Shown here: positions 1-64,000 of the stretch, one piece after another
How positions within the stretch are numbered: position 1 is the first letter of the stretch
Layout of the letters: the number at the start of each line of letters is the position of its first letter
NCBI GenBank assembly: GCA_903825245.1
Contig: CAIJZX010000012.1
Span: forward strand, 76,059 to 140,058
DNA length: 64,000 nt
Source: Candidatus Kerfeldbacteria bacterium
GTDB lineage: Bacteria > Patescibacteriota > Patescibacteriia > SBBC01 > CAIJZX01
Direction of reading: 5' to 3'
Notes under the pieces: model-generated
The model's input: only the letters and a program-made list of their open reading frames with translations
The model's database searches: none
What the model was told of the DNA's origin: nothing
Program-made: the position numbers and the translations under genes

Positions 1-402
1 ATTACTAAACGAATCGATGGATAATACTGAGGGCAATCCTTTCAACGAGTTAGATTGAAATGGTGTTAATGTCACATCGCGACGTAAAACCGGTAACGAC
101 GGAATGGTGAAATCACCGGCCGTATAGATGAAGGTAATTGTTGACGGCGACGTACTCACCGCGCCTGAACCGGCCGACGTGGTGGCTAAATCTTTCGTCG
201 CTAACATTGGTACGGCCGCCTGATTCGCCGACCGAGGAGTGAGCGATGATGCAGATAATTCACCAAAAGCATTTGGCACTGACGACGTGAGAAACTGTTT
301 TGTAGATACTCCTTTGGGATGATCCGGCTTCGTTATCACAACCATAAATGTTATCGCCCCGATTGACAGGATACAAGCAACGGACAGGAGTATTTGTTTC
401 AT
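1..402 (-). CDS. hypothetical secreted/anchored protein (3' end beyond the window)
   Basis: Minus-strand ORF with a start codon at 400-402 (translating MKQILLSVACILSIGAITFMVV..., N-terminal hydrophobic segment) that runs off the window edge. It is absent from the ORF track because it is incomplete. Confidence 0.35.
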   Translation of the reverse strand, partial: MKQILLSVACILSIGAITFMVVITKPDHPKGVSTKQFLTSSVPNAFGELSASSLTPRSANQAAVPMLATKDLATTSAGSGAVSTSPSTITFIYTAGDFTIPSLPVLRRDVTLTPFQSNSLKGLPSVLSIDSFSN

Positions 403-440
403 AGGTCAGAAGTATACCATACTACTCACGACCAAAATAT

Positions 441-950
441 CTACTTATTTTTCGAGACGCGATATTGAATTATCGTTTTTGCCTTCAGTCCAGGTCGAGA
501 AAGATAGACTTCTTCGTGCGCACCGATTAATTTCAATTTCTGCGTTTTGACAAACTCATGGAGCTTCATGATATTCGATCCTTCCGTAGCGTACGTCCCA
601 ACATGAAGAATCTGTGCATATGTTCCGGCCGGTAATGTCACGAGCTTGACTGGCAATTTCGGATTCTTTTGAATAAGATCTTTCGCTTTCACAAATGAAG
701 GTATTTCGAGGTTCCACACACCGATCCATTTCGACTTTGGTTTCAAATGCGCATCCGGCCAAAAAGCGGAACATTTGCCAATATCCATCTTCTTGCCTTT
801 CGGCTTAAAGACCTTGAACTTCGTGCCATAAGCGGTGCCATACAGCGATGGCATTATTGCAGCAGTTACTTTATTTGGATCACCAACCGTAGTAATTGTT
901 AGCACTGTACGCTTAGGGAGCTTGGTTAGCTCGGGCGTGGAGGATTTCAT
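441..950 (-). CDS. GyrI-like / AraC-effector-binding-domain small-molecule-binding protein (tentative)
   Basis: The 169 aa ORF has a C-terminal region (TYAQILHVGTYATEG...EEVYLSRPG) that resembles the GyrI-like fold. The call rests on motif-level resemblance only. Confidence 0.4.
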   Translation of the reverse strand: MKSSTPELTKLPKRTVLTITTVGDPNKVTAAIMPSLYGTAYGTKFKVFKPKGKKMDIGKCSAFWPDAHLKPKSKWIGVWNLEIPSFVKAKDLIQKNPKLPVKLVTLPAGTYAQILHVGTYATEGSNIMKLHEFVKTQKLKLIGAHEEVYLSRPGLKAKTIIQYRVSKNK

Positions 951-968
951 ATGCGTAAAGAAGTATTT

Positions 969-1292
969 TTATTTCCACTCACGTTTCTTATTCATCTCTT
1001 CCTTGTCACGAAATGCCTGTTCAAGATCAATGCCGAGGTGGTTACAAATATCAAGCAAATAAATAAACACGTCAGCCGCTTCATGTTGGGCGTCGCTGAG
1101 CTCCTTGCCTTCGTGCGATTTCATTGCAGTTGATGTACGTGCTGAACGCGCTAATTCCCCACTCTCCTCGAGAAAGAGCATAAATAGCTCTGGCAGTGTT
1201 TCGTCGCTAAAACCTCGTTCTTCAACTAACGCTCGCACATACTTCTGAAAATCGCTTACCGTGGGTTTGGTTGGTAATTCGAGTGTACTCAT
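969..1292 (-). CDS. MazG-like nucleotide pyrophosphohydrolase
   Basis: The EESGELA...EAADVFIYLLD pattern is typical of the MazG family. The likely start is the internal Met (MSTLEL) at 1292 rather than the ORF-track start at 1343. Confidence 0.6.
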   Translation of the reverse strand: MSTLELPTKPTVSDFQKYVRALVEERGFSDETLPELFMLFLEESGELARSARTSTAMKSHEGKELSDAQHEAADVFIYLLDICNHLGIDLEQAFRDKEEMNKKREWK

Positions 1293-1511
1293 ATTATTTA
1301 AGTCCTTATGTTGATGGCGTGATTGCACAAGGCAAGTATACACCTGAAGCAGGGGTATACAAAAAAACCGAGATTATGCCAACAATTACCGTTTTTTATT
1401 TCCCTATCTGAATCACCTGGTCAGCATCACCAGAAACAACTTTCCCGCTTGCAAGATCAACAATACCAAAAGCCCACTCCGCTCATAACGGAATGGGTTG
1501 GTGCAATCTGC

Positions 1512-1967
1512 TTACAACTTCATGTGGCCGTGGCCTGGTCCGACGAATCCAAGGTTTATCAATGGCGATGTGGCGGCATTATTAATCCATTGCTGGAGGA
1601 AAGTATTGGCCTCCGTTTGCGTCAGGTAGCCGACTTTGACCATGTCATTGAGTTTCGCCTGGTACGTGGCCTGCGCGCTGGCTTTCAACTTGTCATACGT
1701 TACCCCATGTTCGGCGGCAATTTGGTAGAATTGTTTGCCGGCGTTGAGCTCCGATTGGAGTTGCGAGGTAGTTATGCCAAGAAGTTTCGCCTCTTCGGTC
1801 AAGTTTTGACCACGGCTCGGAGGCGAACTATCATTCGTCGTTGGAGTTGTGGTCGATGTCGTTGACGTGGTTGAGGTGGCCGCGCGAACTGCGGTGGTAG
1901 CAACTGCGCCGACGCTAGCGATGCCAAGACCTGCGGAGAGGAGTGCTAATTTGGTAGAACGTTTCAT
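1512..1967 (-). CDS. secreted hypothetical protein
   Basis: The internal Met MKRSTKLALLSAGLGIASVGAVA gives a signal peptide. It is followed by a Thr/Ser-rich linker and then a small domain. Confidence 0.45.
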   Translation of the reverse strand: MKRSTKLALLSAGLGIASVGAVATTAVRAATSTTSTTSTTTPTTNDSSPPSRGQNLTEEAKLLGITTSQLQSELNAGKQFYQIAAEHGVTYDKLKASAQATYQAKLNDMVKVGYLTQTEANTFLQQWINNAATSPLINLGFVGPGHGHMKL

Positions 1968-2116
1968 AGGTGTATGGGTGTTAGTTAGTTGAGCTAATCT
2001 GTTATGAACACAGCGTAACATCACGTTCTGAATTATCGCTTAACCGACCTCATGAAATTCCTTCAGCAACATAAAAACCATCACCTAGCTGTGACGCTAG
2101 CGTTTGTCCTTGTTGT

Positions 2117-3373
2117 TTACTTCAGGCTTCGAAGAATTTCCGTCGCATCCCCTGCCGAAACCTTCCCGCTTGCCCGATCGACAATTTCGAATGCTTTGGC
2201 TGCCACTGTTTTACTGCTCACCACCACGCGCATTGGAATACCAATCAAGTCGCTGTCAGCGAATTTTTGACCAGCTGTCGCATCGATACGATCATCATGA
2301 AGTACTTCGATACCTTCTTGTTCTAAGGATACAATCAGATCTCTTACCCCGCTCGAGATGACAGAATCTTGTTTTGGATTTAGTTCAACCACGTGCACAT
2401 CAAATGGTGCAATTGCTTTCGGCCATACGAGACCTTTTTCGTCACCTAATACCTCAACTACGGTCGCCAATAAACGTCCCAGTCCAATTCCATAGCAACC
2501 CATCACTACCGGATGATGCTTTCCCGTTTCATCGGCAAATGTTAATCCCAGTGGTTCAGAATATTGTGTACCCAGCTTGAAAATATTACCGACTTCGATT
2601 GCTTTGACTTCATCGAAATCCTTGGTCGTTTTCTTGTACATCGTTAAGGCCTCGTCATTGTATACTTCCTTATTGATGGCGACTGATTTATCCTTCGCTA
2701 GATAAATCGTATCCTCGCCGGCGTCGGTCAACGTTTGGAATTCATGTGAGTATTTTGTAAACACCCCGCCGCTGGCAAATGTTTTATAAGTAACATGGCC
2801 GATGCCAACAGCATTGTATATTTTTTTGTACGCTTCTGCCGCGCGTTCGTAGAATATATCAAGGTCAGCTGTATCCTTCGTAAACGAGTATAAGTCTTTC
2901 ATTAAGAATTCTCGACCGCGCAAGAGGCCGGACTTTGCCCGTAATTCATTCCGGAATTTCGTTTGGAACTGATAGACAAATTTTGGCAAGTCACGATATG
3001 AGCCGATAAACTGCTTCATGATGCGTGTCAGCGGCTCTTCGTGTGAAAATGATAAACCAAGCTCGGTATCGTTCTTGAGTTTGGTTTTGAACCAATTATC
3101 GACGACCTTGTCGTCCCATCGACCGCTGGTTTTCCAAAGTTCCGGATCCTGCAAAGCCGTCATTGATACTTCCTGGCCATCAATCGCGTTCATTTCTCGG
3201 CGAATAATACTGACTATTTTATTTTGCACACGAAGGCCAAGCGGCAACATTGAATACACACCGGCTTGTTCTTTAAACACAAATCCGGCGCGAATCAGGA
3301 GTTTGGCGCTTTTTGCGGTCTCGTCCGACGGCGCTTCTTTGCGGGTTTTGGTAAAGAGTTGGGACTGGCGCAT
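2117..3373 (-). CDS. proS: prolyl-tRNA synthetase, short form lacking the INS editing insertion
   Basis: The N-terminus (MRQSQLF.TRKE.PSDE..KSAKLLIRAGF) and class II motifs (FRNELRAKSGLLRGREFLMKD) match ProRS. At 418 aa it lacks the roughly 180 aa insertion domain found in E. coli-type ProRS. Confidence 0.8.
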   Translation of the reverse strand: MRQSQLFTKTRKEAPSDETAKSAKLLIRAGFVFKEQAGVYSMLPLGLRVQNKIVSIIRREMNAIDGQEVSMTALQDPELWKTSGRWDDKVVDNWFKTKLKNDTELGLSFSHEEPLTRIMKQFIGSYRDLPKFVYQFQTKFRNELRAKSGLLRGREFLMKDLYSFTKDTADLDIFYERAAEAYKKIYNAVGIGHVTYKTFASGGVFTKYSHEFQTLTDAGEDTIYLAKDKSVAINKEVYNDEALTMYKKTTKDFDEVKAIEVGNIFKLGTQYSEPLGLTFADETGKHHPVVMGCYGIGLGRLLATVVEVLGDEKGLVWPKAIAPFDVHVVELNPKQDSVISSGVRDLIVSLEQEGIEVLHDDRIDATAGQKFADSDLIGIPMRVVVSSKTVAAKAFEIVDRASGKVSAGDATEILRSLK

Positions 3374-3383
3374 AGTGAAAAAG

Positions 3384-3947
3384 TTATTTGAAGTACACTG
3401 AATGATACCGATAACTAGCCATCGTTCGCGTTGATAAACGGATGAGCATAAAAACCACCAAAATAGTGATCGGCGAAATACGGCTAATCAAACTGATGCC
3501 GGAAAAGAACAGGGCCGCGCAAAACTCAATGAATTCGAATCGCTGCCAATTGACGAGAAACGGCCGATCGTGTAGATCGAGTTTGTATGATTTCTGCAAT
3601 CGCCACATCCAAACCAAATCAGCAAGTCGGTAAATGGCGAAAGCAAATAGTAATACAGCCAGCGATCGCTGAGTTGCAAAGACCAAATAAAACATCATAA
3701 AAATAATGACGAAGTGCAGCACCACGTCAATCTCCCGTTTGAACGGATAACGCTTCAAGACCGGCGAATAGTCGATCCAGTAATCAATCAGATTTAAATA
3801 AATGAAAATAAAAGCAATGTACTGCCATGGCTGATGGAGATTTGGCCACCACTGAAAACCTAAACCCAATACAATGCCGATCATGATATCGGCAAATTTC
3901 AAACTGAAATCGCGTAATTGTTTTTGTTCAGAAGCGTTAGCGGGCAT
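3384..3947 (-). CDS. polytopic membrane protein, unknown function
   Basis: Several hydrophobic helices are present. The likely start is the internal Met (MPANASEQKQ) at 3947. Confidence 0.4.
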   Translation of the reverse strand: MPANASEQKQLRDFSLKFADIMIGIVLGLGFQWWPNLHQPWQYIAFIFIYLNLIDYWIDYSPVLKRYPFKREIDVVLHFVIIFMMFYLVFATQRSLAVLLFAFAIYRLADLVWMWRLQKSYKLDLHDRPFLVNWQRFEFIEFCAALFFSGISLISRISPITILVVFMLIRLSTRTMASYRYHSVYFK

Positions 3948-4147
3948 GTCTCTAGTTTGGCGAATTGGAGATTTTCCACTTAAGAAATATGTAAGTAGTA
4001 TGCCAGAAAGAAGCTTATCAGTCAAAGAAAAGCCTACCATGACACTACAATGGATCACGTCGTACCAGCTGTACAAAGAATACAACACCGCCGCTCAACG
4101 GCGGTATAATCCTAAGTCAACTATACGACTTTTTCAAACAACCAAAT

Positions 4148-4603
4148 TTACTGGCCGCGAATCTTGCTGGCTAATGACGCCAATGTCGCGTCATCCGCGC
4201 GTTGGAAATCGTGAGAAGAAATATATCCTTCGTAGTCATCAAAATATTTCTCAACATTAGACTTCAGCGGTTTCCAATCTTTCATCTTCGTACCATGCAT
4301 CGGGAAAAGTTTGGCATGCAGATGGTCGACGCCAAAACCTTCAAACATCACACCCGTACGTCCGACATCCTCGAGTTTTTCATCGAGCAGTTTAGCCACT
4401 GTTCGAACCGCGTGCATCAGCCCATCAAGTACGTCTATTGGAACATCAGCAAAATAACTCGGCTGGTGCGCCTTAGGAATAACGACAGTAAACCCTTTCG
4501 TATTCGGAAAGATCGACAGAAAGGCCATATACTTTTCATCCTGCCAAATCATGTGGGCTAGCGATGCTCCCTGGGCGATAGCGCAAAAAATACAGTCGTT
4601 CAT
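4148..4603 (-). CDS. HIT-family (histidine triad) hydrolase
   Basis: CIFCAI near the N-terminus and the HLHAKLFPMHG histidine-triad motif are present. Confidence 0.7.
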   Translation of the reverse strand: MNDCIFCAIAQGASLAHMIWQDEKYMAFLSIFPNTKGFTVVIPKAHQPSYFADVPIDVLDGLMHAVRTVAKLLDEKLEDVGRTGVMFEGFGVDHLHAKLFPMHGTKMKDWKPLKSNVEKYFDDYEGYISSHDFQRADDATLASLASKIRGQ

Positions 4604-5184
4604 GATGATTGCCGCTGTTGACGTTTATGAAAAAGATACATTAATCCAAGTACCAATAATCCACCAATCATATTCTGAAACAAATCGTGTGGGGTATCAT
4701 ATGGACCGCGGACGCGCGAGGTGTGGAACCAGAAATCACCAAGCCACTCACTCATTTCGTAGATTGCCCCAAGCATTTGCCCAATGAGAAAACCCATCCA
4801 AGCGGCAAATGGCCAATCAGCATTTAATTTTCCCGATTTTCGAAGTGCCAAAAAAATATCGATGAACAACGCGCTCAGTGCCATTCCGCCCATGGTATGC
4901 GTTATGCGATCCCACCACCAGTACCCGCCGTACAAATGCTGAAAATTCCCTAAGGCATCAAGCCATACCGATCCGGCCACGAAAAGAAAAGTAATAATCG
5001 AAAGTTTGCTCCCCTTGCGGAGCAGCCAACGGTCAAACCATAGCACACCAATCATTGTCGCTACATCGGTAATAGCTAAGGCTATTTGCCGTTGTGTTGT
5101 ATCATAGTGTGTGAACAGTTCAATACCAAGCAATACCAGTTGCACAAAGATAAACGACCAAACGATTATTTTTCTGTTATTCAT
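4600..5184 (-). CDS. membrane protein, unknown function
   Basis: The protein is hydrophobic and Trp-rich. Its likely start (MNNRKII) at 5184 overlaps the mntH stop by 4 nt. Confidence 0.4.
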   Translation of the reverse strand: MNNRKIIVWSFIFVQLVLLGIELFTHYDTTQRQIALAITDVATMIGVLWFDRWLLRKGSKLSIITFLFVAGSVWLDALGNFQHLYGGYWWWDRITHTMGGMALSALFIDIFLALRKSGKLNADWPFAAWMGFLIGQMLGAIYEMSEWLGDFWFHTSRVRGPYDTPHDLFQNMIGGLLVLGLMYLFHKRQQRQSS

Positions 5185-6428
5185 CGGAAGAATTGAATGA
5201 TAGTAAGAATACCCGAAGCAACCATGAGTGCAAATGTTGCCCAACCGATCGTGGCGAACGACCGTGGACTCGTGTTACCACCCATCACGTTCTTGTCCGA
5301 CGCGAGGCGAACAATGAACCACAGAATAACCGGCGCTAACAAACCATTCAGCACCGCCGCCAGGATAAGGAATGTAATCGGATTCGTGCCAACCATCGTA
5401 GCAATCGCGCCGCCAATAATGGCGACCGCGATCATGACGTAAAATGCCTTGGCGTCGCGGAACTTTTTCCCTAAACCTTCTTTCCACTGAAACACTTCCG
5501 ACATCGCATACGCCGCTGATCCAGCTAACACGGGAATTGCCAACAAGCCGGTACCGAGAATGCCGATGGCGAACAAGGTAAATGCGAATGATCCGGCGAT
5601 CGGCTTCAGAGCACTCGCGGCTTGATCTGCCGACGTGATGTTCATGATGCCAGCCTGATGCAGCGTACCAGCTGTGGCCACAATAATGAAGAACATGATG
5701 ACGTTCGACAGAATCATGCCGACCATGGTGTCGTGACGCATTTTCCGTATTTTTGTTTTCATTTCGATGCGTCCCTTCATTTTATCGAGCAACGACTCTT
5801 CCTCAACTTCCTCCGACGCTTGCCAGTAGAATAAGTACGGTGAAATCGTCGTCCCGAGAATGGCCGTGATCAAATACCACGACTCTTTCCCGCCGGTCAG
5901 CGTCGGCACAATTGTATGGAATGCAATCGCGCTCCAATCCTGCTTCGTCACCAACACCACGAGCACATAACTGAACAACGTAATCGTTAGCCACTTCAAC
6001 ACATTCGCGTACTTCGAGTAACTGACTGTTACTTCCAAAATGAGGATCAATACAGCAAAGCCGAATAAAAACGCTACCGCATTTCCCGGCACAATCAATT
6101 TCATCACCGCCGCCATAGCATTCAAATCGGCGCTGATGTTTATCGTATTCACAATTAACAAGCCGACCGCCAAACTCAACGCCACGCGTCGCGAAACATG
6201 ACGACGAATGACATTCCCCAATCCCTGTCGAGTTACCAAGCCGATCCGCGCCGACATTTCCTGAACCGCGATCATTAACGGCGTGGTAAATAGCGCCAAC
6301 CACAGGAAGCGGTAACCGTATTGGGCGCCGGTTTGCGAATACGTCACCACGCCCGACGGATCGTCATCGGAAGCGCCGGTAATCACGCCGGGGCCGATAT
6401 TTTTGAATAGTTTACGTGGGTGGAGCAT
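5181..6428 (-). CDS. mntH: NRAMP-family divalent metal (Mn2+/Fe2+) transporter
   Basis: The N-terminal GPGVITGASDDDPSGVVTYSQTGAQYGY motif is the NRAMP signature. The protein is 415 aa with multiple TM helices. Confidence 0.85.
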   Translation of the reverse strand: MLHPRKLFKNIGPGVITGASDDDPSGVVTYSQTGAQYGYRFLWLALFTTPLMIAVQEMSARIGLVTRQGLGNVIRRHVSRRVALSLAVGLLIVNTINISADLNAMAAVMKLIVPGNAVAFLFGFAVLILILEVTVSYSKYANVLKWLTITLFSYVLVVLVTKQDWSAIAFHTIVPTLTGGKESWYLITAILGTTISPYLFYWQASEEVEEESLLDKMKGRIEMKTKIRKMRHDTMVGMILSNVIMFFIIVATAGTLHQAGIMNITSADQAASALKPIAGSFAFTLFAIGILGTGLLAIPVLAGSAAYAMSEVFQWKEGLGKKFRDAKAFYVMIAVAIIGGAIATMVGTNPITFLILAAVLNGLLAPVILWFIVRLASDKNVMGGNTSPRSFATIGWATFALMVASGILTIIQFFR

Positions 6429-6533
6429 GAAAAGAAGGAGGATGAATAACGCCTATAGTGTACCATAATTCACTAGCAACTGCTGGGCAAAAGAAAAACC
6501 TATCGAACATGTCGATAGGGTGCTAGAGAATAC

Positions 6534-7274
6534 TCACTTTGTGCTTCGCGAGACCTTTGTCCGCCGCGGCTTCTTCATCTGATCTTCGTGTTGATCGACA
6601 AAGGTCTGCATGTCCCGATCAAGCTTGGGCGACCATACCATGCCGAGGCACGGCAGAGCTTCCACCAGGGCTCGCAGTTTCGGGATCTGATTCCCAAGTA
6701 CGTGCATGGCAACTCGCACATTCTTCTTCTGCCGATACTGCTCCCAGGCATACACGAGGTAATCGTATCGCTCGACGAAGTCGAAAAACTGCGCTTCGCG
6801 GCGGCAGGTCATGCTGAGATCCGACATGATAACCTGCGCTTCGCGCGGGAAGCGGGAGTAGTCCTTCAAACAGAACTGCAGAAGATAGGCCTGCTGAAAC
6901 GACAGTGTGCTCCAGCCATGTTCCTTGAACAGCCGGAGGAAGGCCTTGTACTCAGCCACGTCGCTAGCCTGGCTCTTGTTGTTGTACAACACATCGCGAC
7001 GCAGAACGCCTTCAGGAATGTCGTGAACGATACAGGCGCTCAGTAGAAGACCGACATCGAGACTTGACTCCAGGCCGCTTCGGCCAATGACATTCTTCAT
7101 CATCAAGGCCAGACCCAGAGTGTGTTGCGTCGAGGTCTGACGCCGCACGCTTGGCCGGCGCCGCAGGAACACGCTCCACCGCACCACCTGATTCAAATCT
7201 TCTTGAACCGAGATCCAGGGCGCGAGTTCCCGATCGAGTTCATTCAGCGGCAGTGCTTTGCCATTTCGAGACAT
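6534..7274 (-). CDS. HD-domain phosphohydrolase-like protein
   Basis: H..LGLALMM...VHDIPE resembles the H...HD metal-binding pattern. The gene lies in a GC-rich patch. Confidence 0.4.
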   Translation of the reverse strand: MSRNGKALPLNELDRELAPWISVQEDLNQVVRWSVFLRRRPSVRRQTSTQHTLGLALMMKNVIGRSGLESSLDVGLLLSACIVHDIPEGVLRRDVLYNNKSQASDVAEYKAFLRLFKEHGWSTLSFQQAYLLQFCLKDYSRFPREAQVIMSDLSMTCRREAQFFDFVERYDYLVYAWEQYRQKKNVRVAMHVLGNQIPKLRALVEALPCLGMVWSPKLDRDMQTFVDQHEDQMKKPRRTKVSRSTK

Positions 7275-7402
7275 GCCGTCTCCTCGGTTTGGGTAAAAAG
7301 GGCAACGGGAAAAACAATGCCCGCACCTTACATCCGGTAAACTGCCCTGTCAAGATTGTCAACTACTATAGCAGGCGCCCTGTTCGGCGCCCACATGGAC
7401 AG

Positions 7403-7708
7403 TTACGACCGCAGATACTTCTTTCCATACTCCGCCATCGCCCGCTCAATAATCTTCAACCCCTCGCCTTTTCGCGTGGCATGATACACACCGTTGTTCG
7501 ATTTTCGTATCATGCCTTTTGACGACAGCTTCTGTAATTTCAACGTCAGCGTTCGTGAGGAAATATCTTCCAGCCAATCCTCGAGCTCCGAAAAACGCTT
7601 CGGTGATTCGGTCAGCGCCCGCATAATCAACATCGTCCAGGTATCGGACAATACTTCGGCCGTGCCCGTGATTGGGCATGTATGCTTGGTCGATGGCTGT
7701 TTTTCCAT
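7403..7708 (-). CDS. HxlR-family (MarR-like) HTH transcriptional regulator
   Basis: CPI..TAEVLSDTWTMLIMRAL...KRFSELEDWLEDISSRTLTLKLQKL matches the HxlR signature. The likely start (MEKQPS) is at 7708. Confidence 0.7.
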   Translation of the reverse strand: MEKQPSTKHTCPITGTAEVLSDTWTMLIMRALTESPKRFSELEDWLEDISSRTLTLKLQKLSSKGMIRKSNNGVYHATRKGEGLKIIERAMAEYGKKYLRS

Positions 7709-7734
7709 AGGCGGCAGTATAGCACGGGATATCA

Positions 7735-7800
7735 TACTTTACAAAGTAAAGTATTAGGAGTATGCTGTGGATAACTTTACATTGTAAAGTACTTACTCAC
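7735..7800. promoter_or_regulatory. two palindromic operator-like sites in the hxlR / LUD-gene divergent promoter region
   Basis: TACTTTAC-AAA-GTAAAGTA lies at 7735-7753 and ACTTTACA-T-TGTAAAGT at 7784-7800. The two sites share the half-site ACTTTAC. Confidence 0.4.
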
Positions 7801-7822
7801 TACGAGTCACCCCATATAACGT

Positions 7823-8440
7823 ATGTCCTACACCGACCTCGCCACTACTGATCAGTTGAATGCTACCGTTGTCACCCTGACCGCCAATGGTTTTTTACCG
7901 GCTATCATCGCAACAAAAGAAGAAGCTCTGAAAAAAATCAAAACCTTGATACCGCCAAATGCTTCGGTGATGAACGGCGCTTCAAAAACGCTCGAAGAAA
8001 TTGGTTTCATCGATTACTTAAAAGCCGGACAACACGGTTGGAAGAATCTTCATGCCGACATCCTCGCCGAAACCGACAAGGCGAAACAGGGCGATTTACG
8101 AAAACAAGCATTGCTGGCTGATTTCTATCTCGGTAGCGTTCACGCCCTGACCGAAACCGGAGAAATGGTCATTGCATCGAATACCGGCAGTCAACTCCCC
8201 CATCTCGTCTTCACGTCGCCGAATCTCATTCTCGTCGTGGGTGCGCAAAAAATCGTACCAGACATGGGCACGGCATTCGATCGGCTCACCACGCACGTGG
8301 TGCCGTTAGAGAACGCCCGGATGCAAGCTACGCGCGGCGTCAATACGCAGAACTCTAAAACGCTTATCCTGCACAAGGAAAACCCGATGATGGGTCGCAA
8401 GGTGCACGTGCTCATCGTCAAAGAATCGCTCGGGTTTTAG
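7823..8440 (+). CDS. LUD-domain protein (LutC/YkgG-like)
   Basis: The 205 aa protein has a LutC-like overall pattern and is divergently transcribed from the HxlR regulator. Confidence 0.55.
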   Translation: MSYTDLATTDQLNATVVTLTANGFLPAIIATKEEALKKIKTLIPPNASVMNGASKTLEEIGFIDYLKAGQHGWKNLHADILAETDKAKQGDLRKQALLADFYLGSVHALTETGEMVIASNTGSQLPHLVFTSPNLILVVGAQKIVPDMGTAFDRLTTHVVPLENARMQATRGVNTQNSKTLILHKENPMMGRKVHVLIVKESLGF

Positions 8441-8886
8441 AGGCCTCGGTACGCAAATACCAATCACTCATAAACGCATCGAGGGTGGTTTTGGTATTTG
8501 ACAGCAATTTCCTAAAGGAGTAGTACAAAGATAACCATTCAGATTGGTAGCTCCTGTCACTCATACCATCGAGTGGCATATTCATACGCCCCTTCCACCA
8601 AGAGTCGTTCACCATTAAAGCATCGGAGCTTATCGTGGACACCGATGTCAGTAAAGTACAGGGGTTCTGTAGCGTTTGTGAGCAGTACCATGGGGTCACC
8701 ATTCGGGCTGCATACGAAGCTCTCCCCGAGGGACACGAGGAACGGTACCTGACGGTTCAGCACAACCATCAGGGTAGCGAGTGCCTCGGATCTCAGCGCA
8801 TGCCGGAATTCGTGGTCAAGTCCTGAATTCCAGCACGTCACCCGCGGAAGCATTTCCGTGGGATTTTTCTTTTATAAATCCACAGT

Positions 8887-10605
8887 ATGCGGGCAATAAA
8901 TATTCAGAAGTGCTACACTTGTGACATGGGAATATCGCGACTACAAACAAAACAGGCAGCACAAAAACACCTTCCTATACTTCCTGTTTTCAGTCGAGTA
9001 GTGTTGCTCGGCGTCGTTGGTATGAGCTTACTGTTCTTTGGACGTTCATCACCGACACCAGCTAAAGCCGCAACGTTAGCCAACCCACCTAGTACTGATG
9101 TTTATCAGGTAAACTCCCCGCACTGGTCACATATCAATGTCATGGACTACGGTTCCGATCTTCGGCTCCTTCCAGCTGGAACGGTGCAACAAAGCGGCTA
9201 CGAATGGTACGCCCGCCACGTCGATTTTATGAGTGTCGCTATGGCCACCGACTCCTTCGTTGAGAGCCACTCCACACTTTCGGCTCAGCTTAAAACCATG
9301 AACCCAAGTATTAAAACATTCGGATCGACACTCGATCTGACCATTTGCCAACATCGGCCGTGTGCAATGGACCAGCCAGTCAACGATCTTCAAAACGCCT
9401 ATCCTGAAGATCAGTACCTCCATTTTTCCGAAGACACAACGATGACGTTTATCGATTTGGACCAGACGGTAATAAAAACTATCACTATCCCCGGCTGCCC
9501 TGAACCGCAACCGATTACTGCGGCTTGCCGCGCCCAAACATTTATTTGGCATGAGGCACGATGGTTTCCGAATTTGAATAATACAGCGTGGCGACAGATG
9601 ATGTCCGCTCAACTGATCGAAAGGTTAATTCACAACACCGATAACACTCCAGATCCAATTGACGACTTGTATCTCGATGAGCACGGATTTGATACAACCT
9701 TCGGTTACCAAGCCACCGTCACCAGCGGCGGTGCGATTCGCGAATATAATGGACTTGCGCCATGGAATAACGCCACCCCGTCAGTACGAAATGCCTTTGA
9801 CGCCGCCTACAACGCTGACGTGGTCAGCTGGCTGACCTACCTACGTGCACAAGTAACAGCCGCCGGAAAGACCATGCACATCAACACTGGTGAATATTTT
9901 ATGAATGCCCTGGAATTCCAGCAGGCATTAGCCGCCAAGGGCGTGATGACCGAATGGCTCAATGCACCGGATCACTTTCGTTTTGGGGCGCCGATGTACT
10001 CACAATTTATCGACCAGGTGCACCAGATGACTTCATCCGGCGGTATGGTGGATTTAGCATACTCGTGGTGTACCGAAATGCCTGCTGGTTATAATGCTGG
10101 AAATTATCCGACGAGCACCGATCGATATTCGATGTGGAATCTCGCTAGTTACTACATGTCGAAGGAATTCCCTAGCGAATCCGGCCGTGTCTACTTTAAT
10201 CCTAATTTATGTATCCATCCTAACGCCCCGGATCCGCTCGACTTTGAACAGCAGTGGCTGAAGGCTTACGAAAAAGATGTCGGACAACCAGTGGACACCG
10301 CCACTATTATTCAACATGGCGCCGTCAGTTGCTCTACCAATAACAAAGAATACGGTATCTTCGCCCGTCACTACACGAACGCGTATGTTCTGTTACGAAC
10401 GCGTGATGATTACAACTGTTTGGATTATGGCGACACCACTGCTGTCACTGTCCCTCTCGCCTCATCTATGGTTCTTCTTGAACCCGACGGCACGTTCTCT
10501 GCGCCGATGAATTCCGTTTCAATTCGCAACGGTGAAGCAGTCATTCTCTTTCCTGCACCGGATACAATCGCGCCGGCCAAGGTCACTGACCTGCACACAA
10601 AATAA
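8887..10605 (+). CDS. secreted protein of unknown function, tandem paralog A
   Basis: It has an N-terminal hydrophobic segment; its start codon is uncertain. The NSPHWSHIN...GYEWYA.HVD block and the C-terminal VPL.SSMV.LE.DGT.SAPM.SV.IRNGEAVI..PAPDT block are shared with the downstream paralog. Confidence 0.5.
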   Translation: MRAINIQKCYTCDMGISRLQTKQAAQKHLPILPVFSRVVLLGVVGMSLLFFGRSSPTPAKAATLANPPSTDVYQVNSPHWSHINVMDYGSDLRLLPAGTVQQSGYEWYARHVDFMSVAMATDSFVESHSTLSAQLKTMNPSIKTFGSTLDLTICQHRPCAMDQPVNDLQNAYPEDQYLHFSEDTTMTFIDLDQTVIKTITIPGCPEPQPITAACRAQTFIWHEARWFPNLNNTAWRQMMSAQLIERLIHNTDNTPDPIDDLYLDEHGFDTTFGYQATVTSGGAIREYNGLAPWNNATPSVRNAFDAAYNADVVSWLTYLRAQVTAAGKTMHINTGEYFMNALEFQQALAAKGVMTEWLNAPDHFRFGAPMYSQFIDQVHQMTSSGGMVDLAYSWCTEMPAGYNAGNYPTSTDRYSMWNLASYYMSKEFPSESGRVYFNPNLCIHPNAPDPLDFEQQWLKAYEKDVGQPVDTATIIQHGAVSCSTNNKEYGIFARHYTNAYVLLRTRDDYNCLDYGDTTAVTVPLASSMVLLEPDGTFSAPMNSVSIRNGEAVILFPAPDTIAPAKVTDLHTK

Positions 10606-10671
10606 TACAAGCAAACGATTTGAAATACAGCCCGAGTGCTGTTTTATGGTTCCTGTGCTAAACTTTAGGAC

Positions 10672-12411
10672 ATGGAAGACACACATGGTGATGTACATAA
10701 GAGTGCGTTCAAGCCGCAACGAGCACGAGTAGCTTTGGTGGGTTTGATTATTATTGGTATAGGCACGCTTATTATCCAACCGTCTTCGACACCTATCGTC
10801 AAAGCTCAAACGACCACGGTGTCTACCTACAACACCAACTCCCCGCACTGGTCACATATTAATATTGCCGACTTCGGAACAAACCTCCGTGCCCTCCAAC
10901 CCGGAGCTATACAACAAGCCGGGTACGAATGGTATGCCAGTCATGTTGACTCCCTAACCGTAGGTATGAATACGTTTTCCTACCCTGATAGTACCTCCAC
11001 CCAGGCAGCCACGATGAAATCACTCAATCCAACCATCAATACCGTTGGAAGTGATATTGATTTATTCATGTGTGAGCACTTTGGTTGTTGGAAAACCAAT
11101 GCAACGAACACGAATCAAAACAACCTGCCGGAGGAGTACTACCTTCACTTTTCTCAGAATACGCATATCGATTTTTTTAACCATGATCACGTCACCCCAG
11201 TCGGCTCGGTTGATATACCCGGCTGTCCGGATACCGGTCCCGTGACTGCTGCCTGTCGAGTCCAACTCTTCGAGTATGGAGAAGATACGGCTTGGCTTCC
11301 GAATACAAAAAGTACCGCTTGGCGAACCTGGTACGCCGACAACCTGCTGAGCAATATGGCCGTCACCGGGAGCGTTAGTAATCCAATCGATACTGTTTTT
11401 TTCGATGGTCACGGCATGTCCGGTTTTTCCGGAGCCATGTATGTTGGTAGTGCATTGGAAAACAGGATTACCACTGGCGGCGGTATTCGTGAATACGGAG
11501 GCAAGGCGCCACGCGATTTTAGCGTTGACCCATACCACGGTGACACTTTAGCTCAGGCTGACGCGCTCGACACCGAGTGGTCATCCGATGTTACGAGTTG
11601 GTTGGCTTATTTACGGTCTCGTCTTGCTGCCGTCGGAAAAAATATTCGCATCAACACCGGCACGACAATTTATGAGCCGTTGATATTTCAAGAAGTGCTG
11701 GCAGCCAACGGCGTTTTACCGGAGTACTTCAATTCCGCATACGGATTCGCATTTGGTGCGACTCAGTATACACCGTTCTTGCACAGTGTCCGGCAAGTGA
11801 CCGCAGCTGGCGGAACGGTTGATTTATATTTCCGTCCCTGCGCCGACAAACCCGCAGATCTTGCTACGTTCTTTTATACCTCGCCCGGTAATTACGATAC
11901 CGCGGTCAACAGATTCCGAATGTGGAACTTAGCCGGCTACTATATGGCGAAAGAGTCGACCAACGAATCCGGGAAAGTGTATTTTGATCCAACATTCTGT
12001 TTTGATTACACCAGTACGACCCCCGCACAAGATCTCGAGGCACAGTGGTTGAAAGCCTATGAACACGACGTCGGCCAGCCTGTCGGCGAACCTTCGGTTA
12101 TCCAGGAAGGAAAGGTCACCTGTCCGTCTAATGGGCATACCGATCCATCGGACGCCTACCATATCTATTCTCGACAGTATTCGAAAGCGCTCATTCTGCT
12201 CCGTACTCGTGACGCTTTATACTGCGAAACCTACGGCGATCCCACCATCGTCAATGTCCCTCTCTCTTCGTCAATGGTCATGCTCGAAGCAGATGGCACA
12301 TACTCCGCACCAATGACGTCCGTACCGATTCGCAACGGTGAAGCAGTCATTATGGTTCCCGCTCCGGACACCACAGCACCCGGCGCCATACACGATCTAC
12401 AAACGAAGTAA
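10672..12411 (+). CDS. secreted protein of unknown function, tandem paralog B
   Basis: The 579 aa protein has a signal anchor and is collinear with paralog A over its full length. Confidence 0.55.
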   Translation: MEDTHGDVHKSAFKPQRARVALVGLIIIGIGTLIIQPSSTPIVKAQTTTVSTYNTNSPHWSHINIADFGTNLRALQPGAIQQAGYEWYASHVDSLTVGMNTFSYPDSTSTQAATMKSLNPTINTVGSDIDLFMCEHFGCWKTNATNTNQNNLPEEYYLHFSQNTHIDFFNHDHVTPVGSVDIPGCPDTGPVTAACRVQLFEYGEDTAWLPNTKSTAWRTWYADNLLSNMAVTGSVSNPIDTVFFDGHGMSGFSGAMYVGSALENRITTGGGIREYGGKAPRDFSVDPYHGDTLAQADALDTEWSSDVTSWLAYLRSRLAAVGKNIRINTGTTIYEPLIFQEVLAANGVLPEYFNSAYGFAFGATQYTPFLHSVRQVTAAGGTVDLYFRPCADKPADLATFFYTSPGNYDTAVNRFRMWNLAGYYMAKESTNESGKVYFDPTFCFDYTSTTPAQDLEAQWLKAYEHDVGQPVGEPSVIQEGKVTCPSNGHTDPSDAYHIYSRQYSKALILLRTRDALYCETYGDPTIVNVPLSSSMVMLEADGTYSAPMTSVPIRNGEAVIMVPAPDTTAPGAIHDLQTK

Positions 12412-12537
12412 GCATTGAACCGGTTTTCAACGGTAGATGATTGACTGGATCAACGGAATTTGGTAGGGTTTTTATGTTAACGACCTTTCAGCAATTGTGC
12501 TGTGGGGCCGCTCTTTGACATCTCAAAGGAGGTTCAC

Positions 12538-14016
12538 ATGTCTCGTTCATCGTTCAGTCTGCTGTGCTTCTGCGTACTTCTCTTCGCCCAAAGTGTTCAC
12601 GCGCAAATTTCACCTTGGCCGTCAATTCAACACGACCAGTACCACACCGGTCGGACTTCAGTCACTGGACCGGCAACCGCGGACACTTCGTGGACGCGCC
12701 TGCTCGACGGCGACATACTGGGCGCAAATACCGCACCGGTCATCAGTACCACTGGCGCGATCTTGATCGGAACAACCCAGGGTCATGTCTTTGCCTACGA
12801 CGCATCAGGCCAGCGCCTGTGGAAGATCACCCTGCCCGGCACAATCAGTGCCCCGCTCGGCGTCGCGGATAATGGCCGAATCCTGGTGTCCACGGAAAAT
12901 GATTCATGCTACGTCCTTGATCCGAACGGCCTGGTACTCTCGCGACTCTTCATCGGTTTCGCCAACAGCGGACCGACCATGGTCGGCGATATCGCCTACC
13001 TATCTGGGAACTATAACGGCGCCGGTTTCGTTTTCAAGATCGATATGGATGTCCTGTGGTATACCGCGCAATCGAATAATCTATGGCAGATTGATCGATC
13101 GTCGCCCATCGTCACTCTTGGCGGGCAGGTCGTCGTCGGCACCACCGAAAACGTTTTCCCGTACAACTCGTCGGGTCATATTTCGGTGCTCGATGCGAAC
13201 TGCCAGGAGATCTGCTCCTACAACGTCGGATTTTTCAATGGCCGAGGTGTCCGCAGTTCAGTTTCACAAACCTCTACCGGTCGTATTGTTTGCGGTAGCG
13301 TCGGCGACAACGCATCACTGTACGGCGACGGCGCCTTCTGCAACAGTGACGTTACCTGCGGCGGTTGCGGTACAGGCGCCGGTCACTACTTCAGTTCTCC
13401 GGCGTTGTTAAGTAATGATACCGTCGTCCTCGGCACAAAGAATGGTCTCAGCCTGCGCGATCCGGCGGGGTGCGGACAAACCGCGCTCTATCCGACCGGA
13501 CCGATCCTCAATCCTTCACCGGTCGTCGACGGTCAAAACACGATCTACGTCGGCGACGATAATGGCAAGCTCTGGGCTTGGTCGTCTGCCGGCGTCAATA
13601 TCTGGAACCGTCAGCTCAACGCCGCCGCTACCGGCATCGCTATCGATGTACACGGCAACTTGTTCGTCGCCAGTACGCTCGGGCGATTGTACTGTTTCCG
13701 TGGTCCGAATCAGACTGCAGTAAATAGCGAACCTCAACCAGCGCACCTGCAACTGTCCGTTTGGCCAAATCCAGCGACCACGCAAACAACGTTGCAGCTG
13801 TCACCGCCGAAAGACGCTTTCGTCCACTGTGCCGTCTATGACCTGAGCGGCCGTCCAGTTATCACCCTTCTCGATGAACTTGTCACCGGTGGAACTCGAT
13901 CGATCACCTGGAATGGTCGGAATGAGCACGGCCAAAAAATCCCTTCCGGCATGTATTGGATTACTGCCCGTGCCGGCAACCAACGCATGACCAAAACCGT
14001 CGTCCTCCTTCCGTAG
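12538..14016 (+). CDS. beta-propeller (PQQ/BamB-like repeat) secreted protein with a T9SS-type C-terminal sorting domain
   Basis: AAGGAGG lies 6 nt upstream of the ATG at 12538. A signal peptide is followed by repeated G..V.A.D..G..LW blocks. The C-terminus (WPNPATTQTTLQL...VYDLSGRPVITLL...WNGRNEHGQKIPSGMYWI...VLL) matches the Por-secretion CTD pattern. The gene lies in a GC-rich patch. Confidence 0.6.
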   Translation: MSRSSFSLLCFCVLLFAQSVHAQISPWPSIQHDQYHTGRTSVTGPATADTSWTRLLDGDILGANTAPVISTTGAILIGTTQGHVFAYDASGQRLWKITLPGTISAPLGVADNGRILVSTENDSCYVLDPNGLVLSRLFIGFANSGPTMVGDIAYLSGNYNGAGFVFKIDMDVLWYTAQSNNLWQIDRSSPIVTLGGQVVVGTTENVFPYNSSGHISVLDANCQEICSYNVGFFNGRGVRSSVSQTSTGRIVCGSVGDNASLYGDGAFCNSDVTCGGCGTGAGHYFSSPALLSNDTVVLGTKNGLSLRDPAGCGQTALYPTGPILNPSPVVDGQNTIYVGDDNGKLWAWSSAGVNIWNRQLNAAATGIAIDVHGNLFVASTLGRLYCFRGPNQTAVNSEPQPAHLQLSVWPNPATTQTTLQLSPPKDAFVHCAVYDLSGRPVITLLDELVTGGTRSITWNGRNEHGQKIPSGMYWITARAGNQRMTKTVVLLP

Positions 14017-14024
14017 TACCTTCA

Positions 14025-14052
14025 CCGCATATACAACAGTATGCGGTTTTTT
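14025..14052 (+). terminator. rho-independent terminator
   Basis: The hairpin CCGCATA-tacaacag-TATGCGG is followed by TTTTTT. Confidence 0.5.
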
Positions 14053-14200
14053 CTTACCACGAAATTATGCTTCGAGGTTGGTGCTTGTATCATCTGCCGA
14101 CGATTTATAGACTGACGGCATTATACCGCCAGCGAGGCGAATTCTTTTTTCGCGAGCTTGAGGAGTTCTTGTTTGGAAATCATGCGCTCAATGATTAGTA

Positions 14201-14647
14201 TTAATAGTACCCGACCGACCACTCCACATTTTTAGGATTCACTTTAACAAACAGCTCATATGATGCTCCACCTGGCACGTCGGCGTAATAAAAAACGGAA
14301 TCACTATACCTTCTAACAGATAGCTCGCAAGTCTCCCCTTTTGGACAGTGAAGCGCTTGGTCTGCGTTAAAAAGTTGTTGTGCTTCCTGGTCGGATAATC
14401 GAAATGTACCGCGCATAGTTCCATCTCCCTTAAAGTCGGAATCTTCTTGAGATCGGATTAACTTCGTTTTATCAAATACAGCATCATTTTTTACCACCTC
14501 GTGGAGTGTAGTTAACAATCGTTGTGGCAGCGGCGGCGTGTGAATTAAGTAAAACACGTATGCTAGCCCGACTGAAATACAAAACAAACCGATTGCAATA
14601 CTAAATAACTGAATAATGGGGTGGAGCCGCTTCCAAAACTTGAGCAT
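14201..14647 (-). CDS. membrane-anchored hypothetical protein
   Basis: The 148 aa protein has an N-terminal TM helix. Confidence 0.35.
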   Translation of the reverse strand: MLKFWKRLHPIIQLFSIAIGLFCISVGLAYVFYLIHTPPLPQRLLTTLHEVVKNDAVFDKTKLIRSQEDSDFKGDGTMRGTFRLSDQEAQQLFNADQALHCPKGETCELSVRRYSDSVFYYADVPGGASYELFVKVNPKNVEWSVGYY

Positions 14648-14708
14648 AGTAGTCTTGCTTGTCTTTACGTTTGCATTCTCTTGTTAGAGAGATTTTTGGT
14701 TGAAGGAA

Positions 14709-15269
14709 TTAGCGGGTTTGACTCAGTAACTCGATAATCTCTTGCACAGTCCCCGTCTCACCAAGCCGCGGGAAAATTCGCGTGATACTATTTGTTTGCG
14801 CATCGATATTCATATCCGTCATAGCATCGATCGCTAATGTCACGCTGTACCCATGTTCGTGGGCTGAGCGGGCAGTGGATTCGACGCCAGCGCTTGTCGC
14901 AATTCCGCACACAACAACTTGCGTTACGCCGCAGTCTTTGAGATACGCATCAAGGTCAGTGTTCGTGAACGCGCCCCAACTGCGCTTCGTTACCAGTTTA
15001 TCGCTGGATTCTTTATGCAACTCCGGTACGAGTTCCGCCCAATCAGCCGGACGCTGTCCGACCGACATTTTTTGCTCTACCCGTCCTGGCGCTCCGCCGG
15101 TAACATTCACTAAGACTACCGGCAATTTGTGGTGATGGAAGACATCGAGCAGGTCGTTCGTTCGCGCCACAACATCATTCGCCGCCGTCAGATTGGGACG
15201 GCCGGCAATGCCTTTTTGGAGGTCAATGACGACCAGAGCGGTTTTTGGATCGAGGGTGGTTAATGCCAT
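14709..15269 (-). CDS. isochorismatase-family cysteine hydrolase
   Basis: ALVVIDLQ, VVCGIATSAGVEST and the overall 186 aa pattern match the family. Confidence 0.75.
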   Translation of the reverse strand: MALTTLDPKTALVVIDLQKGIAGRPNLTAANDVVARTNDLLDVFHHHKLPVVLVNVTGGAPGRVEQKMSVGQRPADWAELVPELHKESSDKLVTKRSWGAFTNTDLDAYLKDCGVTQVVVCGIATSAGVESTARSAHEHGYSVTLAIDAMTDMNIDAQTNSITRIFPRLGETGTVQEIIELLSQTR

Positions 15270-15295
15270 GCGATAACAATGCGTATTGATAATTA

Positions 15296-15772
15296 TTAGA
15301 CCTCCGTTTCGCCATCCGCGGCATAGAGTTTTTCAATGCCGAGTTCTTTTTTCTTTTTATCGACAAGGTCAAACATTTTTTCCATCGCTTCGGCGCGAGC
15401 AAAAGGGAAATCACGGATTGCTTCACTAATCGCGGCCAACCGCGCTACCGGCTGATATTGCTGGTTCTCAGCCTCGCTCTTGTCTGCCAAATTTATGATC
15501 ATCCCAGCAAATAATTCTTGCGCCCGATTATCATAGAGCGTTTTCATCTCTTCTTTTTCTGGTCCTTCCCCTAATGATTCAATTTCGATTTCCCAAATTC
15601 GTTGCAATCGTTGCAGCGGTACGTAGTGCTCATTCCCTTCGACTCGATCTGGAACATTGAGGTGTTGCTTAATTTCAGCAAAAGAAAATTCTTCAGGATG
15701 TCCCTCATGGAGTGCATCTCGAGCGCCAGCTTCGGCCGCATCTTCTGGTGTTATTTCGTCTTCTGATCCCAT
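15296..15772 (-). CDS. acidic hypothetical protein
   Basis: The 158 aa Glu-rich protein has no recognised domain. Confidence 0.4.
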   Translation of the reverse strand: MGSEDEITPEDAAEAGARDALHEGHPEEFSFAEIKQHLNVPDRVEGNEHYVPLQRLQRIWEIEIESLGEGPEKEEMKTLYDNRAQELFAGMIINLADKSEAENQQYQPVARLAAISEAIRDFPFARAEAMEKMFDLVDKKKKELGIEKLYAADGETEV

Positions 15773-15848
15773 ATGTTTTCGTTGAGTAAATAAGAGAGAC
15801 TCGTGTAGTATAGCACTAGACCAGACTCTTCATGAACGATGGTAACAC

Positions 15849-16436
15849 TTAATCATTCAACCCCAACCCTTCAAGAATTTGCTCGGTGCATTTTTCCACT
15901 CGCGCCGCTCGTGTGGCGGAAAGTTTTGGCGCAGAAAAAAATAATAAGTACCCGTGTTGCCGTCCGGGCGTCAAAGATTCAAACGCTGTCTTCAACGCCG
16001 GATTTTTCACCAGCGCTTGCTGAAACTCTTCGGCCATAGGAAACTCGCTAGTTTTTTTTAGCGGCACTTTCGCCCCAGACTTTTCTATATTAATTGCCTC
16101 CTGGAGATATTTTTTCAAAGTGGATTTCAGCTTAACGATCTCCTGAACGCTGGTAAACCGAATGTGTCGTGCGGCCTGGACGTTTGACGTTTGTTGAACG
16201 AGTACATGCTTCGGATCTTTCAGTAAAACACCTTTCACCAACAGCGCCGCGCAGTAGTCTTTAAAGTAATGCAAGAGCGCAACATTTTTACCTGCGAGTG
16301 TGTATGTCGGCACGCCCCACTTTAATTCCTCGTTCAAACCGGCATCAAGAATGATAGCGCGTAGTTTTTTCAATTCCGCCTGCCATGGTGTTGGTTTGTT
16401 GAAGTACCAATCAACCTTAGGATTTGGCGTATTCAT
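15849..16436 (-). CDS. YdeI/OmpD-associated (DUF1801-like) protein
   Basis: The likely start (MNTPNPKVDWYF) is at 16436. The C-terminus (GRQHGYLLFFSAPK..TRAARVEKC) is typical of the family. Confidence 0.5.
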   Translation of the reverse strand: MNTPNPKVDWYFNKPTPWQAELKKLRAIILDAGLNEELKWGVPTYTLAGKNVALLHYFKDYCAALLVKGVLLKDPKHVLVQQTSNVQAARHIRFTSVQEIVKLKSTLKKYLQEAINIEKSGAKVPLKKTSEFPMAEEFQQALVKNPALKTAFESLTPGRQHGYLLFFSAPKLSATRAARVEKCTEQILEGLGLND

Positions 16437-16515
16437 AGTGGACTCAGTATAGCACGAACTTGTATGCGTTTCTGAAAAGCGTATACTACAAGTGTTTATC
16501 AATGAATTCACACCT

Positions 16516-17055
16516 ATGACCTCACCCACCCTGCGTGTCATCGCGCTCACCGCTCTCGGCGGTTGTGCCCTTCTTTTGGCTGGCTGTTCTAAAAAGACGG
16601 TCGATGAAACGGCCAATATCAACAAAGCCCCAAAGATTGCCGTTTGTACATCGGCTGGACTCACCGCGTCGTTGAACGGCATCACGGGTACGGCTGGCAC
16701 ATACTACACAACCCTGACCGTCACGAACACCGGCACATCATCGTGTGTATTGAAAGGGAAAGCAAAACTCGCACTCCTCAATGCCAATGCTGAAGAGCTT
16801 GGTAATGTCTCGTCACCGGATACGAATATGACACTCACCCCGGGTGAGCCGATTTACGCTTCGGTCGCATTCCCCGACGCCAGCAATTATGCCGATACGA
16901 ATGCCTGTAAATCCGGCGGCGTGATCGTGAACTTCTACGCCCCGGGTCAATCCGCGCCAATCCAAGCCTACGACACCCGTACGGTAAAAGCTAACTGGGC
17001 TGTTCACGCCTGTCCGGGGTTTGCCCTTAATGCGTTTTCAACGGTCAAACCGTAA
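16516..17055 (+). CDS. DUF4232-like lipoprotein
   Basis: A signal peptide with LLLAGCS cysteine is followed by a C...L.GL..SL......T.TN.G..SC.L.G pattern. Confidence 0.45.
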   Translation: MTSPTLRVIALTALGGCALLLAGCSKKTVDETANINKAPKIAVCTSAGLTASLNGITGTAGTYYTTLTVTNTGTSSCVLKGKAKLALLNANAEELGNVSSPDTNMTLTPGEPIYASVAFPDASNYADTNACKSGGVIVNFYAPGQSAPIQAYDTRTVKANWAVHACPGFALNAFSTVKP

Positions 17056-17074
17056 CACCAACAACGTTACCAAG

Positions 17075-17099
17075 GACCGCCGCCAGGCGGTCTTTTGTT
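17075..17099 (+). terminator. rho-independent terminator
   Basis: GACCGCC-gcca-GGCGGTC is followed by TTTTGTT. Confidence 0.45.
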
Positions 17100-17117
17100 A
17101 TCCAGACGATAACACTC

Positions 17118-17146
17118 TTGACGCCTTTACTACTCGGTGATACTAT
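17118..17146 (+). promoter_or_regulatory. sigma70-like promoter upstream of padR
   Basis: TTGACG is separated by 17 nt from TACTAT. The palindromes TAGTACTA and TAACTATCTAGTTA follow. Confidence 0.4.
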
Positions 17147-17187
17147 CTACTAGTACTACGTATAACTATCTAGTTATCCACAACCCC

Positions 17188-17517
17188 ATGGACAATATTA
17201 CCGAAATGCTCAAAGGCGTGCTCGAAGGTTGCGTCCTCGAGATCATCAGCCGCAAGAAAACCTACGGCTACGCCATCACTGCCGCCCTTCGCGAGCTTGG
17301 GTTTACGGACGTGGTCGAAGGAACCGTGTACACGATTCTCTTACGCCTCGAAGCGAATAAGCTGGTGGACATCACGAAAGAACCTTCCGACGTCGGTCCC
17401 CCGCGGAAATTCTATACCCTGAACGCGAAGGGGCGCAAAGAGTTGGCCAGCTTTTGGGAAAAGTGGAAATTCATCTCTTCACACATTAACGAATTAAAGG
17501 GACAACATCATGCATAA
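17188..17517 (+). CDS. PadR-family transcriptional regulator
   Basis: LEGCVLEIIS..KTYGYAIT..L..LGF....EGTVYTILLRLE matches PadR. The likely start (MDNITE) is at 17188. Confidence 0.75.
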   Translation: MDNITEMLKGVLEGCVLEIISRKKTYGYAITAALRELGFTDVVEGTVYTILLRLEANKLVDITKEPSDVGPPRKFYTLNAKGRKELASFWEKWKFISSHINELKGQHHA

Positions 17518-17851
17518 ATTCCTCAAGAAAATCATCGGCGATAAACAGGCGTGGAAAAAGTTAGAGGCGCGATCGAAAGCACTGCCGAACGACTATCAGA
17601 TCGTGTATAACGAAATAAAAAGCTACATGTTTAACCTGTGGCGGTTCGAGACCTCGGCCGGTAACGAAGCGGAAAGCATGGCCGTGTTAGAAGATTTACT
17701 CAACCTCTTCGAGGCGGGCGCTGGATCAGGAAAGACAGTGCTCGAGGTCACAGGCAAAGACGTCGCGGCGTTCTGCGATGATCTGTTTCACGCCACGGAA
17801 TCTTGGCGCAAGAAGCTCAACGCGAGTATTGCGAGAAAGTTGGGGCAGTAG
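17510..17851 (+). CDS. DUF1048-like protein (PadR partner)
   Basis: The 113 aa gene overlaps the padR stop; this pairing is typical. Confidence 0.55.
   Translation: MHKFLKKIIGDKQAWKKLEARSKALPNDYQIVYNEIKSYMFNLWRFETSAGNEAESMAVLEDLLNLFEAGAGSGKTVLEVTGKDVAAFCDDLFHATESWRKKLNASIARKLGQ
17744..17851 (+). repeat. direct repeat copy 1 (3' end of the DUF1048 gene)
   Basis: These 107 bp are about 92% identical to 18684-18791. Confidence 0.7.
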
Positions 17852-17988
17852 CTGGAACGTGTGAGTTCTCGACACAGACCTACGAGCAGAAGAATATAAC
17901 CTATTCTATTACAGATTTCTCAAAAAACTGCTTGACATATACAAAGCCACAAACCATACTAGTAGAAGTATTCGATAATAAAACACTT

Positions 17989-18657
17989 ATGACAATAAAA
18001 CTTCCTGGTAATACCAATATCCCAGAGACCTACATCTGGCGACTTTCAGAACACAAAGCACCAAGCGGATGCACCTGGCGCGGGAAATCACTTATTTGGT
18101 CATTTGATCGAAGTAATCCAGCGAATGCCATCCTCAAAGCACGGGGTGGCCGAACTATCGCGCTCCGATGTTTGTGGATGGCAACCGCCACTATTATTGA
18201 CTCTTCTCGATTACTTATTCAAACGACGGTACCTACCGGCACTGATCTTCTCCTTGTTGATTTTCGTTCCCCGGTTGTGAAGAAAAGCAGACTCCACCTC
18301 CCCCATCAAACGTCGGGTACGCTTGCAATCCCATCAATCCCACCAGCGTTCCAAGCACTCGCGGAAGGTGGGCTCGACGAAATAGTCTTCTTTGAAGACC
18401 GTTCAAAGGATGTCGGCCAGGCCACTCTCCATATCGTCAATCTGTCCCAGAAACGTGATCAGATAATACCGCAAACGTGGTATCCAAAAATCAAGAATTT
18501 TGATCCTGGGTATACCTACCTCGTTGATGCGATTCGTTCAAAATCAGGTGGTTCGATTTTTGGCTGGGGTGCCCGACTTGGGTTCTTCCAACTTACCGCC
18601 AACGGACGTACACTGTCTAAATGGATTGTCCGCGATCCGTTTTATCTCATGCGGTAG
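17989..18657 (+). CDS. hypothetical protein carried on an approximately 830 bp insertion
   Basis: It lies in the AT-rich segment between the two 107-bp repeats. The ORF-track start at 17803 reads through from the DUF1048 gene in another frame; the first internal ATG is at 17989. Confidence 0.35.
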   Translation: MTIKLPGNTNIPETYIWRLSEHKAPSGCTWRGKSLIWSFDRSNPANAILKARGGRTIALRCLWMATATIIDSSRLLIQTTVPTGTDLLLVDFRSPVVKKSRLHLPHQTSGTLAIPSIPPAFQALAEGGLDEIVFFEDRSKDVGQATLHIVNLSQKRDQIIPQTWYPKIKNFDPGYTYLVDAIRSKSGGSIFGWGARLGFFQLTANGRTLSKWIVRDPFYLMR

Positions 18658-18683
18658 ATTCGTAATTGCACTAAAACGCCCTA

Positions 18684-18791
18684 GAGGTCACGGGCAAAGA
18701 CGTCGCGGCGTTCTGCGATGATCTCTTCCACGCTACGGAATCTTGGCGCAAGAAGCTCAACGCGAATATTGCGAGGAAGTTGGGGAATTAA
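18684..18791 (+). pseudogene. duplicated 3' fragment of the DUF1048 gene (direct repeat copy 2)
   Basis: It encodes ...EVTGKDVAAFCDDLFHATESWRKKLNANIARKLGN* with no start codon or 5' part. Confidence 0.5.
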
Positions 18792-18812
18792 GACGACGGT
18801 ATAGTCGGTAAG

Positions 18813-19820
18813 CTAGTGATGACCCGGCCATATCGTCCAGAAAACCAAGACGATAGTCGAAACCGCTGCTAGAACCATGACAAAATTAAACCAAGTCCCC
18901 TGAAACCATCTCCTTGACTCTGTGTTTTCCTTTGCAAGGTGTAATACGGGGTGGTTGACGGTTCCAGTGCTTGCTTGTCCTACATTTCCATGAATGATTT
19001 GGACATTGGCTGCAGGAATAGGTATTTGAGTAACTGGTTTTGGTTGTGGCTGAATATCCCAGCACTCCTTGGTTTTGATTTCGGTACCAGTTGGGATTGA
19101 AGTAAATACATCATGATCCACAGATGTAACTTCTTCTTGCTTCCGACCCATTGCATCAAGAGTTGGAGGATTCGGAATATGCCGCTTTTCGTCTACCGGG
19201 GTTGTAAACCGAGCGAACACTGGAGCGTGTTTGCTAACATCTCTGATTAACGTTACGCTTGATACACTTTCAATGTTGTCTCCGGTTGGGTATTTAGCAA
19301 GCTCCGATTCACTTACCGGAGTAAATCTATCAAGGCGATAACCTAAAGCATTACGAGTTACACTATCCGGAATGTAGTATTTTTTATCTTTGAAAACTAC
19401 GAACTTTCGGTCGTTGACGTCTTGGATTAAGATCGCCTTACTCCATGCCCATTCAGAATCAAGTTGTTTTAATGTAAGTTCATAGGTTCGAGGGCTATTG
19501 TCAGTCCTAAACTTACGCTCGATTCTTCGTGATGGAAGACCCTTTTCAATTTCAATCCAAGACACTACCTGTGTAAGTTCTGTAAGTATATCCTCATCAA
19601 CTCGTTTTTTATTTGCGTCGTTACGAATCTGGTATCGAAGTAGGTCTTCAGAAATATCAACAAATATGTGCGTCACATCACCTGCGCTCCTCTGCGTCAC
19701 TTTAACAACCATTAGAGCCAAATCGTTGAATGGCCCCTCATACTGAAGTGGACTTATTTGAAGATCAAAAAGTCGTCCCTGTCTGTCCTGATATTCGGTT
19801 TGTATCGTTTGGCGTGGCAT
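18813..19820 (-). CDS. hypothetical protein with a C-terminal TM anchor
   Basis: The 335 aa protein is AT-rich and has no recognised domain. Confidence 0.4.
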   Translation of the reverse strand: MPRQTIQTEYQDRQGRLFDLQISPLQYEGPFNDLALMVVKVTQRSAGDVTHIFVDISEDLLRYQIRNDANKKRVDEDILTELTQVVSWIEIEKGLPSRRIERKFRTDNSPRTYELTLKQLDSEWAWSKAILIQDVNDRKFVVFKDKKYYIPDSVTRNALGYRLDRFTPVSESELAKYPTGDNIESVSSVTLIRDVSKHAPVFARFTTPVDEKRHIPNPPTLDAMGRKQEEVTSVDHDVFTSIPTGTEIKTKECWDIQPQPKPVTQIPIPAANVQIIHGNVGQASTGTVNHPVLHLAKENTESRRWFQGTWFNFVMVLAAVSTIVLVFWTIWPGHH

Positions 19821-19898
19821 AGAAAATAAACGCCTATAGTTTACGCCTGTCCGTTTCCCCTGTCTACAGCCCGCCGACGATTGACGAAATCCCCGATT

Positions 19899-20483
19899 TT
19901 ACGAAGTTAGGAGAGCGAGAAGAGCGTAGGCGCCAATTCCTAACAATACAGTCGGAAGGAGCACGGCAAAAGAACGGCGGCGATCTTTCCAAGAGCGGGG
20001 TAGAAAAATCACCATGATAATTCCGATCAGAATAGAAACCCAACCTGCTGGCTTATCCTGGATTTTAACCAGTTCATACCAACCTTCCGCGATAAAAACA
20101 CCACCCATCAGGGCTGAGCCGATAGCGGTGCGCCAGGAATTAGCCGCATGTCGCCACCAGTAACCGGACAAGCCGAATACAGGTCCACCAACCAAGGCAA
20201 CTGAACTCCACAATGCTATGGCAGAAAATCGATATGTGTACCCGAGAACGGCAGCAACAATTGTATAGCTTAGCAGTGCCAAAACGAGGCTGAGGAATCC
20301 CCCGACCATTGCCCATGTAGTCGATCGCATCAACGCTCCGACCACAAAGGCGGCAACTAGCCAGACCGCACCAGAGTTCGCGAAATGATTCCAGCTTCCC
20401 GGCAATGCTCCTTGCCCAAGAACCGTTAACGCCCCGCAGGCCAATCCGACGCCGATCATCAAGAATATGCTTTTTCGATTCAT
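19899..20483 (-). CDS. polytopic membrane protein
   Basis: Hydrophobic helices are present. The likely start (MNRKSIF) is at 20483. Confidence 0.4.
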   Translation of the reverse strand: MNRKSIFLMIGVGLACGALTVLGQGALPGSWNHFANSGAVWLVAAFVVGALMRSTTWAMVGGFLSLVLALLSYTIVAAVLGYTYRFSAIALWSSVALVGGPVFGLSGYWWRHAANSWRTAIGSALMGGVFIAEGWYELVKIQDKPAGWVSILIGIIMVIFLPRSWKDRRRSFAVLLPTVLLGIGAYALLALLTS

Positions 20484-20540
20484 GGCTTCAAGTATAGGTT
20501 GTATTCCTTCTGAATGGAAGGAGCACATTTAATAAAATGA

Positions 20541-20569
20541 TTGACATAATGCCTTATTTTCGCTACTAT
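20541..20569 (+). promoter_or_regulatory. sigma70-like promoter for tRNA-Lys
   Basis: TTGACA is separated by 17 nt from TACTAT and ends 17 nt before the tRNA 5' end. Confidence 0.45.
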
Positions 20570-20586
20570 TTGCACGCTATCTTTTT

Positions 20587-20661
20587 GGGTTCCTAGCTCA
20601 ATGGTAGAGCAACGGCCTTTTAAGCCGTGGGTTCTGGGTTCGAGTCCCAGGGGACCCACCA
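20587..20661 (+). tRNA. tRNA-Lys (anticodon UUU), CCA encoded
   Basis: The 7-bp acceptor stem is gggttcc/gggaccc, the D-arm gctc-aatggta-gagc, the anticodon stem acggc/gccgt with loop cTTTTaa, and the T-arm ctggg-ttcgagt-cccag. Confidence 0.85.
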
Positions 20662-22418
20662 GCCAACAATTTGCGCCCCGAACTCATCCCGGCGATATGC
20701 CCAAGGATGTCTTGGGGCAACTTCAATTTAATACGTATTTCATAGGGTAAAAGTTGTTTTTCCTTACGTCGTCCGGCAATGCTGTCTTCCGCAGTGGAAG
20801 GACGGGAATATATAATGATCTCCTCGATCAGGGCATGAAGAAGCTGGTCGAGCTCCCGGCGGTCGCCAAAAATATCATTAAGTGCCTCCGAGTACTTTTT
20901 ATTGAACACATTAAGGCTAGAAATGTAGCTATCTGGCATTGCGTTTTTTGAAATGAGTAGGTCTAGCTTTTCCAATTCAGCTGTTAGTAGCACAATCTGC
21001 TTCTCCAACTTCTCCATTTCCTCTTTAAGCTTCGGCTGTTTGATATAACCAAGCTTATGCTGTTCCAAGATATTGTTTTTCCTCGCTGGCATTGCATCAA
21101 GCAACTGTCGCAACTGCTCTCTTTTCTTGGCGAAGTGTTTCTTTTCCGATTGTGTAGATTTTAGTTTTTGTTGGTACTTGAATACAGCCTCTGGGTTTTG
21201 TAAAAACTCTTTTGTCTTAGTAACTACATATCGTTCTATTTCTTCGGCTGGCAATGGAATTGTAAAACAATTTATTTCGTATTTGCTCGTATTTTTTCGA
21301 GCACACTTGTAGTAATAGGCAAAATTATCAGGCGCTGTTGTAAGCTTCTTTCGTTCCCCAATCCACCGATACATTGTAGGATCAGCGTCCGGCTTGAAAC
21401 ATGCATCACATTTAAGTAATCCTCTTAATAAATATATGTGTCCTTCTCGGGGCTCATCAATGATGTTTTTTGTCTGGGCAAGTATGTTTTGGGCTTTTTC
21501 AAAAGTCCCTACATCAATGATCTGTGGCAATGCATAGGGTGAAATACTCCACTTAGAAGGTTCTACCCGCTTACCGTCTCTTGTTTTACCAAAGTAGTAT
21601 TTACCAATGTATATGGGGTCTTTTAATATCTCTCTTACAATTTCCATTCGCCAAAAGTTCGGCGAACTCTTCTTTCTTATTGCCCCTTTATATTCTTTAT
21701 ACAAGACTGATGATGTTTCAGGTGAAGGCCGCTCCTCCTCCGTGAGTATCTTCGCGATCCGCTGTGCGGAAAGTTTTTGTGAAACGCACATGTCGAAAAT
21801 TGATCTGATAACTTCGGCTTCGGCTTCGAAGATGACCAACCTCTTTTCACTGTCTTTAATGAAGCCGTATTTCATGCCCGATCCCATGACAACTCCGTTC
21901 TTAATCGCTTGTTCCCGTCCGGCTTGTGTTCTTTGCTTGATCGTCTCAACTTCTAATTCAGCGATGACACCAATGATGTTCAAAATCGCCTTTCCAAAAG
22001 GTGTAGACGTGTCTATGCTCTCTGTTGCCGACAAGAATTGAACGTCGTATTCACCGAAAAAGTCGATAACTTCTAAGAGGATTTTTAATCGACGTGCGAA
22101 ACGATCAATTTTGTATACCGCAACTGCGTCGAAAGGCCTGTCTTCGGGTGTAGAGTTTGTGAGATCCTCTTGAAGTTTCGCAAAAGCAGGTCTCTCTGGA
22201 AGATCAACGGTACCGCTAATCCCTTCATCAAAATAAATATACTGATCCCCAGCGAGAACCATTGCATCAAGCCCATTATCGAGTTTTCCTCGGGCTTTTA
22301 TCAAGCCTAGTAACGCTTCTTGTTGGAGCTTTTTTCCGTACCTCTCAACCTGCTCATCAGTCGAAACCCGCAGGTAGAGAGCGACGCGGAGAGACGATTG
22401 TTGTTGGTTTCCGATCAT
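20598..22418 (-). CDS. large serine recombinase (integrase)
   Basis: The N-terminal resolvase catalytic domain (LRVALYLRVSTDEQ) is followed by a recombinase domain, a CxxC zinc ribbon and a coiled coil. The last roughly 64 nt of the ORF overlap the tRNA on the opposite strand. Confidence 0.85.
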   Translation of the reverse strand: MIGNQQQSSLRVALYLRVSTDEQVERYGKKLQQEALLGLIKARGKLDNGLDAMVLAGDQYIYFDEGISGTVDLPERPAFAKLQEDLTNSTPEDRPFDAVAVYKIDRFARRLKILLEVIDFFGEYDVQFLSATESIDTSTPFGKAILNIIGVIAELEVETIKQRTQAGREQAIKNGVVMGSGMKYGFIKDSEKRLVIFEAEAEVIRSIFDMCVSQKLSAQRIAKILTEEERPSPETSSVLYKEYKGAIRKKSSPNFWRMEIVREILKDPIYIGKYYFGKTRDGKRVEPSKWSISPYALPQIIDVGTFEKAQNILAQTKNIIDEPREGHIYLLRGLLKCDACFKPDADPTMYRWIGERKKLTTAPDNFAYYYKCARKNTSKYEINCFTIPLPAEEIERYVVTKTKEFLQNPEAVFKYQQKLKSTQSEKKHFAKKREQLRQLLDAMPARKNNILEQHKLGYIKQPKLKEEMEKLEKQIVLLTAELEKLDLLISKNAMPDSYISSLNVFNKKYSEALNDIFGDRRELDQLLHALIEEIIIYSRPSTAEDSIAGRRKEKQLLPYEIRIKLKLPQDILGHIAGMSSGRKLLAGGSPGTRTQNPRLKRPLLYH

Positions 22419-22743
22419 AGGACAAGAGAGGTAACTAGCCCAGAACTATGCAAACATGATTATCATACTCGTTTTATTGCTATAAAGCCATAATTGCTAA
22501 CCCGAGGTAATTAAACTATAATTCAATCTGTTTCCGAGGCCTAGATGCTCATTTCTACAATTTACTTAGCCTAAACTTCGGCCTATGGCCGGGGCACGGC
22601 GATCAAACCAAGAGAGGCGAACAGCTCCTAGTCAGAGCACCTCTCTTGGTCGTGCGTGGAAACGCGCACGGGTGGCCGTAAGGTCATCGCTGGCTAGGGG
22701 CTTTGTGTTTGTACAAACCCGCCGCCAGATATTTACAAAATAT

Positions 22744-22971
22744 ATGGCACAGGCAAAAACTGTTGGAATTATGAGCTTGGTTATTCTCGGCACATTGTTG
22801 CTTGGGACTACTTTTTGGTGGTTTCAGCTACGCCCATTTTCTGACCATAGGGCATGCGCGAAATATACTACTACCCAAGCAGAAAAGATGGATTTTGACC
22901 TCCATACGCCCATTTACTTTCCCGGTTATGGTGTGGTTTATGACATGTGCTTACATGGTAAGGGCTATTAA
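22744..22971 (+). CDS. small membrane-anchored protein (island cargo)
   Basis: The internal Met MAQAKTVGIMSLVILGTLLL gives a TM anchor. The 12-bp palindrome GTTTGTACAAAC lies just upstream. Confidence 0.35.
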   Translation: MAQAKTVGIMSLVILGTLLLGTTFWWFQLRPFSDHRACAKYTTTQAEKMDFDLHTPIYFPGYGVVYDMCLHGKGY

Positions 22972-22974
22972 CGT

Positions 22975-23835
22975 ATGCAAATACTTCTCTGGTTGGCTTA
23001 CGCCGTTGTCGGTATATTCGTGATAGTGTTTCTCGCTGGTGGAGTTACTGCCGCTGTAAAGAATTCAGGAAAAAGAAGGCGTCTCCATTCTATAGGGGCA
23101 GTAGCACAAATTCCTGCTGATTTAAGGATAATCATGCGTGAGATTTATACTGCACATAAAAAACAAGACGTTGCACTCGTAAACTCGGTTACCGTTTCCA
23201 CTGGCATCGTGCAACTAAATAAAATTCTAGAATTGATGAAGCCAGAAAACCGACTCAAATACCTATCAGCAGGTATGCAGGGCGATGTGACTGCTTTTAC
23301 GGCAATGGAGAACGAGCTAGTATCAAGAAACTACAAGGTCAATGCGGCAAAGATTGTTACTGGTATTATCCTGAATGATCTCGATGATCCGCTTTTGAAA
23401 ATGAAAGGGCAGGAGACAGCCCCACCTTCCCCAAGTGCTAAGAGTAAAATCCTTCTCTTTGAAGATGACAAGATATTACGAACTTTGTATGAAGCAAAAT
23501 ATCATCAACAAGGGTTTGACGTTGCTGGGTATGACAATCCAACCAGCGACCCGGTGAGCGTTGTTTTGAGAGAAAAGCCTGATGTGATTTCAATGGATAT
23601 TGTCATGCCAATTATGGACGGGTTTACTGCAACCGAGTTGCTGAAAACCGATGCGCGAACAAAAGGTATTCCCATTGTTATTTTTACTAACCATGCACAG
23701 CATAAGGACATTGATCGTGGCAAGGCATTGGGTGCGGCGGATTACCTGATCAAAGCACATTTTACGCCTGATGAGGTGGTGGATCGTTTTCGGCGGGTTC
23801 TCAATTTAAATGACGTAGCAAATCGTAAACTTTGA
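22975..23835 (+). CDS. membrane-anchored protein with a C-terminal response-regulator receiver (REC) domain
   Basis: An N-terminal TM helix is present. The C-terminus (KILLFEDD......ISMDIVMP..DG......K) matches the CheY-like receiver pattern. No output domain was recognised. Confidence 0.55.
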   Translation: MQILLWLAYAVVGIFVIVFLAGGVTAAVKNSGKRRRLHSIGAVAQIPADLRIIMREIYTAHKKQDVALVNSVTVSTGIVQLNKILELMKPENRLKYLSAGMQGDVTAFTAMENELVSRNYKVNAAKIVTGIILNDLDDPLLKMKGQETAPPSPSAKSKILLFEDDKILRTLYEAKYHQQGFDVAGYDNPTSDPVSVVLREKPDVISMDIVMPIMDGFTATELLKTDARTKGIPIVIFTNHAQHKDIDRGKALGAADYLIKAHFTPDEVVDRFRRVLNLNDVANRKL

Positions 23836-23856
23836 AGCCGCTAATCGATTATACCT

Positions 23857-24855
23857 ATGAGCCACTTCACTCCTCAAACTAGAGCACTCTCGATCCTCAC
23901 TTTAATCACGGGGTTATTACTACTTGGCGCATCTTGCTCAAATAAAAGAGCGATAGATACGAACACAACTAACTCAAAGGTTACAGAAACCAACAATGCA
24001 GTATTGGCCAATATAAACACCACATATTCTAACCAGAATACTTCGGTTGTTGTAAATAACTCGGTAAATCCATCATCCAACTCGAATCAATCTATTACAA
24101 ACGGAAAAGTTGTTGTACAACCAAAAAACACGAATACGGAGAAAAAAGTATTAAATACCAACACGGCTCCAAAAGTGTTGAGCACCAACACTAACGTGGA
24201 TGTCCCACCAGCTACAACACCTGCGCCCACAGCGCGGCTAACAGCATCAACAGATTGCCCAGTTTTGCAACCGGCGGTGCTGACTTGGAATACAACCGGC
24301 GCTCAAACCGTCACATTAGAATCCTCAACGGGTGGGGATCGCCAGACGATAGACATACAAAATGCGGCTACGGGAAACGTAACTATAAATTCTCAAAAAA
24401 CCACGAGCTATTATCTAACTGCAACAAATCAAAGTGGACAGAAAGCAACGGCGCAGGTTCGGCTAGATCGCCCAAACGTAGACCCTAACTATCCGATTAT
24501 CACCGGCTACGCCGATACTTTGGGCGTGGTTTCTCATTCATCAAGCTATAACGGGTATGGCTGTGGTGGTAAGGGTCAGCCGATTGCACACATCGGCGAC
24601 ACCATAACGTTAACTGTTGACGCGTATGATCCGAATGGCGATCCGTTGGTATACAGATTCAGCTCAGTGTTTCCATCAGCCATGGGTGTAACCAGTGGTT
24701 GGACAAGCAGTAGCACCTATACGTGGACATTCACTTCTGCTGATGTGGGGTCGATGAGATGCGTCTATATTTCCGTAAAAGATAATGACGGGTATGACCG
24801 AATTGCTGATTATGACGATACAAGCCCTGCTTGCTATGATATTGCACACCCATAG
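23857..24855 (+). CDS. secreted Asn/Thr/Ser-rich protein with a C-terminal beta-rich domain
   Basis: A signal peptide is followed by an N/T/S low-complexity region. The C-terminal 150 aa are of normal complexity. Confidence 0.45.
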   Translation: MSHFTPQTRALSILTLITGLLLLGASCSNKRAIDTNTTNSKVTETNNAVLANINTTYSNQNTSVVVNNSVNPSSNSNQSITNGKVVVQPKNTNTEKKVLNTNTAPKVLSTNTNVDVPPATTPAPTARLTASTDCPVLQPAVLTWNTTGAQTVTLESSTGGDRQTIDIQNAATGNVTINSQKTTSYYLTATNQSGQKATAQVRLDRPNVDPNYPIITGYADTLGVVSHSSSYNGYGCGGKGQPIAHIGDTITLTVDAYDPNGDPLVYRFSSVFPSAMGVTSGWTSSSTYTWTFTSADVGSMRCVYISVKDNDGYDRIADYDDTSPACYDIAHP

Positions 24856-24903
24856 TTACGTTAACAGCGCAGTAAGTAATCAACAATGATTAGCTAAAAC
24901 ATT

Positions 24904-25161
24904 ATGCCGAGATTAAATTCAAGTGACAACGAGGACGAGATGAGTTCAAGGTTACGGCAAGGGGTTCTTGCTACTGTATTGACTTTGTCGCTTATCGGAT
25001 TAGGCGCGGCTGTTTTCGACGTTCACCATGTCTGGTGGGAAAATGATACGGTACAGGGAATACAGATGCTCTCATTGATTGGTGTGTTCTACTGCCTATT
25101 GGCAACATTGCTCAAAATTCTTAATAAAAAGAAACTATCCGAGGATAACTCCGAGGATTAG
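24904..25161 (+). CDS. small membrane protein
   Basis: The 85 aa protein has two hydrophobic helices. Confidence 0.3.
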   Translation: MPRLNSSDNEDEMSSRLRQGVLATVLTLSLIGLGAAVFDVHHVWWENDTVQGIQMLSLIGVFYCLLATLLKILNKKKLSEDNSED

Positions 25162-25435
25162 CCCTTCCTGGTAATTTACTACTTAATTAACGAATCTTTC
25201 TTTGGCCGTATTTGTCAATACGTCGATAGATTTTTTAGTAACTTCCGGCGCACTTGTGCTGGCGTTTTTTTCTTTGTTGAAATGAGGGTGATCAATCGCT
25301 TTTTCATATAATTGAGTATACCATCCGCCCTTATCTTTCCAAGGGTACTCTTTGAATCAAGATAGCAAAAATTAGGAGGATGTGGTTTTATGGACTATAA
25401 TTGAGTAGTTAAACCGTGCAATCTCGTTATTGGCA

Positions 25436-28400
25436 ATGATCCTAAGTGCAGCATTAGACCGAATAAACGACCCCGAAGTGTCCTTATTTGTTTTGTTATT
25501 GCTTATTATGGTAGGAATCATCTACCTTTCCCGATGGATAGTTCAAAAGATCAAGGAGAGTGGAAATACAATTTCGGCAAAGACGAACAAAGAATACAAG
25601 AATCTATGTAAAAAAAGAGAGTTTTTTTGGCACAGGCTATTTAGGGATTTTTACGCCCCCTCAGTACGCTCTTCAATTGCAATGGGTGTAATCGCATTTG
25701 GAATATATGCGTTGTCACACTTTATCCAAACAAAGAGCCAAACCCTTTCTTTTGTTAATGGCAGTCACTACCAAAACTTGATCGCAATTTACTCTGGTAT
25801 CGCCGGCATTATCTTTGCACTTATAATCTTTGTCGCTGAAAGCTTGCGCGATGAGCAATCACGCGATCAAGCACGCGTAATACTTCGAACGACTTACCTA
25901 TACCCACTGGTGGTTCTTGCTGTTCTAAACTATAGCGTTTACGCATGGGGAGACGTCAATTCTCTTGGCGTAGTCCCCGTTTTATTTCTTGGAGCATTTT
26001 CTATTTTTTCACTTTTCCGTCTATTTAGAATACTCTTAGATAGGAGTGAAAACTTTAACCAAAAAATTAAGTTGCTAACCGATCGTTTGAGGCTAAGTAT
26101 TGATGGCGCTATTCGTCAGCGACTGGGTAATGTGATTTTATTTAAATGGCTTACTGATTATAAAATACCGATTTCCTTCTACCCGTTTACTACGGAGGGC
26201 TCAGCATACTACAATTTTACTTCAAAAAAATCGGGAATTGTTGCAGACATCGATCTGGGAAAACTCGAAGACTTTGCCAAAATGGTTGAAGAGGCGGCAA
26301 ACAAGAATGATTTTAGTTTTTTTGGCAGAGAAGGAAAGGCGCTATCGATCAATACATCGACGGATACGACGGAACCAAGTGAGGGCAGCACTAGAACGTA
26401 TTCAAAGAATGATCACGTATATTTTGGCAAGCTATACAGAGACGAGGTCAAGCTTGACGACGTGCTTCTTTCTGTTAAAAAAGACATCATCGGCGATCAA
26501 AAGAAGGTGCTAGATAAGCTCAATGCCACTTTTAAAAAAATCTACGTAGTAAAAAAAGAAGAGCACGGTATTTCCGAACAAAACCGACTAGAGCTTTCCG
26601 CACAGAAAGACCAATTTATAGCCGCTGTAAAAGCGGGAAGTATGGGAAAGATAAGAGAGGGCTCGGCAATATATTTAAGCCTTGCAGAGACTTTTCTAAA
26701 AGCCCTCAATGAATGTGGCGGGGGTTATAGTTTTGATCAAGCTCGCCGCGAAATGGGTTCGATAATTAGCCGTTGGAATGAAGCGGATTGGCTTCAAGAG
26801 GATATTAGCGAAATACATAGAGCAGCACTAGACACGCATGATCAAAACGTGATTGATGAAATTGCCTTTTTGCCTATGAAGATCGTGAGTCTAGCCATAG
26901 AATCACGAGACCATTTTATTTTTCAGACCTTCATTCAGTTTCAATTGAGGTTGTATCTCGGATCACTGCGCGAGAATGATACCGATTTAAAGAGGCATTT
27001 GCTTGATCGTTCATGGCGATATTTAAAAGAATCTGCTGATTTTTGGGTCGAGCACGAAATAACAAAGGAAGATAATGAGAAAGATATTCCTAGGTTGAAG
27101 GATTTTGCTATATACTACTTTTCTGTATTTCAGACCATACTGCGGGAAGCCGTAATAAAAAAGGACAAAGATGGGTTTGAGCTCTTCGCAGTTGCCCTTT
27201 CAGGCTTGTTTGATTCTTTCAAATATACCCTTGAAGATGAGCGCACTCGGCAACCAGTGGCTGATGCTATTAAGGAAATTTGGTTAAATAAAGACCAGAT
27301 GATATTTGGCCTAACGAGCTGGATTTTTTCAGAATATAAAAAGAATCCAAACAATGAGACAACAAAAAGTTCATACGGAAAAATTCAGTCCCTAATAAAA
27401 AACAATATAGTTGATTTAACGTCTACCTTTCTATCAGTTCATGACTTTAAAGTAGGTGATTTCTGGGGATGGGATCGTTGGGATATGATTGCCGATGGTC
27501 AGGTGCATACTATCGATGTTAGCGGGAAAATAGAAAGATATTTTATTGTTCGCGGGTTGAAGATACTAGCCACAATGACTGACGATAACATTCGAGCCAT
27601 AGAACTACCGACGAACCGAAATATGGCATTTCAGGCTGATAGCGGTGGCGGCTTGCTTATGGTATTGGAGCAAATTCAAAACAATCAAAGTGATTGGGAT
27701 GCGCACCTTACCCCGGTTGAAATTGGGAAAATTGATCTTTTTAAGGCACTTCTCCAAAAGGCGAAGGCGAAACAAGAATCAGACGAGCAAGAACAGGTAA
27801 AGGCTAGTCCAATCAGCGAAAAGAAGAGGAAAGAATTCATTCAGGAGTTTCTTGAAGGCTATCGTCAGTCGAGTTATTTCCGTCATATCGTGAAGCACTA
27901 TGGCAATTTGGTCGAAAAACCAAATGATCAAATTTCAGAAAACAGACTGGGCGTGAATATGGTGGAAGATAAGCAAGTCTTCTTTGAGCACTGGCACGTG
28001 CACTACTCCAAATGGGGTAACCAGTTTGGGCACGACATGGCCAGAGCCGAAAATGACAGCATACTTTCTAAGGTCGTTAGTTTTAGTGCAACTCTAAACG
28101 AGACGGACTTAGATCAAGTTATTGAAAGATTTACAGAAAAGAACGACATCATCATTATCGCTTTAAACCAAGCGATATTTGGATTCTTCCATCAATCAAA
28201 CAAATTTGAATATAAACGTTTTGATGATCCTGAAAAAATACCATCATACAGTCAGGAGGGGTGGTGGAAGATTGATCAAAACCTCCGTATCCCAGTTTTT
28301 GAAATCCATGACCGTAATCAGAACAACGCCATCCTAGTTTTAAACAAGAAAAAAATGGGTCGATTAGAACAATACTCGCCATTGCGTGATGCAGAACTGC

Positions 28401-28636
28401 CTAGTGACCAAGTTGAACATTTCTATTTTTCCATTAAAGCTTTCTCAGAGAATCCTGATTTGATGACAAAGATCATATCCAATCCGCCTGCTTGGTTAAC
28501 GGAGAAGGGAAATGAAGAACAACAAAAAGATCACCTCAAAGGAAAGGTGTGGATGAAAATATATGAGTCCTATGCCTATAACAAGGGTGATGATTTTGAG
28601 GGGTATATTTTCCCAGTTGCTAACCCGCTAGTCTAG
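25436..28636 (+). CDS. large (about 1066 aa) polytopic membrane protein with a big soluble domain, unknown function
   Basis: Five to six N-terminal TM helices (first about 210 aa) are followed by about 850 aa of soluble sequence. No Walker or other recognisable motif was seen. The ATG at 25436 is preferred over the TTG at 25430. Confidence 0.55.
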   Translation: MILSAALDRINDPEVSLFVLLLLIMVGIIYLSRWIVQKIKESGNTISAKTNKEYKNLCKKREFFWHRLFRDFYAPSVRSSIAMGVIAFGIYALSHFIQTKSQTLSFVNGSHYQNLIAIYSGIAGIIFALIIFVAESLRDEQSRDQARVILRTTYLYPLVVLAVLNYSVYAWGDVNSLGVVPVLFLGAFSIFSLFRLFRILLDRSENFNQKIKLLTDRLRLSIDGAIRQRLGNVILFKWLTDYKIPISFYPFTTEGSAYYNFTSKKSGIVADIDLGKLEDFAKMVEEAANKNDFSFFGREGKALSINTSTDTTEPSEGSTRTYSKNDHVYFGKLYRDEVKLDDVLLSVKKDIIGDQKKVLDKLNATFKKIYVVKKEEHGISEQNRLELSAQKDQFIAAVKAGSMGKIREGSAIYLSLAETFLKALNECGGGYSFDQARREMGSIISRWNEADWLQEDISEIHRAALDTHDQNVIDEIAFLPMKIVSLAIESRDHFIFQTFIQFQLRLYLGSLRENDTDLKRHLLDRSWRYLKESADFWVEHEITKEDNEKDIPRLKDFAIYYFSVFQTILREAVIKKDKDGFELFAVALSGLFDSFKYTLEDERTRQPVADAIKEIWLNKDQMIFGLTSWIFSEYKKNPNNETTKSSYGKIQSLIKNNIVDLTSTFLSVHDFKVGDFWGWDRWDMIADGQVHTIDVSGKIERYFIVRGLKILATMTDDNIRAIELPTNRNMAFQADSGGGLLMVLEQIQNNQSDWDAHLTPVEIGKIDLFKALLQKAKAKQESDEQEQVKASPISEKKRKEFIQEFLEGYRQSSYFRHIVKHYGNLVEKPNDQISENRLGVNMVEDKQVFFEHWHVHYSKWGNQFGHDMARAENDSILSKVVSFSATLNETDLDQVIERFTEKNDIIIIALNQAIFGFFHQSNKFEYKRFDDPEKIPSYSQEGWWKIDQNLRIPVFEIHDRNQNNAILVLNKKKMGRLEQYSPLRDAELPSDQVEHFYFSIKAFSENPDLMTKIISNPPAWLTEKGNEEQQKDHLKGKVWMKIYESYAYNKGDDFEGYIFPVANPLV

Positions 28637-28707
28637 TTAGCTTTATCCGGCCAACATCAAAGTAAAATCGGACTTTTCATTTTGTTTTTTGGTGCTATGG
28701 TTAATTT

Positions 28708-29127
28708 ATGGCTACCAGTAAACAAATCAAAACGGCAAGAATTATGTCCGAAAATGTCCGAAAATCGGTGTCCGCCGCCATGCGCGACGCTGGTTATTCA
28801 AATCGCTCGGCCGAGAAACCACAGCGGCTCACTCGGAGCAAGGGTTGGCAGGACTTGATGGATGAACACTTGCCTGATAAAACACTGCTAGGCGTCCATA
28901 AAGGCCTGTTACGAGACCCTGATTGGCGGGCGCGGGATTCTGGTCTAGATATGGCTTATAAACTCAAAGGCTCCTACAAAGCCACCAAGGTAAGTGTAGA
29001 GGATTCACTTGAACACTTGTCAGACGATGAGCTTGATGTGTTACTAGCCGAGCAGAAGCCAGCTATTGAACGGTATCAGCAATACAAAAGAACAAGACGT
29101 CATCCCGCTGCGCAACCGATTAAGTAA
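28708..29127 (+). CDS. terminase-small-subunit-like (Terminase_2-like) DNA-binding protein, tentative
   Basis: The N-terminus (MATSKQIKTA....AAMRDAGYSNRSAEK...LTRSK) resembles the TerS N-terminal HTH pattern KQ......A...AGYS..TA. The resemblance is at motif level only. Confidence 0.4.
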   Translation: MATSKQIKTARIMSENVRKSVSAAMRDAGYSNRSAEKPQRLTRSKGWQDLMDEHLPDKTLLGVHKGLLRDPDWRARDSGLDMAYKLKGSYKATKVSVEDSLEHLSDDELDVLLAEQKPAIERYQQYKRTRRHPAAQPIK

Positions 29128-29135
29128 ACGATTGA

Positions 29136-29318
29136 ATGACCATGTTGACCGACAAACAGATCGAGGAGTTTCAGGCGCTTTATAAAAAGAATTTTGGGAC
29201 TGATATTAGCCGAGAGGAGGTGCTAGAGTCGGCTATTCGGCTCATTAACCTGATCAAAGTGGTATACAAACCGATGACAAAAGAAGAGTACAAGAGGTAC
29301 TCCGACGATCTGAGATAA
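29136..29318 (+). CDS. small hypothetical protein
   Basis: It is 60 aa long. Confidence 0.3.
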   Translation: MTMLTDKQIEEFQALYKKNFGTDISREEVLESAIRLINLIKVVYKPMTKEEYKRYSDDLR

Positions 29319-29328
29319 ACTAGATGCC

Positions 29329-29589
29329 CTACTTTTTTCTTTTTCTTACGGCACTAAATAACTTGTGAAGTAGCTGATCGTCGTCACTTGCAGTTGAAGA
29401 TATAGCCACATTGATCTTAGTGCCTGCGTGTAGGCCGGTTCTTACGACTGGGGCGTTGTCCGTAGATAAATGTTGTTTTACCCGACCAGTATGATCCCAA
29501 GCGGTTGCAATAAGGGAATCACCAATGCCAAGTTTATCGGTTTTAGCTCTTGGTTTGATTAGCCTTTTGATTGATTGAGGTAACTTCAT
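29329..29589 (-). CDS. hypothetical basic protein
   Basis: It is 86 aa long. Confidence 0.3.
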   Translation of the reverse strand: MKLPQSIKRLIKPRAKTDKLGIGDSLIATAWDHTGRVKQHLSTDNAPVVRTGLHAGTKINVAISSTASDDDQLLHKLFSAVRKRKK

Positions 29590-29721
29590 GTATATACCTA
29601 TTAGCTTGTCGTAGGGGGCTTTTACGGGCTCCTAGACGCTTAATGTGGCGGTCTAAGCCCACGCAGAGTATAACAAAGTTTAGCCCTTTTGGTATAATTG
29701 AGTTCGGGGTAGAATGTGTTG

Positions 29722-29991
29722 TCCCACCAAAAACTAGCTATTACCAGACATCTGTATCGAAGATACGGAGTGTTTGGATATGAAAAATTGGGACGAGAAG
29801 GGCCGAGCACTTGCGCCGGTGGCGCGAGAGCGCAGGCCCCGGCTCGACGAAGTGCCGTTGCCGGGAACCCCGCAGGGTCGGCAACAAGCTTCGGCGAGGA
29901 GTCCCAGGGGACCCACCAAAAACTAGCAATTACCAGACATCTGTATCGAAGATACGGAGTGTTTGGATATGAAAATTGGGACGAGAAGGGC
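29722..29991 (+). repeat. two approximately 80-bp direct repeats (29722-29802 and 29912-29991) flanking a GC-rich approximately 110 bp insert that ends in the tRNA 3' fragment
   Basis: CCCACCAAAAACTAGC[T/A]ATTACCAGACATCTGTATCGAAGATACGGAGTGTTTGGATATGAAAA(A)TTGGGACGAGAAGGGC occurs twice. The first copy begins with a truncated gtcccacca. Confidence 0.55.
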
Positions 29992-30004
29992 TGTTTTGGG
30001 TTGC

Positions 30005-30661
30005 CTACGCCGCGTATTTGATGATGGCGAAGTAGTGCAGGACGGTTCCGGCGATCACGAAGATGTGCCAGATGAAATGCGCGTACGGCAGGCGTTTCGC
30101 GTTAAAGAAGGCAATCCCGCCGATATAGGCGACTCCCCCGGCGCCGAGCCAAGCGAGTACCCACGGCGACGCTTGCACCCACAGTGGCCGAGCCGCAATC
30201 ATAATCAGCAAACCCATGCCGACGTAGAGCATGTTCGAGAGATGACGATTCGAGAGTTTTCCTAAAGATTTCAGAACGATACCGCCGGCCGCGAGGATCC
30301 AGATCGCCCCGAACAACGGCCAACCCCAGGCGCCGCGCAAAACGCCAAGCGTGAACGGTGTGTACGTTCCGGCGATCAGCAGATAAATGCCGCTGTGATC
30401 AAGGACGCGAAAGACTTTCCGCGCTCGCGGATGTGGAATAGCGTGATACAACGTCGAACCGAGATATAAGAGTGAGGCACAGCCGATGAAGATGCTCACG
30501 CCAACAATATCCCAGGTGGTGCCGTGGTGAATCGCATGGAGAATCAAAAACGGTGCACCGACAATCACCGCGACAACGCCGAGGCCGTGGGAAATGCTGT
30601 TGGCGATTTCTTCGCCAATTGTTGGCTGGCGTTCACCTGGCCGCTCTTTGTCACTTTCCAT
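30005..30661 (-). CDS. hemolysin III / PAQR-family channel protein
   Basis: The protein has seven TM helices and HxxxH-type motifs (HAIHHG, HFIWH). The likely start (MESDKERP) is at 30661. Confidence 0.7.
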   Translation of the reverse strand: MESDKERPGERQPTIGEEIANSISHGLGVVAVIVGAPFLILHAIHHGTTWDIVGVSIFIGCASLLYLGSTLYHAIPHPRARKVFRVLDHSGIYLLIAGTYTPFTLGVLRGAWGWPLFGAIWILAAGGIVLKSLGKLSNRHLSNMLYVGMGLLIMIAARPLWVQASPWVLAWLGAGGVAYIGGIAFFNAKRLPYAHFIWHIFVIAGTVLHYFAIIKYAA

Positions 30662-30803
30662 AGATGTTGATTGGAACCAAATAGTGAACACTCTTGAACC
30701 TGCACCGTAACACAAGGAGGCTGAAAAATCAATGAAAAATGCTTGACGACACGGTGTATATAGCCTACGCTTGATGTAACACCAATTACCAGTCAACACG
30801 TCT

Positions 30804-31730
30804 ATGGACAATCCACCCCTCGTTCCGCCGCAACAGCCGCCACACCACGTGTCTGTCGGTAAGGCTATCGTCAAAGCTCTTGGATTTGGTTTGCTCCTAG
30901 CCATACCAATGACCTATATATTTACTTTGGGTATTGGAACTGTTATAAGCTATTTCCGACTGAGCTATCACTGGGGACTTGGTGGAATTTTTGTTGGCCT
31001 AGCAATCATCATCTACGCCTTTATCGTGAATGCGATCATCATGGTTTTGGCGACCTTTATCACCCTCGAACGATCATCGCGACCGTACGTGCACGCCATT
31101 TTGATTGGCCTACTCATCAACGTCATCGCTGTCGCCGGAGGCTGGGGGTATAATTTGTACACGCACCAAGGTCAACTTACACAACTCGCTGTCGATCGTA
31201 ACAACGACAAATATGTTGATGCAAAAAAATTGAGTGATTGTGCTAAGCTAACAGAAGTGAACGCTTGGACAATTTGTATCAAAGATAAGATCATTGACAC
31301 CACTACGTTAGCGACCTGCAAAACGCAAGCTGCACGATACGGTGGTTCGAATAGTGAAGCTGCATTAACCTGTCAGGATCGCTTCATTATCAATACCGGC
31401 GCTATAGCCCAATGCAACGATTTGCCGCTTGTTGGATCCGACCCAAACAGCCAACGGTATTGCCTGCTCGACACCATTGAGAAATCCTGGGAAAAGAATA
31501 ATCGAAAAACTCCGGCATCAATCGTGGCCGGATGCTCTGGAATGGCCAATGCCGCGGAAAAACAATTCTGCTATGTCGCTTCCCTTCGGCAGTTATCCAA
31601 AGGTGATGCCGCAGCCGCGGCCGCTTGCCAAGGTATCAATCCTGCTGTCTGGTTTGGTATTGTGAATAATGCCAATAATGATTTGACCAACATTCAAACC
31701 ATTTGCGGAATTACGATCACCGCGTCGTAA
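30804..31730 (+). CDS. membrane protein with a Cys-rich extracytoplasmic domain
   Basis: Three to four TM helices are followed by about 180 aa containing many Cys residues. Confidence 0.45.
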   Translation: MDNPPLVPPQQPPHHVSVGKAIVKALGFGLLLAIPMTYIFTLGIGTVISYFRLSYHWGLGGIFVGLAIIIYAFIVNAIIMVLATFITLERSSRPYVHAILIGLLINVIAVAGGWGYNLYTHQGQLTQLAVDRNNDKYVDAKKLSDCAKLTEVNAWTICIKDKIIDTTTLATCKTQAARYGGSNSEAALTCQDRFIINTGAIAQCNDLPLVGSDPNSQRYCLLDTIEKSWEKNNRKTPASIVAGCSGMANAAEKQFCYVASLRQLSKGDAAAAAACQGINPAVWFGIVNNANNDLTNIQTICGITITAS

Positions 31731-31850
31731 TAACTCTTTTTTGTTTTTTTAGTCATTATGAAACATGCCTGTACTGGACATGTTCTATCTTGACTTCCGA
31801 AAAAATATATGATAAGACCGTACTAAATGTAGCTCCTTTTACCCGCGGAG

Positions 31851-32174
31851 ATGCCCATGAGCACTTCATCTGCTCCGACGACAATCATCACCGTTGTGGA
31901 ACAAGAGGGCAAGCGTCTCTTTCGCTTTCCCGACGGCACCGAAAGCGAAGCGTTGGCGGCACACCCATACGCAGGCCAGTGCTTGACAGTTCTTCGGGAA
32001 GGATTGGCCCTTGCCCGGACACGAGAAATTGCCATTGACGGCAACCATGGTGCCTGTACGTGTTTCTGCGGCCTGCCGTGGCCATTCGGATTCGAATCGC
32101 GCGTTCCCAGTAGTCACCTCGTCGCTAGTTGGTTTGTTATCGGCGATGAGCTCCGTATCAGCGATACTGCATAG
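31851..32174 (+). CDS. hypothetical protein (GC-rich patch)
   Basis: GGAG lies 5 nt upstream of the ATG. The ORF ends inside the plus-oriented terminator hairpin. A competing minus-strand ORF at 31866-32216 exists. Confidence 0.3.
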   Translation: MPMSTSSAPTTIITVVEQEGKRLFRFPDGTESEALAAHPYAGQCLTVLREGLALARTREIAIDGNHGACTCFCGLPWPFGFESRVPSSHLVASWFVIGDELRISDTA

Positions 32175-32192
32175 CACACTATGCAGTTTTTT
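32167..32192 (+). terminator. rho-independent terminator
   Basis: CTGCATAG-caca-CTATGCAG is followed by TTTTTT. Confidence 0.5.
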
Positions 32193-32718
32193 ATTTCTTT
32201 CCTTGAGCTCTCTCAATGAGCTTGTAGAAAACTTCCCGCGTCGTAATCACATCAATCAACGCGCGGTGCGCGCTCGGTTGCGGAATTTTGAGGTAGGCGG
32301 CGACGTTCGATAAACGGTAACTTGCGAGCAACAAATAGCGCTTAGCGATTTCCAGTGTGTCGATGTACTGATTTGGTAGCGGCTCTTTGCCGAGGCGCTT
32401 TAGGTGTTCGTTGATAAAACCAAGATCGAAGGTGACGTTGTGGCCGATAATCACACAGTCGCCGACAAAGGCGATGAGCTCAGGTATAACATCTGCCACG
32501 TCTTTCCCTTCGGCATCGATGTCAGCCTGGGTGATGCCATGGATTTTCGTGGCTTCGGCCGGAATCGGTTTTGTGGTTTTTAACAGCGACACAAACTCCC
32601 CGACGACATCGCGGCCATGGATCTTTTGGGCGGCAATTTCAATAACCTCGTCGCCGGCAGACGCATTGAGGCCGGTTGTTTCCACGTCGAGGACGACGAA
32701 ATCGAGGGGCAATGGCAT
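32191..32718 (-). CDS. DnaQ-like 3'-5' exonuclease (DEDDh)
   Basis: VVLDVETTGL, H..FD..F and H.AL.D motifs are present. Confidence 0.75.
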   Translation of the reverse strand: MPLPLDFVVLDVETTGLNASAGDEVIEIAAQKIHGRDVVGEFVSLLKTTKPIPAEATKIHGITQADIDAEGKDVADVIPELIAFVGDCVIIGHNVTFDLGFINEHLKRLGKEPLPNQYIDTLEIAKRYLLLASYRLSNVAAYLKIPQPSAHRALIDVITTREVFYKLIERAQGKK

Positions 32719-32837
32719 AGAACCACAGTATACGGAATATCTGCCCAGTCTTCAAGACTGTGGATGAATTCGGTGGACAAGATGGTATCAACAGCCGTTG
32801 CAGGTAATGCCCTCCTCAGGTACACTACTTGAGCTAT

Positions 32838-32917
32838 GTCCCGTTAGAAACTCCTTGGGACAAGCCTTAATTTCAACTATGGTTTTCGAACTCATTATAG
32901 GAAGTTTCTAACGGGAC
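32838..32917 (+). promoter_or_regulatory. 15-bp perfect inverted repeat (GTCCCGTTAGAAACT ... AGTTTCTAACGGGAC) in the dnaB 5' leader
   Basis: The arms lie at 32838-32852 and 32903-32917. The right arm ends 1 nt before the dnaB ATG, and the loop is 50 nt. Confidence 0.4.
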
Positions 32918-32918
32918 T

Positions 32919-34289
32919 ATGGCCATTACTTCTGAACTCCGCATACCACCCCAGCAACTCGAGGCTGAACAGGCCGTCTTAGGGTCAATGCTGATTGACC
33001 GCGATGCAGTTATTCGAATTGCTGATACGCTGATTCCGGAGGATATGTATGCCGATAAGCATCGTTTCATCTACGATGCCATGTTGACGTTGTACCAACG
33101 CCACGACCCAATCGACATTGTCGCCCTCTCAAACCTTCTCGAAGAGCGCAAACAATTGGACACCGTGGGCGGACGAAGCTTCCTGGTATCGTTGTCGAAC
33201 GCAGTTCCGACCGCCGCTAATATCGTTCAGTACGCCCAAATTGTTCAAAAGAAAGCTACACTCCGGCGTTTACTCGACGCGGCTGGAACGATGCTCCAGC
33301 TCGGGTATGAAGAAACCGAGGATGTTTCTGCTTTGCTCGATAAAGCCGAACAATCAATCTTCAACGTTTCGCAACGCTACCTTCGCCAGAATTTCATTAA
33401 CATTCGCGACGTCCTCGATCAAGCTTTCGACCGTATCGACCAGCTCCACCATGATTCGGGACAATTGCGTGGCGTACCGACCGGCTTTACGAAACTCGAC
33501 TCACTTCTCGGTGGTCTGCAAAAATCCGACCTTATTATTCTTGCCGCTCGTCCATCTGTTGGTAAGACATCATTAGCGCTTGATATCGGACGCAACGTCG
33601 CGGTCAAAACGAAACAACCGGTCGGCATCTTCAGCTTAGAAATGTCCAAGGAACAACTCGTTGATCGTTTGCTCGTGGCACAAGCCGACGTCGATTTGTG
33701 GAAAATGCGCACCGGTCGTTTGAAAGACGATGAAGACTTTCAACGCATCGGCCATGCCATGGGCATGCTCGCGGAAGCACCGATTTTCATTGACGATAGC
33801 GCTAGCGCGAATATCATGGAACTCCGCACTAAGGCACGACGATTGCAAGCCGAACACAAAGGTCTCGGATTGATCATCATCGACTACCTCCAACTGATGG
33901 AGAGCCGGACGGGCGAAAACCGCACGCAGGAAATTTCGGAAATTACTCGCGGCTTGAAATCAATTGCTCGCGAATTGAACGTGCCAGTGCTCGCGCTTTC
34001 GCAGTTGTCCCGCGCCGTCGAACTCGAGCGGCCGCCGATCCCGAAACTCGCCCACCTTCGCGAATCCGGTTCAATCGAACAGGACGCCGACGTGGTCATG
34101 TTTATCTACCGTCCGGCCGTCTATGACCGCGATATCGAGGAAGATAAGAAGAACTTAGCTGAAATTATTGTCGCCAAACATCGTAACGGTCCAACCGGCC
34201 GCGTGAACCTCTCTTTCGTCGACCGACGAGCTTCCTTCGATAACCGCGAAGAACGCCCGGGCGAAACCGAGTTTTCGAGCGAGGGATAA
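32919..34289 (+). CDS. dnaB: replicative DNA helicase DnaB
   Basis: The N-terminal IPPQQLEAEQAVLGSMLID is followed by Walker A (ARPSVGKTS) and the rest of the DnaB C-terminal domain. Confidence 0.9.
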   Translation: MAITSELRIPPQQLEAEQAVLGSMLIDRDAVIRIADTLIPEDMYADKHRFIYDAMLTLYQRHDPIDIVALSNLLEERKQLDTVGGRSFLVSLSNAVPTAANIVQYAQIVQKKATLRRLLDAAGTMLQLGYEETEDVSALLDKAEQSIFNVSQRYLRQNFINIRDVLDQAFDRIDQLHHDSGQLRGVPTGFTKLDSLLGGLQKSDLIILAARPSVGKTSLALDIGRNVAVKTKQPVGIFSLEMSKEQLVDRLLVAQADVDLWKMRTGRLKDDEDFQRIGHAMGMLAEAPIFIDDSASANIMELRTKARRLQAEHKGLGLIIIDYLQLMESRTGENRTQEISEITRGLKSIARELNVPVLALSQLSRAVELERPPIPKLAHLRESGSIEQDADVVMFIYRPAVYDRDIEEDKKNLAEIIVAKHRNGPTGRVNLSFVDRRASFDNREERPGETEFSSEG

Positions 34290-34306
34290 ATTGACACAAA
34301 GTAAAA

Positions 34307-34329
34307 ACCTACTACGTAGTGTAGTAGGT
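34307..34329 (-). terminator. terminator hairpin for the upstream minus-strand gene
   Basis: ACCTACTA-cgtagtg-TAGTAGGT is followed by TTTTTACTTT on the minus strand. Confidence 0.4.
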
Positions 34330-34344
34330 GAAATTGTAATGCAG

Positions 34345-34767
34345 TTACAGACGCTTGAGCGTCGCCAGACCGACCATGCTGGCCATTTTCTTGACCGCCC
34401 TATTGATTGATTCATCCCAACGAACCATCGCCTCGAACATCGGCCTTCCGCCAGGATGTTGCGCCACATCAGGAACAACGTAGAGCACCGTGCCGGTTCG
34501 CAATCCGTCAACATAGCTCACGCGGTGACCATTCCACTCGATCTGGAGCTGACGAACAATATCCGCGCGACGAGCTGCGGTGATGCCCCTGACCCGGTTC
34601 CCCCACAGGACATACCACATGATACGCGTACACGTTGAGGATCGCGGGGCTCGTTTCAACCGATAGGTTTGAAAGAATTCCATAACCTCCGATTCAAGCT
34701 CATCGTCTGGTCTCATCCGATGGGAAATCTTATTCTTCCCGACTGTGCTCCTAGTTGAACTGCCCAC
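34345..34767 (-). CDS. hypothetical protein (GC-rich patch)
   Basis: A GTG start has the strong SD GAGGAGGTG 4 nt upstream. A terminator lies downstream. Confidence 0.4.
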   Translation of the reverse strand: MGSSTRSTVGKNKISHRMRPDDELESEVMEFFQTYRLKRAPRSSTCTRIMWYVLWGNRVRGITAARRADIVRQLQIEWNGHRVSYVDGLRTGTVLYVVPDVAQHPGGRPMFEAMVRWDESINRAVKKMASMVGLATLKRL

Positions 34768-34870
34768 AAAGCACCTCCTCGTGTAGAAGGAACAAACGAA
34801 TCAAAACGTGGCCGAATCCTAGTCCAGGATTATTACTATGTCAAGTTCACTATAAGAAAAAGCGTCCGGG

Positions 34871-35098
34871 TTACGAACGCGTGGTTTTTGGCTGTTGGGC
34901 AGCGATGATAGCGCAACCGATGCCGAGACCAGCCGAAAGACTGAAGATGTTCGTGACCACCGGTCTTGCAGCATCAAGGTGATTTGCCATGCAGATTGGA
35001 ATGACCACCAGGAGAATAATCAGTTCGATCAAGAGACAGGTGCCGGAGATGTTGCTAGCCAGTATCCGCGGTTGCATGTTCTTGAAGATTCGGTGCAT
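34871..35098 (-). CDS. small membrane protein
   Basis: GGAGG lies 4 nt before the ATG. The 75 aa protein has two TM helices. Confidence 0.35.
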   Translation of the reverse strand: MHRIFKNMQPRILASNISGTCLLIELIILLVVIPICMANHLDAARPVVTNIFSLSAGLGIGCAIIAAQQPKTTRS

Positions 35099-35211
35099 GG
35101 AACCTCCATGGAAAAGGACTATAATCTACTTACAACGACTCTAAACCATATTATGTGGTCGGTCAACAAGGCGTTTGCCTAGATAGCCACTTTTTGATAA
35201 ACTATCGTCCT

Positions 35212-35517
35212 ATGACAATGTTTACCAAGCTCAAACAGTACAAAGACCTCCGCGATCAAGCGAAGGATATTCAGGGCGTTTTAGCCCAAGAAACCGTCTA
35301 TGCCGATAAGGCCGGCGGCAAGGTTCAGGTCGTGATGGACGGCAATCAGCACGTCAATGGCCTGACCATCGATCAAGAAATGCTCAAGCCTGAACGCAAG
35401 ATAGAACTCGAAAAAGCCGTTCAGGAAGCCTTCAATGATGCCGTCAAGAAATCACAGATGGCTATGGCTAAGAAAGCGCGCGAGATGGGCAATTTGAACC
35501 TCCCATGGCTCTCCTAA
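35212..35517 (+). CDS. ybaB: YbaB/EbfC nucleoid-associated protein
   Basis: MTMFTKLKQ...GGKVQVVMDGNQHVNGLTIDQE matches the family. The gene sits immediately upstream of recR. Confidence 0.75.
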   Translation: MTMFTKLKQYKDLRDQAKDIQGVLAQETVYADKAGGKVQVVMDGNQHVNGLTIDQEMLKPERKIELEKAVQEAFNDAVKKSQMAMAKKAREMGNLNLPWLS

Positions 35518-35523
35518 AGGAAT

Positions 35524-36123
35524 ATGGCCACGTACCCGCCGGCCATTTCACGTCTCCTTGATGCGCTGACCACATTGCCAGGCGTCGGACCAAAGACCGC
35601 TGAGCGGTACGTCTTTTCGTTACTTCGACAATCCCCGCAACGCCTCCATGAACTCTCCGAAGCAGTCGAACATTTACGTGATCGTATCGTGCTCTGTTCA
35701 CGTTGTCATACCTTTGATGAACAGAATCCTTGCCGCTACTGCTCCGATAAGAATCGCGAAACCACCACGATTTGCGTCGTGACCGACTCCCCTGATGTGA
35801 TTGCGATCGAACACACCGGCGCCTACAAAGGCCAATACCACGTCCTCGGCGGCACGGTCAGCGCGATGGAAGGACGCGGTCCGGATCAGCTCTTCATCCG
35901 CGATCTTGTTGAGCGTATTGCCAAAGAAGGCATCACGGAAATTATCTTGGCCATGAATCCGGATATCGAAGGCGAAACGACCACGCTGTACCTAAAAAAA
36001 GCGCTCGAAGGTCAGCCAGTGAAAATCACTCAACTCGCCCGCGGCATTCCGCAGGGCGGAGACGTGACCTACCTCGACGAAGCGACGTTATCAGAGGCGA
36101 TCAGCCACCGACAGACGGCCTAG
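35524..36123 (+). CDS. recR: recombination protein RecR
   Basis: LPGVGPKTAERYVF, a C4 zinc finger (CSRCH...CRYC) and a Toprim domain are present. Confidence 0.9.
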   Translation: MATYPPAISRLLDALTTLPGVGPKTAERYVFSLLRQSPQRLHELSEAVEHLRDRIVLCSRCHTFDEQNPCRYCSDKNRETTTICVVTDSPDVIAIEHTGAYKGQYHVLGGTVSAMEGRGPDQLFIRDLVERIAKEGITEIILAMNPDIEGETTTLYLKKALEGQPVKITQLARGIPQGGDVTYLDEATLSEAISHRQTA

Positions 36124-36125
36124 CG

Positions 36126-37244
36126 CTAGCTACACTGCTCCGTATTTTCATTTGCATCTCCCGAGCATTCGCGGATTTTTGTATTTGCCTGGTTGACCGG
36201 ATTAAAGGTGTATTCGCCAAACCAATACGCACCAGCATCGCCAGAACCACAACGATAGGAAATAATTCCAGTTTTTATATCCCAGGAAATGTGCCCAGCA
36301 CATTCACCACCGTAGATTGCCCGTCGAGGCGTTGCTTTAACGAAAGAGTCTGTCGCGATGGTGTACACACCAATAAGCGATTGCCCTTTGCTATCGTTCG
36401 ACTTTTCATACACCACCTGCTGTAAACTCTCATTGAGACAAGCTTCATTGACCGCCCAGCCATCAATAATTTGACTGGAGAATTTTTTCCACCATGGTTG
36501 AGATAGTACTGTATTGTCCGTGAAGGGCGCGGCAAAACAACGCAAACGATATGCAGCGGTCGTACTTGGATGGTCTGGAATGGTAAGGGTGGAAAAAATT
36601 TCAGCCGCGATGGACGAAGAGGTAGCGCCCCATACTGTCACGTGCAACAGCAGGTCTTGTTCTTGACCGAAGAATTGAAGTTGAGATTGAACCTGATCGG
36701 CACCGGACTCAATTGCGCCCCAAACAGCTGTTCCGCTCGAAAGCGATACTTGCGTTGGCTTTGTAATTATTTCACTATCGCTTAATCGCAGCACCTCCCC
36801 AAGTCGATGATCAGAAACAGAAACTTCAAGATACATCGAACCTGGAGCGGTTACTTCCTCCGGAGGATTTGGAGAATACGAACCAAAAACGAAATGCGTG
36901 GTACTTGCCGCGGAAGTATCAAAGGTTATTGTTGGCGGGTACTTGAATGAATAACCGTAAGTTTTATCTGTATACGTTTTCCAATCCTTCATTGTGTCGG
37001 AAGCGCCGTTGGTATTACTAACAGTGTTGGTGTTAGTTGCAGCATTTGTGTTGACCGCCGTATTTGCGTTCGCTGTTGTATTCGTCGCCTTGTGCACAAG
37101 AACTGGAGTTATTGTTTCGTCCTTTTCCGTCGGCCATTGCGAATAAGCGAAAACACCAACCAAGGCGGACATGGCTAAGATGACAGTCACAACCGGAATG
37201 AGATGGCTCGGTTGTTTTGGTTTGATTGGCGTGGGGTCGGCCAT
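36126..37244 (-). CDS. signal-anchored N/T-rich secreted protein, tandem paralog 1
   Basis: Its N-terminal 100 aa are nearly identical to the adjacent paralog (PKQPSHLIPVV.VIL.MSALVGVFAYSQWPT), including an ANTN low-complexity linker. Confidence 0.45.
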   Translation of the reverse strand: MADPTPIKPKQPSHLIPVVTVILAMSALVGVFAYSQWPTEKDETITPVLVHKATNTTANANTAVNTNAATNTNTVSNTNGASDTMKDWKTYTDKTYGYSFKYPPTITFDTSAASTTHFVFGSYSPNPPEEVTAPGSMYLEVSVSDHRLGEVLRLSDSEIITKPTQVSLSSGTAVWGAIESGADQVQSQLQFFGQEQDLLLHVTVWGATSSSIAAEIFSTLTIPDHPSTTAAYRLRCFAAPFTDNTVLSQPWWKKFSSQIIDGWAVNEACLNESLQQVVYEKSNDSKGQSLIGVYTIATDSFVKATPRRAIYGGECAGHISWDIKTGIISYRCGSGDAGAYWFGEYTFNPVNQANTKIRECSGDANENTEQCS

Positions 37245-37270
37245 ATTGATGTTCGTTAAAGTATTTCGAA

Positions 37271-38446
37271 TTACTTTGTGAAGGTGGAGAGAATTGTGTT
37301 GTAAGTACTATATGAATCTGGGACATCTTGTGTCCAGCTAACAACAATGTAGGAGCTACCGGTCTTAAAAAAGGTTGCTACTTCAGCTCCGGCATAACTA
37401 CAGCCTTCAACTTGTTGTGGACGCTCTTCCCCGGCAACAGTCACATTTGTATGGGACGTCAGACAGGAATCTGACGGATAAAGAGTATTTTTCGTCTTTA
37501 CTACAACCATTGGTGTTGAATACATTTTACCTGAAGTACTTTTACCACTGAAAGTAACATTCGCATCAGTCTTGACAACATTCCAATCAGCTGGGTATTT
37601 CAATGTGTATGAATTATCGGTACTCGTATACGTCTTCCAATCGGCGGTTGGGGAGGTAAAGGAAAAGGTTGCAGCTATACTTTTCCAAATGTCTACGTTT
37701 TTTGTCGCTTTCCCTATAGCACCATCGAGCGGCGCTCCAGAACTGAAATTTAATTCGACAACTTGGTTTTTGTCAGTGTTAATGAAAAGAATACTATTTG
37801 TTAAAGCACCCATATCGCCGATACCGGTAATTGAACCGGTTGCATTAACACCAGAAATCGTTTTGAGTTGTGCATCGTGCATAGCGGTTGCTCCTTCGGC
37901 TACCCAGAAATCTTTTGTAGTTGCGTGGTAAACATAGATTGATCCACCCGGCGGATCGTTATAGGCGTATTTATTTAAAGGAAAGACATTAACCGTTAAA
38001 CCGGGATATTCGGCTTCGGTTACTGGATTTACTTTAAACGTTGCAAGTGCGGTTAGCGTACCTGATTCAGAAACCACTCCAGTACTACTTTCGACATAAC
38101 CAGTTTGTTGTTGGGTTGTTGTCGGGATGATAGTGCTATAGCCCTTTGGATAGCTGAACGAAAACTCATAGGTCGAATTCGAATACGCCTTCCAATCCTT
38201 AGTTACATCAGAGACACTGTTCGTATTTGTGGCCGAATTCGTGTTAGCGGTTACGTTTGTATTTACCACAGTATTGGCATTCGCCGTCGTATTCGTCGCT
38301 TTATGCACCACCACTGGCGTTACAGTATCCTCACTTTTTGTCGGCCATTGCGAATAGGCAAAAACACCGACTAAAGCGGACATGGATAAGATAACCGCCA
38401 CGACCGGAATAAGGTGGCTCGGTTGTTTTGGTTTCGGATCGGTCAT
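37271..38446 (-). CDS. signal-anchored N/T-rich secreted protein, tandem paralog 2
   Basis: It is paralogous to 36126-37244. Confidence 0.45.
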   Translation of the reverse strand: MTDPKPKQPSHLIPVVAVILSMSALVGVFAYSQWPTKSEDTVTPVVVHKATNTTANANTVVNTNVTANTNSATNTNSVSDVTKDWKAYSNSTYEFSFSYPKGYSTIIPTTTQQQTGYVESSTGVVSESGTLTALATFKVNPVTEAEYPGLTVNVFPLNKYAYNDPPGGSIYVYHATTKDFWVAEGATAMHDAQLKTISGVNATGSITGIGDMGALTNSILFINTDKNQVVELNFSSGAPLDGAIGKATKNVDIWKSIAATFSFTSPTADWKTYTSTDNSYTLKYPADWNVVKTDANVTFSGKSTSGKMYSTPMVVVKTKNTLYPSDSCLTSHTNVTVAGEERPQQVEGCSYAGAEVATFFKTGSSYIVVSWTQDVPDSYSTYNTILSTFTK

Positions 38447-38521
38447 AGGTTTTTCTCTTAGTTTTTTGTATTTTCAGAATAGCACAAAACCGCCTATAAG
38501 GCTACATCAGCTCCGTTCGCC

Positions 38522-38830
38522 TTAGGCGTTAATCTTGGTAATCGTGACCGTCGTCTGGAGTTGGCGATGGCCGAATTTTCGATGGTAACGGACTTTATTG
38601 TGGAACTTTACGCCGGTCACTTTCTCATGGCGGTCATGGTTCAACACCGTACCTTCAACGGTCACACCCTTCAGCTTCGGATCGCCGAGTGTCGCTTCGG
38701 TTTCTCCAGTCAGCAAGACATCGTCAAAGACGACCTTTTTTCCGGCCTCAACATCGAGCTTTTCGATGGTGATTGTTTGGTTAGCGGTGACGAAGTATTG
38801 CTTGCCACCTGTGCGTATAACTGCGTACAT
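38522..38830 (-). CDS. rplU: 50S ribosomal protein L21
   Basis: MYAVIRTGGKQY... matches L21. The ORF-track N-terminal extension is spurious. Confidence 0.85.
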   Translation of the reverse strand: MYAVIRTGGKQYFVTANQTITIEKLDVEAGKKVVFDDVLLTGETEATLGDPKLKGVTVEGTVLNHDRHEKVTGVKFHNKVRYHRKFGHRQLQTTVTITKINA

Positions 38831-38975
38831 AGGAAAATAGGAAAAGTAGTGCCCCGACAGTGTACCGGATTCGCTATTGACTGTCAACCCAGCACTACAA
38901 TAGTGCACTCCAAATATGGTGAATAAGCAAATAATGCACTAGAAAAGGAAAAATAGTCCACTAAAGTGGTTTTTT

Positions 38976-39518
38976 CTATTGTAGTGCTGGGTCAACCCCT
39001 GTATTGACCGTCTGGTGATTCGTGACCACATCAACCCTGGCCACATCCCCGACTTGGATCCCATGGCGTTGGATAAACCCACTCGATACTTCGAGAACAC
39101 CATCCACCTGGACGTCAGGCTGGATGATCGGTAAGTCGGTTGAAGTTGGGTTCGAGGGTGGTGGAACATCGGCTTCTACTTCCACAACCTGGCCGTTATT
39201 CAACCAAATGAAGTCTAATGGAATCAACATACCTTTCATCCAAAAAGACGGGCGCTCCGGCGTAGGATACTGCCAGTACATTCCCTCGTTATCGTTCAAT
39301 AATCTGCGTCCGCCAAGCCCAAGCTCCTGAGTGGCGCTCGTAGTCGGAATTTGTACGGTGATACTCGTATCAGAAAATTGAATACGAGCATGCGCGTAGC
39401 CTTGGGTATCAACATCCGACGTATTCGAGAATACGAGTTGTTTTTCATACGGCCAAAACAAGGCTACCACAAACAAGTAAAAGGCAGCCGCAACGATGAC
39501 AAACCAAAGCGATTTCAT
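38976..39518 (-). CDS. DUF192-domain protein
   Basis: A signal anchor is present together with the MLIPLDFIWL motif. Confidence 0.5.
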   Translation of the reverse strand: MKSLWFVIVAAAFYLFVVALFWPYEKQLVFSNTSDVDTQGYAHARIQFSDTSITVQIPTTSATQELGLGGRRLLNDNEGMYWQYPTPERPSFWMKGMLIPLDFIWLNNGQVVEVEADVPPPSNPTSTDLPIIQPDVQVDGVLEVSSGFIQRHGIQVGDVARVDVVTNHQTVNTGVDPALQ

Positions 39519-40615
39519 GGGTTTATATTTTTACGATGTGCGATCCGATACATCACCCACCACACAAGCAATCCCATGACTACCAATAATGCACCGAGCA
39601 CTTCAATTTTTTGGATGCCGGTTACATATAATGTACTCATACCGAAGAGTGCCACTAAAACATACAGTGTGATAACACTCTGCCGTGTACTGAGCCCGGC
39701 ATCAAGCAATCGAAAATGTAAGTGCAATCGATCGGCGCTGGTGAATGGTGATTTTCCTGCTCGCAAGCGCTGAACAATTACCCACACCAGGTCGAGAATC
39801 GGTAACCCGAGGATGAGTAATGCCGTCGCTATTTTTCCGCCGGAAATAATCGACAGCGCCCCGAGCATAAATCCAATGTAAAGCGAACCACTTTCACCTA
39901 AAAATATTTTCGCCGGATACCAATTCCATACCAAAAACCCGGCACAGGCGCCGACTAAACTTAGTGCTAGTAACCCAACTCCGGTTTGACTCACTTCCGG
40001 CCGCAACGTCAACAGAAAAACAATGAGGGCGCCGATGACGCCAAAGCCGCTGACCAATCCATCGAGTCCGTCAAGAATCTTCGTCGTATACGATGATCCA
40101 AGTAACCACACGACGGTGAAGAGATCGGCCCACAGCGTCAGATGGTACGGCGTCGTGTGCCAGGTCAAGATGGTCCACTGCACCGTCGTTAACCGCAGTA
40201 AACCTCCGAACGGATTTGTGATATAGGCGACACCGATGCCTGAGGCACTGACTACGGCTACCGCCAGAACCATCCACCAAATTTGCTGTTTCGCCGATAA
40301 TTTCTTCTTATCATCAAGCACACCACCGAGGGCAATAATCAACCCGGCGATCATGAGTCCGATAATGTTTTTTTGTACGACATCTACACCAGAAAAATCG
40401 TGACGCCACAACAATACCCCCCACGTTATCCAGGTGCTCAGGATAATAGCTACTCCACCAAGTAGTGGTGTCGGTCGGGCATGGTATTTTCGGTCCGGTG
40501 CAATTGCCGGATCATCGATCACCCGCCACCGGCGAGCAAGATACATGACTAGCGGCGTTAACGCCGCCGCTGCCACAAGACTCACGGCTACGGACAGGAA
40601 TTGTGCGCCAGTCAT
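39515..40615 (-). CDS. glycosyltransferase family 4 (MraY/WecA-like) polyprenyl-phosphate sugar-1-phosphate transferase
   Basis: The protein has ten or more TM helices, an LDD.KK motif and an LDGLDGL motif. Confidence 0.7.
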   Translation of the reverse strand: MTGAQFLSVAVSLVAAAALTPLVMYLARRWRVIDDPAIAPDRKYHARPTPLLGGVAIILSTWITWGVLLWRHDFSGVDVVQKNIIGLMIAGLIIALGGVLDDKKKLSAKQQIWWMVLAVAVVSASGIGVAYITNPFGGLLRLTTVQWTILTWHTTPYHLTLWADLFTVVWLLGSSYTTKILDGLDGLVSGFGVIGALIVFLLTLRPEVSQTGVGLLALSLVGACAGFLVWNWYPAKIFLGESGSLYIGFMLGALSIISGGKIATALLILGLPILDLVWVIVQRLRAGKSPFTSADRLHLHFRLLDAGLSTRQSVITLYVLVALFGMSTLYVTGIQKIEVLGALLVVMGLLVWWVMYRIAHRKNINP

Positions 40616-41016
40616 GGCCGCTCACTCAAATACGATTCAAGCAGAAGCTGCGCAGCTAAACTATCTTCCTCTCCGCGTTGTAACTTCCGGCCGGCGCGCT
40701 GTTGTTCGCGCTGAACAGCTACACTAGTATTGCGCTCATCACGCTTGATAATCGGTACGGAACTCCGTTGTTTCCAGGCATCAATAAATTCTTGAACACG
40801 CGAACTTTGCTCACTATGACTGCCATTAGCGTGCATCGGCCATCCAACAATAATCGTTTCGATATGCTCAGCCGCAACAAGTGACAGTAATTCCGGCCAC
40901 GCTTCAGACCATAACGACACCAGGATTGCCGGACGCACAAACGCCATCCGCGTCTCCGAATCGCCGATCGCCAGACCGATTTTTTTCTCCCCGACATCTA
41001 TGGCCAGGACGCGCAT
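40612..41016 (-). CDS. ruvX: Holliday junction resolvase-like RuvX/YqgF
   Basis: MRVLAIDVGEKKIGLAIGD matches RuvX. The start is at 41016. Confidence 0.75.
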   Translation of the reverse strand: MRVLAIDVGEKKIGLAIGDSETRMAFVRPAILVSLWSEAWPELLSLVAAEHIETIIVGWPMHANGSHSEQSSRVQEFIDAWKQRSSVPIIKRDERNTSVAVQREQQRAGRKLQRGEEDSLAAQLLLESYLSERP

Positions 41017-41020
41017 ACGT

Positions 41021-41770
41021 TTAGGGTTGAGTAATGATGTCGCACCCATTCTCCGTCACCAGAACTGTATGTTCGACATGCGCTGACGGCTGATGATCAG
41101 ACGTCACGACCGTCCAGCCGTCATCCAATGTTTCGACCTCAGCGGAACCAAGATTGACCATTGGTTCGATCGCTAAAACCATACCCGGCACGATCAGCGG
41201 TCCAGAATTTTTTCGGCCGACATTCGGAATCGCCGGAGCTTCATGAACCGTATATCCAAGACCATGGCCTGTGAGCTGGATAACGATTCCGTAGCCAAGT
41301 GGTTTTAAAAAATGTTCAATAGCAAAACCAATATCACCAATGTGATTCCCCGGCTTTACGGCTCGTAAGCCGATTCGTAACGCTTCTTCGCTATCGGTAA
41401 TAAGTTTTTTTATTGCTGGAGTGATAGTACCAACTGCCACCGTCCGCGCATGATCAGAAAATAGTCCCTGAAAATTCGTGCCGATATCTAGACCAATGAT
41501 ATCACCGTCTACTAGTACACGATTTCTTGACGGCATACCGTGCACCACTTCGTCGTTCACCGAGGTACACAAACCAAACGGATATCCTTCATATCCTTTA
41601 AACGCCGGTTTCCCACCAGCTGCGATAATCGTCGCTTCGGCGACAGCGTTCAGTTCGGCCGTGGTCACACCAGGTTTGACGATTGCCACCACTGCCTCGA
41701 GCGCTTGCGCCGAGATGCGGCCACTCGTCCGGAGCTTGTTTACTTCGTCGACAGTTGTGATGATAGCCAT
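41021..41770 (-). CDS. map: methionine aminopeptidase type I
   Basis: Metal-binding D, D, H, E, E residues are in context across the 249 aa protein. Confidence 0.9.
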   Translation of the reverse strand: MAIITTVDEVNKLRTSGRISAQALEAVVAIVKPGVTTAELNAVAEATIIAAGGKPAFKGYEGYPFGLCTSVNDEVVHGMPSRNRVLVDGDIIGLDIGTNFQGLFSDHARTVAVGTITPAIKKLITDSEEALRIGLRAVKPGNHIGDIGFAIEHFLKPLGYGIVIQLTGHGLGYTVHEAPAIPNVGRKNSGPLIVPGMVLAIEPMVNLGSAEVETLDDGWTVVTSDHQPSAHVEHTVLVTENGCDIITQP

Positions 41771-42414
41771 GGCAATCGTTTCAATTTTTTGAGCACTTCA
41801 CGGTAGACGACCGCAATTGGTTTCGAGGCATCGATTTCTACTACCAAACCTTTTTGTCGATACCAGGAAATAACGGGTTCTGTACGCGCATGAAAAATTC
41901 GTAAGCGTTTGCGGATCGCCGTCGGTGTATCATCAGCACGCTGTTTCAACGGCAGTCCGTCATGATCGCAATGACCGCGTTTCTTTTTCGGCGGGTCATG
42001 GCGCAAATGGTAAATATGCCCCTGCGGACAAACGCGACGCCCTGATAATCTTTTGATCGCGTCTTTATCGCGAAAATGTAGTTCAATCACCACGTTCGGC
42101 TTTCCAAACACATGAAATGGTTTTGCTTGTTCAATGGAGCGCGGATAGCCGTCCACAATCCAACCGTTACTGCAATCCGTTTGGCGGAGGCGATTCCGCA
42201 TCACAGCATTCGTCATGTGGTCAGGAATCATCTGGCCGCCATCAATAATGGCGCCGATTTTTTTCCCTAACGCCGTTTTCCGCGCCACGTTATCGCGCAA
42301 GATGTCACCGGTAGAAATATGAGGAATGTGCAATCGGTGCATCAAACGACCGGCTTGTGTCCCCTTACCAGCTCCTTGGGCACCGAGAATAACGATTCGT
42401 GGCGTCTGTTTCAT
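41740..42414 (-). CDS. adk: adenylate kinase
   Basis: A P-loop GAQGAGKGTQ is followed by a LID with a C/H cluster. Confidence 0.85.
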   Translation of the reverse strand: MKQTPRIVILGAQGAGKGTQAGRLMHRLHIPHISTGDILRDNVARKTALGKKIGAIIDGGQMIPDHMTNAVMRNRLRQTDCSNGWIVDGYPRSIEQAKPFHVFGKPNVVIELHFRDKDAIKRLSGRRVCPQGHIYHLRHDPPKKKRGHCDHDGLPLKQRADDTPTAIRKRLRIFHARTEPVISWYRQKGLVVEIDASKPIAVVYREVLKKLKRLPWLSSQLSTK

Positions 42415-42471
42415 AACGTTATGAGTATACCGAAAAAACACGGATTTGGCGAACCGTATTGAAGATACTGA

Positions 42472-43749
42472 TTAAAAACCTTCGTAATCACGGACGATAA
42501 GTTGTGATTCTATTTGCTTGACAGTTTCGATGACCACGCTGACCACAATCAACAATGATGTACCGCCGACAATGAGTGTGGTGACACCGGTAAAACGTTG
42601 CACGAGATTCGGCAAGATGGCGATCACGCCGAGGAAGAACGCGCCAGCTAACATGATTCGATTGGTAACGTAACCAAGGTAATCAGCGGTTTGCTTGCCA
42701 GGGCGAATACCAGGAATAAAGCCGCCCTGTTTCTGCAAATTTTCGGCGATTTGCGTTGGTTGGAAAACCACCGCCGTGTAGAAATATGTGAAGGAAAACA
42801 CTAACACGAAGTACAGTGTGTCATACAACCAACCACCCTGCTGAAATAGGCGCAGTGTTGTTGACGCAAAATGTTGCAGCCAGAGAATATGCGAATTCAC
42901 AAAGAATTGTGATACTAACGACGGCATTAAAACAATCGACACGGCGAAGATAATCGGGATCACGCCGGCTTGGTTTACCCTGAGCGGCAAGAATGTATCC
43001 GAACCGCCGACTAACTGCGAACCGCGAATTCGGCGGGCATAGGACACCGGAATTTTTCGCACCGCCTCGGTCACGAAGACCACACCAAATATTGTGACAA
43101 TGGCCATTCCGGCGAAAATCAGTGTCTGCACTAACTTACTACTATCGAAGACCGCCACCGTTTGTTGCAACTGTGTTGGAACGCGAGCCACAATTCCGGC
43201 GAAAATCATCAGCGAAATACCATTCCCAATCTTCTTTTCCGAAATCAATTCCCCTAACCACATCAGGAATACCGTTCCGGCGGTGATGGTAATCAATGCT
43301 GTCACGAATTGGTAGGCCGTCATGTTCGGTAAAATAGCCGCACTAGAACGACGAATGAGCGTGATAGTACCGAAACCTTGTAAGGCTGCTAATGGCACAG
43401 CGAGGTATCGCGTCCATTGATTAATTTTTTCCTGCCCGCGCTCGCCTTCTTTTTGTATTCGTTCCAACGATGGAATAATCATCGTTAAGAGTTGGAAAAT
43501 AATTGAAGCCGTAATGTACGGACCAACACCAAGCATGACTACGGAGAAGGTATCATAGCCGCCGCCAGAAAAGACGTTCAATAACCCGAGGAATTGATTC
43601 GAGGCGAAAAAGTTTTTCAGGGCCGCGATGTTCACGCCCGGTACCGGAATATGGGCGGCGGCGCGGAAAATTAACAACATCGCCAGAACAAACAGAATCT
43701 TGTTCCGAACTTCAGGTATCTTCCACACCAGTGAAAGTTTTTGCCACAT
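42472..43749 (-). CDS. secY: preprotein translocase SecY
   Basis: The 425 aa protein has 10 TM helices and conserved SecY blocks. Confidence 0.9.
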   Translation of the reverse strand: MWQKLSLVWKIPEVRNKILFVLAMLLIFRAAAHIPVPGVNIAALKNFFASNQFLGLLNVFSGGGYDTFSVVMLGVGPYITASIIFQLLTMIIPSLERIQKEGERGQEKINQWTRYLAVPLAALQGFGTITLIRRSSAAILPNMTAYQFVTALITITAGTVFLMWLGELISEKKIGNGISLMIFAGIVARVPTQLQQTVAVFDSSKLVQTLIFAGMAIVTIFGVVFVTEAVRKIPVSYARRIRGSQLVGGSDTFLPLRVNQAGVIPIIFAVSIVLMPSLVSQFFVNSHILWLQHFASTTLRLFQQGGWLYDTLYFVLVFSFTYFYTAVVFQPTQIAENLQKQGGFIPGIRPGKQTADYLGYVTNRIMLAGAFFLGVIAILPNLVQRFTGVTTLIVGGTSLLIVVSVVIETVKQIESQLIVRDYEGF

Positions 43750-43763
43750 GGGCGTGTAGGTGT

Positions 43764-44249
43764 TTACGTTGTCGGCCGTTCACGCTTCGGCAGCGTTCGG
43801 GTCGGTTGAATCAATTGAATGACTGATCCGCCGGCTTTCGTGATTGCCTCAGCTGCGCCGTGCGAGAACTTCGTCGCTCGAACCGTCAGTTTCTTGGAAA
43901 TGGTACCGCTGGCGAGTACTTTGACACCAGGCCACGCGTTGGGGATAACGCCTAAACGGGCTAGTTCATTTGGTGTCACCTGCGCGCCATCAGCAAAGCT
44001 GTGCTGCAGTTGCGTCAACGTCACCACAAACAGTTTCGGCTTGTGACTGCGGAAACCGCGCGACTTCGGCGTCGGGAGAATCAACGACTTCAAACTACGT
44101 CGCGTTAATTTATTGCGGCCACCGGTTCGCGCGCGCTGACCTTTCGTTCCGCGACCAGCAGTCGTGCCTTTGCCTGAAGAATTGCCGCGACCGACGCGCT
44201 TGTACTTACCGCGGGTCGATGAGGCGCGAAGTGTGGAGAGTGTAATCAT
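43764..44249 (-). CDS. rplO: 50S ribosomal protein L15
   Basis: RVGRGNSSGKGTTAGRGTKGQ matches L15. Confidence 0.85.
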   Translation of the reverse strand: MITLSTLRASSTRGKYKRVGRGNSSGKGTTAGRGTKGQRARTGGRNKLTRRSLKSLILPTPKSRGFRSHKPKLFVVTLTQLQHSFADGAQVTPNELARLGVIPNAWPGVKVLASGTISKKLTVRATKFSHGAAEAITKAGGSVIQLIQPTRTLPKRERPTT

Positions 44250-44779
44250 ACGGTTTTTCCTCGTCGTGCGGCCGCTTGTTCGCGTGTGCGCAGTTTCTGC
44301 AAAGCTTCCATTAAAGCATAGACGTTGTTAATCTTGTTCGATGATCCAAGAATTTTGCTGACCACGTTCTTGACGCCGGCCAGTTCCATAATCGCGCGAA
44401 CTGGTCCGCCGGCGATAACGCCACTTCCTTTCGGCGCTGGTTTCAACATCAAGTAGGCGCCGCCGTGCTTCATGAAAATAGTGTGCGGAATTGTATCATC
44501 AACGATCGGCACGCGAATCATTGTCTTTTTTGCCGCCGTAACTGCTTTTTGGATAGCATCAGAAACGTCCGATCCTTTAGCAATACCTAAACCAACCCGT
44601 CCTTTTTGGTCGCCAATAGCAACTGTCGCACGGAAACGCATGCGCTTACCGCCAGCGACCACGCGTGTCACGCGCGCTAAGTCGATGGTCTTTTGTTCAA
44701 ATTCACGTGGTTCACGCGGGCCACTCCGACGTCCTCGTCGTTGTCCGCCACCGCGCTGTTGTCCTGAAGGTAATGCCAT
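44246..44779 (-). CDS. rpsE: 30S ribosomal protein S5
   Basis: VTRVVAGGKRMRFRA...GLGIAKG matches S5. No L30 gene lies between S5 and L15. Confidence 0.9.
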   Translation of the reverse strand: MALPSGQQRGGGQRRGRRSGPREPREFEQKTIDLARVTRVVAGGKRMRFRATVAIGDQKGRVGLGIAKGSDVSDAIQKAVTAAKKTMIRVPIVDDTIPHTIFMKHGGAYLMLKPAPKGSGVIAGGPVRAIMELAGVKNVVSKILGSSNKINNVYALMEALQKLRTREQAAARRGKTV

Positions 44780-44783
44780 AGAT

Positions 44784-45134
44784 TTAGAATGTCAGTCCGC
44801 CGGCTCGTGCGGCATCAGCTAAGGCCTTAATTCGGCCGTGGTATTGAAATCCACCGCGATCAAAAACGACGACGGTGATATTCTTTTCTTTGGCCTTGGC
44901 GGCAATCGCCGTACCAACGGCGGTCGCTAATTCCGTCTTTGTGCCTTTGGTCTTTAACGATCGATCCGTGACCGCTGCCAACGTCTTTCCTAAGGTATCA
45001 TCAACCAACTGCGCTTCAATATGCGCTAAACTCCGGAAAACAACGAGTCGCGGACGCGCCGACGTACCAGACATACGCGATCGGATACGAGCATGGCGAT
45101 TGGTTCGAGCGGATGATTGTGGTCGTGATGGCAT
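44784..45134 (-). CDS. rplR: 50S ribosomal protein L18
   Basis: [18 protein letters not shown]...VVFDRGG matches L18. Confidence 0.85.
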
Positions 45135-45142
45135 ATGCGTGA

Positions 45143-45694
45143 TTACTTGGCGCCAGCGGCTTTAACAACTTTACCGGCCTTACGGCGAATGACTTCATCA
45201 ATATACTTGATGCCTTTGCCTTTGTACGGCTCCGGCTTCTTCATGCGGCGGATGGTGGCCGCGGTTTCGCCAACCAATTGCTTATCAATACCGCTGATGG
45301 TAACAATATTTTTATCAACCGCGATCGTCGTTCCTTCCGGAATCGGAAAATCAATCGGATGGGAAAAACCGAGGTTCAAATGTAAACTCTTTCCGGTCAC
45401 TGCGGCCTTAAAACCGACACCGTTAATTTCCAATTTCTTTTCGTACCCGGTGGTCACACCAATAACCATGTTCGCTACCAACATTCGTGTTAATCCCCAC
45501 AGCGCCCGATCTGATTGCAAATCCGGATTGGAAACCGTTATGGTCAAGATGTCGTTCTCTTGGTGCACCTGAACGTGCGAGTGCGCCGTTAACGACAGGG
45601 CACCTTTTGGTCCTTTGACATCGACAGCTTGTCCGCTAAGCGTCACGGTGACGCCGGTCGGAATAGTGATAGGGAGTTTACCGATACGGGACAT
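45143..45694 (-). CDS. rplF: 50S ribosomal protein L6
   Basis: [12 protein letters not shown] matches L6. Confidence 0.9.
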
Positions 45695-45700
45695 ACAGTT

Positions 45701-46084
45701 TTAGAATATTTCGCAAATAACTTCGCCGCCGAGTTTCGCTTTGCGCGCTTCGGCGCTGGTCATCAATCCTTTCGGCGTGGAAATGATTGCCGTACCGAGG
45801 TTATTGACGACATTCGGAAGATCGTGACGATTGACGTAGACGCGGCGACCCGGCTTGCTGATTCGCTTCAGGTCATTGATGACCGGCGTATTTGCTTCGT
45901 ACTTCAATAAAATTTTCAACTTGGTATTCTGTTCCAAAACCGCCAAGCCGGTTATCCAGCCTTCGCGCTCCAACACTGACGCTAACGCATACTTCAATTT
46001 TGCGTACGGCAGGATGACTTCGCGCTGGCCAGCGAGCTGGGCATTGCGAATTCGAGTGAGCATGTCTGCGATTGGATCGGTCAT
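45701..46084 (-). CDS. rpsH: 30S ribosomal protein S8
   Basis: MTDPIADMLTRIRNA matches S8. The start is at 46084. Confidence 0.9.
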   Translation of the reverse strand: MTDPIADMLTRIRNAQLAGQREVILPYAKLKYALASVLEREGWITGLAVLEQNTKLKILLKYEANTPVINDLKRISKPGRRVYVNRHDLPNVVNNLGTAIISTPKGLMTSAEARKAKLGGEVICEIF

Positions 46085-46097
46085 AGAGGGCAGTTCG

Positions 46098-46283
46098 TTA
46101 CCAAGAAGCTTTGTGGACGCCGGGCACGTCACCTTTATTGGCTAATTCCCGGAAACAGATACGGCACAGTTCAAAATCTCGAATGTATCCGCGTTTGCGG
46201 CCGCAGCGCCAGCATCGTCGAACGCGTCGCGTCGAAAATTTCGGTTTGCGCTTCGACTTTGCAATTTGTGCGGACGTAGCCAT
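46098..46283 (-). CDS. rpsZ: 30S ribosomal protein S14 type Z (Zn-ribbon)
   Basis: The 61 aa protein has a CWRCGRK...C..C pattern. Confidence 0.9.
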
Positions 46284-46285
46284 AG

Positions 46286-46831
46286 TTATATCGTGCTAAA
46301 AGGAAATCCCAAGTGTTTAAGTAAACTTTGTGCTAAAGGTTGGTCGTTTGTCGAAGTAACGATCGTAACCTCTAAACCGTGCAGGTGTTCGATTTCGTCG
46401 CTGCGGATTTCTGGAAAGACAATGTTTTCTTTAATGCCGATGGTAATCGAACCACTCTTACCCATCGAGGTCGCGGGAATACCGTGGAAGTCGCGGACGC
46501 GAGCTAAGGTGACATTCACGAACTTATCGAGGAATTCCCACATTCGTTCGCCGCGGAGGGTAACACTAGCGCCGATAACCATGCCCTGGCGGAGTTTGAA
46601 CGCAGCCACTGACTTCTTGGCCTTCGTTTTAACCGGATGTTGGCCGGAAATTCGTTCCAAGGTCAGCATGACGGTCTCTTCGTGTTTTGGATCCTTGAGG
46701 TGTTTACCAAAACCAACATTGAGCACAATTTTTTTGATCGTCGGCACAGCTAAGGTATTCGTTAATCCATATTGCTTTTTCAGCTCAGGAACAACGGTTT
46801 GACGGTAGAGTTGGTGGAGTCGAGAAATCAT
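46286..46831 (-). CDS. rplE: 50S ribosomal protein L5
   Basis: The 181 aa protein follows the L5 pattern. Confidence 0.9.
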
Positions 46832-46834
46832 GGG

Positions 46835-47152
46835 TTACGAGAGAGGTTCTTGAGAGACGATTGCTTTACGAACTTTTTTATCACCGACCATGGCTGATCC
46901 GACGCGGGTCGGCTTTCCCGATTTTGGATCAATCAACATCACATTCGAAAGATGGATTGGGCCATTGAACTGCACTCGTTGGCCGGATTCTTTTTCCTGC
47001 CGCGCCCGGACATTCTTGGTCATTTGGTTGACACCTTCAACCACGACGCGCCATTGCCCTGGGAATACCTGTAAGACCTTCCCCTTCTTGCCTTTGTCTT
47101 TGCCGCTCAGGATCAGGACTTGGTCGCCGGTTTTGATGCGTGGAGGTTTCAT
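46835..47152 (-). CDS. rplX: 50S ribosomal protein L24
   Basis: It has a KOW motif (IKTGDQVLILSGKDKGKKGKV). Confidence 0.85.
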   Translation of the reverse strand: MKPPRIKTGDQVLILSGKDKGKKGKVLQVFPGQWRVVVEGVNQMTKNVRARQEKESGQRVQFNGPIHLSNVMLIDPKSGKPTRVGSAMVGDKKVRKAIVSQEPLS

Positions 47153-47156
47153 AGCG

Positions 47157-47528
47157 TTACAATACTTCAGGTGCTAGTGATACAATCTTAGTAAAACCTT
47201 TAGCTTTTAATTCACGAGCTACCGGTCCAAAAATACGCGTGCCTTTTGGTTCTTTTGTCTTCGGGTCGACGATCACACCAGCATTTTCGCTGAAACGAAT
47301 GTAACTACCATCGCTGCGTCGGTACTCTTTTCGCTGACGGACAATAACCAAGTGAACCACGTCGCCTTTCTTGACCATGCCGTGTGGCGTGGCTTCTTTG
47401 ACTGAACCGGTAACGATGTCCCCGAGTTGGCCGTAGCGCTTCTTGTACCCGCCCCAAACACGGAAGACGGCGACGCGTTTGGCGCCTGTGTTATCGGCCG
47501 GTTTGAGAATGGATCGAAGTTGAATCAT
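47157..47528 (-). CDS. rplN: 50S ribosomal protein L14
   Basis: [17 protein letters not shown] matches L14. Confidence 0.9.
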
Positions 47529-47529
47529 A

Positions 47530-47775
47530 TTAGAGTTTCTTGATCACGCGCCATCGCTTGGTTGATGACATCGGACGGGTTTCTTCAATCATGACTTTGT
47601 CGCCGGTATGATAGGCTCCCGATTCGTCATGAGCGGCGAAACGCTTGCTGGTTTTCAATTTTTTTCCGTACAGCGGATGGCTCAACGTACGGTCGACGCG
47701 GACGACAACCGTCTTCGTCATTTTGTCGGAGACGACGGTGCCGGTGAGTTGTCGACGTTGCGGTAGTGTAGACAT
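47530..47775 (-). CDS. rpsQ: 30S ribosomal protein S17
   Basis: The 81 aa protein contains [16 protein letters not shown]. Confidence 0.85.
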
Positions 47776-47776
47776 A

Positions 47777-48007
47777 TTACGTAGTTGGAGTTGTTACCTT
47801 CGTTTCCTGTTGAGACGCGGTTATACCATCTTGCGTGCGCTTGGTCAAGAGACGGGCGATATCGCGCTTAATTTCTCGGATTTCCCGGACATCTTTGTGC
47901 TGTCCTTGCGCAACTTTGAATCGTCGATCGCGAAGCTGTTGATTTTTTTCCTGCAACAAACGATCAAGCTCCGTTTTCGATTTTTGCGTTATCTCTTTCC
48001 AATCCAT
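47777..48007 (-). CDS. rpmC: 50S ribosomal protein L29
   Basis: The internal Met (MDWKEITQKSKTELDRLLQEKNQQL) gives L29. The ORF-track N-extension overlaps rplP and is spurious. Confidence 0.75.
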   Translation of the reverse strand: MDWKEITQKSKTELDRLLQEKNQQLRDRRFKVAQGQHKDVREIREIKRDIARLLTKRTQDGITASQQETKVTTPTT

Positions 48008-48011
48008 AGCG

Positions 48012-48422
48012 TTACTGTTCTTTCTTGATGAACTTCGTCTTAACTGGTAGCTTATAGGCTGCGAGGCGCATGGCTTGACGAGCCACATCTTCCTTCACAC
48101 CATCCATTTCGAAGAGCATAGTTCCTGGTTTCACCACAGTCACATAGTGATCGACTGCGCCCTTACCGCCACCCATACGAACTTCATTACCTTTGATGGT
48201 GACCGGCTTGTCGGGAAAGACGCGAATCCAGACCTTACCACCACGTTGAATGAAGCGGGTCATGGCTCGACGAGCAGCTTCTAATTGTCGCGCCGTCACC
48301 CATCGCGGCTCCAACGCTTTCAGGCCGAACGTGCCGAAGCTCAATTCAAGTTTATCGGTCGCCTTTCCACGGATTCGTCCGCGATGCCATTTGCGATGTT
48401 TTACTTTCTTCGGGGTCAACAT
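48012..48422 (-). CDS. rplP: 50S ribosomal protein L16
   Basis: [16 protein letters not shown] matches L16. Confidence 0.9.
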
Positions 48423-48425
48423 AAA

Positions 48426-49091
48426 TTATTTGAGAGGAGATTCCTTCTTATCTTTGGCGAACACTTCACCGGTATACACCCAAACTTTGATACCAATTTT
48501 CCCGTAGGTGGTATGCGCTTCGCCACGACCATAATCGATACCGGCGCGAATCGTCTGTAGTGGTAGGCTGCCATTCGATAACATTTCGGTACGAGCGATT
48601 TCTGCGCCGTTCAGGCGTCCAGCTAACATGACTTTGACTCCTTTTGCACCAGCCTGCATCGTCTGTTCAATCGTGTTCTTCATAATCCGACGGAACGGTA
48701 AGCGTTTTTCAATTTGTTCCGCAATGTTACCGACGATGATTTGGGCTGACAGTTCCGGATTTTCCACTTCTTGAACGTTCAATTTAACGTTCACCTTTCC
48801 CTGCCCCATATGGAGTCGTCGGACGGCTTGGCGGAGAGTTTCAATACCTTGACCACCACGTCCAATGACGACGCCGGGTTTCGATGTATGTACCGTGACG
48901 GTAACGTTTTGGAGAGAGCGTTCAATATCAATGCGCGCGATACCAGCATTGTGCAGTTTTCCTAATAGGTATTTTCGAATTTGCACATCTTGTCGTAACA
49001 AGGTGGCATAATTTCGGGCACTAAACCAACGGGAATTATAGGCGCCGGTAACGCTCAGACGGAAACTTTTCGGATGGACTTTTTGACCCAT
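48426..49091 (-). CDS. rpsC: 30S ribosomal protein S3
   Basis: MGQKVHPKSFRL and the KH domain match S3. Confidence 0.9.
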   Translation of the reverse strand: MGQKVHPKSFRLSVTGAYNSRWFSARNYATLLRQDVQIRKYLLGKLHNAGIARIDIERSLQNVTVTVHTSKPGVVIGRGGQGIETLRQAVRRLHMGQGKVNVKLNVQEVENPELSAQIIVGNIAEQIEKRLPFRRIMKNTIEQTMQAGAKGVKVMLAGRLNGAEIARTEMLSNGSLPLQTIRAGIDYGRGEAHTTYGKIGIKVWVYTGEVFAKDKKESPLK

Positions 49092-49095
49092 AGTA

Positions 49096-49632
49096 TTATT
49101 CCTTTCCCTGACGGCGGACCGTCACATCTTGAGCATCACGCGCCTTCGACTTGGCTGTGGACGATTTCTTGGCAACAACTGATTTCGACTTTTTCGGAAC
49201 TTCAATTCCCGAGGTGGCTGGCGCGCCGGCAACTTTTTCCGCAGCAATACTGATGGTATTCGCCTTTTCTACCTTCTTCTTGCCTTTCGGCGCCGAGGGA
49301 ACAATTTCATCCAAAATAATTGTAATATGCGTCATTTTCTTTAAAATCTCGGCAGCGCGGCCGAAGGCTCGAGGCTGCCAGCGTTTCAAACGTGGACCTT
49401 CGTTAGCCACAATCGACTTAATACGTAAATTGCTACGTTCCAGTTGAAAATTATGTTCGGCATTGGCGACTGCTGAATTCAGCAATTTCAACACCGGCAA
49501 AGATGAACCTTTTTGCAAAACACTCAGTTGATCAACCGCCTGTTCGACGGTCAACCCTCGTACCAGGTTTACAACTAAGCGAACTTTACGAGGAGCGATG
49601 CGGAGATAACGAAGATGAGCGCGGACTTCCAT
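49096..49632 (-). CDS. rplV: 50S ribosomal protein L22 with a Lys/Ala/Ser-rich C-terminal extension
   Basis: The L22 core (about 110 aa) is followed by a basic tail of about 65 aa. Confidence 0.85.
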   Translation of the reverse strand: MEVRAHLRYLRIAPRKVRLVVNLVRGLTVEQAVDQLSVLQKGSSLPVLKLLNSAVANAEHNFQLERSNLRIKSIVANEGPRLKRWQPRAFGRAAEILKKMTHITIILDEIVPSAPKGKKKVEKANTISIAAEKVAGAPATSGIEVPKKSKSVVAKKSSTAKSKARDAQDVTVRRQGKE

Positions 49633-49635
49633 GGA

Positions 49636-49959
49636 TTATTTCTTAGGTGCTGGAGCGGCTGCGGCCGGTTTCTCTTGAGCGGCAGTTTCAATTTCTTTCT
49701 GCATTTTACCGCCGTGTCGAATAAATTTCTTGGTTGGTGAAAATTCACCGAGTTTATGACCGACCATATTTTCGACGACGTAGACCGGAAGGTGGACTTT
49801 CCCATTGTGGACGCCGAAAGTAAAACCAACCATCTGCGGCGTGATAACAGAATCGCGCGACCAGGTTTTGATAATTGTCTTATCGCCAATCTTCAACTTC
49901 CCGAGCTTCTTCAGCAGGTTTGGATCGACGAACGGTGCTTTTTTCAGTGATCGTCCCAT
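49636..49959 (-). CDS. rpsS: 30S ribosomal protein S19
   Basis: [12 protein letters not shown] matches S19. A short A/P/K-rich tail is present. Confidence 0.9.
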
Positions 49960-49963
49960 ACAA

Positions 49964-50800
49964 TTATGCGCGTCGGCGACTAATAATTAATCGAGCTGAA
50001 TACTTCTTCTTATCGCGGGTGCGAACACCTAAGGCGTGCTTGCCCCACGGCGTCTTCGGATACTTCATACCAATCGGTTGGTTTCCTTCGCCGCCACCGT
50101 GCGGGTGATCAACCGGGTTCATGGCTTTACCGCGGACACTCGGACGGCGGTTCTTCCAACGCATGCGTCCGGCTTTGCCCCAACGAATATTCCCGTGATC
50201 CATGTTCGACATCTGGCCGATTGAGGCCATGCAGGTCTTCATGACTTTGCGAATTTCTCCTGATGGCATTTTCAACGAGACGTAATCGCCTTCGAAGGAC
50301 ATAATGGTAGCGACCGTTCCAGCCGAGCGGACAATAGCTCCGCCGCGTCCCGGCGATAATTCAATATTGTGGATCGGGATACCGGTCGGAATGAATTCCA
50401 TAGCGGTGCGGTTGCCGGTAGCGATTTCTACCGCTTTCGGCGAACTGACGACGATCGCTCCGACAGCTAATCCAGTTGGCGCGAGGATGTATCGTTTTTC
50501 ATGATCCGCGTATTCAATCAACGCCACGTGCGCTGAACGATTCGGATCGTATTGAATGCCGAGAACGGTCGCCGGCAAATCGTAGCGTTCCTGTTTAAAA
50601 TCAACTTGGCGATAGAATCGTTTGTTACCCGCGCCACGGTGGCGAACAGTGATTTTTCCTGAAAAGTTACGTCCGGCATCTTGCTTGATCGTCTTGAGAA
50701 GTGCTTTGTGCGGTGTTTGGACACCAACCAGCTCAGCATAGTCGTTGACTGACGACTTGCGGCGACCTGGCGATGTTGGACGATAGATGCGGACTCCCAT
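49964..50800 (-). CDS. rplB: 50S ribosomal protein L2
   Basis: The 278 aa protein follows the L2 pattern. Confidence 0.9.
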
Positions 50801-50808
50801 AGGTGTAG

Positions 50809-51303
50809 TTAAACGCTGACGACGTCAATAGTTTTTCCAGCTGGCAGGGTGACAATCATTTTTTTCCGTTTTGCGGTGCGACCCATCATGCGACCGAAGC
50901 GGACTTCTTTGCCCAGCATGGTGATCGAATTCACGTTGATCGGCATGACGCCGTAGAGGTGATGGACCGCTTGGCGGACATCTGCCTTCGTAGCAGTCGT
51001 TGCGACTTCAAATGTGTACTGTGATTGAGCGCCACCGCGGGTGGACTTTTCGGTGACTACTGCGCGAATAAGCGCGCGCTTGATCATTTCTGAAGCTGGA
51101 TTGCCTTTAGCGACCGGGGCCGTTTTCGGTTCCGACTTGGCTTTCTTGGCGACAACTGGCTCTTTCGCGGCGCCGACTTCGGCGAACGCTTTCTTTTCCG
51201 CGTCTTTAACTTTATCCGCCTTCGTCGCTTTGACCACGCCGCGCTTCGGGCCAGCTGTCTGGTCCTTACCTTTTGTACTCGTGAAGCGATCAAAGAGACC
51301 CAT
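50809..51303 (-). CDS. rplW: 50S ribosomal protein L23 with an approximately 70 aa Lys/Ala-rich N-terminal extension
   Basis: The L23 core occupies the C-terminal 94 aa. A 5-nt gap to rplD supports the long form. The internal Met at about 51093 is the alternative start. Confidence 0.8.
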   Translation of the reverse strand: MGLFDRFTSTKGKDQTAGPKRGVVKATKADKVKDAEKKAFAEVGAAKEPVVAKKAKSEPKTAPVAKGNPASEMIKRALIRAVVTEKSTRGGAQSQYTFEVATTATKADVRQAVHHLYGVMPINVNSITMLGKEVRFGRMMGRTAKRKKMIVTLPAGKTIDVVSV

Positions 51304-51307
51304 ACAA

Positions 51308-51934
51308 TTATTTAGCGTACGTTGAGCGAATAATATCTAGCGCCGGTTTCACAATCAGTAATTGCTTGACGTTGACAACATCGTAGGTATTCAAGCTGTC
51401 GGCCCGAATGAAGGTCACACCTGGAACATTGCGACCAGATTTAATTAATGACATGCTGGTGGTCGGCACGATAACCAATGCTTTTTTCGTGACGGACAAC
51501 TTTTTCAACATGGTCGCGAAATCTTTCGTTTTCGGCGCCGCCATTATCATATCATCAACCACGGTAATCGCTGCACCTTCAGCTTTATCGCTGAGTGACA
51601 TCAGTAACGCTTTGCGCTTGGCCGAAATATTCATTTTCAATTCGAAATTGCGGTTCTTACGTGGTCCGAAGATAACGCCGCCGCCTTTCCATTGCGGTGA
51701 ACGAATAGAACCATGTCGAGCGCGACCGGTTCCTTTTTGCTTCCACGGTTTCTTACCGCCGCCGCGAACTTCACCCTTCGTTTTGGTGTGAGCAATTGCG
51801 ACACGTCGGTTGGCTAAGTGCGTGATGATCGCTTGTTCAATCAAACCGGCGTTCGGCTTGATGCCAAAGACTTTGGCGTCGAGTTCGACGTCGCCGATGA
51901 CCTCACCAGTTTGGTTGTAGAGCTTGGTGTTCAT
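51308..51934 (-). CDS. rplD: 50S ribosomal protein L4
   Basis: The 208 aa protein follows the L4 pattern. Confidence 0.9.
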   Translation of the reverse strand: MNTKLYNQTGEVIGDVELDAKVFGIKPNAGLIEQAIITHLANRRVAIAHTKTKGEVRGGGKKPWKQKGTGRARHGSIRSPQWKGGGVIFGPRKNRNFELKMNISAKRKALLMSLSDKAEGAAITVVDDMIMAAPKTKDFATMLKKLSVTKKALVIVPTTSMSLIKSGRNVPGVTFIRADSLNTYDVVNVKQLLIVKPALDIIRSTYAK

Positions 51935-52539
51935 GCGCGTGCTTGGACAATCACCATTCCGTTACGTGCGCCAGGAACTGCGCCGGAAATCCAGAGTTCA
52001 TTCTTTTCTGTATCGACGGCCACGATTTTCAAACCGATGACGGTAACTTTTGCGTTGCCGAGTCGGCCGGCCATGCGCGTGCCTTTCATGACGTGCTGTG
52101 GGAATGTTGCACCGATCGAACCAGGCGCGCGAAGGTTATCTTTGTGACCATGGGAAGCCGGACCGCCGCGGAAGTGGTGTCGCTTAACGACACCAGCAAA
52201 ACCACGGCCTTTCGAGGTCGCGGTCACTTGGACTTTATCACCAACGGCGAACGAAGAAACATCAACCTTCGCGCCGCGTTCTAACACTTCCGTTGACTTC
52301 GTTTCGCGAACGTAGCGGAAGAGACCGAGTTCTTTCCATTGTCCCTGTTGTTGCTTCGCCACACGGTTCTTTTTCTTGGTGCCGGCAGCGACGCTCATCG
52401 TTTTCATCTCCACGCCATCACTCGACCGGACGTTGGTAATAACGTTCGGTTCAGCTTTGACGACCGTCACCGGCACGACGGTTCCGTCGTCCTGGAAGAC
52501 TTGTGTCATCTGCAATTTGTGACCGATGATGAATTTCAT
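51931..52539 (-). CDS. rplC: 50S ribosomal protein L3
   Basis: The 202 aa protein follows the L3 pattern. Confidence 0.9.
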
Positions 52540-52567
52540 TGGGAAACTGATTGATGAAGAGAAAAGC

Positions 52568-52597
52568 GCTCGCGGCGGCCAACTGGCCGCCGCGAGC
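52568..52597 (-). promoter_or_regulatory. GC-rich perfect hairpin in the rpsJ-rplC intercistronic spacer (attenuator/terminator-like)
   Basis: GCTCGCGGCGGCCA-ac-TGGCCGCCGCGAGC is followed on the minus strand by TTTTCTCTTC. The spacer is unusually long at 174 nt. Confidence 0.4.
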
Positions 52598-52713
52598 GGC
52601 GATCCTGTTAGCTACCGTTGTCCTGGGATTACTTCTGCTGGTACCGGTCTTGTCATCCCTGGAACTGATGGCTGGATTGTAGAGTTAAGTTATGCCCTTC
52701 GACGGGCTCAGGA

Positions 52714-53064
52714 CTACGACTTAATCTCGATGTCCACGCCCGCCGGAAGATTCAGGTTCGTCAGGGCATCCACCGTTTTCGGCGTCGGATCGATGATATC
52801 GACCAGGCGCTTGTGCGTCCGCATTTCGTACTGCTCTCGCGAATTCTTGTGAGCGAAAGCCGAACGAATCACCGTGTACTGACTCCGTTCCGTCGGCAAC
52901 GGCACCGGACCTTTGATTTTTGCGCCGGTACGAATCGCCGTATCAATGATCGTCTTGGTCGACTGATCGATGATCTTGTGATCGTAAGCGCGAATCTTGA
53001 TCCGAAGTCGTTGGTGGACTTCTTCGTCGGGAGTAGCGGTGAGAGGAACGTGTGGTTCAGGCAT
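52714..53064 (-). CDS. rpsJ: 30S ribosomal protein S10
   Basis: [15 protein letters not shown] matches S10. Confidence 0.9.
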
Positions 53065-53091
53065 GGAAAGGGCGAGAGATTGTCGTGGGTA

Positions 53092-54276
53092 TTACTTGAT
53101 GATCTTCGTTACCACGCCGGCGCCGACTGTGTGGCCACCTTCGCGAATGGCGAAGCGTTGCTGTTCTTCAAGTGCGACTGGAGTGATGAGCTTGATGACG
53201 AATTTCATCTGGTCCCCAGGCATTACCATTTCGGTACCAGCCGGTAATTCGATTTCGCCAGTCACGTCCGTGGTGCGAATGTAGAATTGCGGTTTGTAGC
53301 CTTTGAAGAACGGTGTATGTCGTCCACCTTCTTCTTTGGAGAGGACGATGACCTCAGCTTCAAACTCGCTGTGCGGGGTAACTGTACCTGGCTTAGCTAG
53401 CACTTGACCGCGTTCGACATCTTCTTTCTTCGTACCGCGGAGGAGTAAACCAGCATTATCGCCAGCCACACCAGAATCCAATTGCTTGTTGAACATTTCG
53501 ATACCAGTCACGACGGACTTGGCGGTCGGTTTCAGACCGACGATTTCCACTTCGTCATTAATCTTGATTTCACCGCGTTCGATACGACCCGTAACAACGG
53601 TACCGCGACCTTCAATCGAGAAGATATCTTCAATTGGCATCAAGAACGGTTTATCGGTCGCGCGCTTCGGTTCCGGAATGTATTCATCGAGCGTCTTCAT
53701 GAGCTCCATGATTTTTTCCTGGTAGGCCGGATCGCCTTCCAAAGCCTTCAATGCTGAACCGCGGATGATCGGGGTGGTATCGCCTGGGAAATCATACTTC
53801 TTTAACAAATCGCGGATTTCGACTTCGACGAGGTCAATCAATTCAGCATCATCAACCGTATCGCACTTGTTCAAGAAGACGACGATGTATGGTACACCGA
53901 CCTGCTTGGCCAAGAGAATGTGTTCGCGGGTCTGCGGCATCGGACCGTCAGCGGCCGAAACAACGAGAATTGCACCGTCCATTTGGGCAGCACCGGTAAT
54001 CATGTTCTTGACGTAGTCGGCGTGTCCTGGACAGTCGACGTGTGCGTAGTGACGATTCGCTGTTTCATACTCAACGTGGGCCGTAGCAATCGTAATACCG
54101 CGAGCCTTTTCTTCCGGTGCGTTATCGATATCATCAACGCCTTTCGTTTGCGCGATGAATCCCTTATCGGCTAATGTCTTGAGAATAGCGGCCGTTAATG
54201 TGGTCTTACCATGGTCGACGTGACCGATAGTACCAACGTTGACGTGCGGCTTACTGCGATCAAATTTTTCTGCCAT
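53092..54276 (-). CDS. tuf: elongation factor Tu
   Basis: [27 protein letters not shown] matches EF-Tu. The start at 54276 is internal to the ORF-track extension. Confidence 0.95.
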
Positions 54277-54325
54277 AGACTCGTTTGCGCTAGTTAGAAG
54301 AAAAAGGTTACAGAAATGCCTGGCG

Positions 54326-54354
54326 ATTATAGCAGGGCTTGATAAACTTGGCAA
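54326..54354 (-). promoter_or_regulatory. sigma70-like promoter for tuf
   Basis: On the minus strand TTGCCA is separated by 17 nt from TATAAT, about 50 nt upstream of the tuf ATG. Confidence 0.45.
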
Positions 54355-54611
54355 GTGTCTACCCTTCAACCACAAGATCTAAACGAGGAAATTTTCAATT
54401 TTGGCTAATGTTAGCCTTTTTTTAATTTTTCCTGAGTTTTTTCCAAAAAATACACTCCATTTTCCGTTATACGCCTATATTTTAGCTAAAATTAGCCATT
54501 TTTTTATCCACAGGCTGTGGACTAACTTTTATTGAACTAACCATCAAAAATTGACTAATTCCATAAAAAGCCTAGTGTTCATGGGCGCTGATCTTTGACA
54601 ATGGAGGTTCG

Positions 54612-54989
54612 ATGCATCAACTGACGCCAAAGGACGCATCTGTACTTGCGATCGTGGTTGAGAACCCGAAGATGTCCGAGCGGCAATATCAAAGGCTGCT
54701 CACCCACGTCACTGACCCGGAACTACGGGAGCTCATCGGTGCTATTCGGGACAAGGATCTCGAAAAGCCTTTGACCGATCGTACGTGGCAATTTATCCCT
54801 GTTATACAAGATATTGAGGCTTGGCGTACCGCCAACGAAGGTCGACGCGGTCCAAACAACCGAACGCAGGAGGACGCAATGTATGGATTGGTAGGTGCAC
54901 TGATACTTCTTGGCGTCGGGTGGGGCGGTTTTAAACTGCTGACGTGGTCACTCGACAGACGTATTCGTCGGGTCAAGAAGCGGGTATAG
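54612..54989 (+). CDS. hypothetical protein with a C-terminal TM anchor (GC-rich small-protein operon, gene 1)
   Basis: GGAGGT lies 5 nt upstream of the ATG. The protein is 125 aa. Confidence 0.35.
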   Translation: MHQLTPKDASVLAIVVENPKMSERQYQRLLTHVTDPELRELIGAIRDKDLEKPLTDRTWQFIPVIQDIEAWRTANEGRRGPNNRTQEDAMYGLVGALILLGVGWGGFKLLTWSLDRRIRRVKKRV

Positions 54990-55175
54990 GAGAATCGTGA
55001 TGAGCACGAGAAGGTCTCTGAGAAGGTACCGTTCACTCGCGCCACGGAGATTACGGCGAGCTACTAGTAAAGCAGAGCTGGAAAGAATGATGCTCAAGCA
55101 CTTTCCATGGATGTCGATGATATCGAAGTCGACCCCCAACAAGAGCCAGTAGCTCAAGGGAGACGAGGAAACGCT

Positions 55176-55421
55176 ATGAACAAGCGCTCAGCTATCCCGA
55201 CTCCGCACGGACTTCGGCTGAAACGCGGCAAGAACGGAATCTTCACTGCACCCGATCCCGGTCCGGAAGCTCAACGTGAGGCAGTGAAACGAGCTTTTCC
55301 TGACACGAATGTGGATCCGCCTGAATCCAACGACAACACGATCATCTGCGATGAGTGCGGATGGCGTGTCGAGAAGGAACGAACCTGCTCGAACTGCGGC
55401 AAGACTATGTCGTGTCCATAG
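55176..55421 (+). CDS. small zinc-ribbon protein
   Basis: The likely start is the internal Met MNKRS. The C-terminus has CDECG....CSNCG. Confidence 0.35.
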   Translation: MNKRSAIPTPHGLRLKRGKNGIFTAPDPGPEAQREAVKRAFPDTNVDPPESNDNTIICDECGWRVEKERTCSNCGKTMSCP

Positions 55422-55430
55422 GAGGAAGCT

Positions 55431-55631
55431 GTGAGAACCTTCATCAGGCTGTTACCTGTGTTCAGCCTGTTCGTGATCATTTGCGGCCTGGTATTCGCCT
55501 TCACATATCCGGAAAGACTAAATTTTGGACGAATCGTCGCTTGGGCGTTTCTCAGCTATTTCCCGATCTCAGAAACTGTCTCCAAGTGGAGCGATCGTTT
55601 CATAACAAAGTCCGGATCGGCGAACTTGTGA
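55431..55631 (+). CDS. small membrane protein (66 aa, two TM helices)
   Basis: The protein is hydrophobic. Confidence 0.3.
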   Translation: MRTFIRLLPVFSLFVIICGLVFAFTYPERLNFGRIVAWAFLSYFPISETVSKWSDRFITKSGSANL

Positions 55632-55671
55632 CCACCGCCAGTAGCAGTTTGTGCCCTCAAGAGGAGGCTCC

Positions 55672-55827
55672 ATGCCGAAAGCAGGCGTAGTAGTATCCGA
55701 GCAGATGGTGGCAAGAATGTTCTGCGGCGGAATCATTGGCGCACTGGTTGCGTCATTCCTGGGTCCCGAAGCCATCTTCGTGGGCGCGATCTTCGGTGCC
55801 GCGGCAGGTTTCGCAGTCACTCCGTGA
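55672..55827 (+). CDS. small membrane protein (51 aa, Gly-zipper-like)
   Basis: AGAGGAGG lies 6 nt upstream of the ATG. The ORF is not in the track because it is under 60 aa. It translates as MPKAGVVVSEQMVARMFCGGIIGALVASFLGPEAIFVGAIFGAAAGFAVTP. Confidence 0.3.
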   Translation: MPKAGVVVSEQMVARMFCGGIIGALVASFLGPEAIFVGAIFGAAAGFAVTP

Positions 55828-55850
55828 TCAACTCAGAAGTCGTGGGAGGT

Positions 55851-55976
55851 ATGATGGAATTCCTCGCTGCAGTTGCTACCGTCTGTCTCTTGACCGCAGT
55901 CATGACGCTCGGGATACTGCGCTATGGCCACATCGCCTTCCAGGTCATGGGTCGTATCATGGGTATCGCGAAGTAG
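55851..55976 (+). CDS. small membrane protein (41 aa)
   Basis: GGGAGGT lies upstream of an ATGATG start. It translates as MMEFLAAVATVCLLTAVMTLGILRYGHIAFQVMGRIMGIAK. Confidence 0.3.
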   Translation: MMEFLAAVATVCLLTAVMTLGILRYGHIAFQVMGRIMGIAK

Positions 55977-56030
55977 TCTGAACTACAACGTTACACACAA
56001 ACGTACAACCACCCCGCTAGCACATCGCTC

Positions 56031-56058
56031 GCGGTTTTTTTATGTAAGAAAAAACCGC
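56031..56058. terminator. bidirectional rho-independent terminator between convergent operons
   Basis: GCGGTTTTTT-tatgtaag-AAAAAACCGC has A/T tracts on both sides. Confidence 0.5.
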
Positions 56059-56092
56059 ATATCACCAGGACATACGGTTCGGTACAAAGAGC

Positions 56093-57115
56093 TTAGCTGA
56101 GCTGAGCGAGAAGCCCCTGAATCAGCGGAACGTCGCTGTCATTACCCAGACGACGATCGATAGCCAAAGACTGCTGGTACAACGCCCGGGCTTGTTGAGT
56201 CTCTCCTCCGCGAGCGTGGAGCGCTTCGGCGCGGCGGAAACATGACAAGGACTGGAGTGCGAGGTACGCTTGATTACTCGACGATTCCCCTAGCAATTCT
56301 TCGACAATGGAAAGCGATTTTTCGAAAGCGTCATCCGCCTCGTCAAATCGGTTCATCATCCGCAACAGCAAACCCATTTCTTCGTAGGCGGTGGCGATAT
56401 TCTGCCGGTGTTTATTCGTCACCATTCGAAACGATCCGCCAAAACTATTGATGTACAGTTTGCCGCCCATACTCTTGACGGTCATCATTTTGCCGCAAAA
56501 CGGACATCCACCCATTCCGCCGGAACCGGGATCGACCGGCACTTCTCCAGACATCCCGCAGTTAGGACAACCAATCCGCGCAGTACCGCGATACGAAACA
56601 TTGACCTCATCAAGATCAATGATTTTGGTACGCGTGCTGGTAGTTGTGCCTTTTTCCTGAGCATCAATGGACCGTTTGAACATGCGCAGAGCTTGCTGCG
56701 CCGCCGGAAAATTTTCCAACACCTGTGCATCACTACCCATCCGAACACCAGGCCGGTAATGTCGAGCGGTCCAGAATGTGGTTCTGAGGATGGCGCGGTT
56801 GTAGTCATACAAACCCGCCGCCAACACCACGTGACGGAAGAAATACATCCACACGATAGGCGGCCCGAAGAGAATCGCGCTGGTCACCCACAAATGCTGA
56901 TTGTTCAGGTAGTGGAATTCCAGGTGAAACTGCTTTTGCAGTAGACCGGCCGCCAACAACGTCAGCATGCCAACCATACTTGCTCCGACTGCCCGAGGGT
57001 TCAGTGGCCGCTGCAGACCCATTTCCCACAGTCCGTATCGCGCCCATTCGGTGGTCAAGACGCAGTTACAGACCAGTAAAATCGCCAACACGGCATATTC
57101 CACGCTCATAGTCAT
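56093..57115 (-). CDS. membrane protein with a CxxC...CxxC zinc ribbon and C-terminal TPR-like repeats
   Basis: Four N-terminal TM helices are followed by CPNCG...CPFCG and then helical TPR-like repeats. Confidence 0.45.
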   Translation of the reverse strand: MTMSVEYAVLAILLVCNCVLTTEWARYGLWEMGLQRPLNPRAVGASMVGMLTLLAAGLLQKQFHLEFHYLNNQHLWVTSAILFGPPIVWMYFFRHVVLAAGLYDYNRAILRTTFWTARHYRPGVRMGSDAQVLENFPAAQQALRMFKRSIDAQEKGTTTSTRTKIIDLDEVNVSYRGTARIGCPNCGMSGEVPVDPGSGGMGGCPFCGKMMTVKSMGGKLYINSFGGSFRMVTNKHRQNIATAYEEMGLLLRMMNRFDEADDAFEKSLSIVEELLGESSSNQAYLALQSLSCFRRAEALHARGGETQQARALYQQSLAIDRRLGNDSDVPLIQGLLAQLS

Positions 57116-57118
57116 CCC

Positions 57119-57607
57119 CTATTCCCTAATGGCTTCAACAAACGAGAACATCCGGCTCATCGCAAAATTCGCGAAGAACATGATAAGGGTGACGCCCACC
57201 GTGATAAAAATCCGACCGATTGACGTCTCGGAAAGAAAGTGTCCTTGCGTCGCATACGCGGTGATCGTGCACACGATCCAACACAATCCGCCGACACTCA
57301 TCGAGAAGTGGCCACGCGGAAAGGTAGCGTCGTTATTCAAACCGACAAACAACCCAATAGCCAATCCGGGAATCGTGCCGTACCGAAGCGTCTGCTGCCA
57401 GATAAACGCCTGAACACCATCAGGCAACATCAACTCCGGCGACGTAATCGGTCCGCAGATGAGGAATTTTGCCGGAAGCAGGTAGTACAAAGAACCGAGC
57501 AAGACACCGAGGATGGCACCAGTCAGAACTGAAAGGCCGAGATTGTATCGCATACACCCTCCATTGATATGGATAGGCTCCGGGACTTGGAACAAATTGT
57601 CAAACAA
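57119..57607 (-). CDS. polytopic membrane protein
   Basis: The 162 aa protein has four TM helices. Confidence 0.4.
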   Translation of the reverse strand: MFDNLFQVPEPIHINGGCMRYNLGLSVLTGAILGVLLGSLYYLLPAKFLICGPITSPELMLPDGVQAFIWQQTLRYGTIPGLAIGLFVGLNNDATFPRGHFSMSVGGLCWIVCTITAYATQGHFLSETSIGRIFITVGVTLIMFFANFAMSRMFSFVEAIRE

Positions 57608-57727
57608 CCGTACTGAATTGCGCCGTATCCTAGCCGTTTTTTCTATACGATGTCAAGTTGCGAACGACGCACCAGCCACAAGAAAAAAACACCCAATTGA
57701 GTGTCACCTATCATAGTTACTTGTTTA

Positions 57728-58348
57728 CTATCTGATTGTCGGCTGTGTTGCCTCGTCGAGGTGTGTTGAGTCGTTGATAATATGGGCGACGTGGGAGTCA
57801 TCATCGCGCATTTGGACAATCGTTACGCCGGTGTTGACGGTCCGAATTGGCGGATCTTTCTCGTAGTCTTGTTTCAGCAAATACACCAGCAGGGCACGAA
57901 TAAATCCCATGTGTGAGACGACCAGCACGGTTTTTCCCGCATATTCTTTCCGAAACTGTTGAATGAAGTGCGCAGCCCGGTCTCGCGTTTCCAACATTGA
58001 TTCACCATTGACCGGGCGATACTCATACCATTTCACGCCGCTTTTTTCGGCTGCGGCCATAAATTCTTCCCGCGGCTTGCCTTCCATCTCGCCCATGTGG
58101 CGTTCGCGAAGATCTTCGCTGATATGTAAGGCAATCCCCGGATGAAATTGCAAAATCCCCTGCGCCGTATCGCGCGCCCGCTCAGCGTCGCTCGTAAACG
58201 CGGCATCAATGTGTTCGTTTTTTAGCCGGTCAGCCACGCGCTCAACTTGTGCTTTTCCTTTTTCCGTCAGACGCGATGGACCGTGCGCGACCATCAGCGG
58301 TCCGACGTTATGTTCCGCTTCAGCGTGACGTACAATGATGAGTTTCAT
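57728..58348 (-). CDS. histidine phosphatase (phosphoglycerate-mutase-like) family protein, paralog 2
   Basis: MKLIIVRHAEAEHN and a later VVSHMGF second-His motif are present. Confidence 0.65.
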   Translation of the reverse strand: MKLIIVRHAEAEHNVGPLMVAHGPSRLTEKGKAQVERVADRLKNEHIDAAFTSDAERARDTAQGILQFHPGIALHISEDLRERHMGEMEGKPREEFMAAAEKSGVKWYEYRPVNGESMLETRDRAAHFIQQFRKEYAGKTVLVVSHMGFIRALLVYLLKQDYEKDPPIRTVNTGVTIVQMRDDDSHVAHIINDSTHLDEATQPTIR

Positions 58349-58449
58349 CCCGTTAGAGGTGATTGAAATAAGAACTATCTGAATTGTTTCTGGTAGAAAC
58401 TTGAAATGCGACTTTCGGAATTTGCATAGTATTGGTCACCTCTAACGGG
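58349..58449 (-). promoter_or_regulatory. 14-bp perfect inverted repeat filling the intergenic space between the two phosphatase paralogs
   Basis: CCCGTTAGAGGTGA lies at 58349-58362 and TCACCTCTAACGGG at 58436-58449, with a 73-nt loop. The distal arm on the mRNA abuts the downstream start codon. Confidence 0.4.
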
Positions 58450-58458
58450 ATTTCATGA

Positions 58459-59085
58459 TTACGCGTTTTCTCCTTCTTCGTTAACATGTGTAAGATGACT
58501 AACGTCATTTATTAACATTGGCTTAGCCGGTCCTTGTATTGGAATGTCGAGTATCGTTACAGCCGTATTGTGATGATGGTATTCTTCTTTTTCCACATCA
58601 GCACCTTCTTCGAGCGCCCATTCCATCAATGTTGAAAGAAAGAGTCCATGGCTAACAACTACCACCGTGCGTTTTGCATCGCGAACACGATGGTCCTCAT
58701 ACCATCGCCGCGCACGTTCTTTCACCTCGCGCATTGACTCGCCACCCTCCGGTTTCCAATCGCGAAAATGTTGCCCGGATTTTATGAACGCTTCTTTTTT
58801 TGCTACTACCGGCTGGTGGGTAAAAACACCCGAATCCCGTTCACGAAGTTCAACTTCTTGTGCCTGTTTTGCTTCCGGATGATGTTCAGCGATGAGCGAT
58901 GCCGTCTGTTGGGCGCGAATCATATCGCTCGAATAGATGATATCGATTTGTTCATCAGCCAAACGCCGAGCCACAGCCGCCGCTTGACTTAGACCTACCT
59001 TATTCAATGCCATATCACTCGATCCAGCTAGTGTTTCAGATACGTTTCGATCGGTTTCGCCGTGACGGACGATAATGAGTTTCAT
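58459..59085 (-). CDS. histidine phosphatase (phosphoglycerate-mutase-like) family protein, paralog 1
   Basis: MKLIIVRHGETDRN and VVSHGLF motifs are present. Confidence 0.7.
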   Translation of the reverse strand: MKLIIVRHGETDRNVSETLAGSSDMALNKVGLSQAAAVARRLADEQIDIIYSSDMIRAQQTASLIAEHHPEAKQAQEVELRERDSGVFTHQPVVAKKEAFIKSGQHFRDWKPEGGESMREVKERARRWYEDHRVRDAKRTVVVVSHGLFLSTLMEWALEEGADVEKEEYHHHNTAVTILDIPIQGPAKPMLINDVSHLTHVNEEGENA

Positions 59086-59597
59086 GGTTGCAGAATTTGC
59101 TCCCAGCCACCGTTTGGTGCCGTGCGCACAAATACAGACAGTTCTTCGATGTTACAGCTACCTTCTACGGTTTGAGATTGAACTGCGTCCCAAACCGATT
59201 GGAAAACATTATCCGGAATGTTGTTGGCAACGGTAACATGATACACAGAATCTCTTCCTCCCCGGTATTGACCGCTATCAAGGTGCTCAAGTTCCGGAAA
59301 TTTTTGGCGCAACTCCTTGGAAACACTTCTTAGCTCTTCTTGTCCTGGGTCAAGCCAAAGGACACTATGCTCGAGATGATGAAATGATTGCCATCCCTGA
59401 AAGGTAATATTCAGGGTGTAGCGGGTTGTGAAGATATGTTTTTTGATCGCTCCAGGTAAAGCACGAAATGGCGGAATAATCGTGATATGCGACGGCAATG
59501 TACTCTTCGTCCAACGATCGTATTTTTTTCGCAGCTGAACAAGTTGCGTTTGAAACGGCTCGGGTAAAACAGCGATAATGACATACTCGTAACCCAT
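59082..59597 (-). CDS. 2H phosphoesterase superfamily protein (LigT-like 2'-5' RNA ligase / cyclic phosphodiesterase)
   Basis: Two H-x-T-x motifs (SHITIIPP about residue 36 and YHVTVANN about residue 127) sit at typical spacing in a 171 aa protein. The 4-nt overlap with the downstream phosphatase gene indicates an operon. Confidence 0.6.
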   Translation of the reverse strand: MGYEYVIIAVLPEPFQTQLVQLRKKYDRWTKSTLPSHITIIPPFRALPGAIKKHIFTTRYTLNITFQGWQSFHHLEHSVLWLDPGQEELRSVSKELRQKFPELEHLDSGQYRGGRDSVYHVTVANNIPDNVFQSVWDAVQSQTVEGSCNIEELSVFVRTAPNGGWEQILQP

Positions 59598-59630
59598 ACA
59601 TGCAGTATATCACTTATTACCTTACATTTC

Positions 59631-59653
59631 TTAATGGGACTGAGTCCCAATAA
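59631..59653. promoter_or_regulatory. 23-bp near-perfect palindrome upstream of the ligT-like operon
   Basis: TTAATGGGACTGAGTCCCAATAA lies about 35 nt upstream of the ligT-like start on the minus strand. Confidence 0.35.
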
Positions 59654-59696
59654 GGAAATAACAACAACACCGCGGGTTTCCTCCCACCACCCAAAA

Positions 59697-59717
59697 GCCC
59701 TCCTCAGGCAGGAGGGC
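59697..59717 (-). terminator. rho-independent terminator downstream of fusA
   Basis: GCCCTCCT-caggc-AGGAGGGC is followed on the minus strand by TTTTGGGTGG. Confidence 0.5.
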
Positions 59718-59743
59718 TAGTCGCGTTGTGAAGAATGGTATTG

Positions 59744-61822
59744 TTAGGCCTTCGCTTTATCCCCCACAATCGCTTCCGCCACGTTGCGCGGAACTTCTTG
59801 GTAGTGCGAGAATTCCATTGAGTATGATGCGCGGCCTTGGGTCATGGAACGAATTGCTGTTGCATACCCGAACATTTCGCCGAGCGGCACGTGAGCATCA
59901 ATAACTTTCGCCTGGCCGCGGTTGGACATTTCGTTAATGACCGCGCGCTTCGCGTTCAAGTCGCCGATAACGTCGCCCATATTCGCTTCCGGCGTAATGA
60001 CTTCTACTTTCATGATTGGTTCAAGCAATACCGGTTTGGCTTTGCGGCAGGCCTCTTTGAAGCCCATCGAACCGGCGATTTTGAAAGCCGCTTCAGACGA
60101 GTCAACGTCGTGCGATGAACCATCGAAGACTGTCGCCTTTACGTCGACCATCGGATAACCGGCGACCACGCCGTTGTCCATAGATTCTTTAACGCCTTTT
60201 TGAATTGGTTGGATGAATTCTTTCGGAATTGAGCCACCTTTTACTTCGTCGATAAATTCGAAACCTTTGCCTTTTTCATTCGGTTCAACGCGGATCCAAC
60301 AATGGCCATACTGACCGCGTCCGCCGGACTGCTTGATGTATTTACCTTCACCTTCTGCCATTTGGGTAATTGTTTCACGATAGGCAACGCGTGGCCGGCC
60401 AACATTGGCTTCAACTTTAAATTCACGCTTCATACGATCAACAATGATGTCGAGGTGGAGTTCACCCATACCGGAAATAATCGTCTGGCCGGTTTCTTCA
60501 TCACCGTGCACGCGGAAGGTCGGATCTTCTTCCGCCAATCGCGAGAGGGCCATGCCCATCTTTTCTTGGTCTTGTTTCGTCTTCGGTTCGATCGCGATGT
60601 CGATCACCGGTTCCGGGAAGACAATGTTTTCGAGTTTCAACGGATGATCCGGATCGCACAGCGTATCACCGGTAACCGTTCCCTTCAAACCGATAGCGGC
60701 GGCAATTTCACCGGAGAAAACTTCGTCCACATCTTCACGTGAGTTGGCATGGAGTCGAACGATACGGCCAATGCGTTCTTTATTGCCAGTGGTCGTGTTC
60801 AAGACATACGAACCTGCGGCTAAATGGCCGGAGTAGACGCGGAAGAACGCCAACTTACCAACGAACGGATCAGTAGCGATTTTAAACGCGAGGGCAGTGA
60901 AAGGCGCGTCATCGCTGGCCGGACATTCAATTTCGGCGTCCGTTTTCGGATCAGTACCGACGAGTGCTTTCACGTCAAGCGGCGACGGCAGGTAATCATT
61001 GACGGCATCGAGAAGGAATTGCACGCCTTTGTTCTTCAAAGCTGAACCGCAAAGCACCGGCACTAAGGTGTTGGAGATGACCGCTTTGCGCAAGGCGGCT
61101 TTCATTTCGGCAATTGAGGGTTCTTTACCGCCGAGATACATTTCTAAAAGTTTATCATCCGTTTCACAAACCGCTTCCACGAGACGGTGGCGATATTCTT
61201 CCACCTTGTCTTTCATGTCTGCAGGAACATCGGTCTGTTCAAACTCTTTACCCATTTCATCTTTGTAGATTTCGGCTTTGCGCTCGAAGAGATCGATAAT
61301 ACCAGTGAAGGTTTCGGCGGCGCCGATTGGCAGTTGTACCGGATAAGCGCTCGTCGTTAAGCGTTCATGAATCGACTTGATGTCAAAATAAAAGTCGGCG
61401 CCCATACGATCCATCTTGTTGATGAAACAAATACGCGGGACATGGTACTTTTCCGCTTGATGCCACACTGTTTCCGATTGCGGTTCTACGCCGGCTACAC
61501 CGTCGAAGACAACCACGCCGCCATCGAGCACGCGGAGAGAACGCTGCACTTCGACCGTAAAGTCAATGTGTCCCGGGGTATCAATAATATTGATACGATG
61601 GTCTTTCCAGAAACAGGTCGTGGCGGCGGCGGTAATCGTAATACCGCGTTCTTTTTCCTGTTCCATCCAGTCCATTTCGGCCGCACCCTCGTGCACTTCG
61701 CCGATTTTGTGCTTCTTGCCAGTATAGAAAAGAATGCGCTCCGAGACGGTGGTTTTTCCCGCGTCAATGTGAGCGATGATTCCGATGTTACGGGTTTGTT
61801 CGAGAGAGTATTCACGTGCCAT
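59744..61822 (-). CDS. fusA: elongation factor G
   Basis: The N-terminus is [16 protein letters not shown]. The protein is 692 aa. Confidence 0.95.
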
Positions 61823-61833
61823 ACAATATGTCC

Positions 61834-62649
61834 TTACTGTTTAACGAAATCAATCAATTGTTGAAGAGAAAAGTTTGTCGATTTTTGTCCGGTCGTCGGA
61901 TCGACGTTAGCGGTCAGAATTTTCTTGCTTTGATGTAAATACCATGTCCCCGGTTCGAGCGCATTCAGTTTTGCGTAGAGCTCCGTTAAATCGACATCGC
62001 TAGCGGCCGGAGCGCGGAAATCACCGAACGGCTTCGTCGGGTCGGTTTGGACGCGAAGGAGAAAATTGTGGTGGTAGGCGATCGCATCGGAACCTCGGAA
62101 ACTGCTATGGACACCGACCGCTTTACCCCATTTCGTATCGAATTCAATCCGCTGATCCCAATCTTTCAAAAATTTTGCGCGTTCATTGAGCTGAGCAACT
62201 ACGGCAGCCACGATATCAATACCCTTCTTCATCAAAATCTGGTCATCTTGTTCTATCATCCAAATCCCGCGCAGAATTGCCGGAATGGAAAAACTCGTGT
62301 AATTCGGATCGGTAATTTCCCATTGCCCAGTATCTTCTTTATGGGCGTAATCAACGAGCCATTCAATCGCCTTATCTTCATACTGGTCGTTCGGAATCAA
62401 CCCGCGATGCATCAAGTCTTGATAGACGAGCTGATTGCACGAGTGGCCGACTTTGAGTCCGTGTTCATCAAATTTTCCACGACCGACACCGATCGCTAAA
62501 TAGTTATCCCCGGTCGGAACATTGTGGCCATCAGTCGTATAGCCAACAAATTCAAATGTCGCGTCTTTCAGCGAGGGATCGAACGTGGTGAGTAGCCAGG
62601 CAGCTACAACTTCGTCGAGGTGTGGCTTTTTGTGGGTGACAATAATCAT
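61834..62649 (-). CDS. hypothetical protein, possibly a MYG1/UPF0160-like metal-dependent hydrolase (tentative)
   Basis: The N-terminal [19 protein letters not shown] resembles the MYG1 THxxxxHxDExxAxxLL pattern. A FDEHG motif follows. The 4-nt overlap with the upstream gene supports the start at 62649. Confidence 0.35.
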
Positions 62650-63350
62650 GATTGTTCTTTGTGCTGTTCGCGCCAATCAGAAGTGGCTTTCAACATGCTT
62701 GTATGTTCATCGTTAAGTTTATCTTGGGCTTTCTTTAAACATCGTGCTACAGCTTGTAATGTATATGAATCAAAATTGCGGAGCTTCACATCATCCTTTA
62801 ATACCGCAGAAACCTGTTCCATAGGAATTTTTCCTAACAATGTGCCAACATCTTGATAGGTCGTTTCAAAGATGTTTTTTGATTTGGTAACGATCTTTCG
62901 CATCGAATCCGGAACCGTGGTAACAGCAATATCCGCCATCATGGCAAGAATGTCTTGATAAAAGCCCGGAACGGATTCTGCATATTGCGGAATTTCGCGG
63001 CGTGCCTGTTCCTGGTCGTTCAACTCATGTGATTCAACATGATCGTTGATATGCCGCAGAGCCGTATCACTGGTTACCACTTGGGTGGCGACATACGGGT
63101 GCTCGGCTTGGAGACGTTTTTGAATATCGGCAATCGTATCCGGATCCGGATGTTCTTTCTTTTGCTCAACGGATAATTCGTCAATTAACACATCAACAAC
63201 ACTTAGCGGATCGCCTTCGATCTGCTCGGCGTGCTTCGCCATAATTTTTCCGGCAGCTTGAACTGCGGACTCATGATCGATGTCCGTGCGAAAATGGTTC
63301 TCACGCTCTGCGGAGAACTCGTCGAATCGGCCGGTGTCAGGATCGGACAT
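62646..63350 (-). CDS. acidic hypothetical protein embedded in the str operon
   Basis: The 234 aa protein is translationally coupled to both neighbours. No domain was recognised. Confidence 0.4.
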   Translation of the reverse strand: MSDPDTGRFDEFSAERENHFRTDIDHESAVQAAGKIMAKHAEQIEGDPLSVVDVLIDELSVEQKKEHPDPDTIADIQKRLQAEHPYVATQVVTSDTALRHINDHVESHELNDQEQARREIPQYAESVPGFYQDILAMMADIAVTTVPDSMRKIVTKSKNIFETTYQDVGTLLGKIPMEQVSAVLKDDVKLRNFDSYTLQAVARCLKKAQDKLNDEHTSMLKATSDWREQHKEQS

Positions 63351-63353
63351 AGT

Positions 63354-63842
63354 CTATGCTCCTTCCTCTCGCAAATGTACGGCCAGTCGCTCCTTGAGCG
63401 CAAGTACCTGACTATGCAATTGTAATAATCTAAATATGGTCACTTGAGGGTCAATCTTGCTAGCCGTTTCAGGATTCATTATTTCTCTAAAACGCTTGAT
63501 ATCTTCTTGTAAATCTTCACCGTATGCCAGCCACATATCTTCAAGTGTACTGCCGGGTTTTGGCCAATGATCTTTCATGAATCTAAATATCTCCTCATAA
63601 TTTTTCGGAATCGCTTTAATTGCTTCATTCCATTCAGGGAGTTCCTTTTCAAGTCGATGTAACTTCATTTGGTTCCGATCAGCACCAAGTACTTGTTGCT
63701 CGTTTAATGCACTTTCAAGCTCTCGAATAACATTTCCCGGTAAAAAAACATTACGATCAGCCTGTTCAGACTTCGGTGTAATTCCTTCAGCTGTCCGATA
63801 CTCTTCCGGCGATAATCGACCGCCCGGTTCCTGTTCGCCCAT
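63354..63842 (-). CDS. hypothetical protein embedded in the str operon
   Basis: The 162 aa gene starts 5 nt after the rpsG stop. Confidence 0.4.
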   Translation of the reverse strand: MGEQEPGGRLSPEEYRTAEGITPKSEQADRNVFLPGNVIRELESALNEQQVLGADRNQMKLHRLEKELPEWNEAIKAIPKNYEEIFRFMKDHWPKPGSTLEDMWLAYGEDLQEDIKRFREIMNPETASKIDPQVTIFRLLQLHSQVLALKERLAVHLREEGA

Positions 63843-63847
63843 ACGCG

Positions 63848-64000
63848 TTACGCGAAGTGAGCAAACGCGCGGTTCGCTTCAGCCATACGGTGGACGTCAA
63901 GCTTCTTCTTCATAGCATCACCTTGTCCGGTTGAAGCCAGAACCAACTCTTCGGCCAACTTGATGGCCATCGGACGACCTTTCTTCGATCGAGCAGCATT
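63848..64000 (-). CDS. rpsG: 30S ribosomal protein S7 (C-terminal part; 5' end beyond the window)
   Basis: The minus-strand frame reads ...[43 protein letters not shown], which matches the S7 C-terminus. Confidence 0.8.

What the first reader, a model, noticed from the sequence alone, without database searches (positions are those of the whole stretch)
12538..14016. Beta-propeller protein with a T9SS (Por) C-terminal sorting domain in a GC-rich patch
The C-terminal about 90 aa (WPNPATTQTTLQL...VYDLSGRPVITLL...TWNGRNEHGQKIPSGMYWI...KTVVLLP) match the type-A CTD recognised by type IX secretion, a system restricted to Bacteroidota and relatives. The gene is markedly GC-richer than its surroundings, has a perfect SD and its own terminator. 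Either this organism has T9SS machinery (taxonomically informative) or the gene is a recent horizontal acquisition whose sorting signal is non-functional here.
Basis: partly seen in the sequence, partly recalled or inferred. Interest (0 to 1): 0.6.

Follow-up and report, generated by a model that had tools for sequence, protein, structure and literature searches.

The report
T9SS-type tail on a CPR propeller protein
A secreted beta-propeller protein carries the tail domain that Bacteroidota-type bacteria use for type IX secretion, but its host is an ultra-small CPR (Patescibacteria) bacterium that is not expected to have that system, so the tail probably does another job there.

Summary
ORF 12538-14016 (+) encodes a 492-aa protein with a Sec-type signal peptide, a probably eight-bladed PQQ/BamB/YxaL-like beta-propeller, and a C-terminal 7-stranded beta-sandwich. 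That sandwich passes the T9SS type-A CTD model (TIGR04183, 36.8 bits against a cutoff of 23). Its best structural matches are solved T9SS CTDs (PorU, NucA, PorZ). The SD, the terminator and the GC excess are all real, but the GC excess is modest (0.566 vs 0.484).

The window comes from a Candidatus Kerfeldbacteria-like Patescibacteria (CPR) genome: its EF-G is 92% identical to a Kerfeldbacteria EF-G, and there is no L30 gene. This group is proposed to lack an outer membrane, and T9SS genes are reported only from the FCB group. The gene is also not a recent import. Orthologs of 58-70% identity exist, one in a Kerfeldbacteria MAG and one at a syntenic locus in a close relative. dS is saturated. 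The orthologs are also GC-richer than their flanks, and no donor-like homolog was found.

The tail is under purifying selection and aligns almost without gaps with FCB-type CTDs. Its core is also homologous to the FlgD-Ig repeats of large proteins of monoderm Firmicutes. The most likely reading is a Sec-exported surface or extracellular binding protein whose CTD-class domain works independently of T9SS. Interest is moderate.

The parts
12526..12532 (+). Shine-Dalgarno AAGGAGG, 5-nt spacer to the ATG
   Evidence: Read directly from the sequence.
12538..14016 (+). CDS of 492 aa plus TAG stop. An upstream in-frame GTG at 12502 has no SD and is not the likely start.
   Evidence: The identical protein P0001 was called in public assemblies. 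Two independent ENA assemblies are 100% identical over 11670-14562 and 11669-14481.
12538..12603 (+). Predicted Sec signal peptide (aa 1-22, MSRSSFSLLCFCVLLFAQSVHA, cleavage before QISPWP). There is no lipobox.
   Evidence: Sequence inspection. The small-x-A | Q(V/I)SPWP junction is conserved in all orthologs that have a complete N-terminus. No signal-peptide predictor was run. AF2 pLDDT is below 50 for aa 1-33.
12604..13743 (+). PQQ_2/BamB/YxaL-like beta-propeller, probably eight blades (aa about 23-402), with four invariant cysteines (C226, C274, C277, C312).
   Evidence: Pfam PQQ_2 47.8 bits. AF2 model pLDDT is about 80-90 over most blades. Foldseek hits in PDB: Cake8 (TMt 0.88), YxaL of Bacillus velezensis (TMt 0.80), BamB (TMt about 0.75). 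Invariant columns are listed.
13744..14013 (+). C-terminal 7-stranded Ig-like beta-sandwich of the T9SS type-A CTD / FlgD_ig class (aa 403-492; the TIGR04183 match covers aa 408-489, nt 13759-14004).
   Evidence: TIGR04183 36.8 bits against a cutoff of 23. AF2 pLDDT 94.9 with seven strands. Best Foldseek PDB hits are the PorU CTD 6za2 (E 1.6e-4, TMq 0.73), the NucA CTD in the T9SS translocon 8glk_D, PorZ 5m11 and the mirolase CTD 8qb1, with FlgD in between. The domain aligns almost without gaps with outside CTDs.
14024..14057 (+). Intrinsic-terminator-like hairpin (9-bp stem, 6-nt loop) followed by a T-run
   Evidence: The scan found 2 such sites in 2 kb against 1.9 expected by chance, so it is the position right after the stop codon that gives this site weight.

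Best explanation
The gene belongs to a small, vertically inherited family of a Candidatus Kerfeldbacteria-like Patescibacteria (CPR) lineage.

The protein is made with a cleavable Sec signal peptide. It is exported across the single membrane, which in a monoderm puts it outside the cell. It then acts as a non-enzymatic binding or scaffold module. That module is a probably eight-bladed, disulfide-stabilised PQQ/BamB/YxaL-type propeller, located on or near the cell surface.

Its C-terminal domain is a true homolog of the T9SS type-A CTDs of FCB-group bacteria. It was most likely acquired together with, or fused to, the propeller in an ancestor of this lineage. Here it is retained as a folded Ig-like module. 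It may serve as a stalk, as an attachment to the wall or S-layer, or as an adhesion module. It does not act as a signal for an outer-membrane T9SS translocon.

Shown: the domain architecture, the CTD-class membership by HMM and by fold, the CPR host, the orthologs and synteny, and purifying selection on the CTD.

Inferred: the export route, the absence of T9SS and of an outer membrane in the host, the T9SS-independent role of the tail, and a binding rather than catalytic function.
For: Host.
- The window's EF-G has 120 top hits whose named members are all Patescibacteria, Parcubacteria, Kerfeldbacteria or Nomurabacteria. One is 92% identical and labelled Kerfeldbacteria.
- S5 abuts L15 with no L30 gene between them. 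Lack of L30 is a CPR trait (PMC9297842).

Vertical history.
- Full-length orthologs are 58-70% identical. One lies in a Kerfeldbacteria MAG (L006).
- One lies at a syntenic locus, L003. There Nramp is 79-88% identical and DUF1048 78% identical to the window copies, and a DUF1801 gene follows the ortholog as it does in the window.
- dS is 1.2-2.7, that is, saturated.
- The orthologs are also GC-richer than their flanks: 0.626 vs 0.528 in L003 and 0.566 vs 0.525 in L004.

The CTD is kept.
- dN/dS is 0.14-0.32 and pN is 0.30-0.41 for the CTD.
- There are 21 invariant columns in 90.
- All six members match TIGR04183.

Precedent for a role without T9SS.
- An exhaustive profile search found 224,606 cluster representatives. 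The best scorers carry up to 15 internal tandem copies of the domain core.
- These include proteins of the monoderm Firmicutes Acetivibrio cellulolyticus and Tumebacillus.
- The propeller's close structural relative YxaL comes from the monoderm Bacillus velezensis.

No T9SS nearby.
- No T9SS component turned up among the roughly 40 window ORFs scanned.
- No second CTD is present in six-frame translations of the window, L003 or L004.

Literature.
- T9SS genes are absent outside FCB phyla (PMC11285876).
- Patescibacteria are proposed to lack an outer membrane (PMC12102498).
Against: - Only 64 kb of the genome could be inspected. The absence of T9SS and outer-membrane genes in the rest of the genome is inferred from taxonomy and literature, not tested.
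- The tail keeps features typical of working T9SS signals: the extreme C-terminal position, the PNP motif, the invariant Gly-Arg in the beta3-beta4 loop, and a (T/K)xVVLL last strand. This would also fit a working sorting signal.
- The gene's persistently deviant composition is not explained by this account.
- No direct evidence shows what the propeller binds.
- One ortholog contig is labelled 'uncultured Gammaproteobacteria' (L005). The restriction of the family to CPR is therefore not fully established, although the label looks unreliable.
Confidence: 0.55

Rival explanations
1. The CTD is a working sorting or attachment signal in this CPR lineage. It would be read by an unrecognised machinery: a highly divergent T9SS-like system, or a different C-terminal processing and anchoring pathway adapted to a single-membrane envelope.
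For: The CTD sits at the extreme C-terminus in all orthologs. It is under purifying selection. It keeps the PNP, SGR and VVLL motifs shared with FCB CTDs. All six members match TIGR04183.
Against: No second CTD protein and no T9SS component were found in the window or in the ortholog loci. The family is tiny: about 7 sequences among 5.8 billion clusters, and no more turned up in the JGI metagenome scan. This is unlike T9SS organisms, which encode many cargoes. The terminal basic residue typical of the outside CTDs is lost in 5 of 6 members. T9SS genes are reported absent outside FCB (PMC11285876).
Confidence: 0.1
2. One reading: the gene is a recent horizontal acquisition from a T9SS-bearing (FCB) bacterium, and its CTD is a non-functional leftover.
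For: The gene is the GC-richest stretch of the window and its codon usage is the most deviant of the long genes. The CTD's nearest outside relatives include proteins annotated as T9SS type-A sorting domain proteins of Rhodothermales and Eisenbacteria.
Against: Orthologs occur at 58-70% identity with saturated dS, and the locus is syntenic in a relative. The GC excess is shared by the orthologs. Outside the family the best full-length hits are 22-28% identical. CTD dN/dS is 0.14-0.32, so the domain is not decaying. An ancient transfer of the CTD, or of the whole gene, into the lineage remains likely and is part of the best explanation.
Confidence: 0.04
3. The tail is a plain FlgD-type Ig-like domain with no evolutionary link to T9SS cargo. 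The TIGR04183 match would then reflect only the general similarity between two related Ig-like families.
For: A sequence search of PDB finds FlgD Ig domains best (E 6e-8), while the mirolase CTD scores only E 1.5. Pfam FlgD_ig scores 25.9 bits, close to Por_Secre_tail at 27.4. The top exhaustive hits are internal tandem repeats matching profile positions of about 10-78.
Against: TIGR04183 covers the whole model (positions 1-70 of 72) at 36.8 bits, including the N-terminal PNP strand and the last strand, which FlgD matches lack. The structural top hits are T9SS CTDs. The domain aligns end to end, almost without gaps, with C-terminal domains ending in KxVLLK/R, including ones annotated as T9SS type-A sorting domains. 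Solved CTDs all come from distant Bacteroidota, which explains their weak sequence scores.
Confidence: 0.12
4. Host mimicry. The CPR cell is an episymbiont of a T9SS-bearing FCB bacterium. It displays a CTD-tagged propeller so that the host's surface CTD-binding proteins (PorV or the attachment complex) capture it, giving attachment.
For: CPR bacteria are widely inferred to be episymbionts (PMC12102498, PMC7906910). The CTD is conserved although the cell probably has no T9SS of its own. The protein evolves faster than its neighbours (65% vs 78-88% identity), as surface-interaction proteins often do.
Against: There is no direct evidence and the host is unknown. The T9SS-typical terminal residue is lost in 5 of 6 members.
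Confidence: 0.04
5. Assembly or binning artefact: the gene really belongs to an FCB organism and was joined to CPR sequence by mis-assembly.
For: The composition differs from the flanks.
Against: Two independent ENA assemblies reproduce both junctions at 100% identity (window 11670-14562 and 11669-14481). The gene lies on the same contig as the CPR ribosomal-protein operon. The ortholog in L003 sits between the same Nramp and DUF1801/DUF1048 neighbours.
Confidence: 0.02

Closest known systems
T9SS type-A C-terminal sorting domain (TIGR04183 / Pfam PF18962 Por_Secre_tail) of FCB-group cargo proteins
   Same: It passes both curated thresholds. It sits at the extreme C-terminus behind a Sec signal and a passenger domain. 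It has a 7-strand beta-sandwich whose best PDB matches are the PorU, NucA, PorZ and mirolase CTDs. It aligns almost without gaps with CTDs of the 'PNPF...YDvSGR...WNGRD..G...GvYFyRL...KKmVLLK' type.
   Different: The host is a Patescibacteria/CPR bacterium, not an FCB bacterium. No T9SS genes or other cargo were seen nearby. The family has PNP(A/V/T/M) in place of PNPF and YWxT in place of YFxR. It has lost the terminal Lys/Arg in 5 of 6 members. Pfam passes by only 0.4 bits.
FlgD Ig-like domain (Pfam PF13860) as found in flagellar hook-cap FlgD and as tandem repeats in large proteins of Firmicutes and others
   Same: The core (profile positions about 17-78) matches FlgD of Salmonella and Pseudomonas at E 6e-8 to 2e-7. 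It also matches up to 15 tandem repeats in giant proteins of Acetivibrio cellulolyticus, Tumebacillus and Ignavibacteriales.
   Different: Pfam FlgD_ig falls just below its gathering score (25.9 vs 27). FlgD matches lack the first (PNP) strand and the last (VVLL) strand. Here the domain is single and terminal.
BamB / YxaL family of eight-bladed PQQ-like beta-propellers (Pfam PQQ_2)
   Same: PQQ_2 scores 47.8 bits. The predicted fold superposes on YxaL (TMt 0.80) and BamB (TMt about 0.75). YxaL comes from the monoderm Bacillus velezensis.
   Different: Sequence identity is only 16-18%. TIGR03300 (BamB) scores 45 bits against a cutoff of 285, so this is not BamB. It has no lipoprotein signal. 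It carries an extra C-terminal CTD and four conserved cysteines.
PorZ (T9SS surface component: two beta-propellers plus a non-cleaved CTD)
   Same: The architecture is the same, propeller followed by a type-A CTD. It appears as a Foldseek hit for both the whole model (E 5.6e-14) and the CTD alone (E 1.2e-3).
   Different: It has one propeller, not two. TMq is only 0.27 for the whole chain. NF052228 (PorZ) scores 17 bits against a cutoff of 260. It is not an ortholog.

Membership tests
T9SS type-A CTD domain family (TIGR04183 / PF18962) | Scores at or above the curated HMM thresholds | tested here: met
   TIGR04183 scores 36.8 bits against 23. PF18962 scores 27.4 against 27.0, which is marginal. 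All 6 family members match TIGR04183 at E<=0.01.
T9SS type-A CTD domain family (TIGR04183 / PF18962) | Domain at the extreme C-terminus of a protein with an N-terminal Sec signal peptide | tested here: met
   The match covers aa 408-489 of 492. A conserved n-h-c region with an AxA-type site is seen by inspection. No predictor was run.
T9SS type-A CTD domain family (TIGR04183 / PF18962) | Compact seven-stranded Ig-like beta-sandwich resembling solved CTDs (PMC11285876) | tested here: met
   The AF2 model has pLDDT 94.9 and seven strands. Foldseek top hits are the PorU CTD (TMq 0.73), NucA CTD, PorZ and mirolase CTD, at modest E-values of 1e-4 to 3e-3, with FlgD and Fn3-like domains interleaved.
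T9SS type-A CTD domain family (TIGR04183 / PF18962) | Conserved Gly at the start of beta4 (the beta3-beta4 loop motif) and a Lys in the middle of the last strand (the C-terminal motif) (PMC11285876) | tested here: inconclusive
   Gly-Arg in the D(L/V/I)(S/N)GR motif is invariant. The last strand has Lys in 3 of 6 members, Arg in 1 and Thr in 2. The terminal basic residue is lost in 5 of 6. Those motifs were defined in P. gingivalis and are known to vary between species.
Functional T9SS cargo (protein secreted by a type IX system) | Host genome encodes the T9SS core (PorK/L/M/N or GldK/L/M/N, SprA/Sov, PorV, PorU, etc.) and has an outer membrane | not testable with these tools
   Only the 64-kb window and short ortholog loci were readable. 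None of the roughly 40 window ORFs scanned matched a T9SS component; 11 of them were scanned against NCBIfam, which holds T9SS component models. The host is Patescibacteria. The literature reports no T9SS outside FCB (PMC11285876) and proposes that Patescibacteria have no outer membrane (PMC12102498). The expectation is 'not met'.
Functional T9SS cargo (protein secreted by a type IX system) | Host is a member of the FCB superphylum | tested here: not met
   The top 120 EF-G hits are CPR wherever they are named, with 92% identity to a Kerfeldbacteria MAG. There is no L30 gene between S5 and L15.
Functional T9SS cargo (protein secreted by a type IX system) | CTD-dependent secretion, with CTD cleavage by PorU | not testable with these tools
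   This needs experiment.
BamB (outer membrane protein assembly factor, TIGR03300) | Equivalog-level HMM score, and a lipoprotein signal | tested here: not met
   TIGR03300 scores 45.2 bits against a cutoff of 285.2, and the match covers only aa 49-129. There is no lipobox (by inspection).
PQQ_2 beta-propeller superfamily (PF13360) | Pfam gathering threshold, and a beta-propeller fold | tested here: met
   47.8 bits against 27.6. The fold matches eight-bladed propellers at TMt 0.75-0.88. The overall model pLDDT of 72 leaves the blade count probable rather than certain.

The most novel reading that the evidence does not exclude
A monoderm CPR lineage has kept a bona fide T9SS-type sorting domain for tens of millions of generations because the domain is still 'read' by something. 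One reader could be an unrecognised C-terminal sorting or anchoring pathway of the CPR envelope. The other could be the T9SS surface machinery of an FCB host cell, in which case the CTD would work as a molecular grappling hook for episymbiosis.
Probability: 0.1. Interest if true: 0.8.

Novelty: new member of a known kind. Interest (0 to 1): 0.4.

Why it matters
T9SS type-A CTDs are used routinely to predict secretomes and to infer that an organism has a T9SS. This case shows a threshold-passing, structurally typical CTD that is conserved under selection in a lineage that should have neither an outer membrane nor a T9SS. The domain alone is therefore not a safe taxonomic or secretion-route marker.

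The case also flags a rare, fast-evolving, exported propeller protein as a candidate surface-interaction factor of a Kerfeldbacteria-like CPR bacterium. Host-attachment molecules are largely unknown in this group. No paper in the searched library links T9SS sorting domains with CPR.

Tried and rejected
- **Genome-contig scan with the single protein.** It found nothing. The rerun with the family alignment found only two full-length orthologs among 185,579 species representatives, plus weak partial hits in Bacteroidota, Ignavibacteriaceae and Acidobacteriota.
- **Metagenome-contig scan with the family alignment.** No further family members.
- **CTD-profile word-indexed search.** It returned only 22 short fragments and did not resolve which taxa hold the nearest CTDs. 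Cluster look-ups of the best exhaustive hits gave names for only 5 of the 20 proteins asked about.
- **Contexts of the nearest outside CTD fragments.** L018 and L019 gave no taxonomic information.
- **Retrieval of the 140-kb NCBI source contig.** This was attempted in order to look for T9SS genes beyond the window. It failed and only short ENA contigs were returned.
- **A conserved partner gene next to the family.** Rejected. The neighbours differ between the window, L003, L004 and L006, so the two upstream 572/579-aa paralogs are not part of a conserved unit.
- **Literature searches linking T9SS, TIGR04183 or sorting domains with CPR or Patescibacteria.** Nothing relevant was found.
- **The LOOT RNA.** It is not described in the main text of its source paper.
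Full report
**1. The observation**

The ORF at 12538-14016 (+) exists and encodes 492 aa from the ATG.
- An AAGGAGG Shine-Dalgarno lies at 12526-12532, five bases before the ATG.
- A hairpin with a 9-bp stem at 14024-14047, followed by a T-run, starts eight bases after the stop.
- Pfam finds PQQ_2 (47.8 bits), Por_Secre_tail PF18962 (27.4 bits, GA 27.0) and FlgD_ig (25.9 bits, GA 27).
It covers aa 408-489 and model positions 1-70 of 72.

The gene is the GC-richest 1.5-kb stretch of the window.
- Its GC is 0.566 against 0.484 for the window. It ranks 2nd of 54 ORFs for GC (z=1.9) and 2nd for GC3 (0.639).
- Its codon usage is the most deviant among the 18 genes of 300 codons or more.
- The excess is modest. 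Ordinary neighbours reach the same level: 6534-7274 has GC3 0.692 and ribosomal protein L15 has GC 0.568.

All parts of the observation are therefore confirmed.

**2. Who owns the gene**

The window also carries a ribosomal-protein operon with SecY, Adk, Map, EF-Tu and EF-G.
- The best 120 EF-G relatives are Patescibacteria, Parcubacteria, Kerfeldbacteria or Nomurabacteria wherever a source names them. One is a Candidatus Kerfeldbacteria MAG at 92% identity. Several sit on contigs of about 1 Mb, as expected for CPR genomes.
- S5 (44246-44779) overlaps L15 (43764-44249) with no L30 gene between them. This is a recognised CPR trait (PMC9297842).

The host is thus a Kerfeldbacteria-like CPR bacterium, not a member of the FCB group. 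T9SS genes are reported to be absent outside FCB phyla (PMC11285876). Patescibacteria are proposed to lack an outer membrane (PMC12102498).

**3. The gene is not a chimera**

Two independent ENA assemblies from other samples are 100% identical to the window across both junctions, at 11670-14562 and 11669-14481.

**4. History of the gene**

A search of 5.8 billion protein clusters found only six close relatives, at 58-70% identity. After those, nothing scored better than 22-28% identity.
- One ortholog lies in a Candidatus Kerfeldbacteria groundwater MAG (L006).
- One lies in contig L003 at a syntenic position. There Nramp is upstream (79-88% identical to the window's Nramp) and DUF1801 and DUF1048 are downstream (DUF1048 is 78% identical to the window's copy).
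- In the window, four extra genes are inserted between Nramp and the target, including two paralogous genes for 572-aa and 579-aa proteins.
- The target is less conserved than its neighbours (65% identity).
- Nei-Gojobori estimates give saturated dS (1.2-2.7). dN/dS is 0.08-0.18 for the propeller and 0.14-0.32 for the tail.
- The orthologs are also GC-richer than their flanks: 0.626 vs 0.528 in L003 and 0.566 vs 0.525 in L004. The deviant composition is therefore an old, maintained property of the family, not a trace of recent import.
- No conserved neighbour accompanies the gene.
- The family is rare. Only two of 185,579 species-representative genomes carry it, and the JGI metagenome scan found none.

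**5. Anatomy**

*Signal peptide.* The N-terminus (MSRSSFSLLCFCVLLFAQSVHA|QISPWP) has the n-h-c layout of a Sec signal peptide. A small-x-Ala site precedes Q(V/I)SPWP and is conserved in every ortholog with a complete N-terminus. P0006 was annotated with too short a start; the full ORF in L006 restores the signal peptide. There is no lipobox. No signal-peptide predictor was run.

*Propeller.* The AF2 model has mean pLDDT 72, and 80-90 over most blades. It superposes on eight-bladed propellers:
- the designed protein Cake8 (TMt 0.88);
- YxaL of Bacillus velezensis (TMt 0.80);
- BamB (TMt about 0.75).

It is not BamB itself: TIGR03300 scores 45 bits against a cutoff of 285. Four cysteines are invariant, as expected for an extracytoplasmic protein.

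*Tail.* Modelled alone, the tail has pLDDT 94.9 and seven strands.
- Its best PDB matches are the CTD of PorU (6za2; E 1.6e-4, TMq 0.73), the NucA CTD bound in the T9SS translocon (8glk_D), PorZ and the mirolase CTD. FlgD Ig domains and Fn3-like domains are interleaved among these hits.
- By sequence against PDB, FlgD is best (E 6e-8, core positions 17-78) and the mirolase CTD is weak (E 1.5).

**6. What class of domain the tail is**

An exhaustive profile search found 224,606 cluster representatives at E<=1e-3.
- The top scorers are giant proteins with up to 15 internal tandem copies matching positions of about 10-78.
- They include 'FlgD immunoglobulin-like domain containing' proteins of the monoderm Firmicutes Acetivibrio cellulolyticus and Tumebacillus, and of Ignavibacteriales.
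- Full-length matches (positions 2-90) occur at the C-terminal end of other proteins.

The nearest single-domain relatives are 33-44% identical. Two of them are annotated as T9SS type-A sorting domain proteins of Rhodothermales and Candidatus Eisenbacteria. They share an almost gapless alignment and the consensus PNPF...YDvSGR.V..L......G.h.v.WNGRd..G..v.sGvYFyRl......tkKmVLLK.

The family's tail is therefore a genuine member of the C-terminal CTD class, which is itself related to FlgD_ig. It differs from the consensus in three ways:
- PNP(A/V/T/M) replaces PNPF;
- YWxT replaces YFxR;
- the terminal Lys/Arg is replaced by Pro, or is missing, in 5 of 6 members.

**7. Mechanism**

*Best-supported account (confidence about 0.55).* The protein is exported by Sec and its signal peptide is cleaved. 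It stays at the surface of a single-membrane CPR cell or is released from it. The disulfide-stabilised propeller acts as a binding scaffold. The CTD-class sandwich acts as a folded stalk, anchor or adhesion module without T9SS. Homologous FlgD-Ig repeats occur in large proteins of monoderm Firmicutes. The tail, or the whole gene, most probably entered an ancestor of the lineage from an FCB-type cargo gene.
- Shown: the architecture, the domain class, the host taxon, the orthology and synteny, and the selection on the tail.
- Inferred: the export route, the absence of T9SS and of an outer membrane, and the role of the tail and the propeller.

*Rivals.*
- A still-functional sorting signal read by an unknown CPR machinery (0.10).
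- A plain FlgD-Ig domain unrelated to T9SS cargo (0.12).
- Mimicry of the T9SS of an FCB host (0.04).
- Recent HGT with a dead signal (0.04).
- An assembly artefact (0.02).

**8. Limits**
- Only 64 kb of the host genome was readable, and the 140-kb source contig could not be fetched. The absence of T9SS is therefore not tested genome-wide.
- No T9SS component appeared among the roughly 40 window ORFs scanned. No second CTD appeared in six-frame translations of the window, L003 or L004.
- One ortholog contig carries the label 'uncultured Gammaproteobacteria' (L005). I could not check this label.
- The persistent GC and codon deviation of the family remains unexplained.

**9. Verdict**

Both branches of its interpretation are unlikely. 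What is there is a rare, vertically inherited, exported propeller protein of a CPR bacterium. It carries a conserved T9SS-class tail in an organism that should have no T9SS.

This is a new member of known domain families in an unexpected host. It is of moderate interest, mainly as a caution for CTD-based inference and as a candidate CPR surface factor.

Noticed in passing
window 20587-29980: A likely integrated mobile element at tRNA-Lys. An exact 20-nt direct repeat (GAGTCCCAGGGGACCCACCA) lies at the tRNA 3' end (20642-20661) and again at 29899-29918. The two copies bracket about 9.3 kb of low-GC DNA (0.40-0.45). This DNA carries a large serine recombinase (20598-22418, minus strand), a response-regulator protein, and 332-aa and 1068-aa proteins with no family match. 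A 69-nt repeat (29723-29791 and 29912-29980, 96% identical) sits at the right end. This is the window's clearest foreign island.
   Followed up: partly
window 22568-22688 (+): A full-length match to the Rfam LOOT RNA motif (RF03000; 79.1 bits against a gathering score of 46.4), inside the putative integrated element just downstream of the recombinase gene. The motif's function is unknown, and its source paper does not discuss it in the main text.
   Followed up: partly
window 8887-10605 and 10672-12411 (+): Two tandem paralogs of 572 and 579 aa (46% identical) lie directly upstream of the target on the same strand. Both have hydrophobic N-termini, and the second has a weak C-terminal Ig-like hit (Big_11). 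Neither has a Pfam or NCBIfam match. They are absent from the syntenic locus L003, so they are not a conserved partner of the target.
   Followed up: partly
window 43764-44779 (-): Ribosomal protein genes S5 and L15 overlap by 4 nt with no L30 gene between them. This fits the CPR-wide loss of uL30 (PMC9297842).
   Followed up: yes
L004/L005 (CAZFGG010000017.1, GCA_964518425.1): The contig carrying a 59%-identical ortholog is titled 'uncultured Gammaproteobacteria bacterium'. Its closest relatives are Kerfeldbacteria-like, so the label may be a mis-classification of the MAG.
   Followed up: no
L006 1552-3045 (JACQBO010000044.1): The public protein P0006 (MBI3572993.1, 466 aa) starts at an internal Met. 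The ORF extends upstream to a GTG, giving 497 aa, and this restores the conserved signal peptide.
   Followed up: yes
window 12538-14016; L003 4715-6202; L004 2818-4311: All three orthologs are GC-richer than their own flanks, by 4 to 10 percentage points (GC3 up to 0.78 in L003), even though synonymous sites are saturated. The bias is therefore maintained in some way. Selection on codon usage or GC-biased gene conversion in a recombining surface-protein gene are possible causes, neither tested.
   Followed up: partly
window 59744-61822 and 53092-54375 (-): EF-G and EF-Tu are separated by about 5 kb that includes a 340-aa TPR protein (56093-57115). The gene just upstream of EF-G carries only a weak ChrB_C hit rather than matching S7/S12. 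This is an unusual layout for the str region.
   Followed up: no

Follow-up and report, generated by a model that had tools for sequence, protein, structure and literature searches.

Large serine recombinases (LSRs) of the integrase type, such as those of phiC31, Bxb1, A118/LI and TP901-1 and the Ccr proteins of SCCmec, combine resolvase, recombinase and zinc-ribbon domains and act on a pseudo-palindromic attP of ~50–56 bp with very short identity to attB, and their distal arm motifs are moved inward in attB (PMC3783163). The locus described here resembles them in all of these respects and is unlike them in its target, a tRNA 3' end whose T-loop apparently serves as the attB motif, in the overlap of attP with the recombinase stop region and in its hosts, bacteria of the candidate phyla radiation (CPR). 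With the tRNA islands of tyrosine integrases it shares insertion at the tRNA 3' end, a functional tRNA, a lower GC content and an integrase gene beside the tRNA. In contrast to those islands, the recombinase here is of the serine type, the shared core is 3–11 bp compared to 15–25 nt or more, and the 20-nt repeat is part of another insert, 189 bp outside the junction.

Phage satellites (phage-inducible chromosomal islands or PICIs, capsid-forming PICIs and Vibrio PLE) are the third relevant comparison. They are known to carry defence cargo, and the Vibrio PLE elements use a serine recombinase together with a helper-encoded directionality factor. The islands are like them in their size of 4–10 kb, in the integrase at one end and in a gene resembling a small terminase; relatives have defence cargo, and the copy studied here lacks an obvious directionality factor. 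Unlike in satellites, no replication module or helper phage was found, and most members of the family are without the terminase-like gene.

An integrative island at tRNA-Lys(UUU)

Positions 20662-29722 (~9.06 kb) of the window, as we call the whole 64,000-nt stretch analysed, most likely (probability about 0.8) represent an integrative island put into the extreme 3' end of tRNA-Lys(UUU) by a large serine recombinase. Its anatomy and boundaries could be obtained directly (coordinates, strand where assigned, feature):

20587-20661, + strand: tRNA-Lys(UUU) (ARAGORN and Rfam), intact after integration
20598-22418, − strand: large serine recombinase, 606 aa, 1821 nt with stop (Pfam; phrog_95 integrase, 4.7e-96)
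20655-20661: attL core CCCACCA, in the middle of the 34 bp that part the two motifs of the rebuilt attP
20662-20686: P' arm of attP, contained in the recombinase gene near its stop codon, with CCCCGAAC at 20676-20683
22494-22522, + strand: promoter-like site TTGCTA-17-TATAAT (consensus match only), ~45 nt upstream of LOOT
22565-22714, + strand: LOOT RNA with conserved 3' extension (RF03000 match 22568-22688), divergent from the recombinase gene
22744-22971, + strand: ORF for a 75-aa protein with one hydrophobic segment, 29 nt past the extended LOOT match and 55 nt past the Rfam match
22975-23835, + strand: 286-aa protein with N-terminal hydrophobic stretch and C-terminal response-regulator receiver (PF00072, 1.1e-16)
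23857-24855, + strand: 332-aa protein, N-terminal hydrophobic stretch then Cys, signal/lipoprotein-like by eye, no family match
24904-25161, + strand: 85-aa ORF with hydrophobic stretch, no family match
25430-28636, + strand: 1068-aa orphan protein (structure prediction, homologue context)
28708-29127, + strand: 139-aa small-terminase-like protein (gene order of a homologue)
29699-29722: P arm of attP, with GTTCGGGG at 29702-29709
29723-29729: attR core CCCACCA, the right junction of the island
29730-29789, + strand: native spacer A1 with a hairpin inside, B' arm of attR, collinear with the tRNA-Lys 3' flanks of L003 and L005
29790-29918, + strand: mini-insert X, outside the recombinase island, ending in the 20-nt tRNA-end copy (29899-29918)
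29919-29994, + strand: second spacer copy A2, then the first 14 nt of X (direct repeats)

The tRNA scores 72.9 bits with Rfam, as does the identical tRNA in the related loci L001, L004 and L005. The original prediction had paired this tRNA with an exact 20-nt repeat, and ARAGORN, Rfam and a shuffle test bear this out: GAGTCCCAGGGGACCCACCA is present in exactly two copies in the window (20642-20661 and 29899-29918), while shuffled sequences gave zero matches for the second copy even with 2 mismatches permitted. Two further repeats had been overlooked, namely a longer direct repeat (29723-29803 and 29912-29991, ~96% identity) and an imperfect inverted repeat (20664-20686 and 29699-29721) which adjoins CCCACCA at each end. 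It had been seen correctly that the 1821-nt recombinase gene runs into the tRNA on the opposite strand, with 64 nt of overlap, and that the DNA between the repeats is AT-richer than its surroundings (GC 0.423 for 20662-29722 and 0.491 for both flanks). Transcription away from the recombinase, also predicted, holds for the larger ORFs of the island, which are all on the + strand, but not for one doubtful 86-aa ORF on the − strand (29329-29589).

The predicted site-specific integration at the tRNA-Lys 3' end is supported: the element has an intact large serine recombinase, and the syntenic site in L003, from a Kerfeldbacteria relative, is without the island. The window minus 20662-29729 is collinear with L003, and the downstream genes common to both share 69–82% amino acid identity. 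A same-species empty site was not found, since the protein collection has the recombinase from one contig only; nor was an excised circle, and exact-protein look-ups with the recombinase and the DUF6518 neighbour returned no record.

The recombinase is the only one in the island, which has no tyrosine recombinase gene. The Resolvase match (PF00239, 1.9e-30) covers residues 12–176 and spans the whole profile, Recombinase (PF07508) matches with 1.9e-19, and Zn_ribbon_recom (PF13408) with 5e-4 and 20.7 bits, under the 25.3-bit cut-off. R17, S19 and Q23 are invariant in a 29-sequence alignment, as are the four cysteines C337, C340, C372 and C384, and the protein from the window retains every residue invariant across these homologues. 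The stop codon is found in the antisense strand of the tRNA, and in the excised circle the ORF is predicted to reach 647 aa. Full-length homology extends to more than 400 proteins, for which the few source names given are all CPR groups.

Attachment sites and a possible role of the T-loop

The rebuilt attP consists of GTTCGGGG, 34 bp and CCCCGAAC and is a pseudo-palindrome. Identity between the tRNA end and the right junction is limited to CCCACCA (7 bp), and within the window the inverted motif is found only at 20676 and 29702, apart from a copy in the hemolysin-III gene that is attributable to chance. We infer that the crossover dinucleotide is AC, formed by the discriminator A and the first C of CCA (20658-20659). 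Strand exchange would take place at the discriminator/CCA position, within the CCCACCA identity, and so the tRNA would remain intact.

The arm consensus GTTCG occupies positions 25–21 in both the P and P' arms and 21–17 in the tRNA arm, so that the GTTCG of the tRNA T-loop is 17–21 bp from the inferred crossover, 4 bp nearer than the attP motif; in the B' arm the motif is absent. This 4-bp inward shift is consistent with the structural model of serine integrases, in which the zinc-ribbon motif is shifted inward in attB compared to attP half-sites (PMC3783163). The shift described for the Listeria integrase is 5 bp, as against 4 bp here. We propose that the zinc-ribbon domain of the recombinase may read GTTCG(G/A), which in attP would lie 21–25 bp from the centre in both arms. 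In attB, where the B arm of attL is the tRNA, the motif would be provided by the universal T-loop (GGTTCGA), 4 bp nearer to the centre. Such a use of the T-loop would explain how the targets of related enzymes can comprise 17 or more tRNA species. Part of the conservation of the arm motif may reflect coding, as the conserved residues GSGQ are encoded by the GTTCGGGG of the P' arm.

The 20-nt repeat as part of a separate insert

The original prediction took the 20-nt repeats as attL and attR of an island extending over 20662-29918, with X and A1 as its right end. The repeat is exact and far above chance, and at three other recombinase loci (L007, L093 and L098) a tRNA-end copy of 16–21 nt is also found beyond the island, 130–170 nt past the junction in L007 and L093, where the junction is defined, which leaves a small probability of a link between that copy and the island. 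Nevertheless, we consider this reading very improbable. The family inverted motif and its 34-bp spacing set a recombinase-type junction 189 bp upstream of the proposed boundary, at 29722/29723, and serine integrases require just a 2-bp crossover, so long identity is unexpected for them. The tRNA, the spacer, X and the 20-nt copy are all present in L003, with the copy ~190 bp downstream of the tRNA, and yet there is no island. Such inserts are found without a recombinase in L004, L093 (at tRNA-Leu) and L125 (at tRNA-Glu), and when the final 16 nt of each tRNA were scanned for a further exact copy, there was none at any other island-bearing tRNA. Elsewhere in CPR, small inserts beside tRNA genes are likewise followed by tRNA-end copies, whether a recombinase island is present or not. 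The 20-nt repeat is part of a separate structured mini-insert, X, which is most probably unrelated to the recombinase island with its right junction at 29722.

The core of X (29806-29898) has a GC content of 0.72 and is structured (z-scores −3.9 and −4.75), but matched no Rfam family. A tmRNA, a tRNA-like gene and a split tRNA were considered and rejected, as ARAGORN was negative and X is without a 5' acceptor or T-stem partner. A 16-mer from X gave 44 matches in viral contigs, all attributable to chance.

A tRNA-targeting recombinase family in CPR

Conservation of this arrangement across the family was observed directly. The recombinase gene meets, with its 3' end, that of an opposite-strand tRNA in 64 of 80 metagenome loci, and 15 of the 16 loci without it are on contigs which end ≤226 nt from the recombinase match; counted by distinct LSR genes, 63 of 78 adjoin such a tRNA end, and 17 isoacceptors are involved. 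The original prediction had called a serine recombinase at a tRNA less usual, which misjudges this family, where a tRNA target is the rule. At related loci the distance between the P' motif and the tRNA end is fixed (22 or 24 nt), and the core identity with the tRNA end varies between 3 and 11 bp. The far-end inverted motif with 34-bp spacing and central identity was identified at 28 loci (~4 expected by chance). These loci apparently represent a large family of tRNA-targeting serine-recombinase islands in CPR, undescribed so far. Literature searches combining serine recombinases with CPR/Patescibacteria and tRNA returned nothing relevant, and tRNA is not mentioned in the main text of the largest recombinase survey consulted (PMC10083194). 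The cargo of the relatives is mostly anti-phage defence (type I and other restriction-modification, SLFN/AlbA_2, KAP NTPase, Vsr/Dcm), and in ~30 related loci an excisionase-like HTH_17 gene adjoins the recombinase.

LOOT RNA and the cargo genes

The LOOT match has 79.1 bits, compared to the Rfam threshold of 46.4, and covers model positions 1–121. This RNA (22568-22688) had also escaped the original prediction. In an alignment of 26 distinct sequences, which was fitted to the model and so favours structure, pairing holds for 95.7% of cells and compensatory changes are seen in 34 of 40 pairs, a level that none of 500 shuffles equalled. Around the recombinase loci, 31 LOOT matches are on the island side and 0 on the host side. 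At these loci LOOT is always inside serine-recombinase islands, 5–55 nt upstream of a gene which mostly codes for a hydrophobic N-terminal or membrane segment, and this close upstream position suggests a 5' leader. In Rfam (RF03000), by comparison, it is typed as an sRNA gene, a metagenome motif of unknown function. A published report of LOOT in such a context was not found. The cargo would be transcribed away from the recombinase, beginning with LOOT ahead of the genes for membrane or secreted proteins.

Most cargo ORFs matched nothing in Pfam, PADLOC or PHROGs, and PADLOC recognised no defence system in any ORF of the window island. For the 1068-aa protein, the prediction shows helices at the N-terminus that are likely membrane-embedded, then a helical repeat, and an HK97-like (capsid/encapsulin) fold in the C-terminal part; Foldseek against the PDB returned generic helical-repeat matches only. 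It is unlikely to be a true capsid protein, given the membrane-like N-terminal helices and the homologues, which adjoin restriction-modification genes. A homologue of the 139-aa protein is encoded directly upstream of, and overlapping, a large-terminase gene on a 41-kb phage-like contig, while the match of the 139-aa protein to small-terminase DNA-binding domains of solved structures is weak and non-significant (E 0.6).

Mobility and the relation to phage satellites

The element may still be excisable, as the original prediction held, although the excisionase-like gene seen beside the recombinase in ~30 related loci is missing here. The small-terminase-like gene and the capsid-like domain hint at a phage satellite (like phage-inducible chromosomal islands or Vibrio PLE), beyond a mere defence island. 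In that case the directionality factor of a helper phage would trigger excision, and packaging would be aided by the island's own small terminase. In line with this, the 139-aa ORF has its terminase-linked homologue, and at least 5 other islands have a small-terminase-like gene close to their far end, among them minimal ones of 4.2 kb and 5.3 kb with a recombinase, LOOT, one or two membrane/secreted proteins, a terminase-like gene and little else. The predicted capsid-like fold of the 1068-aa protein points the same way, the defence cargo of relatives fits that of known satellites, and no directionality factor was recognised in cis in the window island, from which an HTH_17 excisionase-like gene is absent. 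However, only 6 of 78 distinct elements have the terminase-like gene, and the small-terminase profile match is non-significant. Pfam, PHROG and PADLOC gave no replication module (primase or replicase) among the island ORFs, and no helper phage was identified. The viral contig collection lacks these elements (0 matches for the recombinase protein and 0 for the LOOT 3' pattern). We thus regard a satellite as possible but doubtful. The missing HTH_17/excisionase-like gene, together with the occurrence of the element on one contig only, would also fit a fixed, immobile relic, in which the recombinase is kept but unable to excise it. We find this unlikely, since the recombinase has all of the residues invariant across its 29 aligned homologues, the two att arms are complete, there is no change in the tRNA and the GC content is still distinct from the flanks.

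Extended to the whole family, the reading of the locus as a serine-recombinase island leads to a broader and tentative scenario, which we think is rather less probable than not. Here, CPR-wide mobile islands, possibly satellites, would use serine recombinases with the universal tRNA T-loop as half of the attachment site, which would open nearly every tRNA gene to them. The islands would have in LOOT their own regulatory RNA for membrane-protein cargo, and the capsid-fold and small-terminase-like proteins would act on the helper phage.

Implications

For annotation, the locus is a caution that an exact 20-nt tRNA-end repeat need not bound the adjoining island. The recombinases form a large and coherent serine-integrase clade whose target, tRNA 3' ends, is predictable and near-universal and apparently recognised via the T-loop. 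They offer a testable model for the choice of attB by a serine integrase and are a possible source of integrases for tRNA-gene landing sites. The highly structured LOOT RNA, for which no function is known, receives its first genomic context, within islands and upstream of membrane-protein genes. The literature searched says little about mobile elements of CPR, in which the family reveals compact islands of 4–10 kb that shuttle defence genes and sometimes a small-terminase-like gene; as candidate phage satellites, they would be the first in these organisms.

The island and its ends

The island adjoins a tRNA gene and carries a large serine recombinase whose reading frame enters that gene:

20587–20661: tRNA-Lys(UUU)
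20598–22418, − strand: recombinase ORF, 606 aa, with Resolvase, Recombinase and zinc-ribbon domains

As originally predicted, tRNA-Lys(UUU) lies at the island edge, the recombinase ORF overlaps it by 64 nt on the opposite strand, and the interval is AT-richer than its surroundings (GC 0.423 vs 0.491 either side). The 606-aa protein matches the phage integrase family phrog_95 (4.7e-96). Since the tRNA-Lys is identical to those of the related loci L001, L004 and L005, it was left unaltered by the insertion. The recombinase stop codon sits within the antisense strand of the tRNA, and in an excised circle the ORF would lengthen from 606 to 647 aa.

The right boundary had been placed at a direct repeat of the last 20 nt of the tRNA, which is off by 189 bp: inverted motifs put the island end at 29722. 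The ends carry an imperfect inverted repeat, overlooked originally (20664–20686 vs 29699–29721), with CCCACCA adjoining both sides. Across the related loci the motif GTTCGGGG lies just inside the island, at a constant 22 nt from the tRNA end if CCA is encoded and 24 nt if it is not, and the inverse motif CCCCGAAC is present at the far end. Joining the ends always sets the motifs 34 bp apart with both junctions matching at the centre, which holds in 28 loci against about 4 expected by chance; islands delimited in this way measure 4–10.4 kb. In the window the motifs are found at positions 20676 and 29702, the sole extra copy within 15000–35000 being a chance one inside the hemolysin-III gene, and they delimit an element of ~9.06 kb (20662–29722). 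Its shared core is 7 bp, CCCACCA, with the centre at the discriminator/CCA position, and the predicted junctions are:

attB, predicted: ...GGGGACCCA / CCAAAAACTAGCTATTACC
attP, predicted: ...GAGTTCGGGGTAGAATGTGTTGTCCCA / CCAGCCAACAATTTGCGCCCCGAACTC

At the right end lies a promoter-like site (29670–29698, + strand) whose −10 is of the extended type (TG); it is directed outward over the far junction, attR, to a structured mini-insert that we call X.

The original prediction called for an empty tRNA-Lys site in relatives. None was found from the same species, but the Kerfeldbacteria relative L003, which shares the downstream genes at 69–82% amino-acid identity, is free of the island: removal of 20662–29729 makes the window collinear with the tRNA-Lys region of L003, where the tRNA, a spacer hairpin, X and the 20-nt copy follow one another. 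The simplest state is that of L005, in which tRNA and spacer are directly followed by a gene. These layouts point to three states of the locus, namely bare, with X, and with X plus the recombinase island, the last being that of the window.

A recombinase family at tRNA 3′ ends

The recombinase has more than 400 homologues at E < 1e-20, with identities of 45–56%, and the few named sources are candidate-phyla-radiation (CPR) groups only (Levybacteria, Parcubacteria and Minisyncoccia). We compared five genomic contexts obtained by exact-protein look-up and 80 from metagenomes. In 64 of the 80 metagenome loci the 3′ end of the recombinase gene meets the 3′ end of a tRNA on the opposite strand, and in 15 of the 16 others the contig ends ≤226 nt from the recombinase match. 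Counted per distinct gene, 63 of 78 recombinases have such an adjoining tRNA, and 17 isoacceptors are represented. The main text of the largest recombinase survey that we found (PMC10083194) does not mention tRNA. Across the whole family the P′ arm of attP, on the recombinase side, lies within the recombinase coding sequence.

How might one family reach so many tRNAs? In the arm consensus GTTCG occupies positions 25–21, counted from the centre, in each of the island arms, and positions 21–17 in the tRNA arm, where it is the T-loop. Outside the island, the host arm is rich in T and shows no conservation. We propose that the recombinase may find tRNAs by this shared GTTCG, with the T-loop supplying the attB motif, a reading which would explain the spread of the family over many tRNA species. 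In the structural model of serine integrases the zinc-ribbon-domain motif is placed at positions 16–24 of the attP half-site and ~5 bp inward in attB (PMC3783163). The 4-bp inward shift of GTTCG, as read from the aligned arms, would agree with this model, with the caveats that the model has 5 bp rather than 4 and that conserved codons (GSGQ) share bases with the P′ motif.

The 20-nt repeat and the mini-inserts

The second exact copy of the last 20 nt of the tRNA does exist, at 29899–29918, where none is expected by chance. It forms the end of X (~29790–29918), which is GC-rich (0.72 for the core 29806–29898) and adopts the same three-way fold in the window and L003 (z-scores −3.9 and −4.75). 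Its 5′ half is identical at 49 of 50 positions between the two, while the 3′ hairpin differs in sequence with pairing kept. Among 167 tRNAs in all loci, eight are followed downstream by a second exact copy of the 16 nt at their own 3′ end. Four of these copies lie beyond a recombinase island (window, L007, L093 tRNA-Lys and L098), and the other four follow small inserts without one (L003, L004, L093 tRNA-Leu and L125 tRNA-Glu). Because copies also follow island-free inserts, and two inserts at different tRNAs of one contig have core sequence in common, the 20-nt repeat is most plausibly a footprint left by mini-inserts of a separate family, which target tRNA ends. Such CPR inserts are 110–390 nt long, and each terminates in the last 16–21 nt of its tRNA, exactly repeated:

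window 29790–29918
L003 3422–3555
L004 7170–7559, encoding an 80-aa GIY-YIG ORF
L093, downstream of tRNA-Leu (4486–4571) and of tRNA-Lys (11792–11866)
L125, downstream of tRNA-Glu (5780–5854)
L007, near 1170–1340

Small GIY-YIG ORFs also occur between adjacent tRNA genes in L012 (11812–12126) and L013 (11344–11622) and are absent from the close relatives L011 and L014, a presence/absence polymorphism by the target tRNA of the recombinase.

Also overlooked originally was an 80-nt direct repeat of ~96% identity (29723–29803 vs 29912–29991), the unit of which consists of the tRNA-downstream spacer and the first 14 nt of X. This duplication yields a second attB-like site, unoccupied, at 29899–29940, 189 bp downstream of attR; L007 has a weaker form of it.

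An RNA associated with the islands

Divergently transcribed from the recombinase gene and 150 nt upstream of it lies an Rfam match to the LOOT RNA (RF03000):

22568–22688, + strand: LOOT RNA; 22565–22714 with the 3′ extension
L007 3462–3623, L008 3903–4050, L015 2139–2287 and L145 12518–12652: other LOOT loci, in addition to 25 more

With a covariance model derived from four of the island copies, LOOT was detected in 31 sources, the window and 30 related loci; relative to the recombinase gene, all 31 hits fall to the island side (508 kb searched) and none to the host side (378 kb). All ten weak hits were confirmed with Rfam's own model, covariation is strong, and a conserved 3′ extension, GCYGGC...GRGCTTTGTGTT, continues beyond that model. 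Both ends could be defined for 24 distinct islands, 13 of which contain LOOT. Our literature search found no paper describing the RNA near a recombinase or in a mobile element. Some 26 of 29 copies are followed, after 5–55 nt, by the start of an ORF whose product has a hydrophobic N-terminus or a membrane segment, and in the window a promoter-like site precedes it; for these reasons we favour, with low confidence, a role as a 5′ leader or attenuator. A DUF3800-V RNA (RF02964, 53 bits) was also seen in L069 (3478–3575, + strand), in host DNA ~2.4 kb outside a related island.

In L145, which was found via a different protein, LOOT stands beside a different serine recombinase lacking an adjoining tRNA, so that tRNA targeting is not universal among LOOT-bearing recombinase islands. 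That more distant recombinase (15392–17083, 563 aa) is accompanied by an HTH_17 gene, and the same island encodes type III restriction-modification as well as a homologue of the 1068-aa protein of the window.

Cargo and the nature of the element

Related islands carry restriction-modification systems and SLFN/AlbA_2, KAP NTPase, Vsr/Dcm and HNH genes, and in ~30 loci the recombinase is adjoined by an excisionase-like HTH_17 gene, a gene that the window lacks. PADLOC gave no match for the cargo of the window island, which includes a receiver-domain protein, hydrophobic at its N-terminus, and the following two genes:

25430–28636, + strand: 1068-aa orphan protein with apparently membrane-spanning N-terminal helices, a helical repeat and, towards the C-terminus at roughly residues 825–1060, a predicted HK97-like fold as in capsids and encapsulins
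28708–29127, + strand: 139-aa small-terminase-like protein

The orphan protein has only 14 homologues, two of them beside restriction-modification genes (L143, L145). The homologue of the 139-aa protein, P0155, is encoded in a phage-like contig (L147 7001–7486), where a large-terminase gene follows immediately, and five other islands have similar genes close to their far end (L092 7952–8497 and L101 6881–7426, both − strand; L077, L082 and L112/L113), two of these islands being minimal, at 4.2 kb and 5.3 kb. The recurrence of small-terminase-like genes raises the reading of a satellite-like element, which we consider rather unlikely. The window holds a genuine large-serine-recombinase element, and such elements are in themselves known; the novelty lies in a whole family that uses tRNA 3′ ends, with T-loop-like attP arms and in CPR hosts, and in its association with LOOT.

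Follow-up and report, generated by a model that had tools for sequence, protein, structure and literature searches.

A tRNA-Lys island of Candidatus Kerfeldbacteria with three separable cargo units and a membrane-anchored anti-phage candidate of predicted capsid fold

Introduction

When the genes of a mobile island match no described system, do they form a system of their own, or do they travel together as unrelated passengers? The question is raised by an island in a 64,000-nucleotide stretch of a Candidatus Kerfeldbacteria contig (CAIJZX010000012.1, positions 76,059 to 140,058), here called the window. A preliminary description made from the sequence alone, whose open reading frames (ORFs) are all present in the ORF list, took the cargo for a candidate novel multigene signaling or defense system composed of transmembrane (TM) peptides, a receiver, a secreted protein, a giant membrane protein, and a protein resembling phage small terminases (TerS). 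We find instead that the cargo consists of three unrelated units rather than one conserved system. In the reading we prefer, and which we regard as having about an even chance of being right, the island is prophage-derived or satellite-like and one of its three separable units is a membrane-anchored, capsid-fold anti-phage (defense) candidate.

Integration at a tRNA-Lys gene

As computed here (Table 1), a large serine recombinase put an island of 9,061 bp (20662-29722) into the 3′ end of tRNA-Lys. Its status as an island is supported by the recombinase gene abutting the tRNA, the CCCACCA direct repeats, the inverted arms, and a drop in GC content from 0.491 in both flanks to 0.423 within the island. 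The CCCACCA copies occupy 20655-20661, the last 7 nt of tRNA-Lys, and 29723-29729 at the right island end; the tRNA 3′ end recurs as a second, 20-nt copy at 29899-29918, inside a tandem duplication, where it constitutes a second attB-like site. The recombinase possesses a Resolvase catalytic domain, a Recombinase domain, and a zinc ribbon, the last at 20.7 bits and thus under the curated cutoff of 25.3 bits, and it extends with its 3′ end into the tRNA in antisense orientation. Its ORF, read across a reconstructed attP, proved uninformative, and a GC-rich 104-nt filler at attR has no credible Rfam match. The LOOT RNA in the divergent region, the hairpin, the two small ORFs before attR, and the C-terminal fold of the giant protein had been missed in the preliminary description.

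Table 1. Features of the island and its integration site (window coordinates)
Feature	Position	Strand	Basis and details
tRNA-Lys(UUU), integration target	20587..20661	+	ARAGORN; Rfam tRNA 72.9 bits; repeats
Large serine recombinase, 606-aa ORF	20598..22418	-	Pfam Resolvase 1.9e-30, Recombinase 1.9e-19, Zn_ribbon_recom 5e-4
Left island end, imperfect inverted-repeat arm, attP-like half-sites	20664..20686		Repeat search: 23 nt, 78% complementary to 29699-29721
Promoter-like site TTGCTA-17-TATAAT, upstream of LOOT RNA	22494..22522	+	Consensus scan, 10/12 matches
LOOT RNA (Rfam RF03000)	22568..22688	+	cmscan score 79.1 bits, gathering threshold 46.4; spans the full model (1-121)
75-aa ORF, one TM segment, unit 1	22744..22971	+	ORF list; no family match, no homolog in fetched loci
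Orphan receiver protein, unit 1	22975..23835	+	Pfam Response_reg 1.1e-16, residues 159-271
332-aa predicted lipoprotein or secreted protein, N/T/S-rich linker, unit 1	23857..24855	+	Signal peptide; no significant family match
85-aa ORF, two TM segments, last unit-1 gene	24904..25161	+	ORF list; no family match
Terminator-like hairpin and T-run, between unit 1 and giant gene	25245..25272	+	7-pair stem, 5 G-C pairs, CGTTTTTTTC tail
Giant membrane protein, unit 2	25430..28636	+	1068 aa from TTG 25430; 1066 aa from ATG 25436
C-terminal HK97-fold (capsid/encapsulin-like) domain of giant protein	27905..28633	+	Predicted structure
Orphan small-terminase-like gene, 139 aa, unit 3	28708..29127	+	Homologs directly upstream of TerL
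60-aa ORF	29136..29318	+	ORF list; homologs in L001, L007, L009
86-aa ORF, convergent with cargo	29329..29589	-	ORF list; no family match (Pfam, PADLOC, PHROGs, NCBIfam)
Right island end (attR): inverted-repeat arm 29699-29721 and CCCACCA core	29699..29729		Repeat search
189-bp tandem duplication of tRNA-downstream sequence	29723..29991		Repeat search, sequence

Three units rather than one system

As the preliminary description had stated, the cargo contains no replication, conjugation, toxin-antitoxin, or restriction-modification (RM) gene recognizable with Pfam, PADLOC, PHROGs, or NCBIfam, and no defense system described in PADLOC matches it. Searches of these four collections with the cargo proteins returned only the REC domain, and PADLOC-DB 2.0 gave no match for any of them at E ≤ 0.1. 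The idea of a single system drew on the co-orientation of the cargo genes, with short gaps, in one island and on the fact that, the REC domain aside, none of them has a known function. The distribution of the genes speaks against it. The receiver, the N/T/S-rich protein, and both small TM proteins have no homolog in 24 distinct loci of the giant-protein family or in loci of the TerS-like family, and the idea of one module is not supported. The co-occurrence of the giant, receiver, and TerS-like genes in other islands, which had been suggested as a check, is likewise not seen, none of the other genes accompanying the giant gene in the 24 loci. In addition, a terminator-like hairpin splits the array, the relatives of the receiver are chromosomal, and the TerS family is a phage packaging gene. 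The lack of co-occurrence largely refutes the view of the cargo as one signaling or defense system, which we now consider barely credible.

Unit 1 is a four-gene operon, headed by a LOOT leader and closed by the hairpin, for a peptide with one TM segment, the orphan receiver, the predicted N/T/S-rich lipoprotein, and a peptide with two TM segments. The LOOT RNA lies in the divergent region, pointing away from the recombinase, 55 nt upstream of the first cargo ORF; in four other loci (L003, L011, L024, and L039) it lies 57-111 nt upstream of a co-oriented ORF. The island provides this orphan RNA with a genomic context, in which it heads operons of serine-recombinase elements. As a traveling companion of the TerS-like gene it fared poorly, being absent from 11 phage-like contigs. 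A promoter-like site precedes the RNA, such sites being no more numerous in the region than expected from shuffled sequence.

The receiver protein has an intact REC domain at its C terminus, whereas its N-terminal half is REC-like but degenerate and may start with a TM segment; this hydrophobic N terminus exists only if translation starts at 22975, and the deposited gene call is a 233-aa protein starting at M54. Aligned with REC-REC relatives, the protein keeps the FEDD, SMD, FTN, and LIK motifs (the D/E, D, T, and K positions), that is, the acidic pocket, the phospho-acceptor Asp, the Thr/Ser, and the Lys of a receiver domain. According to the ORF list and Pfam, the island holds neither a histidine kinase nor an output domain for it. 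Its nearest relatives are chromosomal REC-REC proteins, and the only one whose context was fetched (P0200) adjoins a histidine kinase. The 332-aa protein has a signal peptide with the sequence LLLGASC, and N, T, and S make up 47% of its residues 30-135. The unit-1 genes would be passengers, the operon recurring in no other fetched locus. The giant gene, with the hairpin directly upstream, is probably a transcription unit of its own.

An orphan small terminase and the satellite question

Judged by conserved gene order, the 139-aa protein of unit 3 belongs to the phage small-terminase family, which bears out its earlier designation as TerS-like: 42 IMG/VR contigs hold relatives, a TerL-like ORF lies directly 3′ of the TerS-like gene in 65 of the 78 family loci, and the named PHROG families matched by downstream ORFs are all terminase large subunits. 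Besides this position upstream of TerL, the family shares with phage small terminases an N-terminal AGYS-type helix-turn-helix (HTH)-like segment. Unlike them, the 139-aa protein has no significant match to Pfam Terminase_2 or to a solved TerS (one of 23 family members reaches Terminase_2 weakly, at E 0.11, and the family profile reaches the TerS chains 2cmp_A and 4zc3_A in the PDB weakly, at E 0.6), and the window copy lacks a partner, no TerL being found in the island by ORF list, Pfam, or PHROGs. A metagenome scan returned no close relative (>50% identity) of the window TerS. The closest relative, at 69% identity, resides in a second island of ~10 kb (L039), which has a serine recombinase and a LOOT RNA and no recognizable TerL. 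The 612-aa and 484-aa proteins encoded after the TerS-like gene of L039 were considered as a split giant protein (612 + 484, ~1096 aa) and rejected at an hhalign probability of <1%.

To our knowledge, no phage satellite has been described for Patescibacteria, and its orphan TerS makes the island a candidate for one in a probable Patescibacteria-type host, the group indicated by the closest TerS relative and by the LOOT-carrying loci. Like PICI, cf-PICI, and P4-like satellites, it is a small integrative island with a fixed att site, an integrase, its own TerS, and defense-looking accessory cargo; phage satellites are known to carry defense genes. Its size of 9.06 kb falls within the expected range of about 7-18 kb, and TerL, portal, and capsid genes are all missing. 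Island variants of TerS are short (133-139 aa) and lack a central insert present in two homologs with known phage context. TerS, integrase, and size fit the earlier PICI-like reading; the replication module and the protein regulators that it would call for are missing. Neither a primase/helicase or Rep-plus-ori module nor repressor-based divergent control, with a repressor/Cro-type HTH regulator, was found with Pfam, PHROGs, or NCBIfam. The island departs from PICI-type satellites in its integrase as well, which is of the serine and not the tyrosine type, and its divergent region holds a structured RNA and no repressor pair.

If the island were nevertheless a PICI-like satellite, TerS would redirect the packaging motor of a helper phage to island DNA, and the capsid-fold giant protein and the LOOT RNA would serve satellite functions, e.g., capsid hijacking or remodeling and early-operon control. 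Such roles sit poorly with the giant gene, which is mostly found outside such islands and beside RM genes, and with its product, whose membrane anchoring is ill-suited to capsid remodeling; neither packaged island DNA nor a helper phage is in evidence. We consider a satellite of this kind unlikely. In the prophage-derived or satellite-like island that we favor, the orphan TerS and the 60-aa ORF would mark it as the descendant or the parasite of a tailed phage from its own host group. In L001 and L007 a homolog of this ORF immediately follows the giant gene, and another occurs in the L009 element. Checked as an obligate partner of the giant gene, the ORF adjoins it in only these two other distinct loci, the L009 copy being part of the element backbone.

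A giant membrane protein with a predicted HK97 fold

Hydropathy places TM segments of the giant protein at residues 16-34, 81-99, 117-135, about 150-172, and 178-196. The protein comprises a TM core (~76-203), an alpha/beta domain (246-378), an alpha-solenoid (379-825), and an HK97-fold domain (826-1062). Loops following TM1, TM3, and TM5 are enriched in R/K, which places the C terminus in the cytoplasm. The preliminary description had noted neither a P-loop nor any other known motif. The first point is confirmed, in that no Walker A motif was found, nor any nuclease or other catalytic motif; the second is modified by the last ~240 residues, which are predicted to adopt the HK97 capsid/encapsulin fold.

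The full-length AF2 model, built from 14 sequences, has a pLDDT of 77, with low-confidence loops at residues 900-960; the model of the C-terminal domain reaches a pLDDT of 86 and a pTM of 0.81. Identity of this domain to capsid proteins is 6-13%, and the family has no sequence link to capsid or encapsulin families, whether in Pfam (14 members) or in PDB profile searches. One could therefore suspect an artifact of structure prediction, the C-terminal domain being in truth an unrelated alpha/beta domain; the missing sequence likeness and the shallow alignment and uncertain loops of the first model would fit. However, two independent models (from 14 and 104 sequences) led to one and the same result in two programs, the domain model scores well, and the secondary-structure elements follow the order E-loop, spine helix, A-domain, P-domain. 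An artifact thus appears very unlikely.

We know of no cellular role described for the HK97 fold outside virions, gene transfer agents, and encapsulin compartments. The giant protein shares no sequence similarity with Family 1 encapsulins (linocin M18, T. maritima maritimacin, and P. furiosus PfV) or with phage HK97-fold major capsid proteins, and matches neither Pfam Linocin_M18 nor Phage_capsid. Encapsulin Families 1-4 are defined by Pfam Linocin_M18, Phage_capsid, or DUF1884 together with a conserved cargo enzyme in the operon (PMC8346489); no Pfam match was found in 14 members of the giant family, and in place of a conserved metabolic cargo enzyme the giant gene has RM genes and recombinases as neighbors. 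Compared with encapsulin shells, the protein carries about 800 extra N-terminal residues with 4-5 TM helices, which makes a closed shell unlikely.

Alignment identifies the TM core, with the motif YQNLIA...FVAESLRD and invariant polar residues, as the most conserved region of the protein; the HK97-like domain ranks last or nearly last in conservation in 7 of 8 close pairs. We propose that this pattern may reflect a conserved effector (the TM core) and a variable sensor (the HK97-like domain).

Distribution and gene neighborhood of the giant family

Searches yielded 14 full-length homologs at 29-36% identity and 1,574 cluster representatives at E ≤ 1e-3, 704 of them at E ≤ 1e-30. The family has no sequence match in Pfam, PADLOC, PHROGs, NCBIfam, or the PDB, the last searched with phmmer and with profiles of 14 and 104 sequences. 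Its 25 GTDB loci come from Patescibacteria, Gammaproteobacteria, Scalindua, Bdellovibrionales, Fusobacteriales, Atribacter, Caldisericaceae, and one Methanobacteriaceae archaeon, a pattern that indicates horizontal scattering across bacteria and one archaeon.

The neighborhood of the gene bears out the earlier view of the protein as defense-like, in that the family has the genomic associations of a defense gene. Of the first 7 loci, 6 have RM genes next to it and the remaining one is a prophage. Among 105 neighbors in 16 further loci, a census counted N6_N4_Mtase (10), EcoRI_methylase (2), N6_Mtase (2), and ResIII (4), and the PADLOC models MTase_II and MTase_III dominate. In raw counts, at least 15 of the 24 loci have an RM gene within 7 kb of the giant gene, and 10 have one within 1 kb; in several (L009, L010, L012, L023, and L026) a co-oriented RM gene lies 3-74 nt upstream. 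The placement beside known defense genes thus recurs in unrelated genomes. A large serine recombinase is found within 7 kb in 9-10 of the 24 loci. The window copy has no RM neighbor.

Searches of IMG/VR and of the GenBank phage collection returned no family member, so carriage by a prophage rests on one locus, L011, where the giant gene sits beside an integrase in a prophage that also has a LOOT RNA and TerL. This prophage would be consistent with the island being a decayed prophage remnant with unrelated passengers, among them a giant protein of cellular, non-defense function, e.g., a capsomer-like ring that organizes a membrane channel or tethers an encapsulin-like assembly. HK97-fold proteins do form pentamers and hexamers, and strong conservation of a TM core with invariant polar residues is what a channel or transporter-like module would display. 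The patchy spread across phyla and domains, in islands beside RM systems, is atypical of a housekeeping gene, however; unlike in encapsulin operons (PMC8346489), no conserved cargo or enzyme partner adjoins the giant gene; and a closed shell would be incompatible with the ~800 N-terminal residues and the membrane anchor. A remnant with a giant protein of this kind is, in our estimate, improbable to the same degree as the PICI-like satellite.

A candidate anti-phage function

We favor the giant protein as an anti-phage candidate because its family usually sits beside RM genes. In the mechanism that we posit, it would be a polytopic inner-membrane protein whose cytoplasmic alpha-solenoid ends in the HK97 fold, and it would act in phage exclusion or abortive infection. 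The cytoplasmic capsid-fold domain would engage the phage major capsid protein or capsomers through capsid-like contacts, as a sensor or a poison subunit, and the TM core would be the effector or the anchor, disrupting the membrane or sequestering capsid protein. Alternatively, the association with RM and mobile elements could stem from shared cargo space, and ring-oligomer formation could be the sole role of the HK97-like domain.

Precedents exist for parts of this mechanism. CapRel, Lit/Gol, and PifA are defense systems triggered by the phage major capsid protein, and the Gag-derived eukaryotic restriction factor Fv1 is a domesticated capsid-type protein that targets capsids; their likeness to the giant protein would be a functional analogy only, with capsid protein as the target, and does not extend to homology. 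In the literature searched we found no prokaryotic defense protein built on the HK97 fold. SNIPE, a single-gene membrane-anchored anti-phage nuclease that cuts DNA during injection (bioRxiv 10.1101/2025.11.03.685801), resembles the giant protein in being membrane-anchored, in probably acting alone, and in being encoded in defense or mobile islands; in contrast to SNIPE, the giant family lacks both a PADLOC match and any motif for nuclease or other catalytic activity.

A bolder proposal, tentative and to our minds doubtful, is that the giant proteins, with at least 1,500 sequence clusters from bacteria and no fewer than one archaeon, form a family of immune proteins widespread among prokaryotes. 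Anchored to the inner membrane, their domesticated HK97 capsid fold would restrict tailed phages through capsid-type contacts with capsid protein or capsomers, either poisoning assembly or triggering the conserved membrane effector. If this is true, the family would be the prokaryotic counterpart of eukaryotic capsid-derived, capsid-targeting restriction factors. A large membrane-anchored HK97-fold family beside RM systems would put a viral hallmark fold to a new use and, if defensive, would introduce a new principle by which phages are sensed or interfered with. The family can be put to a direct test, as some of its members belong to Gammaproteobacteria and one is encoded on a plasmid of a cultured cyanobacterium. 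The distant member on a Pseudanabaena plasmid, a 1021-aa protein, has a TM N terminus and the same C-terminal domain, and its gene adjoins PIN genes.

A membrane-anchored giant protein with a predicted capsid fold

The core of interest in this island is the giant gene, which encodes a 1068-aa member of a large dark family that combines a membrane anchor with a predicted capsid fold and is found in defense-island contexts. Hydropathy and the positive-inside rule predict four to five transmembrane (TM) helices and a cytoplasmic C terminus, and the most conserved stretch is the TM core, YQNLIAI..G......FAL.IF.AESLRD, with invariant polar residues. Invariant positions of the core include Q115, N116, E137, R140, and D141, and a further motif comprises K848, E874, and W862-G863. 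In a full-length AlphaFold model built from 14 sequences (pLDDT 77, pTM 0.60), the TM bundle is joined by an alpha/beta domain (residues 246-378), an alpha-solenoid (379-825), and a C-terminal alpha/beta domain (826-1062), the HK97-like domain. The figures listed in the structure comparison are 11.8 for the mycobacteriophage Douge capsid protein, 11.7 for T4 gp24, 10.8 for HK97 gp5, 10.4 for lambda gpE, 10.3 for a cf-PICI (phage-inducible chromosomal island) capsid protein, 10.0 and 8.9 for herpesvirus capsid proteins, and 8.8 for a gene transfer agent capsid protein; what the giant protein has in common with capsid proteins is the predicted fold only. Computation shows a membrane-anchored, horizontally mobile protein with a predicted cytoplasmic capsid-fold domain.

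Judged by sequence, the giant-protein family is large and unannotated. A word-indexed search returned 14 full-length relatives (29-36% identity), and a profile search of 1.84 billion representatives returned 1,574 with E <= 1e-3, of which 704 reach E <= 1e-30; one member is called "MFS transporter" at NCBI, probably in error. In GTDB, members occur in several Patescibacteria groups, Gammaproteobacteria, Scalindua, Bdellovibrionales, Fusobacteriales, Atribacter, Caldisericaceae, and a Methanobacteriaceae archaeon, a patchy spread that indicates horizontal transfer. Loci L013 and L022 are from Gammaproteobacteria and L031 is from Alcanivoracaceae. The full-length archaeal member, from a Methanobacteriaceae MAG (locus L021, CAWJRO010000015.1; 32% identity over query residues 72-1050), carries the family across the domain boundary. 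Searches of IMG/VR and the GenBank phage collection found no member. A distant member, the 1021-aa hypothetical protein WP_281010100.1 (L164, 5847-8912, NZ_CP112879.1), is encoded on plasmid pPg_05 of a cultured cyanobacterium, Pseudanabaena galeata CCNP1313, between PIN-domain genes; it has a TM N terminus, and hhalign identifies its C-terminal 310 residues as a homolog of the HK97-like domain (probability 99.6%).

Genomic context and proposed function

We collected 24 distinct loci encoding giant-protein relatives, together with further loci for the 139-aa protein discussed below. The giant gene is habitually found next to restriction-modification (RM) systems and within prophages or recombinase elements. 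Among the first seven loci, its neighbors are TaqI and a methylase; a Type III-like methylase and ResIII; an MmeI/Type ISP enzyme; HNH and Mrr; a methylase and DpnII; and SNF2 and an Eco57I-type enzyme. The seventh is a prophage with the terminase large subunit (TerL), in which the giant gene comes after the integrase. Across another 16 loci, no neighbor family is nearly as common as the DNA methylases (14 of 105 neighbors); ResIII, DEAD, and HNH also occur. At least 15 of the 24 loci have an RM gene no more than 7 kb away, and in 10 the distance is 1 kb or less; in five of these 10 the RM gene is co-oriented and sits 3-74 nt upstream (L009, L010, L012, L023, and L026), which suggests co-transcription with RM operons, not mere island proximity. 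A large serine recombinase is found within 7 kb in 9-10 of the 24. The giant gene often stands last, in the same orientation as and immediately behind RM genes of quite different types (DpnII, Eco57I-like, Type III-like, and N6_N4 methylases).

Given its fold, mobility, and RM-adjacent context, we regard the odds that the giant protein is an anti-phage protein as roughly even. The mechanism that we rank as likeliest is itself a good deal less probable: within the cytoplasm, the HK97-like domain would make capsid-type contacts with phage capsomers or major capsid protein, and this contact would either (i) withdraw them from assembly or (ii) signal via the solenoid. The conserved TM core would then compromise the membrane. 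Among close homologs, the TM core is the slowest-evolving part and the HK97-like domain the fastest or nearly so in seven of eight pairs; a conserved effector coupled to a faster-evolving sensor fits capsid engagement, as weak evidence. Alternatively, the fold could be put to use without any viral target, assembling pentameric or hexameric rings that organize a membrane complex.

The giant protein matches none of the PADLOC defense models, and it differs from encapsulin systems in lacking sequence membership and a cargo operon and in possessing an N-terminal membrane domain. In the searchable literature, which is incomplete, we came across neither a membrane-anchored protein with the HK97 fold nor a defense protein built on it. 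We regard the giant protein as new in architecture and in context; the anti-phage function is a proposal.

Island boundaries and integration

An integrative island spanning 20662-29722 (9,061 bp) carries this region as its cargo; the island has a GC content of 0.423, versus 0.491 in both flanks. The recombinase ORF terminates antisense within tRNA-Lys (20598-20661); because it ends inside its own tRNA target, the integrated and excised forms have different C-terminal tails. The tRNA closes with CCCACCA, a 7-nt sequence found again at 29723-29729; this repeat and the inverted arms (see the table) make up the layout that the half-sites of an attP used by a serine integrase should have. At an Atribacter locus (L009, 96-107), the recombinase likewise overlaps a tRNA.

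DNA downstream of tRNA-Lys is tandemly duplicated (189 bp) at 29723-29991, the copies at 29723-29791 and 29912-29980 being 96% identical. Ahead of the second copy, a 20-nt stretch repeats the tRNA 3' end (29899-29918) and makes a second, unoccupied attB-like site; a GC-rich 104-nt filler (29795-29898) has no Rfam match. An earlier element may have left this duplication as a scar.

Coordinates of island features and of related features at other loci
Feature	Locus	Position	Strand	Details
tRNA-Lys(UUU)	window	20587-20661		Rfam 72.9 bits
Large serine recombinase, 606 aa	window	20598-22418	-	Pfam Resolvase, Recombinase, Zn_ribbon_recom
Imperfect inverted arms	window	20664-20686 and 29699-29721		23 nt, 78% complementary; just inside both junctions
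Expected attP junction sequence				…GAATGTGTTGTCCCACCAGCCAACAATTT…
Expected empty-attB junction sequence				…GGGGACCCACCAAAAACTAGC…
Promoter-like site	window	22494-22522		upstream of LOOT RNA
LOOT RNA (Rfam RF03000)	window	22568-22688	+	79.1 bits vs gathering score 46.4; full length
LOOT RNA	L003	14542-14650
LOOT RNA	L011	7358-7478
LOOT RNA	L014	14826-14924
LOOT RNA	L024	2532-2666
LOOT RNA	L029	21954-22070
LOOT RNA	L039	9206-9326
Terminator-like hairpin and T-run	window	25245-25272		between 85-aa ORF and giant gene
60-aa ORF	window	29136-29318	+	after 139-aa ORF
60-aa ORF homolog	L001	13423-13629		directly downstream of giant gene
60-aa ORF homolog	L007	10242-10430		directly downstream of giant gene
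60-aa ORF homolog	L009	4491-4691		in element backbone
86-aa ORF	window	29329-29589		convergent; after 60-aa ORF

Cargo units and the LOOT RNA

All ORFs listed in the preliminary description are present, with their TM and signal features; its reading of the cargo as one novel module is only partly borne out. Against Pfam, PADLOC, PHROGs, and NCBIfam, the receiver domain alone gives a family match. The cargo is not conserved as a module. When every island protein was compared by tblastn with the collected loci, four had no relative there: the 75-aa ORF, the receiver protein, the N/T/S-rich protein, and the 85-aa ORF. Recurrence is limited to the giant gene, the LOOT RNA, the 60-aa ORF, and, in L039, the TerS-like gene. 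The giant gene is probably a transcription unit of its own, as a terminator-like hairpin precedes it. Homologs of the 60-aa ORF (phmmer E 1e-9 to 4e-10) directly follow the giant gene at two loci, and in the window the TerS-like gene separates the two.

The divergent regulatory region noted earlier contains a full-length LOOT RNA that had been missed. This RNA recurs in five other giant-gene loci and in L039, and is absent from 11 phage-like contigs carrying the TerS-like gene. The first cargo ORF begins 55 nt 3' of the RNA in the window, and at the five loci where the distance is measurable the RNA lies 57-111 nt upstream of a co-oriented ORF, the genes 3' of it varying among loci. A large serine recombinase is present within 10 kb at six of seven loci, adjacent and divergent in the window and in prophage L011. 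Rfam classes RF03000 as an sRNA; here it looks like a 5' operon leader in serine-recombinase elements rather than a free sRNA.

A putative small terminase and the phage-satellite question

Relatives of the 139-aa protein number 29 in the protein collection, 42 in IMG/VR contigs (many of 37-43 kb), and 80 in metagenome contigs. Because no direct match to a known small terminase (TerS) family reaches significance, it is conserved gene order that supports the assignment. In two phage-sized contigs the gene overlaps the start of TerL (Pfam Terminase_6N/3C/6C; phrog_38, E 1e-19); in 20 viral contigs the named PHROG matches of the next downstream ORF are all terminase families, nearly all of them the large subunit; and a TerL-like ORF adjoins the gene in 65 of the 78 loci whose downstream DNA extends 1.5 kb or more. 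Two of the exceptions were inspected, and a 474-aa or 520-aa ORF still adjoins. By this synteny the 139-aa protein is a predicted small terminase.

In the window, no TerL follows the TerS-like gene, and the island is missing a replication module and protein regulators. As a whole it is a prophage in decay or else a satellite retaining a TerS of its own. It is like PICI-type satellites in integrase, size, and TerS, but differs in recombinase type and in having no replication and repressor genes. The closest TerS relative (69% identical) lies in L039, a second island of ~10 kb (5611-15600 of a Patescibacteria genome locus) with a serine recombinase, HTH_17, LOOT RNA, a zinc-ribbon membrane protein, and the TerS-like gene. 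After these come two large proteins of 612 and 484 aa, with SIR2_2 and SocA_Panacea genes beyond them, and no TerL can be recognized. That two independent small islands share LOOT and a short TerS without TerL lends some weight to the satellite reading.

Receiver protein

The nearest relatives of the receiver protein (22975-23835) are 248-285-aa REC-REC proteins, which align over its full length. Its second REC is intact, and its N-terminal half is a degenerate REC that has lost the acidic pocket. Translation includes the hydrophobic segment before the degenerate REC only with a start at 22975; with the deposited gene call, which begins at M54, the predicted TM segment would be lost. The one relative examined in its genomic context is encoded directly after a PAS-HisKA-HATPase kinase, among housekeeping genes.
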